Source: Lama glama
Taxonomy: Eukaryota
Assembly: GCA_028534125.1 (NCBI GenBank)
Contig: CM052816.1
Coordinates: 23,810,001-23,874,000 of the forward strand
Direction of reading: 5' to 3'
DNA: 64,000 bases
The notes beneath the pieces were generated by a model. It saw only the letters and a list, made by a program, of their open reading frames with translations. It searched no databases and was not told the DNA's origin. The position numbers were made by a program, and so were the translations under genes. Positions 1-64,000 of this stretch are shown here, piece after piece. How positions within the stretch are numbered: the stretch's first letter is position 1; every line of letters begins with the position of its first letter.

Positions 1-35
1 TAAAACCTGTCTCTCTGACTTCTTTCACATTCCAG

Positions 36-233
36 ATTATAGGACGGGCCCGTGTTTCACTCAGGTCAACAACCAGATGTGCCAAGGGCAGCTGACAGGC
101 ATTGTCTGCACAAAGACTCTGTGCTGTGCTACCATCGGGCGGGCCTGGGGCCACCCCTGTGAGATGTGTCCGGCCCAGCCTCAGCCCTGCCGACGGGGCT
201 TCATCCCCAACATCCGCACTGGAGCTTGTCAAG
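36..233 (+). CDS. FBN2: Fibrillin-2 coding exon (probably exon 6), first hybrid domain, 198 nt
   Basis: Polypyrimidine tract plus tccag acceptor ending at 35; donor AAG|gtgagt at 234. Translates (D)[65 protein letters not shown]. Confidence 0.97.
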
Positions 234-1829
234 GTGAGTTAGCCTTGGGCCCAGCATCACCCATGAGTCTGGTCTCCCTTCACTGCACTGGGAGGGTCTG
301 CCACGTGGGTGGGACCCTTTAACTCAGTATTTATTCCAAGCGGGGCCTCATAAGCAAGCCTGACTAGAGATGGCTTATCTTTCAGCCACCTAATAGAGAA
401 TAATTTTTCAACTTCTGACATAAATGGAGAAAACATGAAAAGTTGGGGAAATTTTTTAAAAATTCAATTTGAAAGATTTAATACAGTCGGAGGATAAGCC
501 ATTCCACGTCTTCATCCAGGTGGTACTACGCACTCCTTCTGCAGCCTCTTTAGCTGTGCATGCATCATTGCCCAGGTCAAACAGTTTTTTTCTCTCTCCT
601 AATCCCATTCAGAATGTGAGAACCCGAACCCGGGTAACAGGGAGAAGTGAGCTGTCTGATACTGCTATTAATAGGCTCCTCAAAGACGGCGACTGGAGTT
701 ACTTCTGAGCTTTTGCCTGGCTGCTTACAACATAGTCTCCAAGCAGTCTTCCCAGTCACATCCTGACGTTTATTTTATGTATCAGAGCTAGACTGAGGCC
801 CCGAGGAGGCTACAGCCATCGTCTTTAACCCGAATAGCTGACAGTTGTTATATACTGACTGGATAACTATTTTACTTAATTTTCATCCACTGTGATTCTT
901 ACTCTTTTTTTGGCTATTTCTCTGATATCAGATGATTAAACCTATTTTTAGAGCTTGGAACAGAGCTCTGTAATGAGCCTTCAAATGGCAGTAGGATCAC
1001 AGGAAAACGTAAAATTACTTTTGTATTATTCACAGAAATGATATTACTCATATTCAAAACATGGGATTTAGATTTATTTGTTACAGTTAAATTATATACA
1101 AAGTTATAGCTGAAATCTTTCAAATTGATGTTTATAACAAGTGTCAGAGGCAGAGGTGTTATCTGTCCGGCCCATGTAAATGGTATATTGCAAAAAGCCA
1201 GTCCCGTATCCTAAAACTCAAATGAGAATGGTAGTTTGGGGAGCCTGTCTGTGACCTCAGTTCACTGAATAATGAACCTGAGGGCTCTGTGTGGTAAATG
1301 TATCTCTGACAGTGGCCTCCAAATATTTTTGTTAATTTTGAAGTTTTATAAAAGGTGCTTTTAAAAAAATGGTCTTTATAAAAACTCTTTTTTCCAAATC
1401 AGACCTACAGAGATACCCTAAGGGATGACAACATAACTCAACAGATTAGTACCTTTATATTTAGCTGCTTGTTAAAAGCCTTGTCAGCTGTGGATTTAGA
1501 ATTGTTTTGTGAGTGTTTTGTTTCTTGGATTACTAGCAATTACAGGTCAGACCTAAATATGCAGATTGGGTTAAATGTCATTTTTAATCTGTTGTTTAGC
1601 ATGGCTAATAAAATTCTAAGTCATTGATCTGACTAGCGTGACTAGATAGAGTTCCTGATCTTCTGTAGAGGATGTACTGTACTGTACTATACAGTGTTTG
1701 CTGTACTACCTAAATTTCCTCGATTAGATATAGACTACCATAAAATTTATGTAATTTACATAGATTATTATTAAAGATAAAACATTATATAAATCTACTG
1801 GATTTATTAGAGTAATACTTTTTGTTATT

Positions 1830-2018
1830 CTATAGCACTTTTCACCTTCTAACACACCTGCTTGTTTTTTGTCTTTATTTTACAACCCCCTCCCAAGCTA
1901 GAATGTAAGCTCTGTTCGGGCAGAAATCTGTTTTATTCATGAATGCCTCTGAGGCATTTAGAACAGTGTCTAACATGCAGCAGATACTCAGTAAATATCT
2001 CTTAAATTAATAAATGCA
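1830..2018 (+). mobile_element. L2 LINE 3' end fragment
   Basis: ctagaatgtaagctc...agaacagtgtctaacatgcagcagatactcagtaaatat resembles the L2 terminus. Confidence 0.75.
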
Positions 2019-4009
2019 ATTGAGATTAAAATACTTCTAAAAACCACAATTTTGTAAAAGTAGTCCAGGTTAAGAAAAGCGCTTAACTTCAACTAAAACA
2101 CTGCACATTTTGACTCTCCTCATCTTCTGTATTTGTACTTACCCTTTTTTACCTTGATATTTTGTCAGAGAAGCTTAGTTTTTCTGAACACAATTATGAA
2201 AAGTGTGTAATCTGATCTCAAACTTCCTGAATGTCCTTCAGGATTTAGTAATGTCTGAAGGCTTATTTATTTGATTTTGTTTATGCAGCGAAGATAAGTT
2301 TTGGGCTCCGTTTGCCTGAAAGTCTAAGGGATTAATATAGCAACAGGAGCAAAATGAAATTTGCCACATGGTTAAAATGTCTGGAAAAACAAGTTTTAGA
2401 AGTTCTGCTTTATTTCAAAACCATGGCATGGTCAGAAAGTTCTCAATTAAATACTAATCCTCAGTTCAGGCTATTTTAAGACTACATCTTACTGTGATTT
2501 CATTTTTCCCTTTAAATTCCTAGACTGTTTCCCAAATACGCTGCCAAATTAATTTGGAAGATACAGGGCATGAAAAAATAAGATAATAAAACATGATACA
2601 TTCATGTCATACTTTTTTTTTTATAATAGTGATCTTTTTTATAAGATAATTGAAAATTGTTGTAGAGTTAAAAATACATTTCAGCTGCATAGATCGTAAT
2701 TGTAAAGAGCTTAATATTAGTTCTAAAACATGGTTTATATTAGCAGAGGGAGGGCATTTCTGGAGTTCTAAATATAGTCTTATCCTGTATCTAATGCAAT
2801 TAGTGAATTGCTTTATCTATGGCTTAAGAGGGGATGAAACATGATCTTGTAATAAACAGAATAACTGTGAAAAATGAGGGCCAACAGAAAATTAAGATCA
2901 TACTTTAAAAAAAAAAGCTTTAAAAAAAATAAGCTTCAAGGAAACTAGTAGATTTTTTTTTTTAATTCTTAACTGTTTCCATCATGACTTACTGGACTTA
3001 AATAAGCAGTATCGGAAGGGTCTGCATTCCTGGGGTGCTGGGTGGTCAGTCATAATGATTCTTGACTCCTTCCATATTAAGAGCATTTCAATACCAGTCC
3101 TTGTGCCTAAGTCTAATCTTCATTTAGTCTTGAACATTCTCTATTTTGTTAAACATTACAGGACCAAAGTGAGCTAATGTAGCCCTTAAAATTTAACTAG
3201 CATAAAGTGAGTGAATTAAAGGTTTAAAAAGTGGCATTAAGCCCTTTTCCAAGAAAATTTACAAACTTTAAATATGTCATAAACTGCCACATGTATATGT
3301 CATATTATTTTCTTACAGAGTTTCATCTTTTTAAATCTTCACTGACTTATGAGTAGACTCAAATTGGAAGGATATTTTATTTAAGATTAGTACTTGACTT
3401 TGGGTCTTTTAGATTTTCAGATGAACAGTGTACATTTAAAATTTTTTAAATATATTAAATTTTGCATGATTATTTGATTTTCAGGAATTAGGCTTTTCAA
3501 GTACTCCAAACATTTCAAAACTTGAAATATGGCAGAAGAAATTTGCTCATTAAAATTCGTCTCCTGCTTTATCATGGACAATAGTAATAGACTGTGCTCT
3601 GTTCCAGGCAGCGTGAGAGGTGTGGGAATTCCGATGTACGTGACAGAGTCAGAACCAAGCTGGGACACAGAATGGGGGCTTGAATAGAGAGAGAGAGTAC
3701 AGACTCTAAATCAGTCCTGCAAAACAAATGTTAGTGTGAGTTCTTTTCAGATGGGGTTAGTATTCAGAAATATTTAATTTCTTTTCTCAGACTGTACATG
3801 AATCTTACAGAGAAGCTGAACCCTAGCTGCAGCCAGGCAGGCACGGCTACTTCCTCAATTATAGACTTGAGAAGAGTCTTTAGTGGTACATTATTTCCAG
3901 GCCTTCTATGTAGCATAAAATGAAAAGGAGCTTTGGTTCATTTGATCACTATAAATTATTACACACAGATTTATCTTAGCCATCTACATTGACCAAGTTA
4001 ACCAGGTCA

Positions 4010-4563
4010 TCATACCACCCCGAAAGGTAAAAACCCCACTTCTTGTCATACCCAAAAGACAATTTTACGGTCAGGAGACAGTATGTTGTGTAGCAAAAGT
4101 TTTTTAAAAATTTATTAAAAAAAAGGAAACGTACACCCCCAAGAACAAGAGGCAGGCTGATCTAAGGGAGGAAAAGCGGTGGTTTTTGTCTCCCCTTTCT
4201 CATACACCCTTGCTTAGGGGTGGCTTCTTGATTGACGGCTCTTGTCCCTGGTATGCTTCGTCATGTTTGGCCCCTTTGTGCATGTCCCTACCCATGATGT
4301 ACACAGAAAAATCCTTTGTGGGAGGGGAGGGGGCTAAACTGCAATATTAATTATAATACAATGAGCATTGGGTCATGTCTGGTTAAGTCCTTTCTGCTAC
4401 CGCGCAGTCGTGGCTGTCGGGCTCTAACCCGGTTGCTTGCTGGCACTCATTTAGAGGAAGTAAAGCCCCTTTTTGCTGGAGGCGGGCATAGCGCCATCTT
4501 CCAGACCATCCCCCTCTCCTCCGCATGTCTGCCTGGTGCCCCCACTTATCTAACTACCTAACA
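4010..4563 (-). mobile_element. Solo ERV LTR (left boundary approximate)
   Basis: Minus strand starts TGTTAGGTAGTTAGATAAG at 4563; GC/CpG-rich body in an AT-rich intron; AATAAA on the minus strand at 4111-4116; YY1-type CGCCATCTT at 4492-4500. No clear TSD found. Confidence 0.7.
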
Positions 4564-5299
4564 ATTACAAAGTTTAGCTTTATTTCATATTGTGTGAACA
4601 CAAGCTGTTACTGTACAATTCAAAAAATGTACTTAAAACATAGTTAATTATTAGAAGATATGTATTATTTAAAGATATAGCAGGATAGTGCCCTTCTAAC
4701 TCCACAAAACCTAACTAGAAAAGGAATAATAGAGAGCAAGTCATTCTGAAATAAAATTTTGCAATCCTGAATTAAAAGCAGTGGTGGACACATGTGGATG
4801 TTGGGAAGTCACAGGGACAGGGAGAATCTTCTGCATGTTTACCAGGAGCATCAGCATCCTAAAAGCCTGTTCAGTGATTGTGGGTGTTCCATTAGAGAGT
4901 AGAGATAGATCCCATGAGAGATGGATCTCCTGCAGACCCTCAGAGTAACAGAAGGGATACAGAAGGAGAGTCTTTGGAGGCAAGCCATTTCTAATATCCT
5001 CTACCCAGCCTTCCAGCCCAGAGATGCTCCCTCAGGTAGAGGAGAGGGAAGGAAAAGAGGAAGTAGGGACCACTAGTGAGCAACTCGGAGTCTGTATCTG
5101 AAAGGGCAGGAGGTGGGAGCCACACCACCAACTCGAAGTTGAAAGTTGATACCCAGGGGGGATAAAGTGGGAGAGAGTTTGGTGGGAAGCTGCTTCAGGT
5201 AGTATTCCCTGTAAAAGTTTTCAAACTAACCGGTTTCTTCTTGGCTCTCCCCAGTCTTGATTCAGCAGGAAATGGCCCCATTTACAGAGGAGTGCCAAA

Positions 5300-5970
5300 G
5301 AGAAAAGGCCCACATATAAAACCTGAAAAAAGAGAGAAAAAGAACGCAAGGAAAGGCCATAGCAACATGCTTCATAGAAGAACTACCAAATAAACACAAA
5401 ATTCACATGCTCTCTTATTTCAAGGAGATGAAAAACAGCATGGTTCTTCTCTTAAAATGCGCTCAAAGGAGAGCTGTAAGATTTTAGCAAAGCCAATCAA
5501 AGACATAAAGTGAGCTGATAGTACTCAAGAAAGAAACTGAAGGAGGATTTAAAGCTTTGCCTAGTGAAAGGCACATAATACATATATACATACAAACATA
5601 CATAAAACTGGAAAAAATCAGTGACAGAGGTTAAGCTTGAGGAAATCACAAATCAAATGTTGGAGGACAATGAATAACGATTGTAAAGAAGCAGAAAGGT
5701 AGTGAAGTCAGCAGAATAGTAGTAAAGCAAGCTCTTGAAAGGAACTGAAAAAAATAAAGCAGAAAAATTTTATAAAGGCTTCCGTCTGCCTATTGGAAGA
5801 CACAAAAATTCCCTAAGAAAGAATAGATAAGGAGACTCTTGTGGGTACAGTAAGGCAGAATAAGCAAATGTCTTTTCTTAAGGGGAGTACTCTGACTGGT
5901 CTCAGACTTCTCCAGGACAACTCATAGACCAGAAGACAATGTGACAATGTCTACAGACTTCTGGCTTTGA
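5300..5970 (+). mobile_element. Ancient L1/HAL1 ORF1-like fragment
   Basis: A-rich decayed sequence ending in tcagacttctcc...ccagaagacaatgtgacaatgtctacaga, like the L1 ORF1 C-terminal coding region. Confidence 0.5.
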
Positions 5971-6009
5971 TTCATATTTGAAAAAACTACTTGATTTGAT
6001 TTATATTTA

Positions 6010-6310
6010 AATAAAATTGCTTGAGTTGCTCTGTGAAGGACCAACTAAAGGGGGACCAGAGTGGAAGCAAAAAAACCAGTTGGAAGTTTCGTGCAGTAGT
6101 TACAGGCGATGTGATGGAGGTTGAGACCAGACTAGAAGCCGAGGGGGAAGGCTTGAGATATATTTGGAAAGTAAACACTTGTTACTGATAAAATGACCCA
6201 AGACAATTGAGAGAGAGGTGCCAAGTTTATCTCCTGGGTGTCTGACTTTGACAACGGGATAAACGATGATGACATTTGTTGAGATAAGGAAGACTGAGAC
6301 AGAACCATAC
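6010..6310 (-). mobile_element. L2 fragment
   Basis: gagatatatttggaaagtaaa...gacatttgttgagataaggaagactgag is typical antisense L2. Confidence 0.65.
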
Positions 6311-8344
6311 TCTGCTCTTTTTATTCCAAGTTCAGAGTCCTGCAGGTAGTAAGCTACCTATATTTGTTTGTTGGGATGCTCATTTATTCAGCGTTGGAAT
6401 ATTGTGAATACAGGAATAGGTATTCTGGCTGAGTCAAACCATATTAAATGGTTACCAAAATACCCTGTATGTTTCACGTTCTAGGTAGAGACAGACCTAC
6501 TCTTCAATTGCTATACTTAAAAGGCTGGCATTTGTTTTTATAGAAATACAAGTACTGTGTATGAATATCTATGGAGTATAGAAATGAGAACTTACATTTT
6601 AAAGATGGATCTAATTTGGTCACAGGCAACGTTAAAAACCATGCACTATTAATTTAGTAATTGGAGTTGGTCGTCAGTTCCCACAGATATAAAGTAAATG
6701 CCTGTAGCACTGCACATACTTTTTCACATTTTAATGTGAACTAAAAATAATATACCATCTAACACTAGTTTATATAATAAAATCAGTTTAATCTCTTAGG
6801 GCAAGTTTATTTGGAGAAGTTGGAGAATAAAGGAGTTCATAAACTAGAATTACTGTTGCTTTGTTACATTGTTTACAGCCTTAATGGGCATAGACTGAAG
6901 TGGTTATATAAGGTTTAAGTTTCAAAAGATTTCACTTTATTCCATAAAATTCCGACATGTGATTTGAAGTTATTCAACATTCAAAGAAATAATAAGTCTG
7001 TGCCTGAACTGAAGGGAGGGACAGAAACACATCTGTATAATTTGGACAGTGGAAAATGAATCAGACGTTTGCAGTTTCTTACACTGGCACTTGGAAGATG
7101 CAGAAACTCTTGCATAGTTTGGAGGTCTGAGGTTTGCTTCTTTTGTTTTTATAGGGCACACTCGTGTATGTGTCTAGGTTTATGTTATTTTTGTAAGATT
7201 TCTTTAAACTCTTCTTTTTTATTTTAGTGATTAACTTGCTCTCCCTAAAAGAAATTAATTCTGTATAGCTGTGTAGTCTAGGATACTTCAAAAATAAAGG
7301 TTGTATTTATTTATTTTTCTAGGAAAGTACTTTTTAGGCAATTACAAAATAAACCCTGTAAAGTCAAATTGCTTTTTCCTTTGAAAAATTACTGAATCAA
7401 CTAAATATGTAGTCAAAGATTTTATGAATAGTATTAAGGGATTTATAGGTTTGGCCTCATTTTTCAGCTTATACCAAGATATTCTTTCTCAGATACATCT
7501 GCCAGGAAAAGAGGTTTCTCTGGATGTTTTATACCACACTGTAGAAAGAGTGGAAATGAAGTATATTTTTAAAATAATGCAGTTTGAAATGTAAATGAAA
7601 CTGTTCAGTATATAAACTTCTTGTCATATTACAGATGCTTTTTGTTTGGATCAGGTATCCTTTAATAAGACAATGACATCTACTTTAAGTTCAGGATAAA
7701 AATATTTGGGGTTATTGTAATTAGTTTTACAGACAGATGGTCAAAGTGAGGAAGAAATAATAAGGATGCTAAGCTCTTTTGTAGGCTTAAATTTCCTAGT
7801 TTGCACATGAAGATACACCAAACTTGTGGGCTTACCAAAAAAGCAATATGGTAAATCAATATCTACTAACATCGAGGTGTATCCACAAAATATTTTTTAC
7901 TGAAAACAAGATGCGGAACAACACATATAGTGTGATCTTATTCTTGTTAAATAAACAGACCACTTCTCTGAACTTGGGTATGAATGAAAGTCTAAAGGAA
8001 CAAACTACTAACATATCAATGGTTACCTCTTTGTCTGTTTTTCTGCATCTTTACTGTTTATTACAATGAGTATATGTTGTTATATAAAGATATAATAATA
8101 AATCTGTTATACTGACACGTCAATTTAAATAGATAATGTAAATTTGCATCAGCTTATATATTATATTTATTTTTATATTCAGTGTTTATCTTAACAATAT
8201 ACTGAATTAGAGGGGATTACTTTTTTCACTGAGAGATATTAAGGCAAATTCACATAGATGTAAAATGAAAGATTCAGAAACTCTAAATAAAAGGATTTTT
8301 CCCAAGCTTCTGTAGAATGCTGTCTGTACAGCTGTCTGTACAGT

Positions 8345-10640
8345 TTTTTTGTACAGGCCCTTCACCAAGTTGAGGACATTTTCTTGTATTTCTGGTTTAC
8401 AGAGATTTTTAAAATCATGAATGCGTGTTGAATTTTGTCACTTGCTTTTTTCACATCTGTGAGATGATCATACGTTTTCTTTTCCTTAATCTGTGAATAT
8501 GTTGACTTGACTGATGTTTGAATGTTGAAACAACCTTAAATTCCTGAGATAAACTCCACTTAGTCATGATGTGTTAACTTTTTAACTTATTGCTAAAGTT
8601 GACTTGCTAATAATTTGTGTGTGCCTGTTCCAAAAAGACACTATTCTTTTCGTTTTCCTTCTTGTGATGTCTTTGTCTGCCTTTGGTCTCGTGGTGACTC
8701 AGCCCAGTAAACGGCTTGGGCAGTGTCCTCTCTTCTCTTTTTTGCATGAATTTGTCAACAGGTGGTATTGTTTCTTTCTTAAATGTTTGAGAGAATTTAA
8801 CAGCTCAGCCACCTAGACCTGAAGCTTTCTTTGGGCCAAGATTTTAAAGTATGAATTAAACTACTTTAAATTAAACAGCTGTAGGTCTATTAATACTATC
8901 TGTTTGTTCTTGAGTGAGCCTTGATTTGTGTCTTTCAAGGAATTTATCTTAATTGTTGCATTTAATGCCATAATGTTGTTCATACTATTTCCTTTGATCC
9001 TTCTAATCTCTGCAGAGTTTGCTGTGATGTGCCCATTATTATTCCTTAGATGATCATTAATTTCTCCTCTCTCCTCTTTTTTTTTGATCAGTCTTCACAG
9101 AGATCTACTGTATTTCCAGAGAGCCAGATTTTACGGTCATTGATGATCTCTCTTTGACAATTGTCCTATTTTATCAGCATTTTCTTCCTTCTGTTTGCTT
9201 TAGGTTTACTTTGCTCTTTTCAAAATTTCTTAATATGGAGACTTAGATAACCAATTTTAGACCATTCTCTTTTTATAACGTCAGCACTGACCACTAAGCA
9301 CTACTTTAGCTTCATCCCACAAATTTCGATATGTGGTATTTTCAGTTAATTCAATATACTTTCTAATTGATTTTCCATGTGATTTCTTCTTTGACCCATG
9401 GATAATTTCAGAATGTGTTGTTTAAATTCCAAATATTTGGAGATGTTCCTGATGTTTCCTCCTACTAAATTTTTAGTTTAAGTCTGTTGTGTTTAGACAA
9501 TATACTTTGGATGATATTAATCTTTTTATATGTAATGAGGTTTTTTACATGGTCTCAGAATATACTCTGTCTTGGTAAGTATTCTTGTGCACGTGAAAAG
9601 AGTGTTTATTCTGCTAAAGATGGTGTTCTTTAAATGTCAATAAGGACAAGTTGGTAGAAAGTATAGTTCAAGTCCAACATATCCTTGCTGGTTTTCAGTC
9701 TACTTGTTCTATTAGTTTCTAAGAGAGGAATGTGGAAATTGCCAGCTGTAATTGTAGACTGATCTATTTCTTTTTTCAGTTCTGCCACTTTTTGTTTCAG
9801 ATGTTTAATGTTTTATAATCATTGCATACACATTTACATAATTGTCTCTTCTTAATGAATTGACTCCTTTGTCACTATGAAATACCCATCTTTATCTATG
9901 GTAATATTTCTTGTTCTGATGAATACTTTGTATAATATTAACATAGCCACTCCAGCTTTCTTTTGATTAGTGAGTACATGATATATCTTTTTCATTCTTT
10001 TACTTTTTAAGCTTTCTGTAAATGTGGGTTTCTTGTAGACAGTATAAAATTGGGTCTTGCTTTTAAAAATATTTGACAACCCCAGCCTTTTTAATTGGAT
10101 TGTTTACATGAACATGAAATGTAATTACATTATTATTGGGTGTAAATCTCTGTCTTACTGTTTCCTGTTTGTCCCACCTACTTATTTCTTTTTCTCTTTG
10201 CCTGCCTCTATTAGATTTTTTTTTAGTATTCCATTTTTGTCTCCACAATCGGCTCTATGTCTTTGTTTATATCTTAGCGCATGTCTTTACATATTTAACT
10301 TACTACAGTGTATTTTCAAATAATATTATGCCCTTTACTTGTATAGTAATAATTTTATAATATTCCTCCATTTCCCTCTACAGTCCTCCGTGCTATTGTA
10401 CTTTTTATTTCTATGTATATTAGAGCTTCCAAAATATATTATTGTTATTATTTTCAACAGTCAATTGTTTTTAATTTTATTAAAAATATTAAAATGTCAT
10501 TTATATTTATCAACATATTTACTGTTCCCAGTGCATTTCATTTTTCCTGTGGACGATAATTTCCATTTCAAATTTATTTTTCCTGAAGAACTTTGTTTAA
10601 CCTGTCTTGTAGACTCTCAGCTTTTGTCTGAAGGTCTTTA
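8345..10640 (-). mobile_element. Old L1 (ORF2 endonuclease/RT region), decayed
   Basis: ORF 9852-10079 contains KIYHVLTNQKKAGVAMLI...IDKDGYFIVTKESIH, the L1 endonuclease motif. The + strand is T-rich throughout. Confidence 0.9.
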
Positions 10641-10899
10641 CTACAGTTTCCTGAATTTTATTTTGTCAGTATTAAGGATTTCTGTTCCTAAATGGATGAA
10701 ATTAATAGACAACTTAAAGGATGAGGAAGATAATTGCTGTGTCTAAAACAGAAGTTTTAAAATTTAGAATGAGACAACAACCTTAATATAACAGTGTTTA
10801 AAGAAAATTTACTGACAGTTTTCAGATAAGAAATTTTAAAGCCAACAAGATAGTTATTATTAGAGAAGTGAAAACTAAAATTAATAAACATAAATAATA

Positions 10900-11450
10900 T
10901 TTCTTAATGGTATTAGGCCAAAGAAAATTAGATTATTGGAGAGTTATATCATGTGCTGGCAGGGAAGAGAAAACTCAAGACTCCTCATGCACAGTAGAGG
11001 TGTGCGGACTCCTTGTCAGTGTGTAGATTGCTGGCAGCATGAAGACTGCTACGGGAATTCTGAAGGACCACTGGGCACTATTTATTCATGTAGGTGCCTA
11101 TATGTCCACCCTGTGCTCTAGTAGTTCTGCTCAGAGTCTACAGCAAAGAGATAAAGAGTCTCTGAGTCTTCAAAGTCCATAGTCACTCAACTCCATGAAG
11201 AGACATAGCAGGGACATGCCTTTTATGTCACCCTGAGGTGGTGAGACGTTGGAGGAAGCTGAGTACCCAGCCCCAGGAGAGTGAACACGTTAAGAAGTGT
11301 TCTGCAGCACATCAAAGCAAGGGATTGGTGTCCACATAACAATATGGGTGGATTTTTAAAACAAAATTCCGAAAGAAAAAAAATCAAAAACCGAAATGAG
11401 ATCTTTAATAGGTACCGTTTACATAAATTAAAATACATGCATACAAAGAG
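10900..11450 (+). mobile_element. Very old L1 3' fragment (L1ME-like)
   Basis: Decayed match to the L1 ORF2 end/3' UTR (aactcaagactcctcatgcac...gtgtagattg...ttggcagc-like blocks). Confidence 0.45.
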
Positions 11451-11563
11451 ATCCTGGCTCCTCTCCCACCATTCTCTTCAGAACAAATGAATTTCTTCTA
11501 TACATTAAAGAAATATATATATGTATAAATAGATATTCTGAACATCAGTGCTATCTGAATTGA

Positions 11564-11767
<204 letters not shown>

Positions 11768-14689
11768 TGACTTCATTTTGAATTTTGGAGAACTTAATCA
11801 CAATTATAATTACTTGCTTTCACAAGTGAAGCAAGTAGTGAAGTGAAGTGAAGGAGTAGCCTTAGTTTTGTATTGGTCTGTGTATTTAATGGGTTTAATT
11901 TGGAAAAGGGGCCAGTGATCGTTTTATATATGGTTGGTTGTCTCAGGTTCGATGTTGTCGTGAGAATGGGAGTGATCCAGTGTTTATATTTTTCCTTAAT
12001 AAAGTAGTTTTCTATTTCACTTATGAAATTATATCAAACATTAAAAGTGGGTAAAGAGAAGTTCAAGTGAAATAGTGTCATCTGTAAGATGGTGCAATAG
12101 AAGTTGGTGCTCTGTCATACTCTACCATATAAAGTAAATATCTTACTTTTTGTATTGAATATTGTTGCTTGACTGGCCACTAAATAAAAACCAAGCATAA
12201 CTGACTAGAAGTATTGAAGTATAACGTTCATCTTTTCAGTTATTATATTACTTAAATCAATTTATGTCAACTTAAATGTTTTCTAAAAATAATAGAGTAT
12301 ATCTTTTCTCATTGTTGTTATGTAAGTATTCTCATCTAATTAAAGTTGAAAAAAAAAACTGTCCTAGAGATTTGTTTTTGCCAGCCTGCCTTATCTGAGG
12401 TAGAAAAATAAATATGAATAATTCAGTAATCTGAACTTATTCCATATGCCTACTAGGGTCTTAACTGGGAACATGTTTTGAGTTCAGTAGTGCCTAACAT
12501 ATATCATAATTATCCTGGGAAAAAATTACCACACGTTCGTTTAGACCATTTCCCTTCACTACCCGAAAATATCTTCTGGTATATATAATTAAGTCTTGTG
12601 CTCTTTCCCTTTCCAAAAGGCTGTTTTACGTTATTTTTTGTTGCTTGATTATAAAAATTGTGACCCTCTGTGTAGATGAAAAAAAATGGGAAAATTAAAA
12701 TCTAGAGTTTAATTATGGAGGACAAATAGGAATAGGAACTCTCACTAGACAAGAAGTAGAGTGTGGGTCCACAAGGAACTGGGCTGGAGAATCGGGGATC
12801 TGCAGAAAGGATGGGCTGGACCGCTGTTTCCTTGCTACTTTTTGTATTTTCCCTCCTGACTTTTTTTGCTCAACCTTTTGTCACCCCCCTTTCCTTTTTA
12901 CTTCTGGAGTAATATCCAAACTAGATTCGAGGGTGGTAATCTTAGGAACAAAGACAGTGTTTGCTTATAGGTGAGAAGGCACAGCCACTGACTGATCAGA
13001 GTGGTTCTGACATTTCCATTAATCATCCAACAATGTATTACTTCTTAGCTGAAAATGGAATGAGACTTTTCTACATCACGTTTCTTCAAAACAACATATA
13101 GAGCCAAGTTTGGAGAAAGACAGTGCAACTCTTTATTCATACCTGTCTATGTTCTTTAGGAAAGCGGGCTGTTGATGTAATGTAGGCACCACCCAGAGCA
13201 CTGAATCCAGTCGTCTCTTTCCTTATTTCCTGCCCAGGCAGCCAAACCCATTTAACCAATGCCCAGAAAAAATTATGTGATTTAATGTTTGGGATTGGTG
13301 GGGAATAGCAGAATTACATGAAGTAGTGATTAGAATTTGAAAACTAAAGGTTTATAAAGTCTTTACTTTGTGTCTAAGTCATATTGATCTGGATATGTCT
13401 TAAAAGTGACTACTACCAATTTTCTTTGGTTTATACTGTTTCCTTATGTAAAAGATCAAGTGGTATTTCCTTATATAAAATTATTTAATGTAATTGGTAG
13501 TATAATGTATCTGGAAAGACTGTAAACTATTGGTACTCTCAGTGACAGGTTCTGAATTATTGTTTATATAGTGTCAATGTAAAAATATTGCCATAAATTT
13601 AAAGTTAGTATTTGTTCTAAATAAGATCAAGTTAGGATCCCACATTCAGTAAAACGTACCATGCCTACTAAAGTCATGTCTTATTTTTCTGGGCCAGTTT
13701 GTCTACAAAGTCTTCTTTTAATTCTATCATACAGTGGGCAAAATGATTCTTTGGTGCAGTAAACTATTTTTTCCCATCCAATGAGAAGGATGTTTCAGTT
13801 ATTTACTCTTTTCAAAGATTCATTCATCTAAATACGTGTTTAATTTAAATGAATAAGGAGAGCATAACCCACCAATACAATCTGAAATGGAGTACCAGAA
13901 GACTATCCATAGTTTTCTTTTTTACAATAGAATATGTGAGTTTGAATTTCCATCTACTTGGATAAAGCAGGTACTGGATGTCCTTGTATGATCCCCCTTG
14001 CAGACTACACCTTCTCTAACATTCCTTGAGCTAGTTATTCTTTCTTGGCTTAAATAAAAGGCAGGAAAACAGCGTGATTGTATTGGAAAGTTTCTCTTCA
14101 GTGGTTCTTTACATGTCAAATAGTTGTTTGCAAATTTATTCCAAAGAGTCTTCAGCTTTGTTCCATTACCGCAGCATTTAGTTTTGTTTGAGATTTATGA
14201 CAACAAATGTATTTATTTATGCTCATGAAACTCATGAAACTTGTTGGCACAGCATCTGTAGCTGCTGTTCCAACTCTGCTTTGATAAACCATGGAAAATA
14301 AACGTCTGGGCTAAACTGAAAAGTACTTGCTTTTACTCATGTTACCAAAAGTATATTAACTTAAAAAAATAATAAATTCATTGACTCTTTCCAAAAGGGA
14401 AACATATTAAAATTGAGATTCAAGTAAGGGGATGGTAAATATTGGAAAACTTTTTAGGTCATTAAAAAAAAAACTATCATCTTTTAAATCTTTCTTTAAA
14501 AAGAAATTTACAACAGTGTAGTTAAAACATAGATTCCCTCTCCCTTAAATAAGAAAGCCTGGGCAGTGAAACCCACATGTACTTTCTGCTCCTGTAACAA
14601 TAAGGTAGTCCTCTATCACAGCTCTGTTTATACTGCATTTTAATTATTTTTTGTCTGACTCTGCTGGCAGATTATATGCACCTAAATAA

Positions 14690-14935
14690 CATACTAATAA
14701 AAGCTAATGTTTATGGAGCACTGAATACGTTCTCGACAATACTTAAACCAATTTACATTGGTTTTCTTATTAAATCACCATGCAGTGCTGTGAGGTTGGT
14801 TATTATCATTAACCCACTTTACAGATGAAGGGACTGAGGTGCAGAGAGGCTAAGTAACTTTCTTGAGGTTTAATGGGTAGGAAACTGTGGAGCCAGGCCT
14901 GCAACTTGCTAGATTCACTTCCGAGCTTTCAGTCT
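14690..14935 (-). mobile_element. MIR SINE
   Basis: Core cccactttacagatgaagggactgaggtgcagagaggctaagtaact. Confidence 0.85.
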
Positions 14936-16414
14936 CAGCCAGAGCTGTTGAACAAACAGCTGTGCGACCCAGGAGCACACACCCCAGCCCCCAGACTGCA
15001 TCTACAGGGGGAAAGTCATGGAGACGGCAGCAGCAACAGGAGAAACGTTCTCTCTTTGCTCATCACATCATGGGGTAGTGCCCTGCCGTCCAGCAAGGCC
15101 AGAATTAGATCTGTTTTAGTGATCCTTGCACTGGCTGTGGAGTTTGCGTACGCTGGAAAAAGCATTGTCTCTTTCCTCCGGTATGATAAAGGCTGAAAAA
15201 ATATGAAACCTTGACCTCCAGCCCAGTTTCTTCACTTCACCCTTCATGAACAGGGGAATCTCCCCTTTGTGTCATCAGGGTTCAGGGATCCCAGTTTTAT
15301 GATTATGGATACATGACCTGACATTCACTGGCTGCAGCCCAGATCCACCCCTGGGTACCCTACCTGGTTTGACCAATTTAAGCATTCAGATGTAGCCGGT
15401 TTCCATGGAGCCTTTGGGGAGGTTAGGCCAAAAGGACTAATTCTTGAAAAACCTAACCTTTCTTTCTAAAGTATGTTTTACTGCTCTCATTGCTGATGTA
15501 TTAGATATTCAGTCGGGGCAGGGGGTGTTGCTATGCTTTCTGTTTATTAAAGTGAAAATTTATTCTGCACCACTGTGCTAAAATAATCCATTCTCTGTGA
15601 GTTGAGAATTAAACTGCAGTTCAAGGAGAACACGAGTAGGGATTAGAGGAACTGAGCTAACTCTGTCTTTATTCATGGAGGGGAGTCAAAAGCAGAGGCC
15701 TAAAGGAATTAACTGTGAAAAAGGAAGAGATCGGCGTGGTCATTACAATGAAGCTGATTATAATTTGCCTTTGGCAAAAATACTTAAATATTATTTAAAA
15801 AGGTATATGTAGTAGTCACACTGTGAAGAAAGGCGTTCTTAAATCCTCTTTAAAAAGCTGGTAAAATCCTGGTTATCAACTGCAAATGACCTGCGTGGCC
15901 AAGTAAAATCAGAACTGATGTAAACGTCAGAACAGCCTGCTTCTCTGCAAATAGGTGGGTTAGGACTTTTAAAGTAGGAAACAGGTTAGTCTCTCTCTAC
16001 TTTATGGTGATTGTATTTGTTTATTTCAGGTTTTCCTCTCTCTGCACACTCATATACACACACCTGTATGCATGTATCTAGACCTGTGTCTAGTGCCCTT
16101 TCTCTCAGGTGCACAGAATTGTGTTGATCACAGTATTGCTTCATGGCATAATCGTATTATTCCATCTGCACTCCACTTTTTTGTTGTTCTTTGGTTTCCT
16201 ATCTTAGCTTATAATTTCAGGGGCTTCCACTTGGCCTTTCCCACTGAGAGCTCTTGCCCTACAGACCAAGCACTGTGTTAGTTAAGCCAGTAGGTATGTT
16301 CAGACTAATTATGCATTTGGGGTCTTGAGGGGACGATGCCACCTCTAGGTGTCAGTATCATCTCAGACTCTGTGTCCAGGACCTGTCAGTGTTTGGGTGC
16401 CATAGCCTGTATGT

Positions 16415-16485
16415 GTATGCACATCTTCTTTATGCATTCATCTGTTGATGGACACTTGGGTTGCTTCCGTATCTTGGCTACTGAA
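16415..16485 (-). mobile_element. Short L1 fragment
   Basis: acatcttctttatgcattcatctgttgatggacacttgggttgcttccgtatcttggctactg matches the antisense L1 ORF2 end. Confidence 0.75.
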
Positions 16486-17789
16486 GCATTATCTCCTCAT
16501 CTTAAGCACAGCATTGTCCTGGCGACAGCCTTTAGTGTTCAATCTCATTTTTAAGGCGTATTAGTAAGACAGTTGGAGCCTTTAACAACCTAATTCCTTG
16601 AGAATAGGGTTAATTCTGGGCAATGCCAGCACACTGGCAAAGATCACTGAAGTTCATCTTCCTAAGCTAACCCGATCTTAGTTCCCAGTCCCCATACCCT
16701 CCCAGTTCCCCATACCCTCTACCCTAAAAGCAAAGGTATGAATTTTTAACACAGGGATAATAGTGGAAACTTTTTTTAGTGGAGATACTAGCTTTGAGAA
16801 TCAAAGCCAGTCTTAACTTGCCATGGTTTCCTCTGTGTGCTAAGCAAATATGACATCCAGCAGGACTGCTGTGATTCCATCTCTCTCCTCTCTGTATATA
16901 TAAGATAGACAATGACCTATAATCAAGAAAATTGATAGTAAAAGATATTTGCACTAAGGACTCTGCTTTTCATGATGCATTTACATTGGGAGGCAGAGCA
17001 TTGAGTAGCTTAAAACTTCAGAGCATATGCATTAAGAGTTAAAATCTAAAATGGAAATCTGAAGCCTTAGTGCTTTGATAAACCATTTGCGAAGAGCATA
17101 CTGACCAGGTGCCAGGTTAGCATTGGGGTTTTGAGGTTTGACTTTTAGAAGCCCCCATCTGTCTCATGAATGGAAACGTCACATCCAAGAAAGTGAGACC
17201 AGTGGGGAAGGATGGTAAGAAGGCCAGATGGACAGCCAAACAGCAGCCTGGAGCTGACATTTGAGGCAAAATTAGCACATATCACTTCTCGGCATATTTA
17301 TCAGAAGTTGCCAATCTAAACTCTTTTAGTTTTTCCCCCACAACTTCCACCATTGAAACTCATGCATTAAGTAATTTGGGCACTACCCTGACAGTCTAGT
17401 CAACTCACGGCAATATTTCATAGGGAGTTACCGAAATGACATCACTCCCTTAATTTCAATCTAAACAAAATGGTTTACATGGAAAGTTGCACACAGCTTT
17501 CTATGAAAGCCTGGAGGAGAAAGAGTCCTTTATTTGAGGCACAGGGGGAAACGTCATCATTACGAACATGAAGTCTGTGAAAAATACATATTCCAAAAGA
17601 AAATCATATAACAAAATGTACTCTTTAGCATGTGATCTAAGTTTTGAGTCAAAATTAGGAATATTCAGATCACATTTTAACTTTCTTTTATAACAAATTT
17701 TTTAAAGTTTTTTATTAAAATAAAAAAGAGGAATAATGTAGAAATGAATGACAAGTTTAAGTTTAATTCAGAAAAGAAATGTGAAAAGA

Positions 17790-17985
17790 GAAGAGAGCAT
17801 GGTGGCCAGTAGAGGGGCCAAGATTTGAGGCCCAGACGTCAGGGTCCGTGCCCAGCTGCGGCATGTGGGAACTGTGTAATCTCGAGCAAATTTGGGTCTT
17901 CATCTTTACGATAGAGACAATGGTCTTTTCTGCATAAGGTTTTTATGAGTATTATATAAGATAAAGAAAGTGTTTGGCACTTTTT
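17790..17985 (+). mobile_element. MIR SINE (decayed)
   Basis: gcatggtggccagtaga...gaggcccagacgtcagggtccgtgcccagctgc...ctgtgtaatctcgagcaaat...cttcatctttac. Confidence 0.6.
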
Positions 17986-20242
17986 AGGTCTTTGTTAAAG
18001 AAGGCAGGGATATGTAGCGTAGAAAATTTAATTATAAAAGATTCAATAAACCATGTGGCTTGAGATCTTAAAAAATAATTGTAAAAGAATTCTAACATTT
18101 GGATTATGACTTGTAGTACAGTGTCCTGTAAATAATTTTAATCTTAAACAAAACAAAAATAGACCTACTAGAGCATATACTTGCCTGCTCTGATGAAAGT
18201 ATTAACAAACATTGAAATGGACTCAAATCCATCATCATGATGAACAAACATGGAACTAGAGATTTATCCATTAAATCCTGACTAGTCTCAGCCTGTTTTT
18301 ACTCCCCCAGCCCCAGTTTCATCCAAATTACAGAAATGGACATTTGAGACCCAGAGGACTTGATTTATTTAGCATAACACAGTGGTCAGGAAATTGCATT
18401 TTAGTGGCTTCAGGGAAATTTTCCCAAATGGTGGGAACCAGTGTTGCTTCCCCAGTGTCGTTGTATATTTAAATTCCTTTTAAAAATATGAAAAGTATAT
18501 GGTAAAGTAATTTGCATGATTCTTGCAGTTCAGTTTCTGCTGAAGATCACTGGAAAAATTGAGCCTCCGAGACACCTTTCTGAGAGACACAAAATTAGTT
18601 TTGTGTGTTAGTGATAGAAAAACTATTCTACCCTGGAATGAAAGGATTTGAACGTTTTGAACTTTGACATTAGAAAAAAAAAGTTATAAACTATAATCCC
18701 TTATTTCCTCATTTTACTTACTAAATCATTGCTGTTTCACAGTGGAAATGGAAAAGCAATAATGCAGACCAAAATAAAGAAAATGCTAGCTTTATAATGT
18801 TCTCGATCTTTAACCTCTGCTGAAAAGAGAGAGAGAGAAAGAAAAGCTACCTCACAAATTACCATGGCTCAGTGCCTGAAGGAAATTAGTCTGCTCTAAA
18901 GAAATATCCTGCTATAGCCAGGTAAAAATTAACAAAATTTGAAATATAATACCTTGATCGAGGACTGCGTGTCTAGCAAGTGTTGTCAGTTACCTACTGA
19001 CCGTGGATATACTTCATTCACTGCCTCAGCATGGAAAATGTATAAAGACTGGTGACAGTTTTTATGGGCTGCTAATTTATTTTCGACATTTCCAGTAAAT
19101 AAAGATATAAATAAACAAAGCTGTGATCATGCTTGAGCTGTTTATCTTAGTCCCGAGTTAAGAGTCTCTTCTTTTTCTTGGTGTAATTCTTTCACATTTC
19201 AGTGTAAAGTGTTTCTCATCTATACTCTGCCTTTGCTAGATTTGAGTACAGTTACTTACATTTAAGGATAACGTGAGTGATTTTGAAAATTTTAACTATA
19301 GTCACCTGCTATATTGGTCAAAGGGTCAAGTAAATTGTTCTTCCAAGTACCTGTTGCTTTACTTACTTCCAGAGGACTATTTTAAGCAGCCCTCATTTCA
19401 AAGAATCAGAACTTAAAATAAACAAATAAATTTAGTCATAGTATGAGCAAGTTTCTTTCAATGCCACCCTATGTATATTAGAGGAGTTGCTCTGTTTTGT
19501 GTGTAAGCTTTGGTTTTCCTGATGGGCTGTGGCTTCATACTTCACAGGTTAACATGTCTTTTCCAGTTTAACTATGAAAACTCTCTGAGGTATATTTTTA
19601 CCCCAGCCCAGTAGCAGCCACATAGGGCAAGTTTGTATGATGAAGCATGGCTGAATTCTGGTGAGTGGCAGAAGATGATTTGGGCAGTGTTTACCAGCAG
19701 CTGTATGCCATCATACTAAATTTAGTACGGCTTTATTTAACAAGCTATAGCTGATGCTAATCTGAAGCATAAACATATTTTTCAGCTATAGGTTTCAACT
19801 TCCAAATTCTTGGAACTGCTACCAGGAGTATGTGACTATTAATCAGAATTTCCCTCCTCCCATTTGTGATGGAATACCATAATAGTTCTATCACATAAAA
19901 GTAAACAGCTTTTCATTTTGTTCTCTGCATTAAGGATCACAGTGAAGACTTCTTATCCAGTAAAATCAGTATTATTTGCTAGTTAATAAAAAATGAAGAG
20001 AGGATTATAAAAGTCATATGTCCTTCATTAAAACTTTATGTTGACCTTCATTTTCCAATCTTCTGTTCCACAGAGTGGGGCTTCTTTTTGAGAGTGGTTT
20101 CCCAAATGACCTTATGAACGCTCTCATATTGTCGCATAAACCTCACCCAAATGCTTATGATTCCCAGTTTCATTTCTTTAGATTAATGCAACAGTCCTTC
20201 AAAACACTCCTGAGGCATTGTGAGTGCAGAATCCGTCTAGAT

Positions 20243-20448
20243 CAGCGGTCGACAGACTCTTTTTCTGTAAAGGGCGGATAATCAACATCTTTGGAGGTGG
20301 AAGTCCCTTTTTGTTGGAGACAGGCTGCTCTTCCGCCCTAGGGCAGGAGCAGCATGGACATTCAACACCCAAATGAACGAACGTGGCTGTGTTCTCATAA
20401 AATGCTACTTACAAAAGCAGGCAATAAGCTGCACTCGGCCAACCCCTG
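20243..20448. mobile_element. MER58A-like hAT-Charlie MITE
   Basis: Termini CAGCGGTCGAC... and ...GCCAACCCCTG; internal tttttctgtaaaggg and gtggctgtgttctcataaaa; imperfect 8-bp TSD gtctagat/ttctcgat matching the NTCTAGAN target. Confidence 0.8.
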
Positions 20449-20694
20449 TTCTCGATGATCACTATTATCACTATTCTTGCTCTATTTCAGATTGTCGACC
20501 CTCTACCTAATTCTGCAGCTGTTTTCTTAGTGACTGGCTAGATGATTTTAGGTGGGTGGGGTCATGGACAAATTTTATTTTAATAGTTATAATCTATTAA
20601 ACTGTCTCAAGGGAAGAAGCATAACTAGTACGTTAAAACTGTGTGTTTACAGATGTTATTTCTGAAAGTATTATTGATTAGAATAAAGTTCATA

Positions 20695-21010
20695 TAATTT
20701 TTTTGTAAAGACTTTTTAAGAGCAATTTTAAGCTCATAGCAAGATTGTGAAGAAGGTACACAGATTTCCCATATACTTCTTGACCCCACACGTGCACAGC
20801 CTCCCCTGTTATCAGTGTCCCCCACCAGAGTGGTACGTTTGTTACAACTGATGAACCTCGATCAATTCATCGTAATCACCCGAAGTCTGTAGTTTACCTA
20901 AGGGTTCACTCTAGTGTTGCACAGTTCATGGATGTGGACAAATGAAAATTGACATGTATCCATCAGTATAGTACCATACAGACTATTTTCAGTGCCCTAA
21001 AAATCCTCCC
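20695..21010 (-). mobile_element. L1 3' UTR fragment (L1MC-like)
   Basis: aaggtacacagatttcccatatac...cacagcctcccctgttatcag...ccaccagagtggtacgtttgttacaactgatgaacc. Confidence 0.85.
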
Positions 21011-22309
21011 ATTCAAATTTTTAAAGTGAGTATGCACATAGAAATATCCTAAGTGGAAAGCAGTGTAGGGGATTCAAGGATACAGCCATTGGTATAGAGA
21101 TGTGATTCATGAATGACTAGAATTTGAGAAGTGACATAGTAAGATTTATTATCATTGTTAACATTGATGGTTGCTATCATTAGAAAGCGTTTTACCTTCT
21201 AGAAATGTTTTGCAAACTAGAACTCAGAGTCACCATTATGTTTGCCAGAGACTTCCAAACGGAAAGGAATGCCCTGCTAATGAGATCATAATAAATTGAG
21301 CTCTGTTATCTTTCTTTCCAGGTCTGCCTTTCTTATCTCCAGTTATCACCTCCTCTTCTTTCCACCCTTCCCTGTAGTACTGCTCTTTTTCTGCTCTTCT
21401 CTACTGTTACCTAGACTGTAATCAGAAACCTGGCCATTCCTGAAATTTAGAAGGAAAATTTTTCAGTATCATTCACGTCATTCCAGGTTTTTCCACTCTT
21501 AAGCATCTGCCTATGTCTAGCCTATGAATCAATGCAGCACTCAGAAAGAAGGGACGTATTATGCCATTACAGTCAATATTTTATGTTTAAAATGTAATTT
21601 TTCAAACAAAAATATAAGTAGACTTTTTCTAAAACTACAGCTACATGCTTATACATAAGTACGTTCTGTTTTAACATGAAGGCATTTAAGAAGGTGCTTT
21701 CAGTCATACTGGGAAAATTATCAGAGGTTGCTCTCTTGTTTTATTGGGTTCTAAGCACCACAGATTTGAAGCCCTTGAAGATATTTTGTAATAGAAAACA
21801 TCTGAAGCTTGCTAAAAAAATTCTCATTCAGTAAAACCATGTTGTGAATATTTAGTTGTAGGCTTAGAAAATTAACAAACTCATAGAATACAGCTCTTCA
21901 CAAATTAGATTATCGTAATTTTCCTCCCACATGGACTATTTTTCCTTAATTTACCATGATAAAAAATATTTGTAATAATTAAGAAAAACAGGAAGTATAG
22001 CATTCTGGCATTTACTTGAAACTTCATTTTACATTTAAAAATATTTCTTGTATGTTTATTTTCCCTGTAGCTTTAAGATGGAAGAATGTTTATTTTTTTC
22101 CCACAAAGTATAATGTTGCATTTCATTTAAATCCTGAACACTACTGTGGACACCCTATTTGTAGTGACTAGTTCATTATTAGTATTTCTGTCTAGAATCA
22201 AGAAAGTATGTGGATCTCATGAATAAAATATGTTCTAGAATAAGCTCCTCTTTAAGAAGGTAGTTAAAATTTCACTGTGTTTTTCTCTTAGGAGTATTGC
22301 TATGTTATG

Positions 22310-22858
22310 TGTAACTACTGTCTTTACCATTTGCACAACTTGTGAGCAGTAGGAGTGAGGTGAGGGAGAAAAGGAAGGGGAGGATTGTTCCGCCGTCAAT
22401 GCTCCATCCCTCACCTCCAGGCTATGTGAAAGAGAGATTCCTTAAAGAGGCTGAAAAGAACAGTAATGAGGATCTTCTCTGGAAAGTGTTCCATGAGCTA
22501 GAGTGTGGGAGGAGGAACATAAGAAATGGAGCCCAATTTACATCTGCTTTCCAGGTTTAAAAGGCAAATGATACTGAGTTTCCCATCTCCCAGGTGAGGC
22601 TCCCACAGAAAGGAGACGGACTGAGTAGTCCTGAAAAGGGCACTTGGCACATAGCTTCCTGTATGGTGGGTGACCCCAGCTTGGGGATAAACTGTCAGAA
22701 ACAGAAACGTGGGGCTGATGAGAGGTTACAAGTGGTCAGATAGAGGAAGGGCCCCTGGGATCAATGGTGAGAAACGTGAGAGACTTCCACACTTTCCAAA
22801 AATATCAGTAAAAGTATTAAGCTTTGGAGCCACCATGCCCAGAAGGCACTGATGCCAG
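22310..22858 (+). mobile_element. Possible ancient Gypsy-type LTR (MamGypLTR-like), left part; right part about 26130-26533
   Basis: Starts TGTAAC; purine-rich body. The distal piece ends aataaaattgctttctgcttgcaccc...cccattact. Assignment from recalled consensus only. Confidence 0.35.
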
Positions 22859-23852
22859 AATCATTCAGTTAGAAAAAATATTTGAGTTCCTAACGCACTT
22901 CTAGACCCTGGGGATAGAGTAGTGAACAAAAAGTTACAAATCCTTTCCTTCATGCAGTGTACATTATAAAAACCAGGGACAAACAATAAACACACACACT
23001 GTGTGTGTCAGGTGTGAGAAGGCCATCAGAAAGTCAAAGCAGGGTGAGAATGAGGCTATGAAGGAGGTGAGGGGAAACCTCTGCTGTCTGCAGGGGGTGA
23101 GGAGGGGGCAGATTCCTGACAGGGACCAGCAGGTGCAGAGGCTCTGAAGCAAGGGTGTACCTGAGGGAGGAAGGATGTTAAAAAGCCCAGTGTGACTGGA
23201 GCCGAGTGGTAAGGAGGACACTAATAGGTGACAGATTTAGAGATGCAGTCTGAGGCCATGATGTGGGGCTTTGCAGGCTGGGATAAGTACTTTGGACTTT
23301 AGTTTGAGTTCTCAAAATGGGAGCTTTTGGAGGAGTGAAATATTCTGACCTCCAGTTTAAAAGATTTGCTCCGGCTGCTGGGTGGTAAAAAGATGATAAG
23401 GGAACAAATGTGAAAGCATCAAGACCAACTGAAAAATCTACTGCAATAATCTGAGACTTGATAGCTTGGATGAGGAGTTTACTGGTAAACGTGATGAGAA
23501 GTGGTTGAATTCTGGACGTATTTTGAATGTTGAACCAACAGAATTTGTTGACAATCACTTGTGAGGTAGGAGAAGAAAAGAATCGAGTAGTTCTAAGGGT
23601 TTGGGAATGGAGAGGAGGAGGCTGCTGTTAACGGAGATGGAGAACATCTATGGGTAGACTGTAGCTGGGGGAGGGAGGTAGTCCGAGCTCAGCCTTAGAC
23701 GATTAATTTGAGGCACCTGAGAGACATTCAGGAAGCCATTTATAGTTCCTCATGTGGGTTATATTCCAGGGCAATGTCGAGGCTGACAATACAAATTTGG
23801 GAGTCTTCAGCTTATAGCTAATATTTATAGCCATTAGTATAGATGAGATCAT

Positions 23853-24141
23853 TGTCAGCTGCGGGAGGCTGGAGAGGGATCCGAGGAGGTGAGCTGCCCA
23901 ACTGGAAGAAGGCGTGGGGAGCTGACAGAGAGCAAAGTAGCACTTTATTGCACTACAAGCCGGTGGCACGCGCCCTCAGGTGTAGCACTTGTCCTTTTAT
24001 TATGCCTGCGCATGCGTATTGTTCATAATGCTTACTCATGCTACTAGCGCTTGCGTACATTTACTTCTTACCTCATACACATGCAAGTTATTGTGAACTT
24101 TGACCTGGGTCCCGTGGCCTACTCACTTAAGACTGCCGACA
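23853..24141 (-). repeat. 3' LTR of the provirus (289 bp)
   Basis: Minus strand TGTCGGCAG...GCTGACA, with AATAAA at 23944-23949 and a purine-rich tract immediately upstream. Confidence 0.93.
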
Positions 24142-24152
24142 TTCTACCCACT
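24142..24152 (-). promoter_or_regulatory. Polypurine tract
   Basis: AGTGGGTAGAA immediately precedes the TGT start of the 3' LTR. Confidence 0.7.
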
Positions 24153-24240
24153 AGGTCGTGGGGACCCTGGCCCACAGAGTGGGGCCCTGTGCCCAAAGAC
24201 CACCACCACAACATAGTGAACAGCATCCTATCACTAAACA
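24151..24240 (-). pseudogene. Probable env C-terminal tail remnant
   Basis: Minus frame CLVIGCCSLCCGGGLWAQGPTLWARVPTT*, Cys-rich and ending just before the purine tract. Assigned by position and recalled resemblance to ERV-S env tails. Confidence 0.5.
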
Positions 24241-24902
24241 GGCAGCCATAATGTGAGGCTGCAGTGTACAGCCCAACTGTCCGTGCAAATCTGCAAGGGG
24301 CTGGGTTCATGCATTAACACCATCCATACCGCCTGTAACTCAGCCCATTGGCTGGAATGGCCTTCTCCTGTCTCATACCAGAAGGCTTCGGTGGCAGGGT
24401 GCAGTGCCACTGCAACCCAAGTGGGCAGACTGCCCTTGCAGTAACCATCCATATACCGAGCATCTCCCAGGAGTGGTCCCTTTCCCTTGTGAAGGGCACT
24501 GGGTGTGGAATCCACTCCCTGATGCGGGAGTGTCTGCAAAGCAGGCGCAACAAGTTTCACAGGCTCTAACACCTGCTGCAGCTCTGCAGCCAAGGGGCTG
24601 GTGGCGTATCGGGCCCGTTGTTCTAAGTAAGTACCCCACTTAGTCAGGGTTGGGGTCTGCACAGACCCCGATCAGGGTTGCTTTGCCCACATATGTATCC
24701 ATCCTGCAATGGGGTATATGGTCTGTACCTGTACTTCTTGGTTCCCTGTCAGGGGCTCAGTGGCTATCAAAGATGCACACATTGCTGACAACTGTTTCTC
24801 AATTAAAGAGTAACGATATTCAGCCCCTTTCCATAGCTGGGACCAGAACCCTATGAGCACCTGCCGTTGCCCATGCTCTTGCTGTAATCCCCGACCATAT
24901 CC
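24237..24902 (-). pseudogene. ERV pol fragment: RT connection domain plus most of RNase H
   Basis: One reading frame with a single stop (24672-24674): GYGRGLQQ...IGFWSQLWKGAEYRYSLIEKQL...KWGTYLEQRA...YMDG...SSQWAELQAV...ICTDSWAV. Three RNase H acidic motifs (DG, AEL, TDS) are visible. Confidence 0.92.
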
Positions 24903-25632
24903 CATACAGTGCATGCAGCAGCCATCAACCAGTTTATCAATGTATGGTTGCCAGCATTAGCATTAGGCTAGGGAATGTTTTGCAGCCATTGCCGCAATGA
25001 AGGGACGGTTGTTATACTGGCCAGCTAGCCCATCTCCTTTGGAGATAGCTCAGTCTGGTCGCCCCATCATCCCAAAGGCGTAAAAGCCATGCGGGGACTG
25101 ACTCACCCGTACGCTGTTTATACTGCTTTGCCAGGTCCCGCAATTCCATCGACGTATAAAACGTGTAGGTGGTTTGTCGAGTCGCTAGCCGTGGTCCCAC
25201 AGGAGCTCCCCCAGGGCCATGAGTTCCTCCAGTTCCACCTGCTGCTGCACCCCTGGTCGTAGACGCAGCGGAATTGGGGGTGGGAGGGGTGGCTGGGCTT
25301 ACCGTTCTTGAAGAAGTGGTGGAACTGGAGCCATGCAGGTGTCTTGCTGCCATACCAAGTCTCTGCTCGAGTTCCTCTTCCTTGCGCTGTAACTTCTCCA
25401 CTTGTGTCTGTAATTCTCTATTTTCTCGGCTCGCATGGCGTAAGACCGATAAACACATCCAGGCTGCCCTCCTGGCCACCTCCCAGTGGGCCTGTGCGAC
25501 ACTGTTTTCCAACAACTCCACAGCCTTCCAGACGTCATCTGGCTGGGGCGCCTCTGTGTCCCAGTTTTAGGTTGGGGCCCATGCCAGCAAGTAAGCCGTG
25601 ACCCAGTACCATAAGGAGGTAGGGGGCCACAT
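24903..25632 (-). pseudogene. Disrupted ERV gag 5' part
   Basis: ATG at 25632: MWPPTSLWYWVTAYLLAWAPT*NWDTEAP...ELQTQVEKLQRKEEELEQRL...TTYTFYTSMELRDLAKQYKQRTGESVPAWLLRLWDDGA, then a frameshift near 25060 to DQTELSPKEMG*LASITTVPSLRQWLQ...HTLINWLMAAACTVW. The QxxGExxxxWLLRLWDxG motif is typical of class III gag. Confidence 0.85.
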
Positions 25633-25688
25633 TGTTTCCATCCGAGCTTCCCCGTCAGAGGAAGGGAGAACAGGGGGGCACTCACCTC

Positions 25689-25710
25689 ATCCTGCCTGCT
25701 GACTGCGCCA
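25689..25710 (-). promoter_or_regulatory. Primer-binding site complementary to the tRNA-Ser 3' end
   Basis: Plus strand reads ATCCTG-CCTG-CTGACTGCGCCA. Removing the duplicated CCTG gives 16/18 identity to the recalled tRNA-Ser 3' end ATCCTGCCGACTACGCCA. Confidence 0.85.
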
Positions 25711-25712
25711 AG

Positions 25713-26002
25713 TATCAGCCGCGGGAGGCTGGAGAGGGGTCCCAGGAGGTGAGCTGCCCAACTAGAAGAAGGTGTGAGGAGCCGACATAGAGCAAAAGCG
25801 CACTTTACTGCAGTACAAGTGGGTGGCGCGTGCCCTCAGGTGTACGCAGTTGTCCTTGTATTATGCCTGCGCATGCGTATTGTTCATAATGCGGATGCAT
25901 GCTGCTAGCGCATGCGTACATTTACTTCTTACCTCATATACATGCAAATTATTGTGAACTTTGACCTGGGTCCCATGGCCTACTCACTTAAGACTGCCGA
26001 CA
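25713..26002 (-). repeat. 5' LTR of the provirus (290 bp)
   Basis: Minus strand starts TGTCGGCAG and ends ...GCTGATA (CA mutated to TA); PBS follows after 2 nt. About 90% identical to the other LTR by hand count (about 29 substitutions plus 1 indel). Confidence 0.93.
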
Positions 26003-28479
26003 ATCATGAAGGGAGCATTTTGACAGAGATGAAGTCTAAGGTCTGAACCCTAGAACACTTCAACCCTCAGAGGTCCAGGAGATGAGCAGGACCCAGCAGA
26101 GGAGGCTGAGAAGGAGGTCTGTGAGATCACATCTCCACCAATCGAGTAAAATCTTTACCAGTGCCGGTCCTTTCTCTTCCCCATTGCAGCCTTGAAAGTA
26201 CCTATAATAGCCGCTGGCTAGGCAGGAAGGCATAGAAAAATAGAAGGAAAAAAGATAACCATGTCCCCTCCACTACTGAAGGCTTCTAAGTCTGAACAGG
26301 CTCAAACCAGGAAGGCGGAGAAACTTAACTGGATGAGAGATTAGAACTATGTGGTTGTTGGGTTTCAGTGGACGTTATGTTCATATGAAAGGCAAGGGAA
26401 AACCTTAAGGGAGCTGACTGAGATTTCCTAGGTCAGGAAAGAACTGGTCAAAAGGAAATTTGCAGAATGACAGTGGGAGAAATAATAAAATTGCTTTCTG
26501 CTTGCACCCTTGTGGTTTCTAATACCCATTACTATATATTCGCTCAGTTTCTATGAAAACATTTCCAACTTCTTGACTTACAGTTCTAGTCTTCCAGCAA
26601 AAGTTATAACTTTTGCTTAAATCACCAGACAGATGCTGTGAGTAATTTAAAGAAAAAGAGATTCCAAAGGTGATGGTCTTTCACAGTGTCACTGAGGACC
26701 CCTGAGGTGCTTTATGTCCTTGAGAGGTGTCCAGATTACTTCGTATGGATAAGCAGCAACTCTGTCCTGTAAAGCAGTCATGCAAGTATGTCCTGTGAAT
26801 GTGTCTGTGCTCCATCAGCCCGGTTGGAGTGTGACTCCAGGGAAGTCCAGTCAGTCTTGGTGAGTCCTCTCAGTCAGCTGTTTTGAATTGGCCACTTTGC
26901 ATAAAGGATGCTAGCAGATGAGTTTTTGAACTTACGCAACTCCATCACCCCCTTGAACAGATAAAAGTGTGTGCTTTACAGACTGAAGGAGCCTTAGGAG
27001 TGAACCCTCCATACTCACACCTATACAACTCATTCTGTGCATATACACAGATGTGTCTGTGCAATTCATTGTATGTACATATTGAATTTAAACTGGATAT
27101 ATATAAATGTCAGGTAAACAAGGAAATCAACAAACTCAAGACCATACAACTATAACAATTTAAAGATCAACTTTCTTAGAAGAATTGCTTATAGTATGTG
27201 TTTTAGTAACTCAGTATACCATTTTTGTTGAGTTTAATTCCTTTTATGATAATAAGTATGAAAAGCACAGGGACTAATATTTATATGATAATTCTATAAT
27301 AGAATGTAGGACACCTTTTCACTTAATGCCATTTATTTAGAAAATACAAATTAAATGCCTTGATGCATCATTAAAGTATTGATGAAAGATCAAGATTTCT
27401 TAAATGAAGGTTCCTATTGCATTATGCCAAAATACATTTAAAAATCCTGAGGGTTTTATGATTACACTTAATGTACTAATGTTTAAAAAGGAAAATAGGG
27501 ATAGAAAATATTAAATGCTTGCATGTCTGCCAAGTGCAAATGGTTATAGTAAATTTAACTCTGGAATTTCCTGACTTTTGTGTTGTTAAAATTATAGGTT
27601 TTACTCAACATTGAAAGAGCCTTTCCATTTAATTTCTCTATATTAAAATTTTTAAGATAATTGTAGAGGGTAGAGAGAATTGGAAAGAAGATTCTAGGAG
27701 ACATAAATAGCTCATCACACAATTTCGTTAAAAGTATTCCTTTACAGAAGCTCAACATCATTGTTTTAAATCTTCAGTATTTTATAACTTGTAAATAATT
27801 TGGTTTTATTTGTCTTGGACTAACAAAAGGTAACAAAATGTTTCTGCCATGAGTAAAGAAAAAAGAAAGAGAAAGAAAGGAAAGGAAAAATTCCTGCTGG
27901 TGGATAGCTACTCTTCTCCAGAAGTATCATTTGGGGATGCAGACCAAAAATTTAAACTCATATCATTTGACCATGTTATCAGTAACTTTGATGTATTTTG
28001 AGATAGAAATAGTTTCCCTATTGTTGTCTTAATGTTAAAAAGCACTGTGATGGAATTGCCTCTTGCCACCATTACTTCATGCCTGAGTTACTCCAAATGA
28101 GTGTTTAGAAAGATGCAGTATTGATTTCCGGCAAAAGAAGTAACCATTTATTAATTGCTAGAATAGTAACCTTTTAAAAAATGCTATTATTCTGCCTAAG
28201 TGGACAGAAATCTCTTAATTAAAAGAGTTCCTTTAGTGCCTGTTAATGTTAACATATAGAGACTATTTTAAATGTGCTTCAATAACAAGAAGAAAAAGGG
28301 ACCAAGGCGTATATATAATATAATCATATATAATCATACTACATGTGTATGTAATTATAATATAGTAAGACTCTGAAATAACACTAAAATATTGATACTG
28401 CGTAATAGATAATAGGCTTCCATCCTCTGTACAATGGATGTACAGTGGATCCTGGTGTTTTCCATGATCATACAAAATA

Positions 28480-29550
28480 TCCTTCCCTTACCATCTATCC
28501 CTTGAGCCAGTGCATCTCTCTTCCTTTCTGTCACCTCATACTTTGTAATTGTCTACAGTCATTCCCCACTTTTATTTCTCTGACTTACTCTAGAACCCAT
28601 TGTAGCCTAGGGAATGGCCTCACCAGTCAGGTGAAATTAATTTCAACAAGATCACTAGGGGACTTTTCCCATTCTTTATTTTACTTGACATTGCTGCAAA
28701 ACAAACAAACAAAAAATTACCTATCTGCAGTTGGCTCCCCAGAGTGGAACACAGACCTCTCCTGAGCCGCTTGCCCTTGTGTGCCCCTGCTTACCAGGCA
28801 GGCATGTTTCAGATGTCCCCCCGTTTTCTCAGCAGCATGCGCAGACCGAGTCTTTTGCTTCTCTACACCCAGTCCACATGTGCCTTACCAGCATTTCTCA
28901 AGAACATCATCTCCGTGATTGGTCCGATCATGCATTTTCGAGCTCAAGACGTGAATCTGGGTAGCACTCTTAATACCTTCCTTTCCTGACACACCATTTT
29001 TTCAGCAAGAACTTGGATAGATTCTGCATCCTAAATGTATTCTGAATCTATCCACTGCTCTCTGCCTTTATCGCCACAGTCTCTTTTCTGGATTACTGAG
29101 ACAGCTTCCTGTGATGTCTCCCTGTCTCCCGCTTGTTCTACTGAAATCTTTTTTCCACGTTGCAGCCACAGTGATCTTTCTAGAACACAGATTTGGTCAT
29201 GTCACTCCTGAGTCCCCCATTCTTGGGGTAAAGCATGCCATCCTCTCTTTACATCTCTAGCTTCGTTTCTTTCTACCCTCTCTGTGATTCAGACACACTG
29301 ATATTTACTTGTTCCTCAAATAAATCGCATTCTTTGTTGTCTTGTCATTTTGTGTGTGCTCTTCCCTCTGCTTGGATAACAATATGCCATTTCATTTTCA
29401 TAGCCGGTTTTAGACCTGTTTGTCTGTTGTGTTTCAGCTTAACTGTCACCTTCCTGTGGAAGTCTCTTTTGGCCCGCTCCTCTTCTGCATTCCCTTGTCA
29501 CCTGGCACCACCCCTGCTTTAGTGTTTACTACACCATATTGTCATCGGGT
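28480..29550 (+). mobile_element. L2 fragment(s)
   Basis: tgaatctatccactgctctct...ccacgttgcagccacagtgatctttctagaacacagatttggtcatgtcactcct. Confidence 0.75.
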
Positions 29551-29769
29551 GTAATTTAGATCTCCTGGCCATCACAGCTGGCTTCTGGGGAAGGAGTCCA
29601 GCAAACCCCTGGTTTCAGCTGTACTCACTGCTTAGCAATTCTATTTCTGATCCAAGGAAGTGTTCATCTTGTATTTTGAAGCCAGCTGGGTCTTTTTGTT
29701 TTCTCTTTTTGTACGTTATCTGTCGCTGTTCCATGTTTGCAGCAGAAAGGAGGTAACAAAGCATCCTGA

Positions 29770-29845
29770 CTAGACACCAGAATCTGCACATTTAACAAGC
29801 TGTCCGGGGTGATCCTTATGCGCATTAAAGTTTTGTAACACCTGC
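29770..29845. mobile_element. MER5A-like hAT fragment
   Basis: gaatctgcacatttaacaagc...gtgatccttatgcgcattaaagtttt...acacctg. Confidence 0.7.
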
Positions 29846-30341
29846 ACTCTAAGTTACTCTATCGAGGAGACTGACGCTATTTGACATGAACTTACTCAAC
29901 CTCAGATTCCCTCTGATTCCCTCTGTTACTACGTCTTCAGTTTCCATTTCTCCTGCCTTTGATGAAGTGTCTTCTCATCTTTCCAGAGTGACTGTTCCAG
30001 CTCTGGGCTTAGTTCTGTCACCTTTCTAGACTCCTGCTAACTCTCGCTAATAATTAGTTTATTTTCTAGCCTGTATCTCTTTTCTTTCCTGAATCTTCCT
30101 CTTCACCGACAGTCAAGGCATTAACACAGACCCTCTCTCCACCAGCTCTTTACTCACCTCTCACTATTCTATTTCTTTCTTCACTGATGTTTTCTAAAAG
30201 CTCAGCTTGTACCAGCAGTCTTAAATTCCTCAGCACGTATTTATTTCTTAACCTTTTATAAAACTGCCTCTTTCTTCCTGAATCCCTTATAGCATTTGCT
30301 GTTCTTGATTACTTTGTTTCTTCTCGAGTATAGTTTCTTGG

Positions 30342-30821
30342 TGTGTTAGTTTTCTCTTGCTGCTATAACATATTACGATCAACTTAGTGGCTTAAAGCAA
30401 CACAGATTTATTACCTTATACCCCAGGAGATCAAAGGTTTAACATGGGTCTCATTGGGCTGGAATCAAGGTGTTGATAGGACTGAATTCCTTATTGAGTG
30501 TCTGGGGGAGAATCCATTTTCTTGACTTCTACAGTTTCTAGAAGCTGGCCGCATACCTCGGCTTGTGGCCCTCTGTCATGTTCAAATCTCACGGGGTGGC
30601 TTCTTCACATCTCTGCATCTGACACCTCTGCCTCCCTCTTCCATTTATACGGATCCTTGATTACAGTGGACCTAGGACCAGACAATCCAGGATAATTACC
30701 CCATTTCAAGATCAACCGATTAAAAATCTGAATTCCCTTTTGTCATATAAACTAACATATTCACAGGTGCCCAGGATTAGGACTCTGATATCATTGATGG
30801 GCCACGAGTCTACCTCCCACA
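30342..30821 (-). mobile_element. MLT1-family MaLR solo LTR
   Basis: tgtgttagttttctcttgctgctataacatattacg...aacttagtggcttaaagcaacacagatttatt...ctcccaca; TG...CA ends with near-TSD cttgg/cttga. Confidence 0.88.
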
Positions 30822-31884
30822 CTTGACTTCTTTAAAATGTACGTAGCCTTTCAGGAATTCTGGTGATCTCTCTTTCCTTTTTCTTTATCCTCACTTGCTT
30901 TTCTTGTTTCAAGTGAATATGCCTCCTTTGTAACTATCTTTAACATCTTTCCTGCTGTTCTGTTCTCTTCACTTTATATTCTCTATCTTACTGATTTTAG
31001 TCACATTGATGGTTTCAACTCTCTTATCCACAGATGCCAAATTCTAAGGATTTACCCTGGATTTTCAGCTGTTTTCTAGACATTATTAGCTGGAAATGTT
31101 AATAATGAAGCCATCCACTTTCCCCAAAGTTTTTCTTTCCTCACTAATTGTATCATTAATATTAGCTCATTTATGAAGCCTTACTGTCCCTTACTGTCCT
31201 CATTCTTGGTTTTGACTTTCAGGATAGATATTCCCTTTATTTATTCTTTGCTCTCTTGGCCCCACCCTCATTAATTGGAACTTAGACCCTGCCTTGTCCC
31301 TGAGCCCATTCTTACCCCAGCACTGTTCTTTGTCAGCTTCTGGCACGTACCATTACCAGAAGTGATGTTCCTCTTTCTCCTGCTGAGTGATTTGGTTGCT
31401 CTTCACTGATGCAAAGCAAGGGCAGAGAAGGGTGTTCTAACTTTCTAGTTATATCTTCTACTCCCCTATAAAAACCCTCAATTCATGGGAAATAGTTCAT
31501 TCCTCATCCACTAACTGACCACTTCCAAATAATTGGCTCATAGTTTTCCCCATCTTCTCTGCATGTTGAAGTCCTGCCCCAATTTTATCAACTACTGTGT
31601 CCTCCAGGAACTTCCTGTTTCACATAATTCAACTGGTAACATATTAAACTTCTTTGGTGGGATCTATCATATTGTGCCTTGTTTTAAATTTATCTCTGTA
31701 ATATATTACAAGCTCATGATGGTTAGAGATTATGTACAGCCGATACATGGTATGTGAAAAATCAAAGGCCTTTAATCAGTAATTACTTAATGAGTTCATG
31801 AATGAACAGTAGATGCCCAATTAAATATGTTTATTTAACTTAAGGAAAATTGAGACTTGTAAAGAATGAGTAGCATTTTCTTTA

Positions 31885-33795
31885 ATATCTCTTATGAAAA
31901 TAGACGCAAATTTCCTCAAGAATGTACCAGCACACTAAATCGAGCCACACAGAAAAATGATTACACATCATTATCAATTGGGATTTATCCCAAGGATGCA
32001 ACTTCGTTCAGCATCTGAAAATCAAGTAATGTATCATATAACTAGAATAAAAGACAAATGCCGTATGATCATCTGAACATGTACAGAAAAAGTATTTGAA
32101 AAAATCTGACACCCTTTCATGATAAAAATGATCAACAAACTAGGAATAGAAGAGGACATCATCAGCCTGATAAAGGGCATATATAAAAACTACAGTTAGC
32201 ATCATACTTACTGGCAAAAGAAACAACACTTCCTCTAAGATCAGGAATAAAACAGATGTTCACTCTCACAACTTCTATTAGACATCGTTCTGGAGATTCT
32301 AGCTGGGGCAGTTAGGAAAGAAAAGGAAATGAAAAGTATCCAGGTTGGAAAGGAAGAAAATAAAATATCTATTTGCAGAGGACATGCCTCTAGTGGAAAA
32401 GGGGTCAGCTAAGATGAGTCAGGTAGCCACTAAAGTGGGGAGAATATCCTCTAAACAGCTACTTAGACCCAAGAAATGGTTCAGCAAGGTTACTGTGATA
32501 CAGTATCAACATATAAGAATGAGTCATATTTCTATAGACTAGCAGTGAACACTCTGAAAATGAAACTAAGAAAAGAATTTCATTCACAGGAGGACCAAAA
32601 GAATAAGTGCTTAGGAATAAATGTAACAAAAGGAAGTGAAAGACTTGTACACTTAAAACCACAAAACCTTGTTGGAAGAAATTGAAGATCTATGTAAATG
32701 GGACGATATCCTATGTTTGTAGATTAGAAAACTTAATGCTAATATGGCAGTATTTCTCAAATTGATTTATAGACTGCAACACAATCCCTCTCAAAATCCC
32801 AAATGCCTTTTTTTTTTGCAGAAATTGAGAGTCTGATCCTAACATTCATATGGAAATTTGTATGCAAATCATGTGTCAGATATGGGACATATATACAGAG
32901 CTCTTACAACTTAATTATAAAAAGACAGATAACTTAATTAAAAACTAGGCAAAGTAATTGAATAGATATTTCTCCAAAGAAGATAAAAAGAAGCAGTAAG
33001 CAAATGAAAATGTGCTCAAAATCATTAGTCATTAGAAAAATTCAAACCAAAAATACAGTGTGATACCACTTCACATCATTATAATAAAAAAGGTAATAAT
33101 GAGTGTTGGCAAGGATGTGGAGAAATCGGAGTCCTCATCCACTGCTAGTGGGAATGTAAAACATTACAGCTGCTTTGGAAAACAATTTGGCAGTTCCTTA
33201 ATAAGCTAAACGTAGAGTTATCATATGATGCAGTGATTTTACTTCTAGGTGTATATATCCAGGTGAAATGAAAACATAGGTTCACAGAGAAATAGTGCTC
33301 AGGTGTTCATAGCGGCTTTACTCATAATAGCCAAAAAAGGAAACTAATTTGAATATCCATCAACTGATGAATGAATAAATAAAATGTATATCCATACAGT
33401 AGAGTATTATGCAACAGTAAAAGTCAATGAAGTACTGATATATGTCACAACATAGTTGAACTTTGAAAAAATGGTGCTAAGTAGAAGAAACCAGTCACCA
33501 AAGACCATATATTTTATGGTTCCTTTATATGAAATGTTTAGTACAGGCAAATCTATAGAAACAGATTAGTTGTTATTAGTTAAGGGGTAACTATTGCATA
33601 GGGCCTGGGGGGAGGCAGGCAAGGGGACTGCTAATGGGGTGGGATTACTTTGGCTAGAATGAAAGAGCTCCAAAATTAGGTTGTAGCCATTCTTGTACAA
33701 CCCTGTAAATACCAAAACCTGTTGAGTTCTGAACTTGAAGTGGGTGAGTTGTATTATCATGCAATTATTATATTTCAGTAAAGCTGTTTATAAAT
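31885..33795 (+). mobile_element. L1 (L1MB-like) ORF2 3' part plus 3' UTR, decayed
   Basis: gggatttatcccaaggatgcaa, gcagaaattg...aacattcatatggaa, gttggcaaggatgtggagaaatcgga, atttcagtaaagctgtt terminus. Confidence 0.92.
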
Positions 33796-34096
33796 ATACA
33801 ATGAAATTCTGAGAACAGTTGATGTACACCATGCTTTCAAAATCTGAAAAAGGAAAAGCAGGTACTAATTTCCCATTACAACTTTTATCCCTCTTAAACT
33901 TGAAAATAGGTAGTGATTTATTGTATTTAAAATTTAGCTATACATTTTCCTGATTTCAAATAGTATAGTAATTAATAAAAATTCACAGAAAAAATATTTA
34001 CTTCTTTTCTATACAAAAAACATTTTACAGAATAGGCCAAATACATTTGGTTCCTTGGCTTTGATGGAAAGAAGATGTTCTATTAGCACTTTTTTT

Positions 34097-34121
34097 ATTG
34101 AAGTATAGTTGATTTACAATG
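34097..34121 (-). mobile_element. 25-nt L1 3' stub flanked by an 18-bp TSD
   Basis: attgaagtatagttgatttacaatg lies between tctattagcacttttttt (34079-34096) and tctatgagtacttttttt (34122-34139); the right copy is followed by aaaa. Confidence 0.7.
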
Positions 34122-34479
34122 TCTATGAGTACTTTTTTTAAAACAAAATTTCTTGTTTTACTTGCTCTAAGTTCTCTGGGGCATAATTGTTACATTTATG
34201 TATGACGTGTACATATTGGAATTGACAGAATCTCTAGAGCGATGTTCTTAGAATTCAGTGATATCTGAGATCACACTTAGCGCTACTTATCAAATTATTC
34301 TTTATATTCTTATTAGAGTAATATTTACAGTAAATGTTGTAAATGTTGGTTGACAAATATGAGGTTATGTGGTTTGGCAGTCAGAAATCTGTCAGCTGGT
34401 TTTGCTTAGATCTAGTTTTCTTTTTTGAAAAACCTGTGTTCGGCCTCTTCAAATTACCAAATGCTTTCCAGCCCTTCTC

Positions 34480-35230
34480 TTTCTTTACCCTTGCATGGCA
34501 CGCTGAAGACCCCCCTTCTTTTTGACACCGTGCTGCCTGGTCCTTCCTTCCCAGACTCCTGTACTGGCTTCTCTTCCTTTGCTTTCCCTTAGATGGTAGT
34601 GGTTCTCACAGTTCCTCCCTTAAGCTCAGTTCTTTTCATTGGTGTGTCTTCTTTGGAAATGGCCTCTATTGCTACAACTTCAAAAGCAATCTACAGAGTT
34701 GGTGATAAGCCACAAACTTACATCTTTACCCCTGACTTCTTGACTGAGTTTCAAATTATTAGTTGGAATCTCTGCCTGTTTCTCTCAAACATTTCATAGT
34801 CAAAATGTCCCAAATTCATCTTAAAATCAAGGTAAGTTATTCCCTCTGTGTCCTGTTTTCTGTTAATAGCACTCCTATTAACTGCCTTGTCAGTCAAGCT
34901 AGAAGTCCAAGACAAAGTCCTGCCGAGTGCTCCTAGAATCTCTTGACTATCTCTTCCTCATCGTGCAGCTTACTTCAGGCTCTCATCACTTATCACCGGA
35001 CTGTTTATTTATCTACATTAAGCACAAGGATTGTCTTTCTGAAATATTAACTTGCTTATGTAATGTTCTTGTTTAATTTAAACCTCTTCATAGACACCGT
35101 AAATCACTTCAGAAAAAAAGCCAAAGCTCTTGGGAAGGTTCTCCAGGACTCAGCATGTGGCTAACTAGCTAAGCTTATCTCTGTCAACCATTCTGGTACA
35201 CTTTTTGTTCCTCAGCTGTGCTGTATTTTC
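34480..35230 (+). mobile_element. L2 fragment
   Basis: cctgacttcttgactgagtttcaaa...catagtcaaaatgtcccaaa...gtcaagctagaa. Confidence 0.65.
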
Positions 35231-35329
35231 AGATGTATTCACCTATGCTGTTTTTTGCTTTCATTTGTTTATTTTTTAAATTAATCTAAGGCTGACTGTA
35301 TTCTGCTTACTTTAGTAATTAATTCAGAA

Positions 35330-35765
35330 CCCCAGGCTTCCGTCAGTCAGCATCCTGTCCTGTCTAGAGGAACCATTCAAAAGTCAGCGTGTGACTCAAT
35401 TTAAGACATTAGGAGAAAAGCGAAGACTTGGTAGGTGCTCCTGGGGACAAGTTCTCTTTCTCTTAGGAGACAGCCCCTGGAAGAAACACCCTGTCTTCCT
35501 CCCGATGTCCCAGTCAAAGGGCCAGCCTAGGGCTGCTACAGCCATTTTGCTTCCATCAGGGAAGGTAGCCTTAAGAATGAAGTCAAAGCAGAGAGGAAGG
35601 CGTAGCTGAGCATATTTCAGAGAAACTGAGCAAGCGACATTGCCTTGAAACAATCCTAAATTCCTTGACACTTCTGGACTGCCAGATATGCAAGTTATTC
35701 AATTTCTGCTTTATGCCAGCTGGGATCAGTTTTTCTATGGCAGACCAAAGCCTCCAAACTGATCA
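35330..35765 (+). mobile_element. Old MLT1 (J/K-like) MaLR LTR
   Basis: gcctagggctgctacagccattttgcttccatcaggga...cttctggactgccagatatgcaagttatt...ccaaagcctccaaactgatca. Confidence 0.65.
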
Positions 35766-37306
35766 ATAAACTTTTTTAAAAAGAGCTCAAGCGGAGATGG
35801 GCAGAGGCACATTAGGTCTGCAGAGCATGAATGAAAATGAATTCCCATTAAGACTGCCTTTTCCCGTGAATAGCTTTGCCACCGTTAGGCACACTTGTTT
35901 GTACCTGTCTAGGCAGTATATGCTATATATTTGTGAAGACACTCCTTCCAAGTCTGATTGTGACATATGGTCTTGAAGAATTAATATTACAAAAGACCTA
36001 AATGCAGACATTCTTCTTAACATAAATGTTAATGCTAAATTTAAATTGATGGATAAATATTGGGCACAACTACATTGAAAAGCAGGGTGTTTTGATCAGT
36101 AAAAACCAAAACACCAGGCATTTTAATTTTTAAAATTTGAGGGGACATTTAGCCCCAAAATAAATGAAAAACATTCCTGTTTTTCATATAGAGTTCTTAA
36201 ATACTTTACTGAGAGCCTTTTACATATAATTATTTTGAAACTAACCTTTTAAGATTTTTATTTAATTCTAGGGCAAATTGTGAACCATGGAGTTTTTGTA
36301 AAATAAAATACTTAACAAAAAAACCCACAAATTTAATATAATTCCATGTGTTCTATGTTCCAGGGTTCTTTTTTTCCCCCTTAAAAAAGAAAAATGTCTA
36401 CCAACTTTCCATTCCAACTGTACTCTTTTTGTTGTCAGGAAGACTGTTTGGAAGCAGAGAACAAAGAAGTTCTTTATTATGAAAGGAAATGCCTGAAAAT
36501 AAGAGTTTTAAATAAATAATACTTGAATGAAGGACTTACGTTTCCTAATTTTTAAGAATTTAGATCAATCTGGGCTTCATAAGTACCTTGATTGTTGGTA
36601 TAACTTTAGATGTAAGAGGATCAGAAGGCAAGATTTGGTCCATCACTTTTGTGTTGCTTGCTGCTTTATTGTATGCTATTCTCTCTCTCTTTTTTTGTCT
36701 TCCTTATCTAGAAGTGATTATCAGTTTATTTGGTGATTAAAGTATCGCTGTTCTAATTTCCTTTCTCTTCTGAATCCACATTCAGTTTTACTAAGATACA
36801 CTGCACTAAGATAGCAACACAAGATGCAACAGATCCTAATTTTGCACACATGGTTTCATTTCGTTGGATTAAATCTAATGGTAACTCATTCACCACATTA
36901 TATATTTGCTCCTCATGTAACCAATTCCTGCTAGAATTTTGATCTCTCTCGGGGAATTGGTAGATTATGATTTGTACCACTGTGCCTTCAGTGTTAAGCC
37001 TCAAATGAAGATATTATTTCAGAGAATGTCTGAATCTGGTAACTTTTTTTAAAAGAACATTCCAAGACGACACAACCATATAGCTATTTCATGATACAGC
37101 TTGTAAGCAAGAATGACTTGTCAGAATAAATGGTGGGAAAAAAGAATGGATAGGCCAGTAGAGGAATTCAAGAAAAGCTTTGCTAACCATTTCTTAACTG
37201 TGAGGTTTTAAATTTATTTCCTTGTATTTACAACTTTCATAATTATAATTTTTTCTGTGTTTTTTCTGTATATATTTCCTGTGTATAAACATATTGATAT
37301 GTTTAA

Positions 37307-37349
37307 ATATATATGTATGTGTGTATGTATATATATATATATATATATA
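37307..37349. repeat. (TA)n/(TG) microsatellite
   Basis: atatatatgtatgtgtgtatgtatatatatatatatatatata. Confidence 0.9.
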
Positions 37350-38363
37350 ACTAAAAATAAACTGAAAGCTCAAGTTTACTTTTTGGGAATCATCTATGGT
37401 TATGGCTTTTATAATTGTTTCCTCTAGTCACTGGTCTCTGCTAGCTCTGTTCCTTAAAAAGGACAGCTAACTCCCAGGCATCTGTGGCTGGGTTTTCCTC
37501 ACAATGGCTCATTTCCTCTTAAATGTATTAGCAAGTAGCTGCCAGTGTACCTAACTGTAGCTTTGTTTGACTTTCCACCTCTTCTACCTCTCTCTGCTTA
37601 TTGAACTAAAAGAAAAGTACATTAAAGCTTATATAAATGGCCAGGTTTTTTTGGTTTAGGGAAAGTTTAAAAGAAAGCAGACCTTTCATTAATATGAAAG
37701 GGAGTGGGCTAGCCCCAACACTGAGGAAGTTAACTGGATAAGTGCAGGGAGGTACAATAGGAAAACTGGACACTTCCCAACGCCGCCCAAGTTTGCCCTT
37801 TGCCATTTCTCTGTATTATTTTAGACTTGAAGTTAATTCCCAGAATGTCAAATATACCCATAATTCAGATGTAAGTACAAAAACACATCCTGAAGCCAAA
37901 ATTTAAAAAAAAATGTATTTGCCACCCTCCACTGGTTCAAATAATTAATGTGAAAATTAGCTATAAATTTTTAAATGTAGTTATTTCATATTTTAAAATG
38001 TAATCCCTCTTGTATGTGTTTTTTTTTAAGTCTCTTGTAGAATAATTCCCTAATTGATGTAGAATGGAAACTAAAACACTGACATCTTTACTTATTTCCA
38101 ATTTAAATTGCATTTAGGGGGAAAAAAGGATATAGAGTTTTGCTTTAGTTGGCCTTGTTTTACTGCCATGGGAGTTTCCCTTCATCTCGGTTCCCATAGA
38201 TATGTGTGAGAAATTCTTTAGGGACTGAAACAAGAGTACCTTCAGGGTTATATGATCTGACCTAATCAACCATGAGTGCTCTCATACTCTTTTTTAAAAA
38301 TCCCTTTTAAAAGCTATTTAATGAAGGCCTTTCTCAATCGTCTTCTCCTCCTCCCCCGGTCAG

Positions 38364-38489
38364 ACATTGATGAGTGCAGCATCATTCCTGGGATATGTGA
38401 AACTGGTGAATGTTCCAACACCGTGGGAAGCTATTTTTGCGTTTGTCCACGTGGATACGTAACCTCAACAGATGGCTCTCGGTGCATCG
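38364..38489 (+). CDS. FBN2: Fibrillin-2 exon (probably 8), cbEGF, 126 nt
   Basis: cccccggtcag acceptor; TCG|gtaagc donor. (D)[41 protein letters not shown]. Confidence 0.97.
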
Positions 38490-39469
38490 GTAAGCCTCGT
38501 AGTTTTGAAGGCACAATATACTGTTTTTTTATGATGACAGAACAGCCCAAACAGGTATAAAGATGGCAACGATTATAAAACCATTGGGAAAATGCCTAAA
38601 AGAGTTGTTTAAAATAAACGGTATCACTATTGAGGGACTGATAGACCAGGTGCTCTTTGCAAAAACTTCGGTTTCAGAAGCCATCTGGGTTTATTTTATG
38701 CTGTCAAAGTCATTTTTGAAATGAAGAAAGACTTCCTCAAAGGGCTGATCTTGTGGAGTGTTAGAGACACAAAGGTAAAAGAAAGATTTTTTTAAATCTA
38801 CTTTGGAAGACAGTGTAGTCATTAACGTTTCTTTTGTTGCTATGAATCATGAATGTGGCCAGTGTCTTATTTACTTAGCAGTTGTTTATTTTAGTGAAAA
38901 TAGTTATTACAAAAAAGAAATCACATTTAGTTTTGTGTTTTAAGCATTTTTGAGTTAAAGCAAAATATATTTGCATGTTCTCCTTTGTTTAAAAAGATAA
39001 AACATCTCAGTCACCTGTAGGTCATCTATTTTTGACAAGCCTTAGACTTGAAGAGCACTAAAGATTCGTATAGTACAAGAACTAGGGAAATTAGCCCCCC
39101 ACCCCAAGACTGGAGTTGTTCGGTTCACTAGTGGGTGACCGTCTGGGCAGTGACTCTCTCCCATGCCCACTGGGAGGGTGTGTGAGCAGCTGACTGCCAG
39201 GGACTTTCTGTATCCAAGTGATGGTAAGTGACCTGGGTTGGGATGGAAATAACAGAGAATTAAGGATGAAAGCTAGAAGTCCAAGGCCACCGATAAGAAG
39301 GCCTGGATTCACTTGGGCATAAAATGTGTTGACATGCCAGGCACTATGCTGTGGCCACCAAACAGTGAACGTGAGAGATGGAGATCTTGCCTTCAGAGTA
39401 CTGTGTTGTCATCAGAAATAGTTGTAGTCAACTAGCAATGGCAGTCAAAGAAGGAACGGTGGTAGCGGG

Positions 39470-39845
39470 AGCCAAGTTAACAGCTACTGTTTATGAAACA
39501 CATGCCATGTGTAAGGCACTGGACAGCCACCTCACCTCATTATTACATAGCAGGGGCCTTGGGCAAGCTATTGACCTCTATATTTCAGTTTCTTCTAGTA
39601 AATGTTTAATGAAATATTCCTTATTACTACTATTACTATTATTAGGGAGAGGAGGAGGGTATAGGAGACTGAGGATGTAATCCTCATAATAGCCCTGTGT
39701 GGCAGGCATAATTATTCAGATTTACAGATGAAGGAATTGAGGTTAAAAGAGGTTAAGTGGCTTATACAGTGTTGCAGGGCAGATAAATGGAGCCAGGACT
39801 TGAATCCAGGTCTCTGCATTTGTGTTACTATGTACCACATTGTCT
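39470..39845 (-). mobile_element. MIR SINE(s)
   Basis: tttacagatgaaggaattgaggttaaaagaggttaagtggctt...ggagccaggacttgaatccaggtct; an opposite-strand MIR core lies at about 39555-39610. Confidence 0.8.
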
Positions 39846-40238
39846 CCTTACCTTCTCTAAGGGGGCAGAGACCCTGTTCCCAGATATCAAGGTCTCCAGC
39901 ATGAGTGGCTCACTGCCTCCGTGCTGCAGTCTGCTTTGAAAAGTAAGATGTCCTTTTGGAGCCTCCCTTTTCCATTGTAGAATTACGAGATTTGAGTGAC
40001 AGTTGTTTGTCCTTTATAAATGAATCAGAGTTCTGTTTTACACTAGGTGAAACGTTATAGAAATGTTGTCCATAAAACGGAGCAAATTAACTCTTTTTAG
40101 GGTCAGTGTTGCCAGTTGGCTCACTGCATGGTAAGTCTGATTCATTTAGCATAATAACAGCTATGAGAATTGAAATTGAGTAGAACTGCCTACACTTGGC
40201 TTAATTTTCTTAAACTGTATAGGAAAAGAATGTACCTA

Positions 40239-40264
40239 CACAAACACACACACACACACACACA
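40239..40264. repeat. (CA)n microsatellite
   Basis: cacaaacacacacacacacacacaca. Confidence 0.9.
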
Positions 40265-40799
40265 TTCAGGCAGCCATCAGCTTGAACCAGGCATGAACTC
40301 AACTCTGTAGGAGAAGGGTCAGTTTGGGAGTCATCGCTGAACATCATTGGATGCCGTAGATCCTGGCTTCAGGAAACTTACACTTTAGAATATGGCTAGA
40401 GGAAATGTGGCTGGAGAAATAAGTGAATTTATAACTGTGAAGTTCTGAAAATACCAAAGAAGATGTATGTGTTTTGTTTGGTAGGCAATATGGAGTCATT
40501 GAAGGCCTTTGAGAATGAATTGTCCAATAATACAAACTAGACAGAAGGCAGAATTTGCCCTAACAATGTTAGCATTTTATGTCAGATTTCTAAGCTATTT
40601 CTTTCTCTCTGATTTCTTAAATTTCTAATTTTTTTTAGTCAAACAAAAATGTGTCCATTTTTTTTTGCATTGAAAAGGAGGCTTATTCTTCATCATATTC
40701 AGGTAATCAAGATCCCCAGTGATTTACAGAGTGGTTTTTTTCAGTGTCAGATATTTAGTTTACCATTAAAATCGCCTGTCTTTACATTTTGCCTCTTTA

Positions 40800-41295
40800 T
40801 ATGAAGTTCAGAGCCTTTACCTGGACTTTCAAAGCCCTTTAGTACCTGACCCAGCTTGTACTCAGGACCCATCTCTAACTGCTCACCACCTCACACTCGC
40901 ATTTCTCTCATTTCCATACATGAATACGCTGCCCACAGTATTTCCTCTGCCTGAAGCGTCTTGATTTCCCCCTTCAGTGCTCATTAAAACCCAACTCATC
41001 CTTTGAGTCGCCATTTAGATATCACTTTTCCTTTAGAGCCATCCCTCCTTAACCCACATTTTCTTCCTGGGCAAAATCAATCAGCCCTTCCCATAGTATT
41101 TTTTTATTTCATTCATTTCTGGGTTTATCGCAGGGTCACAAGTACTTGTGCTTTACTCGCTGGCCAGACTGTGAGCACCATTAGGTCCTGCCTTATGCAG
41201 CTTTCTGTCCCCTGTGTCTTATATAGTCCCTTCAGTAGAGGTGTGGAATCAGTAAATCTTTTTCTGAATGAACAGACAACATAAATGAACGAGTG
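40800..41295 (+). mobile_element. L2 3' fragment
   Basis: gactttcaaagccctt...agactgtgagcacc...aatcagtaaatctttttctgaatgaac. Confidence 0.65.
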
Positions 41296-44200
41296 AGATG
41301 ATACTGAATGTAAGAATTTCACACTGGTTAATGACTGCTGTGCATCCTTGGGCATCCTGCTGGGCATGATGTGACGCACTGAGTTTTGGTCCCCAGTGCT
41401 CAGAAGATGAGAGAGCCTGCTTGAGCTCCAGAGAGCAGAGGCACAGTCAGTCATGTGCTAAGATTGAGACCCCCATCATTTCAGTATCAATATCCTGACC
41501 CAGCAACAGAAGAAAGTCCCTAAGGAGGGGAGAATGATGTTCCAAAATGACAAAACAAATGTTAAAATTAAGTAAGCAGCTTAAATTTTTTTCGAATAAC
41601 TATGTTTCATTTGGGTTAAGTATGTGTTTTCCACATATGAAAAAAAATAGGTCTAGCATTTTAATATGTAAGACATCTTGGATTTTGATTTTTAAAAATC
41701 TGAGTCTGTATTTTCTTAGATTGAATTTATTTATGATTGTTTTATCTATGTCATAGGTATTTCCATGCTGCTTATTTTGGAACCACATATATGCTAGCAG
41801 TGATGAGCTGGATGAGCTCAAAACTTTTACTTTGAGTAGGAAACTTCATGCTATCTGCAGCTTTTATTCTGAGAGTGGCATACGCTGAATGCTGCCCTAA
41901 TTCCTTATTCTAGTTAATGAAAACATCCTGAGTCTACACAGCATATAAAACATCGGTAAACTGCCTTTTTCTTTTATGTGTAGAAAAATAATTTCATATG
42001 GCAGGAGAGTTTAGCCAGGCATTTAATTATAAATAGGATAGTTTTCCCATTTTATATTATACTAAATATAAAACTCAAATTCTTAGTTTAATTTTATCTA
42101 GTGTTTTTCATCAAGTTTTTTTTTTAATATCCAGGAAACAGCTAGCTTCCTTTTTTTAACAAAGAGTACTGACATATGTCCGTTCTGAAAATAGTTGAGC
42201 CACACCTAATAATTTTTTTTCTCAGAAGCATTTTTAATAGCACAACTTAATGACCCTTATATCATTTTGTAAGTCAATGTCATTGTAAAGCCCATGGCAT
42301 TATTAGTACCTAATTTCTACGTTGCGGTGTGGTTGAGAAGAGTGACTGGCAGTCAACAATAAGTCCATAATGAATTGACAAGCAGCAGGGAGCAAATTCT
42401 GTCTGCAAGTTAAGGTACCTGCTACTGTTGTATAGGCAGAACTAGCTGGGACCCTAAGTGGGGGGCGAGGAAGTGCCAGTTTTGCACAGAAGTGCCAGTC
42501 GGCAGCAAGCGACATTCAGAAGATAAGAGATGGCACTTAGACATCCTTAGGGTAATATGCTGTTGCCACGGCATCCTAGTGCATTTCCTTGAGTTTCACA
42601 AAAGTTTCAGTGCACAGTATTGCTATGGGATGTTCTTGAGAAAACAAAACCTGAAAACATATTGGGAAAAATTGTAACATAAAGCAAAAGTTTGAGGCAG
42701 TAGGTAATTCATTGCTAGATAATTTCTTAGCCAATAGATGCTCTAAGTCTAGGAGAAAGGCCTGATTGTTACAGTTAAAATTCTCAAGGAAGCGAGCCCT
42801 GATGAAGACCTTAAAAGGTGAGTGAGAGCTAAACAAAGGACTAAGGCTGTGCGGAGTGAGGAGAAAGGCGTGAGCAGCACTACAGATGCTGGAAGTGACT
42901 GGGCTCAGGCGATGATGAGAAGAGCTTGTCTGGAAAAGAGAGCTGAGTACGAAAGTAGTTGGAGAGAAAACAGGAAAGATGGATTAAGATTTCGATTATA
43001 TTGTTAAGGCTCTTAACAGTCGTGCTAAGAAGTTTCTGGTTGATCCTGAGGACAGTGAGAGCAGAAATTCTGAGTGGGACAGAGGCAAAAATCAGTGGGG
43101 GAAAACTGTTTAAAGGAAATGAGGAAGATCTTCAGATAGTGATACAGAGTGATGGTTGGGATATGCTGTTCTTATGCACCACTGTGTGTGGTGGGCGTTG
43201 ATTTCGTGTGTGCGTGTGTGTTTGTATTTGCAACACATGCTTGAAGGATAACTCAGAACTCCTAAGAATGTTTAACTAAAGGGGGAAGAGGAGACAGGGA
43301 TGAAACAATAGATTGAATATTGTTTTAGTTTTAACCTCAAAATCATATAAAAGGTGACTAGTAGAACAGGGATAGTAGTTTTAATTAAGAAAAATGCCTA
43401 GAAAGAGAAGTTTAGACGACAAGGAAGAAAAACTTCACTATTTTAAAGGAAGTGAACCTAGGAGCCACACTGGTTCTCTTTCTTTCATTGTCCCTGGTTC
43501 TAGTTAGTCTTTTATAATGGAAACATGAAAGCAACCTGAAAGTATTTTCGGAATAGCAAGAATCTGCAGAATTCATCAAATGGAACCAAGGTTGGTGCCA
43601 GACCCGCAAAGAGGCAGGTGCAGAGCTCCGGTATCGGGATGGAGGCTGGTTGCTATTTGCTGAGCACCTGCTATCCCTGGTCTTCTGACCTGAGCTAACC
43701 TCGTCGGTGTTTCCTGGCTGACCCCTCCATTTTTAATGAGCAAAGCTCACTCAACGGGAGACATATATTTTCAAGGTACAACCCCCTGACTTTTACCAAG
43801 TTTTCATCACATTGTATAATTAACCATTAGTTCTCTTAAATCAAGTTTAGACTAGATGTCAAGCCATGAAACAAACTCCGATAAGAGTGCCATTATTTTG
43901 TTTCAAGATAGATTTATATTTTAATCAGAGGAGACGAATTGCTTCCTCTTTCCCAGTATGGCTTTAAATAAGACTTCATGTATACTTGTTCTGGGAGCAT
44001 AGTGAGGGTGATAGGGGATTATTAGAGAAATAGACATGTTTTCATTACTTAGGACCTATCAGTCCTACCGTTAAACATATACCAGGCATTTTTCCTAATG
44101 GTGTAATAAATACTCTTCACCTGCTTTGCCCCTAACAATCCCCTGCTTCAAGGGGTGGTGTGCCTAGACAACTCTTAGTTCCATAGGGCGCCCTTTTTAT

Positions 44201-44904
44201 TCTTCATATAGCACATGTCCAACTTGGTACTTTCTAAGGACCGTGCAGTTTCAGATACACAAAGGAAAGAACCGAACTCCTAGCCACTGGTTTGCTTTTG
44301 AAATGTATTTTTAAAGAGATCTTAACTGTGAGACATCACACCACACTGTGTCTGTTTCTCACCATGGTAAGTTTTTGATGCAAAAGATTGGAAGTAGATT
44401 GCTTGTCTCCTCCGTGTTATTAGGAGAGACTGGTTGTAGAATTTATGAAAAAAAGGTTATGATTTACTTTCCAAACCTCTCTTTCTGCCCCTCTACCCTC
44501 TCAATAATGAACGACACGGTTTTCTCAAATCCATCTTACAGGACTGTGTAGAGGTTTCCAAACTGTGTAGAACAGCAGTTATGTATGTTGACTGAATCTG
44601 AAGACCCCTCTTTAAACGTCAAAAATGTCTTCAGATCCTTGCGTGATGGTCACTCAGTATCTTTGAGAAAATATATAATGAAAAAACTACTGGATATTTA
44701 GTAGTAATTTTGAATGATTTTGTGTCTTATTTATCACCATGGAATCTCAGTAAGTAGGAATCATAGTAGTGCCTGTTTAATAGGGGGTGTTTTTCATTTG
44801 CACTGCAGTGTTCAGGGTGAATGCAGATTTGTGGTCCCCACACGGTATCACTGCACACTCCCAGAGTCCGGGAACTGAACAGATTCCTGATGAGTCTCTA
44901 CTCA

Positions 44905-47590
44905 TTTTGATTCATGTTACCTTATTTCTGATGTGTTGTATTTGATCCATGAGTTGTTTAGAAATGTAAGGGGTTTCGCTAGTTTGCAAATCTTCTGTGT
45001 GGGCTTGAAAATGTTGTGTTTTCTCTAATTGTTTGATAAATACATCCATTAGATCAAACTTGTTAACCCTACTGTTCAAAGTTTCCCTAGAGCTACTAAA
45101 TTTTGTCTGCTTATCTATCAGTTACTGAAAGTGTATAATGTTCCACTGGTAGTAGATTTCTCAATTTTTCCATGTGGTTCTTTAAGTTTTTATTTTATGT
45201 ATTTTGCTGCTATGTTATAAGGTGATAAATGTTTAAAAGAATTATATTTTCCTGGTGAATTAAGCTTTTGTTTTTCAGTGTGTATTGACTGTCTAAAGTT
45301 TTTTTTTAATTCAGTTTTTGGTCTACTTCTAAATATTTTTTCTTGCCCATTTTATCTCATACTGTTTTACATTATATTTTCTGAATTGGAGAGGAAGTTT
45401 TAAATATATGCCGGTTAGATATTTTTCCTATCAGTCTTTGTGCTATTTTTTGTTTTAAATGCGTCTCTTTTAAACAGCCTAAATCTAAATTTTGGGAGGC
45501 ATAATCTCATTAAATTCATTTGTATTTATTACAGTAACTGATATATTTATTTTTATTTCTGTTGTCTCCTTCTTTGCTTTCTATTTATCTTTTTTTCCCA
45601 TTATTTTTTCTCTTTCTTGCTTTCTTTTGGATTTATTCAGGTTTCCCTCCTTCCCTAGACCTCATTCTTTTTCCTCTGTTGTTTAAAATTTACATGCTTT
45701 ACTTTTGTTGTTTTGGTGCTTATCCTGCCTGCTTTAAGATGCTCATGTAACTTAAAGCCTAAAATTAATCTGTACTTTTACCCAAATCTTTAAACAATAA
45801 AAGAATATTAGAATGGTTACACTTGATAGCCCTTTCCCAACTTTAAAAAATCCAGCTGTGTGCCACTCCCTGTTTGCAACAAACTAATTATTATTATTAC
45901 TGTTTGATATTTTAGTGCTTGTCCCATGTATCTAACAATATTTTCCCTCTTTATTCCTTCATACTTTTCAAAACTTCCAATTGGAATCATTTTCTTTTGT
46001 TCCTAAAACACCTCTTCTAAAATTTCCTTTAGCAAAAGCCTTTGGATAGAAAATTCTGTCTGTGTTTTCCTGCAAATGATCTTAATTACCCTCTGGAAAG
46101 ATTGTTTCTTGGGGTACAGAATTGTAGGTGGGTAGTTACTTTATCACAGTATACAGAAGATACTATTTCATTGTGTTCTAGCATCCTCTGGCACTATTGA
46201 GAAGTCAGTGCTTGGCTTAAATATCATTTCTTATCAGGTAATCTGTCTTTTCTTTTTAGCTGTTTTTAAGATCTTTACCTTTTCTTAATTGTTCTTCAGT
46301 TTCACAGTGATGTGCTAGGCTGTGGATATCTTTTTCATTTTCCCTACTTTGAATTTGTTAGACTTCCTAGATCTGAGGTTGTCTTGCAAGCTAGTATCTG
46401 TTGACTATTGGCTCTCCCCCAACTGTCTGCTTATTACACTTTCTAGTACTCTTATTAGATGTAAATTCCCTTTTCACACTCACCTCCATATTTCTTAACC
46501 TTATTTTAACATTTTCTATTTCTTTGACTCTCTGAACTACACTAAAATAATTTATTCAGCTGTATCTTCCAGCTCGGTAATTATCTTTTCGTCCATGTGC
46601 AATACACTGTTTAATATAGTGACTAAGCATTTTATTTCAGTTATGATTATTTTCACTTATATAATTTTCATTGAGTTCCTTGAATTCTGTTCTTTCACTG
46701 TTTATGGGCTTATTTTCCCTGTTCGCATTTTAAAACTTCTAATTACCTTAGAAAGATTCAATATAATTTAGTTACTAACAGTTGACCAGTTATTGTTAAT
46801 TTGAAACCATTAGTGATTTTCAGAGTTGGTTTGGCCATTCCAGTGTCTGGAGTCTGCTGTTTGTTCAGCTAGCTTTTGTTCATCGAGCCTTGCTTCTTTG
46901 TGTGTTGTTTATTTACTTACTTATTCAGTTAGTTACTTTACTGTGAGATATTTCTTTTTTATGGAGCTTTATCTTGGGAGTTCTTTGAGAGCTATGTTAT
47001 TAAGTCCTCGGTTGTATTGGTTTTTGCGAGTAACTTGGAATGTCTCTACCTGGAGACCTCTTTATGTTATATTCTTCCTTTGAAGTTTGTCAGAACACAA
47101 ACCCAATATTTTGGCATCAAAGCTGTCTGTGTGAGGAAGAGCTTGTGGTTTCAAATTCTTAGGAAGAATCTTTTTTATTTACTCTACCCAGAACCAGGGT
47201 AGAAACAGGCAAATCTCTTAGCTGTCTTCCTCTACGTTAGCCGTAAAACAAGGATATAGCGGTTTGGGGCCCCTACTTTATGAGGGGGTTTCCCATTACA
47301 TTTTATTTTGGAACAGTGAATCTGGGCTTTTATCTCTGAGGCTCTGGCCCCTGTGAAACTATTAGAGTTGAAAGTCAAAGCCTAGAGTTCTGCAGAAGCC
47401 CTGAAGCTGAAACCTAGCTGTGCACTTACCTCCTAAAACTCCTGTTCTCACTTCATTTTGAGACTCTTTCTTCTTTCTTTCATGCTAGCTGGATGATCTA
47501 TCTTTTAAAATAGTTTTTCATGTTTTATCCAGGGTGACTTATTTGGTAGGGACACTCAGGGTAGCTAAAACTCCATTTGACCGGAAACAG
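44905..47590 (-). mobile_element. Ancient L1 (ORF1/5' ORF2 region), heavily decayed
   Basis: T-rich + strand with antisense L1 blocks such as ttgatccatgagttgtttagaaatg, ggggtacagaattgtaggtggg and ctattgagaagtcag. Confidence 0.7.
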
Positions 47591-48419
47591 AATATATATT
47601 GTTTTATTTATTTCTCCCATCAACCCTGTTTCATGAAGAGGAACAGTTAGACACAGTTGCAGAATCAGTTAATAATATTTGTTGTATACCTAGGTATCCT
47701 GACTCGAGGCCATGATTCTTCTCTCCCCACCCCCCACCCCCAAATCTTATAATACAGCTTCCTTAAAGAGCCTTGAAGAGATAAATACTTTCAGCCTACC
47801 TTGTAAGCACTATGTTTTGTAACAGCGATTACTGCAAAGAGTTTCGACTTTCTTATCTTAGTTTGCATCCTATTCTTGAGGAGTGTAGCAATCAAATTTG
47901 GGAATTTGATACTTTGGGTTCCTGGAATGAATATTCTAAAAACCATTTTCCTGGATAGTTTTTGGGAATAGAAACCTATCTGTGAAATTACTCCCAGTGA
48001 CAGCCTGTTCAAGCCCAACTTGTGAAGTTTATGGACTGTCTGCAGTGCCTTTAAGTACACGTGCATGCCTCAGATTTAGTGCTTCGTTTTCGGGCGTACT
48101 GGTTTCTTTTGGGAGACGGAAGTTGTTCTGATTCTTACATTAAGGCCAATTCATTTATTTAACAATAGTGTTGAAGCAACCTGAGGAATACTATGGCCAT
48201 TTGAGGAAATAGCATATTTATTTTAAACTCAATATCTAGTGCAAAATATTGAGGCTTTACCTATTAATGGCATTACTTTAATTAATAGTTTTATCTGCAT
48301 TAGTGACGTGCAACTCCTGATTGTTGTGGTGTTACCTTTCTTCTTGTGGTCACAGACAAAACTTCTTTGAAGCCTCTTGATAAAAGTTGAATGATATTTA
48401 GTGGAACTAGACTCACAAT

Positions 48420-48990
48420 TTTTTGATCCTCCAAATAAAATCCAAAAGTCCTTCCCTCACGGTCTGTGGGGCTAGACAAGCTTTTGCCTTCAGCACCTCT
48501 CTGAGCTCATACGTAGCCTCCCACTCCCACTTGGTCGCGCTCTTCTCTAGTCACATGGCTTCCTTGTTTTTCACACACGTCAGGCACATCTCCTTCTTTC
48601 TCTTGAACTGCTCTTCTTTCAGATGACTGTGTGGCTTTTGCTCTCACCCTTATTAAAGTCTCTGCTCAGATGTCACTGTCTCAAAGGAGCTGTTCTGTTC
48701 AGCCTTTCTGAAATAGCACCGGCATTGATTGGATATTACTGTGTAACAAATAAGCACAAAATCTCAGTAGCAAACCACTGTACACATCTGGCGGTCAGCT
48801 GGGGATTGACTCGTCCAGGCTGAGATTGGGTGGGCACTTCCCTTCGAGCTCCTAATCTGTCTGGGTGTGGCTTCTCACTGCGGTGTGGGCTCATATCTGC
48901 TTCACGTCTTTCATTTTTGAATGCCTGCGGTATGGCATGGCATACGTGCTCAGTGAATGTATGCTCAGGACATGAGTAAAGGAATGAGTA
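48420..48990 (+). mobile_element. L2 3' fragment interrupted by an MLT1-like piece (about 48725-48925)
   Basis: aagtctctgctcagatgtcact...ctgaaatagcacc, then tactgtgtaacaaataagcacaaaatctcagtagc, then gcatacgtgctcagtgaatgt. Confidence 0.6.
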
Positions 48991-49139
48991 TATCTACTAG
49001 AAGTTAAAAGTCTAAGTAGATATAATAGAAACTAAGTAAAATAATTCATTTCACTTAGTCTCTTCTAACATGTGAAATAATTGATGTAAGAACTCAAGAT
49101 AATTCTGTCATGTCTTCTATTTTATTTTCACATGTTCAG

Positions 49140-49292
49140 ATCAGAGAACAGGCACATGTTTCTCGGGCCTGGTGAATGGTCGCTGTGCACAAGAGCTTCC
49201 GGGCAGAATGACAAAAATGCAGTGCTGCTGTGAGCCCGGCCGCTGCTGGGGCATTGGAACCATTCCTGAAGCCTGTCCCGTCAGAGGCTCTG
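49140..49292 (+). CDS. FBN2: Fibrillin-2 exon (probably 9), TB (8-Cys) domain 1, 153 nt
   Basis: catgttcag acceptor; CTG|gtgagc donor. (D)[50 protein letters not shown] has the CCC motif of TB domains. Confidence 0.97.
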
Positions 49293-50790
49293 GTGAGCTG
49301 CTGGTTACTAGTCTGCTCAGACAGTGTTAGGAAAATTAGTAACAATTATATGCTTTGGTCTTCTCCTTAAAGACAAGTCATATTTGCATCCTGTTAGTGT
49401 CTTCAGAATAACTTGGGTGTTTTTGTGGGTTTTACAGTGGCATTGTTTTTTGGGACCAGTTTTTATTACATCCAATTGTTAATATTAGAAAAAAATCCTA
49501 AAAAACTGATCATGACTTGATTTTAAGCAAGTATTTTTCAAAATTATTGAAATATACTGAAATGTCAGTATTTCTGTTCAGTTTTACAACCTCCTAATCT
49601 TCCATTTGAGAGCTTGAATATCTTTAAGTAACAAAGTTTGGTCTTCATGTATTTGATTTCAGGAGTACCCTCAGCTTATAGTGGCTCAGTCCTTGAAGAC
49701 ACTTCCTCTCTTTTCTAATGACCTTGAAAATTGAGAATACAGGAGTAGGAGGAGACCTCTCATTCACTGTGCTATGTTAACTGCCCTATAAGTGAGGCTT
49801 TAACAGGAAATGAAGATGAATGAGACGTAATTCCTCTTGCTAATGCAATATAAATAGTAAAGTACAATTAACATTTATCACATAAAGATATATTGATAAT
49901 GTGTTATTATTGTCTTCATATTTTATTATAAATATTATGAAAAATAATTAAACTTTTTGAAATAAGCTTTTAAAGATATGTATCTATATGTGTTACTATG
50001 GAGAAAAAATTAAGGCAGATTCTTTCTAAATATCTAAGCCATGAAGTATGAAAATTGAGTAAAAATTTTTTTAAAACAGAGTTAATGAATAGTATATAAT
50101 TTTGGAAACTCATTGTTCCACTAATAATATTTGATAGTAATATTAATACTCAAACAAGTACTTGAGTTAAATACATTTCATTTCTTCTTAGATCATGCCA
50201 TAATTCTGAGAACAGTTAAGAAAATAAGGCAGTCACTATATTTTTGCTTCTTTTCCCTCAGTTTTTATACGTGGACAAATAAGGAGCAGATTTAAAAGCT
50301 TACTCAGTACTGTCTTCTGTTAAAGTCCACATTAGAAAAAAAATATTCTGAAGCCATATTAATCCCTTAAAGAGAAGAAAAAAAAGATAGGAAAAATGTG
50401 TAGGTACAATACTGATGAAGATTTAAGTAAAACCAAATATACAGAATGAATTACTTAAAGGTTAATTTTCATCCATTCAAGTAAATTTCTTGCATTTATA
50501 GTTGCATCTGGAATTTTATGAGTTGCTTTTAGGGACATAAAGTCAAAAAATAAATATGGACAATTCTTTGGTTATGCAACTCAGTTAAAATATGGCACAT
50601 AGGTTTTAATTTTTTCTGAATCATCTATATCTTTTCCTGCTACTGTTAGCATTGAAAATGTTTATCAGGATAATAACTTATTTATATCATGTTGTAGAGA
50701 TAACCCAAAATGATCATTACAATACACATATTGCTTTTATTATGCAGAAGTCCATCCATTTGTGTTTAACTGAACTTTTTTTTCTTTTAG

Positions 50791-51024
50791 AGGAATATCG
50801 CAGGCTTTGCATGGACGGACTTCCAATAGGAGGCATTCCAGGGAGTGCTGGTTCCAGACCTGGAGGCACTGGGGGGAATGGCTTTGCCCCAAGTGGCAAT
50901 GGCAATGGCTATGGCCCAGGAGGGACAGGCTTCATCCCCATTCCTGGAGGCAACGGCTTTTCTCCTGGCGTTGGGGGAGCTGGTGTAGGAGCCGGAGGAC
51001 AGGGGCCCATCATCACTGGGCTAA
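50791..51024 (+). CDS. FBN2: Fibrillin-2 exon (probably 10), end of TB1 plus glycine-rich region, 234 nt
   Basis: ttttttttcttttag acceptor; TAA|gtgagt donor. (E)[78 protein letters not shown] Gly-rich segment here separates FBN2 from FBN1, which is Pro-rich. Confidence 0.98.
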
Positions 51025-51996
51025 GTGAGTGTTCACTTTTTGTGTAGACTCTCTAGTTTTCTGCCTTAAATAATATTATATTATCTAACTTTTTTTTCCA
51101 AAAATGTGTGTGTGTTTGTATGTGTGTCTGTGTGTGTGCATGCGCACATTCATGTGTATAGAAATCTATTTCAAGGTCTAAAACATAATGTAATAATGTA
51201 AAATCTTAGGAAAGTTTTATTTTTATGTTCCATAAACTTTCTAAATTGGAGAAAAGGAATGAGTGACCCAGGTTCTCTTTGAAAATAGAGACGGGAGCGT
51301 GGTAATACTCCAAGTCTAGATGACGCCATTAAAGTGCACATTTTTTGGTTCCAGTGTATTTCATTTGGCCGTTTGCAGCTTTCCTGATCATACACCCCTT
51401 GAGTTATTTTCCAGAGCCATTTCTCAAGTGAGATAAACTGAATAAGTCTTGCTCTGTGCCTGTACAAATATTATAGTGAAATATCTTTCTTTTCTTCGCC
51501 CTTTTTTGTTGAATAACTTAGGAAATTGAGAACTGTGGGCTTCAAGCCAGAATTGGCATTGGTGTGCTTGACATTTAAGTTCATTCTTTTTAAAATAACT
51601 GCTCTTGCTAATAATATTTAATGATGTCCTACAGTGTTATGTTTATTCTTTTTGGCATATTGCCTATTCACTATATCTGAATATTCAGCACAGTTACAAA
51701 AAAGGAAATGGAAAGCATTCAAATGTACAGTAGAACATTCCTGAAATTTTAAAAAAGGCATCATTATGGGCAGAGTTTTCAGATGTATAACTTAAGAAAT
51801 GCAAGTTACAACCATATGTCTCGAGAATAGTTTTTAGATTCTCAATATTAGAGTTTTAATAGAATATAGAATAATGTACCCTTTTGATATATACACCTCA
51901 TTAATGTACTATTAAATATTCTCTTAAATATCAGCTTTAAGAAAAGTAATACATGTTGTAATGATGAAATATCATTTGTGCTTTAATTTTCCATAG

Positions 51997-52134
51997 CTAT
52001 TCTGAACCAGACAATAGATATCTGTAAGCACCATGCTAATCTCTGTTTAAATGGACGCTGCATACCTACTGTTTCTAGCTACCGATGTGAATGCAACATG
52101 GGTTATAAGCAGGATGCAAATGGCGATTGCATAG
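51997..52134 (+). CDS. FBN2: Fibrillin-2 exon (probably 11), EGF-like domain, 138 nt
   Basis: ttttccatag acceptor; TAG|gtaagc donor. (T)[45 protein letters not shown], including an NQT sequon. Confidence 0.97.
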
Positions 52135-52359
52135 GTAAGCTTATGATTCTTTAATTCTCCTTAGTTTTTAAATAGCTTTTAGAGTGCAGGAACAAATTGG
52201 GCTGGATGTGATTTTTTTTTTAAGTCTTTGGAACTAAAGCTAATTTCCAAGCTTTCCCTCTTGTGCTTAACCTACTGCTCAGCTGGGCCACTTCAAGAAT
52301 CCCCTGCCCTTTCTGGTCCTAAATGTTGTGGTTTCCATCTCTGCCTCTCCTTTCTTCTT

Positions 52360-52890
52360 CCTTAGCTGAGCAATACTGGTTAGATGGTGGTGTTATTAAC
52401 ATGCAGAAGAAGGTGGAGATTGGGAGGAAGTAATTGATGAGTCTCTTTTGGGAATGTTGAGTTTCAGGTATCTCAGATATTAAATTATAGAGATCTAACG
52501 CTAAGAGAAGTGTTCAGGACTAGAGTTACAGCTTTAGGGATCAGTAACCCATAGGTGGTTATTAGAACCAGGAGTGTGACTGCTGTCAGCCAGGCTGAAC
52601 AACAGGAAGAGTGAAAAGATAGCTGTAGTACAGCCGGAACCCTGTGGATCAGCAACATAGGCCCATAAAGAAAACTTAGTAATAATGCTGGGAAAATGGA
52701 AAAATAATCTAGGAACTATTATGTCCATGAAGTCGTGAAAGGGTACACTTTCAAGAGAAAAGGAGTGTCGAGTGTTAAGTGCACCGAAAAAATCAAATAC
52801 AATGAGGATAAAACACTATTTTATTTGGTAACAAAGAGAGTTTTTATGCTCTTTTAAGAGTAGTTTTAAGGACGTTGGGGATTGAACCGT
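52360..52890 (-). mobile_element. L2 fragment
   Basis: tagatggtggtgttattaac...ttttgggaatgttgagtttcaggtatc...aatgaggataaaacact. Confidence 0.6.
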
Positions 52891-53178
52891 TTTAAGGTTA
52901 CTCTTTGATTTATTCATCTCATTAGCCAATGATCTTGTGTATGTTTCATATAATTAGCATAACCCTAAATAACAGATTTGGGTTCAAGTCTTCTGTTAGA
53001 AAATAGTTGAGAGGCCAGGAACAGAGTTAGTATCACGGTTTTCCCAAGTGGAATTGAATATGTCTAAGTACACTATGGTTATTAAAAAAAATGGGAGCCA
53101 AAAATGATGTTTTGGAAAAACCAATCATTCTGAACTGTACAGAGATACAAGATCAGAATGATTAAATAAGGCGTAGCC

Positions 53179-53298
53179 CAGGATCCCTGCGTACACACAG
53201 GTTTTGCATTGCACAACTATAGAGGGTACCATTCACATCATCTAAATAAATAGCACAGCCTAGCATTGTGCAGTTAATGATCGTATGCATCAGTCCTG
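53179..53298. mobile_element. 120-bp hAT-type MITE
   Basis: CAGGA...TCCTG ends, an internal inverted pair tgcacaa/ttgtgca and an imperfect 8-bp TSD gcgtagcc/gcttagca. Confidence 0.55.
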
Positions 53299-56200
53299 GC
53301 TTAGCAGATGCTGCCTGATGCTTATTTAAGTGATAGACCAGGTAGACATTTTTGGAACACCAGGACATGCTCAGATATTTATTCTTTTATGACTTAAAAA
53401 TGATTTTACCACCAGAAAATATGATTCCAAGTATACAATATAGAAAATATCCCCTCTTGCGCATACATAAGCAATTAGAATCTGTCAAACTGAAATTTGA
53501 TTGACTGTTTTTGTTTTGCTGTTAATATTTGCCATAGATGTGTCACTGCATGGTTCATCAACCAACAAGTAAAAGGCCAAAAGTTTTAATATTTTCTGTA
53601 AATTAGCCCAAACCTCCATTTAGTTCATACTGTCACCCAGGTGCACGTTATTCTAGCTAGTGAAACGCCTGTGCTCTGGCAGAGTGTGTTGGTGAACCAT
53701 TGACATAAAGAACTATCTTTAAGGATCAAAATTTCTTTCTATAGTCAGGCTGCCCTCCCAGCTTCCTCAACCAGGTTCCTCAGGAGAACTAAGTCCTGCA
53801 GAAAGTGACTTCAGTGGTGACTGTCTTCTCAGTTCTCTCAAGGGTGATGCATGGTTAGTACCACTCTAGATGCACAAGAGATGAGTTAATCACATACAGT
53901 GGATGTCTTAAGATAATGGGTTCTGATTTTTCCTGGAACCCAGGTGAGAAGGGCTACTACCACCATTTTAGTAAACTCTGTCTAATGTAGGCGTTGAGGA
54001 TGCATATCTGCACATTTAATATGTTAATATAAATCTCAGACTTCTGCATTTGTTACAGAGCATTCCAAACATTGTTACAAATGGTTCCATTTTAGATTGA
54101 TCTCATCACCAGCTCTGCAGAGTGAAAACCTAGACGGAGTTATTTTTCTAACTGTTATAATTCACAGGGACAATAATTAGTATTGGGGCATATTGTCAGA
54201 AAATAATTTGTCATATTTTTAATCCTATACTCTTTCTAGTGGCAACCTCTAATCAGTTTGAGTTTGAGTTCATAAACAACGAAGTGAGATGTCAGAAGAA
54301 GTTAGGAGATAAATTACTGATGTTTTAAATTACTGGAGTGCAAGATAGGGTGGTAAGGGTGGTAACTATTTTAATAGTTCCCGTGTTTTGAGGAATAACA
54401 AACTGCCATTGCTGTTTGGGAACTTCTGTTAGAGACCTGATAAAACACTACAACTTGACAGGCAGTAAAACGGTAGCAAAGATTCAAAGACAAGAAAAAT
54501 GGAATTAGGTCCATTTTGCTATTAAGAGCATTACTGCTGAGACCTGAAAATAGTTACATTTATTCATCATATTTTTTCTCATTTTCCTGATAATTCTACT
54601 CTAAAATGAAATTCTGTGATTCTTTTAGTGTCTGTATAAGTCAAACTGCTGTTAGCAATGGTTTTTAACTCAACCCAAATCATTCTATTTTAGAATAGTA
54701 AGAAATAATTCATTTCTGTTGGGCCTCAGCTAATCTTACAGCTCTTGCAGATTATTTTCTAAGTTGGAATATAAAATACTTTGCAAGGGTAAATATTTCG
54801 TACCCTAATAGTATTTGAGAATTTAACCATTTTGATAATCAACATTTCTCAATTACTTCACTTATTTTAGGAGTTTAAAATCCTGTGAATTTTGCTTAAA
54901 AATATTCAGTCCCCAGTGGAAATATAGGAAGGAATCCACATGCACAGACTGCAATATTTAAATCTTGTTCCTCTGTACAAGGCAAAACAAAGGTGGTCAC
55001 TCAGAGGTACTAGGCTGTGAGACTCAGGGTGAAAGAAAGTCATGAAATACACATTTCAGAATGTGGCAGTGGTCATTTGTGATCAGTCTAAAACTTAAAA
55101 TCTTAAAAATAACTTTGGAAAACAAATAAAAAGCAACAAATGGGATTTGAAAATCATATGGAATTTTGAAGTCACTCATAGCTTTTTTGGGTGATTGTTT
55201 TCACTTTCAATGGAGAAGTAAATAAGTGAACCACTGTGTCTTCTCTGGGCACCGGAACCTTGGTGAGGTCCCTAAGGGGCTAAAGAAACAGAAATGAATC
55301 CCGGCTGTAATGGCAGCATGACTGGCAGAGCTGTCACAGCAATGAGGGACCTTGGAGACAGGTTCTCAATGGGAGGAAGAGGTCTGGAAATGTGACCCTG
55401 CTTCCCAGAAAGTTTACCTAAAAGGGGGTTTGGGTGCATAGTTTCTCATGCTCTTCACTAGAACAGAGCTGCACAGTAAGGCTTCTATGATACATTTTTA
55501 ATTGTTGCATTTCAAAATTATACACACACAGAGAATCTTAAGAGATCTTCAACACTGTGTACTGAAGGTGCTGTGTCTTACTGGGCAGACCATTAGCTGT
55601 GCTTGATACGCTTGCTAACGCTCTGAATTCTCTTCTCTCATTTTGCTGCATTCCTTTGGCTCAGTAGAATTGATGTTATCAACCAAAAGCTTAAATGTGA
55701 GTCTTAATAGGCTTGAAGGCATCTTTGTATGAGTTGAAAAAAGCATTTAATACTGTTTTTCTTTGTTGTTCTTGTTTTATTTGCTCCAAGATTTTTTTTT
55801 TTTCCTCCTTTACCAGAGACGGTTTAATTGCATTCAGTCTGAATGTTTATATAAATGACGTTGGTGAGTTTGGTAGAGTACAGTTCCTCTTTTAAGAAAC
55901 ATCTGTTGAAAGGAGTAATCTGTTTATTAAAATGGTAAACCTGTGAACTGATTTTATTGTGCTCTCCAATTTAGCTGAAATTGTATATGTTAATGGCTTC
56001 TACATGTGCATGAAATGGCGAGTTGCTGTGCTTTAACCAGTCAGCCAGGTTTTTAATGTGCCGGCATGCAAAATAGTATTTAGTGCACGTTGCTGGAAGA
56101 AGATGAATTAAATTTCTTCTAACACTGACAAAGATGACTTCTCCGGGGCTTGACTAATCACACCCCTGTTCAGTCTGTCATTTGGTTGCGTGGTCCTTGA

Positions 56201-56960
56201 ATTCTGTGACAGCTTTGTGTTTAATCAAGCCTGAGGGAACTTGAAGGAGAAGCAGTGATGTTTCTCACACTTAGCATCAGAACCAGTATTTGCAAAAAAC
56301 TAACTTTTATACAAAAAAAATCCCTGTGCCAGCCTTAAGATCCTGAAGAAACCAGAAGCTACTGAATATAATGGGCTTTGTTTTAATTAATTCCCATTTT
56401 TAACCCCACTCTATGTTTTTATACTTCAAAATACTATCCAAGCCTTGATGCATAGTTACATGTATAGTTGAGTCCACAAAAAATAATTGACAAAAATTCC
56501 TTAATTTATGAGTCTTTTTTAAAGCTAGTAAAATTGACAACATGTAATATAATGTCTTAAAATCTTTAAATAATCTTCTCACTCTGTACTATGCCTTAGA
56601 GAGGCTATTAGCTTGCCCAGATTACTGGAGATAATAAGCATTTTATAGCCTATTGGAACGCACAGCTGTGTCTTTGTAGAGTGCATGCTTTTAATCATTG
56701 TGCATTAGTCAAATTGAAAAATCATTATTTCTTGATTAAAGCAAATGCCTTTGTACTCTCCAGCAGGCGATTATTTTTGTGAATCTCCAGACTGGCTCTG
56801 TAGTTGAAGAAAGGAATTTTTATTCATTTATAAATTTTCTGCTCTTTAGACTATTACCACTGACTGGCCTTCTCTCAAACTGGGGACGCCTAAACGTACT
56901 TTAAACAAACATTTCTAGAAACGGATTGAAGTCTATAATGGTTTCTTTTGCTACTCACAG

Positions 56961-57080
56961 ATGTCGATGAATGCACATCAAATCCCTGCACTAATGGAGA
57001 TTGTGTTAACACACCTGGATCCTATTACTGTAAATGTCATGCTGGATTCCAGAGGACTCCTACCAAGCAAGCATGCATTG
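56961..57080 (+). CDS. FBN2: Fibrillin-2 exon (probably 12), cbEGF, 120 nt
   Basis: ctactcacag acceptor; TTG|gtaagg donor. (D)[39 protein letters not shown]. Confidence 0.97.
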
Positions 57081-58007
57081 GTAAGGCAGTTTGCTTTCAC
57101 ATATGAAAATGTTCCATGAAATATAGTGACCCAGGCTGTTGAGGTTAAAAGTGAACTTATTAAAATAAGACATGGAATGAAATAAGTGCTGTTACATAAT
57201 TACAGATTTACTTTATGCTACCCTCAAAGCACTCGCTTCAAACATAAACCCTTTTTGCACATATAACACAGGCAACGTGGTATCTGGCTTCACAAAAAAT
57301 CCAGTTTCTCTTCCTCCCCTAGATCACAGCTTCGTTTCTCCACGTAACATCAGTAGCATTACTGCTCTCTGATTAACGAGACTTAAGATTTATTGTCATT
57401 TTCAACTACTGTTTTCTCTGAACCTCACACGTAGTCCAACACCAAATCACGCCTGCACTTTATTCACAGTTTCATTGCTACGCCCACCATCATCGTCCAA
57501 ACCCTCTACCTCACTGCTGATTCATCTCAGAATTCTTTCAGCAGATGACTCTGCTTGTCTTCTTTCTCGTTTCCTATTCATCCACTGACACTTACTTGAA
57601 TCATTTTCCTCCAGCAGTTTTTTTATCATGTTGCTCTTAACCCAGAAATTCTGTAGTTACTTTACTTTTACTCAACTCCTTGCTCTGACTTTTAAGCCAC
57701 TGTGTCGAAAACAGCTGCACCAGTAATTCCAGCTGAGGTGCCCACCCTCTTATATTCTCTGCACACCCCATTTCATTTTTCTTTCTTTTCGTCTTCAGCT
57801 ACTATAAGTTGGGGCTGTAAAGTTGTTTATACCTACCTATCCAAGAAGAAAAGCTGGTGAGAGATGGGAATTTTGCTAAATAAGGAACATCATCTTGAAT
57901 TTTACATGTAAAAATAAACTGGATATTTAAAATTACATTTATTGCCTTACTGTCTTTATCTGTAGTTTTTTTAAAGAATAATGTTTGGCCATTCTTAATT
58001 TTCCCAG

Positions 58008-58133
58008 ATATCGATGAATGCATCCAGAATGGGGTTCTTTGTAAAAACGGTCGATGTGTGAACACAGATGGAAGTTTCCAGTGCATTTGCAATGCCGGCT
58101 TTGAATTAACTACAGATGGAAAAAACTGTGTTG
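58008..58133 (+). CDS. FBN2: Fibrillin-2 exon (probably 13), cbEGF, 126 nt
   Basis: ttttcccag acceptor; TTG|gtatgg donor. (D)[41 protein letters not shown]. Confidence 0.97.
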
Positions 58134-58974
58134 GTATGGGAATTGCCTACCCCCTTGCAGAAGATTTTTAAAGGATATACATTTCTATTTAGAACCATAT
58201 ATACTATTTCCAGGAAAGCTCACACAACACATATTTGAGAGTTGTTCAGATGACTTAGGTAAAATATAAATGCTTTTAGCATAAGACTATTAAAGTGAAG
58301 GGACAGATTTTTTTTGTAAATGTCATAACAGATGAACAATTTACTGCATCTGAAAATTTCCTGTGTGACATATGTTTAATTTTTAGTAGCGGTTGTTCTT
58401 TGTAATTATTAGCACCTACTGTATTTTGGATGTTGGATTTATGACACTGACAAGATAGAAAAAGTCCACCCCCCCAATCTGGGGAGGCATAAAAATGTTT
58501 GACGTGTGTGATAATCAGATCTCTAAATTTGTGGTTGTGGTGGTGTCTAGCAGTGTAGTAAATACCACTACTCCACAGAAATATTCTATTTGCACAACGA
58601 CTCATATTTCACCCACTAGTGAAAGTCCAGATCATTCCACCTGCAATGAAGTTTGTCATTGCTTTATTCTATCCCACAAAGGAAACATTCCCTGAAATCA
58701 TATTAACTTTTTTGGTAATCAAAATAAAACACTACTCACATGATTTTAATGGCGACTAAGCACAAAATTTCCTTAATTCTTTTCCCTTATGTCCCTTACA
58801 CCAAAGCTCCCTCATGTTCTACACGCTATTTGCTCTCACTCAGTTAGCATTCGTAAGAAAAAAAATCCATGAGCATATGACTCGTTTATGCAATAGGATA
58901 TGACTGTCAATTGTTTATAGAGAGGGAACTGGGTTCCTCGCCAGAGATGTAAGTCACTCTCTCACCTTCTGCAG

Positions 58975-59097
58975 ACCATGATGAATGTACAACTACCAAC
59001 ATGTGTTTGAATGGGATGTGCATTAATGAAGATGGCAGCTTCAAGTGCATCTGCAAACCAGGATTTGTTTTGGCTCCAAATGGGCGTTACTGTACTG
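58975..59097 (+). CDS. FBN2: Fibrillin-2 exon (probably 14), cbEGF, 123 nt
   Basis: ccttctgcag acceptor; CTG|gtatgt donor. (D)[40 protein letters not shown]. Confidence 0.97.
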
Positions 59098-60601
59098 GTA
59101 TGTATGGCTTTGAGATAGGAAAGTAACCATGATTGAAACCATCTTTTTTATTTGAATGAATTATGCAAGAATTACTTAGGTATCTTCATGTGGATTTCAT
59201 ATTATTCACATCTCTTGCTAATTCAGTACGGCAGGTGTCTAATTGCTTCCTAGAAAAACACCCATTGTGGCCTATGGAACAGTAATATCTTTGCAAAAAA
59301 TAATAATGGTATAGGAAAAATTAAGGGAATGACAGATTAGTTCCAGCAAGTCTGGAAGAGACAATGTAGAAATAATTTCTCCCTACTCCTTGCCTAAATA
59401 AAAAAGAGAAAGAAAAAAATCTTGTTTCCTCAGTACTAGATTTTCCACTGTCATTCATTACTGGTTTTTATTATATATTTTCCAGAAGCTCATCCACAGA
59501 TCATTTGTTACTATATCATTATCTAAAAAAATCTTACACTGATTTTGTGAAGAAATAATGTGAATAGTCTTATCATTTTGTTTATAAAGCCATTTTGAAG
59601 CTCAAGCTTCAGTGATAACCTTAGTGAGCAAAATATGTGACTCTTGTAAATAAAGACTATAGTATGTTTCTACTCACAACTGAAATTTAGTAAGATGGAA
59701 CAAATTTTTCAATTCCTACTTAGAAATTAAAGTTTTTTCCCCCAGTTTCTCCGTTTAGACAAAATTAACTCCATGAATACTTTCTGCCTTCAATTGCACA
59801 AATTTATCTGAAGACCAAATAACACTCATAACCGTTACACTGAAATTACAGGGAAGCAGAGAGAGAAAAATCAAGATAGATTCTCATATTTCTGAATTTA
59901 AAAAAAAAAAGTACAGCATTAAATGGAAATATTGTGGTTTTGCTGAATGATTGAACTTTTGACCGGGATGTCATCTCAAGGTTAATGGACTCAGATTAAT
60001 CACAGGGTATGAGATTAGCCTTCTGTTCCAGTGTGTAGCATTACATTACAGCATGTAATTTTTTCAACATTTCTTAAGAAACTTAAGTACACATAGAAAG
60101 ATGACCTATCTCTCACCAGTTTCTGCCTTACTGAAATTTTTATTAATGTTTTACTACAAATGTTGTAATCCATAAATTTTGAAATGCTCATGATTTGGCA
60201 GCTCTGAGTTTTGAAGTCTGTTTCATTTTAGGGGGAAGCCATTTAATATTGGGTTACATTTGATAAATTCAAGCAGGTTAAAAATTACAAGAGATGTCCC
60301 AAATTATTTTGTTATTATGAATAAATCAAATTAATATTAAACACCATCGATCTTTGTTACAATTTTATGTGTGTGTAAATAAAAGTTAATTACAAAAATG
60401 AGGCAACTTTTCCCTCAGTCTTCTGAAAATGTATTTAAAAGAGTTGCATTTAGGTATAAGATTTGTTGACACATCTCTGTGTTCTGCAAATTATTAAAAC
60501 TGAAAACAACATGTTGCTAATCTAGAGTGTTGGCAGCAGGTGAACTCTAATAAAGGTAAATGTACCCAGTAACGGTTGGGCTTGTGTTCCCCTCCGGGCA
60601 G

Positions 60602-60724
60602 ATGTCGATGAGTGCCAGACCCCAGGAATCTGCATGAATGGGCACTGCATCAACAATGAAGGGTCCTTCCGCTGTGACTGCCCCCCGGGCCTGGCGGTGG
60701 GTGTGGACGGACGTGTGTGTGTCG
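60602..60724 (+). CDS. FBN2: Fibrillin-2 exon (probably 15), cbEGF, 123 nt
   Basis: ttcccctccgggcag acceptor; TCG|gtaagt donor. (D)[40 protein letters not shown]. Confidence 0.97.
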
Positions 60725-60744
60725 GTAAGTGGAGCATTCTAGAG

Positions 60745-61165
60745 TGGCCCCAGTGTCCAAATGATCTTTGAATAGTGGATAAAGATGTATCTATACAATG
60801 GAACAATATTCAGTCATAAAAAGGAATGAAGCACTGATACCTACGAACACATGGATGGACTCGAAGACATTGTGCTAAGTGAAAGAAACCACACATACAA
60901 GACCACATAGTATGCAATTCCATGTGAAGTGTTTGTAGAAGGCAAATCTATGGAGGCAAAGCTGACGAGTGGTTGCTTAGAGCAGAAAGGGTGAAGGTGG
61001 CAAGAGCAGGGAGTGATCGATAAAGGCATTTTCGAGGTGATGAGATGTTCTAAAGTCAACTGTAGTGATGATTGTATAACTATGAATATGCCAAAAACTA
61101 TTGAATTATACACTTTAAATGGATGAATTCGTGTATGTGAATTATCTCTCAATGAAGTGGTTTTT
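60745..61165 (+). mobile_element. L1 3' UTR fragment (L1MB-like)
   Basis: tatacaatggaacaatattcagtcataaaaaggaatgaagcactgatac...gtgaattatctctcaatgaagt. Confidence 0.88.
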
Positions 61166-63639
61166 AACTGGGCAGAGGGCCCAGTTAACTCCCTTCAGAT
61201 GGCTTTGATGAGATGCAAGTCAGAAATGCTAGAGGAGAAAAAAAAATTGTCCTTTAACCAGCTTGCTTCATATTGTTAGATAACCAAGTCTCTAAATACA
61301 ATGGGTTTTTATTTTGTCATTGATAACTGATAATATATGAAATGGAGATTGTAGTTATGTTTAAAGAAACTCTTGTTTTTACCCAAACAAAATTTTAAAT
61401 GTAAATAACTTATACTACAGTTCTCGGATTTATATCAAAAGCTAGTAATGTTTCTCATAGTTGTTCCTCATCACTGCGTGGCTAATGGTAGAAACAAGGG
61501 AAAAGTATGAGAGTATATATTTTATTTGAAACCATTCAGAATTCCTCTTGGATGCATTTGAGTTACCAGGCATCTTTTAAAGAGGTAGAAAAAAAAAATA
61601 CCACTGGCATTTCAAAACCCAACCAGTGCACCCTAGTGTTATCAACAGCAGAGTGAGAGTTAGTTGTAAAAATACATTAAATGCCATGTTCTCTCTGAAA
61701 AGTGCTTTTGTAAAACTTCTAGGGTGAATTACCTATTGTGCACCATTTATTTCTCAGTTCATACAGTAAAAGGCAGACATACTCACTGGTTTAAAAGTAT
61801 TTTTGAGAGAAATGAAATTCTTTCTTAGACATAATTGGTTATTCTTACCTATGGGAATCAAAACATTTGGATTCTGAAGGTTAAAAAAAAAAAAGAAGTA
61901 ACAGCAGATGGAAATAATCTGTCCACTTAAGTTCATCCACTCTGTTCAGTCTAGGATTTATTTCAGCTTACAGGATTGTCAGCACTTCGTTCATGGATAT
62001 TTCAAATACAGCAGCTAAAAGAATGGAGCTCCTTCCTATTTGGAGAGCTAAAATATTTGCAGTTGCTTTTTTCCTTTATCTAAATGATTCTGCTGAAATC
62101 TGTGATGAGTACAAAACCAGTTTTGGAGGGAGAAATGATTTTTCTTTAAAGCAACCAGCATATGAGTAATCATTAGGAATTAGGTGTTCAAACACAAATA
62201 TTCATTCTCTTATCCTCATACAGAAAAGTCATTAGAAACTGTTGGGAAGCCCTCTTCAGTTTTTCACAGTTGTGATCACTTACATTTTTTAAAATAAAAA
62301 CACCATTTGTTCTGTGTGTAAATTACAGGCTGCTGTTTCTGTAGTGTACTTGGTCTGTTTTCTTCATGTCTTCTGCCTTTCAAGATGCTTTTGAGATGCA
62401 TTAATTGTTGAAGTTAGAAATGAATCTCTACTATGAATTATTACGAGAGCTAGCACTTAAAATTTTAGATTTCTTTTTTGTTTGTTTTTGTTTCCCTAGG
62501 TACTGAGGTGTGGGTTTTTATTTTCAAAAAAGTAAACTACTATTGTAACTAGTCTGTTGAAGAAGCAAGACTCACAGGCAGGGTATGAACAGGAGGCAAC
62601 TGTATTTTGGTCTCTCCCATCCTTTTAAAATGTATCTTTAGATTTATTCAACAAGAGCAGTTTATCCGACAAGTAAGGACGAAAACTGTGGCCACCCTGT
62701 GACCTTACTATTTTTAGATAGCAAAACAATTATATGACTACTTTAGATAATGAAAATAATCTGTAGTTGGAAATTAGAATGCCCAGGATCAGATAATAGT
62801 TAACATTCTGAACTTAATTTGAATTTATGATTTCCCTCCCAAGCTCAGACCTTCTAAAGCAAGATATTTCTGACTCCACCAGGGTCAAAGTGCAGGAGGA
62901 GATGTGAGGAGGAGGACACACTGATACTGTCCTAGGGTGGCTCCAAGACCTCTGGGCTTCACAGATGTTTAAAGCCAGCTTCTTCCTCGTGAGTGATTTC
63001 ATGAGTACTTCAAGGGCACTGGCCTGCCCTTCCTGAGATGCCAACACTAGTGGCCACTTGTAGTCTTTCTGCAGTCCACATCAGACAGACTCTAATGGTG
63101 TGTCCTCCCCCCTCCACATGCTTGTTTTAGAACCTCCTGTTAATGTGGTCCACATCCAGTCCATAGGACACTCCATCCTTTGCCCTGTGAGCCAAGTGCA
63201 TAGAGGTTGATCTCACCTCCCTCCCTGGATTCTACAGTTAGGAATAGCAGCCACTCTCCTTTGCCTGCTAGCTGTCCCTGACAGAGCTGGGCACAAAGCT
63301 CTTCAGTTGCTCCCTGCAGAGCTCTTCCCTCTCCACCAGGGGTGAGGATGGAAGTACATGCAGCTCGTAATCTGCCTCTTGCCAGGAAAAAAAAAAAAAT
63401 CCCCCTCAAAAACTCTTCTGTTAATTGTCACTCTCTAAATTGTACCCTCAGTATTGGGAAGGGTTTGAGGACTTGGCAACTCATTTTCCATCTCTGCTTC
63501 CTTCAGGTTGAAGTCTCAAAATTCATCGTGTTAAATGATATTTCGCACCATGGGATTTCAGCTTAGATTTCCTTTTTAACGTCTTGTTACATTGGCTTGA
63601 GAGCATTTCACCACCTTTATGAGCATTGCTTGACAGTTC

Positions 63640-63855
63640 TGTCAGGGGAAAGGGTATTTTTTTTCTTTACCCTGGTTCTGCCGTTTACTAGCTCTGTGGC
63701 TTTCGGCAAGATACACTACCTCTCTGTGCCTCCTTTCTTCGTTAGTTGTTTCTGAGAACTAAATAAGTTAATACTAGATGTATCTGTGTAAAGCTTAAAT
63801 GGTGGCTGGCATGTAACACATACCCAATTAGTCAGCTATTACAATTATTATGGTT
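63640..63855 (+). mobile_element. MIR SINE
   Basis: tctgccgtttactagctctgtggctttcggcaagatacactacctctctgtgcctc. Confidence 0.8.
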
Positions 63856-64000
63856 GTTAAGTCAGAATAGTGACATCACACCTAGAGCATAGTCTTAGAG
63901 TTGCTTGCTTTAAGCTATAGGGAAACGTATACTAAAGAAAGAAGAATAAAAGAAAGTTAGCATTTTGTGTCTATACATACTTTACCAACTACCTGAGAAA

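Follow-up and report, generated by a model that had tools for sequence, protein, structure and literature searches.

A doubly deleted, long-dead serine-tRNA-primed class III (HERV-S-like) endogenous retrovirus copy within a fibrillin-2 intron of Lama glama

We know of no living ERV-S virus. The closest described systems, compared here and below through the accessible parts of the publications cited, are endogenous retroviruses (ERVs). HERV-S/HERV18 (HERVL18, LTR18A-C) has class III gag-pol, a Ser-type primer-binding site (PBS) and short LTRs, like the element described here (PMC4724089, PMC5753468), with 5' LTRs of about 300-360 bp in five of the six HERVS rows among those listed in PMC4724089. 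The likeness takes in the absence of dUTPase in our element's relatives and about 60% identity by eye in stretches of Gag and Pol, and may extend to env, expected to be of class I type; HERV-S differs in host lineage and family and in its length of 6-7 kb, against 2.15 kb, a 290-bp LTR and two internal deletions in our element. ERV-S.1-Dbi of the black rhinoceros (bioRxiv 10.1101/2024.03.17.585361) is likewise laurasiatherian and intronic, with a Ser PBS, a 5-nt target-site duplication (TSD) and env; compared by description only, it differs as a recent insertion that is still intact, whose two LTRs of 792 bp are identical and whose PBS is of the Ser(CGA) type. XtERV-S of Xenopus has TGT...ACA ends and a 5-bp TSD, a class III feature, a Ser(AGA/TGA) PBS, all as in our element, and a short Env tail, as our element probably has, and 19 deleted copies retain LTRs, PBS, leader, 5' gag and polypurine tract (PPT), which is our element's build; its host is an amphibian and its LTRs measure 705 bp (PMC8278194). 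Horse EqERV-S1 to S3, Ser-PBS proviruses named by their PBS (PMC5682256), and HERV-S-related ERVs of bats (PMC12402889) are further laurasiatherian proviruses, both compared by description only. The original prediction for our locus had presented the ERV-S group as much less studied than ERV-L and MaLR, which overstates its rarity: as these sources describe, non-primate ERV-S from horse, rhinoceros, bats and frogs, and deleted copies, are already published.

The window analysed is a 64,000-nt stretch of Lama glama DNA (GCA_028534125.1, contig CM052816.1, positions 23,810,001 to 23,874,000). Its relevant features are as follows, with the basis of each call in brackets.

11709..38363, plus strand: intron of the host gene, 26.7 kb long, flanked by cbEGF exons of 126 nt each (exon analysis)
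23848..23852: downstream TSD copy, ATCAT on the plus strand (sequence)
23853..24141, minus strand: 3' LTR, 289 bp, TGT...ACA (LTR pair alignment)
24142..24152, minus strand: PPT, 9/11 purines (sequence)
24151..24254, minus strand: probable env C-terminus, with the end of a membrane span, a Cys-rich stretch and a short tail (inferred by eye)
24240..24903, minus strand: what remains of pol, covering the RT connection/tether and the first half of RNase H (Pfam, tree)
24241..24254, minus strand: junction 2, where a deletion joins RNase H to the env tail with up to ~14 nt of overlap (overlap length inferred from contig ends)
24900..24903, minus strand: junction 1, where a deletion joins gag to the RT connection with 4 nt of overlap (contigs, alignment)
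24900..25641, minus strand: 5' part of gag, from the N-terminus up to where capsid begins (sequence and likeness to HERVS Gag)
25680..25688, minus strand: leader splice-donor-like GAG|GTGAGT, a donor candidate only (sequence)
25689..25710, minus strand: tRNA-Ser PBS with a 4-nt duplication inside (tRNA comparison)
25713..26002, minus strand: 5' LTR, 290 bp, TGT...ATA (LTR pair alignment)
26003..26007: upstream TSD copy, ATCAT on the plus strand (sequence)

We read this element, with a probability of roughly 0.85, as what is left, fixed and non-coding, of an ERV-S-lineage class III retrovirus that carried env, was primed by tRNA-Ser and would have reached the germline in an ancestor of camelids some tens of millions of years back. 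The observed base of this explanation comprises integrase-type ends, the 5-bp TSD, the LTR pair, the Ser PBS, gag and pol of ERV-S type, a family of multiple copies and presence in five related organisms. Two short-overlap deletions, one of late gag, pro and RT and one of late RNase H, integrase and most of env, would have left the cis elements in place, having arisen by polymerase template switching in reverse transcription or by later microhomology repair in the chromosome. The copy would never have been amplified as a mini-element of its own, and would have decayed neutrally since insertion.

All parts named in the original prediction are present where it had placed them (two LTRs of ~290 bp, an exact ATCAT TSD, a donor-like leader motif on the minus strand, the 5' part of gag, RT connection/RNase H and a purine tract), while the probable env remnant had been overlooked. 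From the window composition, a 5-mer TSD match has a chance of ~0.0013, and the TGT...ACA ends are those of class III ERVs, the 5' LTR having one altered terminal base. The LTRs are identical at 260 of 289 aligned columns, with 17 transitions (8 at CpG), 12 transversions and 1 gap. In the 5' LTR, the TATA-like and poly(A)-like hexamers are both decayed, and U3 carries two ACGCATGCGC boxes (25917 and 25878); the 3' LTR has a TATA-like motif at 24000, AATAAA at 23949 and boxes at 24056 (one mismatch) and 24017.

The K2P divergence of the LTR pair (0.108) is 3.7 times the divergence of the orthologous copy in a relative. In 16 of the 24 runs listed, under five organism labels, 0.86-0.96 of a 6-kb stretch is present, 36% of which is the element, and the insertion is common to five related organisms; no empty site turned up. 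CpG observed/expected (o/e) is 0.44 in the element, against 0.25 in the rest of the window, and 0.63-0.67 in the LTRs. Consistently with the prediction of abundant CpGs and relative youth, the element is CpG-rich and younger than the L2-like repeat that it interrupts; nevertheless, the LTR divergence and the sharing among five organisms reject a young insertion, and the solo LTR found at 4084-4563 matches the element in CpG richness (o/e 0.45). The 12 transversions are many for 9 non-CpG transitions, partly owing to two clustered patches (LTR columns 106-110 and 204-206); with the variable number of U3 repeats among family LTRs and the gene conversion reported as common in camelid LTR elements (accessible text of PMC8605555), this could mean that the LTRs stem from different subfamilies, by recombination or gene conversion, and that the insertion is younger than 10% LTR divergence suggests. 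We consider this rather unlikely, since the TSD is exact, both LTRs carry private changes, and gag and pol are heavily decayed too. Moreover, at 2 of 8 LTR sites checked both LTRs have the same letter against most other copies, as expected of one template. At these 8 sites most other copies side with the 5' LTR at 3, with the 3' LTR at 2 and with neither at 3, in line with neutral decay.

The PBS starts at 25710, 2 nt past the 5' LTR, and another family copy has an uninterrupted Ser-type PBS in the contigs. The Ser type predicted for the element's PBS held in a comparison drawn from loci found with a PBS-derived pattern: 11 of 24 loci were animal-type tRNA-Ser (AGA/TGA/CGA), complementary at their 3' ends over 14-15 of 16 nt, 10 were bacterial tRNA-Arg (15 of 16 nt), and the other 3 were left without a tRNA call. 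In a published human PBS table, among the rows starting with TGGCG, only an S row opens like the element's PBS. IMG/VR gave neither relatives nor a tRNA match, and searches of the window with Rfam and ARAGORN were negative.

The gag remnant has in-frame stops, a frameshift near 25060 and a cut at ~24900; it had no significant Pfam match and, as a weak negative, no relative among long proteins. In pol, 221 codons remain in a single frame with one stop; Pfam matched two pieces to RT_RNaseH_2/RT_RNaseH (E 4e-6 and 8e-6) and RNase_H (E 7e-5), RT_RNaseH alone clearing its curated cut-off, and a PDB search with the Pol piece gave no match. The env-like tail (34 codons), whose stop immediately precedes the PPT, is probably an env C-terminal remnant, judging from its sequence; it had no Pfam match and by eye resembles the HERVL32 Env end among published texts that do not include the HERVS end.

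In a Pol tree whose sampling, like that of a second tree, leaves out HERV-S itself and class I/II proteins, the element joins two Camelus proteins within a mammal and galliform clade separate from the mouse dUTPase-bearing ERV-L-type Pol; tree support is 100/98 for the Camelus grouping, alongside a value of 100/100. Pol identity is 72% over 221 aa to the best Camelus (C. dromedarius) protein, 54% to mole, 50% to bat, 45-48% to galliforms and 33% to the mouse Pol; a Xenopus tropicalis Pol, not tied to XtERV-S, is 37% identical. All near relatives found are of ERV-L/ERV-S type. By eye against the visible parts of the published consensus text, a 33-residue stretch of Gag has 20 residues identical to HERVS and 15 identical to HERVL, more motifs of HERVS type lie on both sides of it, and 28 of 47 Pol residues match HERVS; on this comparison, Gag and Pol appear closer to HERV-S than to HERV-L. 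The likeness to HERVS, the Ser PBS and the camelid nearest relatives (72-82%, against 45-54% for bat, mole and birds) support the predicted class III, ERV-S-like and lineage-restricted placement, and because those nearest named relatives are camelid, we do not file the element as HERV-S itself.

Membership of ERV-L proper, or of side branches like HERVL32/HERVL66, is distinctly improbable. The dUTPase position falls in the region deleted here, the env tail is most like HERVL32 among the texts compared (the HERVS end excluded), and 2 of 87 HERVL chains have a Ser PBS (PMC4724089, accessible part), but HERVS is the best fit for both Gag and Pol, and no protein of the element's clade has a dUTPase, including camelid, mole and galliform relatives, among which the galliform Pol alone is plainly of full length. 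The Ser PBS, the placement of the mouse Pol (33% identity) outside the element's clade, and the probable env remnant likewise speak against HERV-L/MuERV-L. Foamy virus identity was rejected; with the element's own RT core deleted, a mole proxy matched gammaretroviral (E 2e-36) and foamy (E 1e-33) RTs in PDB about equally.

The ERV-S-lineage copy belongs to a family for which each genome shows 30-40 LTR-flank junctions or more, the LTR 3' end meeting unrelated flanks in 36 (run X1) and 33 (run X5) contigs, and for which there are ~5-12 contigs per internal site; contig depth was not taken as copy number, and runs X18 and X20 (small share) and X21-X24 (share 0.00) were left aside. C. dromedarius LOC116156322 and Cadr_000022945 and V. 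pacos XP_072822481 and LOC116285423 belong to this family too, with identities of 72% (221 aa), 78% (73 aa) and 82% (28 aa). Annotated merely as uncharacterised or RNase H-like, these predicted proteins come from other loci and, unlike the element, keep RT and integrase; Cadr_000022945 also has the Gag N-terminus in common with it. No description of a camelid ERV-S was found in the literature searched, which lay outside Dfam/Repbase; PMC8605555 and PMC6675863, in their accessible parts, give only ERVL totals. The predicted poor coverage by repeat libraries would be a possibility only; Repbase includes alpaca LTR entries, e.g. LTR2_Vpa. The copy itself seems ordinary, but seems to mark a camelid retrovirus family little described in that literature. 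Somewhat short of even odds is a bolder version, in which the family would be undescribed, camelid-specific and env-bearing, with unusually short LTRs, NRF1-like U3 repeats that vary, insertions numbering in the tens in each genome, long Pol frames in members and copies transcribed in reproductive-tract tissue, absent from curated libraries and the third mammalian ERV-S invasion beside those of primates and perissodactyls. Such a family would be of modest use to paleovirologists, shared insertions are markers for camelid phylogeny, and independent mammalian ERV-S invasions (primates, horse, rhinoceros, bats and now probably camelids) help date the circulation of env-bearing class III viruses.

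Junction 1 lacks ~2.07 kb, measured on an avian-type relative (L001) from a metagenome scan (5 avian-type loci from 99 pattern matches, no env or PBS detected) used solely to size deletions; junction 2 removes the remaining RNase H, integrase and most of env. The retained LTRs, PBS, leader, 5' gag and PPT, the structural likeness of 11 of 19 deleted XtERV-S copies (PMC8278194, accessible part) and the env-tail/PPT stretch shared by 8-12 contigs of other copies would also suit a non-autonomous mini-ERV subfamily mobilised in trans by full-length ERV-S helpers. This is improbable: in X1 and X5, other copies cease aligning at 24900/24903 from both sides, so deletion 1 looks private to this locus among the contigs listed. 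At 24893, contigs with another letter end within 10 nt (5 of 5 in X1, 4 of 4 in X5), the remaining depth being that of one locus, and no deletion junction shared by several loci appeared among the contigs listed for these runs, which speaks against an amplified mini-element, a reading we rejected. In the RNA run X17, the sole junction-spanning contigs among those listed differ by 2-3%, as the flanks do, and are therefore read as the orthologue. One 562-nt contig passes 24241 into non-matching sequence; private status is less certain for junction 2 than for junction 1, among contigs that cannot prove absence.

The host gene, which from exon peptides we take to be fibrillin-2 (FBN2), has its exons on the plus strand, so the element is antisense in its intron, as predicted. 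It lies ~12 kb from either flanking exon, within a repeat presumably of L2 type; separate BLAST searches of the two flanks gave only weak matches, to different old repeats. Being antisense and mid-intron, its donor and poly(A) signals point away from FBN2 transcription, a position through which it would have survived, and the FBN2 strand inside it has a single poly(A)-type hexamer. The element is dead, carried along antisense in mid-intron as a passenger, and the locus is a neutral fossil. The CpG-rich LTRs, the enrichment of NRF1-like boxes (9 strand-matches in the window, 7 of them in the LTRs, against 0.37 expected) and fixation in five organisms could instead point to co-option of an LTR as promoter or enhancer, yielding antisense RNA or tuning FBN2, which we hold to be highly improbable, as the family as a whole has the boxes, the core signals of the 5' LTR have decayed, and the divergence of the orthologue is no lower inside the element (2.9%) than in its flanks (2.1%). 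Such CpG-rich LTRs may be mis-annotated as regulatory sequence in camel and alpaca genomes. In X17, whose contigs give neither level nor strand, orthologous contigs have a depth of 6-8, near the intron background of 1-5, which also argues against co-option.

The LTR pair of about 290 bp and the exact ATCAT target-site duplication of the original prediction are both present where it had placed them.

23853-26002, minus strand: the element, bounded by two ATCAT copies

The LTRs measure 290 and 289 bp, start with TGT and end in ATA/ACA, and are identical in 260 of 289 columns (K2P 0.108, or 0.079 minus CpG sites); no further copy of the element was found within the 64-kb window. Two bases past the 5' LTR comes the predicted Ser-type primer binding site (PBS), to which an interrupting 4-nt duplication has to be added, followed by the expected donor-like GAG|GTGAGT. 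CpG remains abundant, as claimed, with an observed/expected ratio of 0.44 vs 0.25 in the remaining window. The fibrillin-type exons of the window are on the + strand, and the antisense intronic placement holds, at ~12 kb from either neighbouring exon; the gene name FBN2 is our assumption from the exon peptides. We take the repeat surrounding the element to be L2, for which a script test gave weak matches only.

Both coding pieces previously reported, a gag 5' part and an RT-connection/RNase H stretch, could be read. Gag, which starts at 25641/25632, is broken by in-frame stops and, near 25060, by a frameshift; the deletion cuts it off early in capsid. In pol, a single 221-codon frame with one stop spans the RT connection and RNase H as far as its first half. 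A 34-codon frame follows before the purine tract (PPT). It contains a hydrophobic, Cys-rich stretch, stops just ahead of the PPT, had no Pfam match and by eye resembles the end of HERVL32 Env in the available portion of the supplement of PMC4724089. This frame, absent from the original prediction, is a putative env remnant. A 21-bp tandem in two copies occupies 24158-24199 of the env tail, immediately before the PPT.

Related proteins align to the pol piece from 24902 to 24240-24243 and not beyond, which fixes both junctions (gag to RT connection, and RNase H to env tail). Measured on L001, a relative of avian type, the gag match stops at 1119 and the pol match begins at 3186, so that ~2.07 kb was lost at junction 1, and another 1.3 kb of pol lies past the position matching junction 2. 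L001 and L002 are contigs of 5.7 kb that carry an ERV-S-like gag-pol of avian type and have terminal overlaps of 99 bp; both come from metagenome-derived records and are likely host DNA. Among contigs of sequencing runs X1 and X5, those with another letter at position 24893 end within 10 nt (5/5 and 4/4, respectively), gag-side contigs of other copies stop at 24899-24900, and the depth left over at junction 1 corresponds to one locus. These observations speak for the first deletion, at least, being private to the element's locus, within the limit that contigs cannot prove absence. At junction 2, env-side contigs stop at 24254 and one pol-side contig at 24241. From these end positions the overlaps are 4 nt (junction 1) and up to ~14 nt (junction 2). 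Short overlaps of such length are typical for template switching or microhomology repair, and either process may have produced both deletions.

On testable features the element belongs in the ERV-S lineage; it works like HERV-S and is not HERV-S itself. The consulted parts of PMC5753468 and PMC4724089 describe this lineage as dUTPase-less class III with a class I env. Consistently with the predicted ERV-S-like class III assignment, Gag and Pol were closer to HERVS in identities counted by eye against the HERVS/HERVL text seen in supplement 3 of PMC4724089: the pre-capsid Gag stretch shares 20/33 residues with HERVS vs 15/33 with HERVL, N-terminal and capsid motifs are in common with HERVS Gag, and Pol matches HERVS at 28/47. 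Over 221 aa, the Pol piece shares 72% identity with a Camelus dromedarius Pol, and less with mole (54%), bat (50%), galliform (45–48%) and mouse dUTPase-bearing (33%) Pol; all named matches above 70% were from Camelus or Vicugna, which makes a camelid host probable. In a 26-row Pol tree (28 candidates, of which 25 were kept and three dropped because they aligned over a short stretch or not at all), the element groups with two camel proteins (support 100/98) inside a clade of six rows, mammalian or unnamed in origin (97/93), whose sister group is four galliform rows (100/100), with all six dUTPase-bearing rows outside the element's clade. An RT tree built for the camel relative, with 24 rows after removal of one candidate that was too short, left the grouping unchanged with weaker support (94/95 and 90/90), both trees being without HERV-S and class I/II references. 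The mole relative, standing in for the element, reached similar scores with RT structures of gammaretroviral and of foamy type, whose chain identities are partly our assumption.

The PBS-derived pattern search recovered 24 loci: 11 were animal-type tRNA-Ser (14–15/16 nt), 10 bacterial tRNA-Arg (15/16 nt), to which a mammalian virus has no access, and three uncalled. One other family copy has a Ser-type PBS without interruption. The animal-type tRNA-Ser genes (AGA/TGA/CGA, no encoded CCA; L006, L010, L011, L016, L018-L022, L024 and L026) lie in prokaryotic MAG contigs, as probable eukaryotic contamination.

Sixteen of 24 listed runs (five organism labels, seven studies) contain 0.86–0.96 of a 6-kb stretch, 36% of which is the element, so the insertion is common to several organisms; the top-scoring run is perhaps the window's own source. 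In contigs aligned at 80% identity (X1, n = 871; X5, n = 803), the LTR 3' end runs into unrelated flanks in at least 36 (X1) and 33 (X5) contigs and the 5' end in at least 22+8 (X1) and 12+19+9 (X5), which implies a family of at least a few dozen insertions. Internal sites have ~5–13 other-letter contigs each among those listed, and most insertions would be solo LTRs.

In X17, a reproductive-system RNA run, contigs across both junctions were 2–3% diverged and flank contigs 2.1%; we take both sets to represent the orthologous locus of a related organism. The two LTRs have diverged 3.7 times as far as this orthologue, and generic, assumed rates of 1.0–2.2 per billion sites per year give an age of 18–54 million years. 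Scaling would give at least 40 million years if the X17 host lay across the Old/New World camelid split (11–25 Mya in the part seen of PMC4884201). At eight LTR sites, most other copies match the 5' LTR at three, the 3' LTR at two and neither at three, and at two of these last three both LTRs carry the same letter, as expected from one template; this pattern favours real decay over a recombinant LTR pair.

Nothing points to the element being in use. Orthologue divergence is no slower inside (2.9%) than in the flanks (2.1%), the 5' LTR has decayed core signals, and within the element a single poly(A)-type hexamer faces FBN2. Antisense bias of intronic ERVs is a known survival pattern according to the portion seen of PMC1794541. 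At 24789-25060, X17 family contigs (depth 65–180, vs 6–8 for the orthologue) cover gag and pol and end at the gag/pol junction, which hints at transcription of other copies with smaller deletions; such contigs show neither strand nor level and may include DNA. Each U3 (25917-25869 and 24056-24008) has two ACGCATGCGC-type boxes, presumably NRF1-like, in a stretch that other family LTRs duplicate in tandem by 33–39 nt; the window holds nine strand-matches vs 0.37 expected.

The element is a real, ordinary locus that the original prediction described well. ERV-S is on record from primates and, in the parts consulted, from horse (PMC5682256), bats (PMC12402889), black rhinoceros (bioRxiv 10.1101/2024.03.17.585361) and frogs (PMC8278194), the last with 19 deleted copies built like the element. 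No camelid ERV-S was found in the literature searched, which did not include one camelid TE paper's supplement; the portions seen of two camelid TE papers (PMC8605555, PMC6675863) give ERVL totals only. Repbase contains LTR entries for alpaca, and the family behind the element may be undescribed.

By eye, no lineage-specific SINE was evident in the parts read of positions 1-49899. The repeats there, which we take to be old L1, L2, MIR, MLT and DNA-transposon types, fit a camelid genome poor in SINEs. A solo-LTR-like element, presumably of class I type, lies at 4084-4563 on the minus strand (TGT...ACA, 4-bp flanks AGTA/ATTA, CpG observed/expected 0.45).
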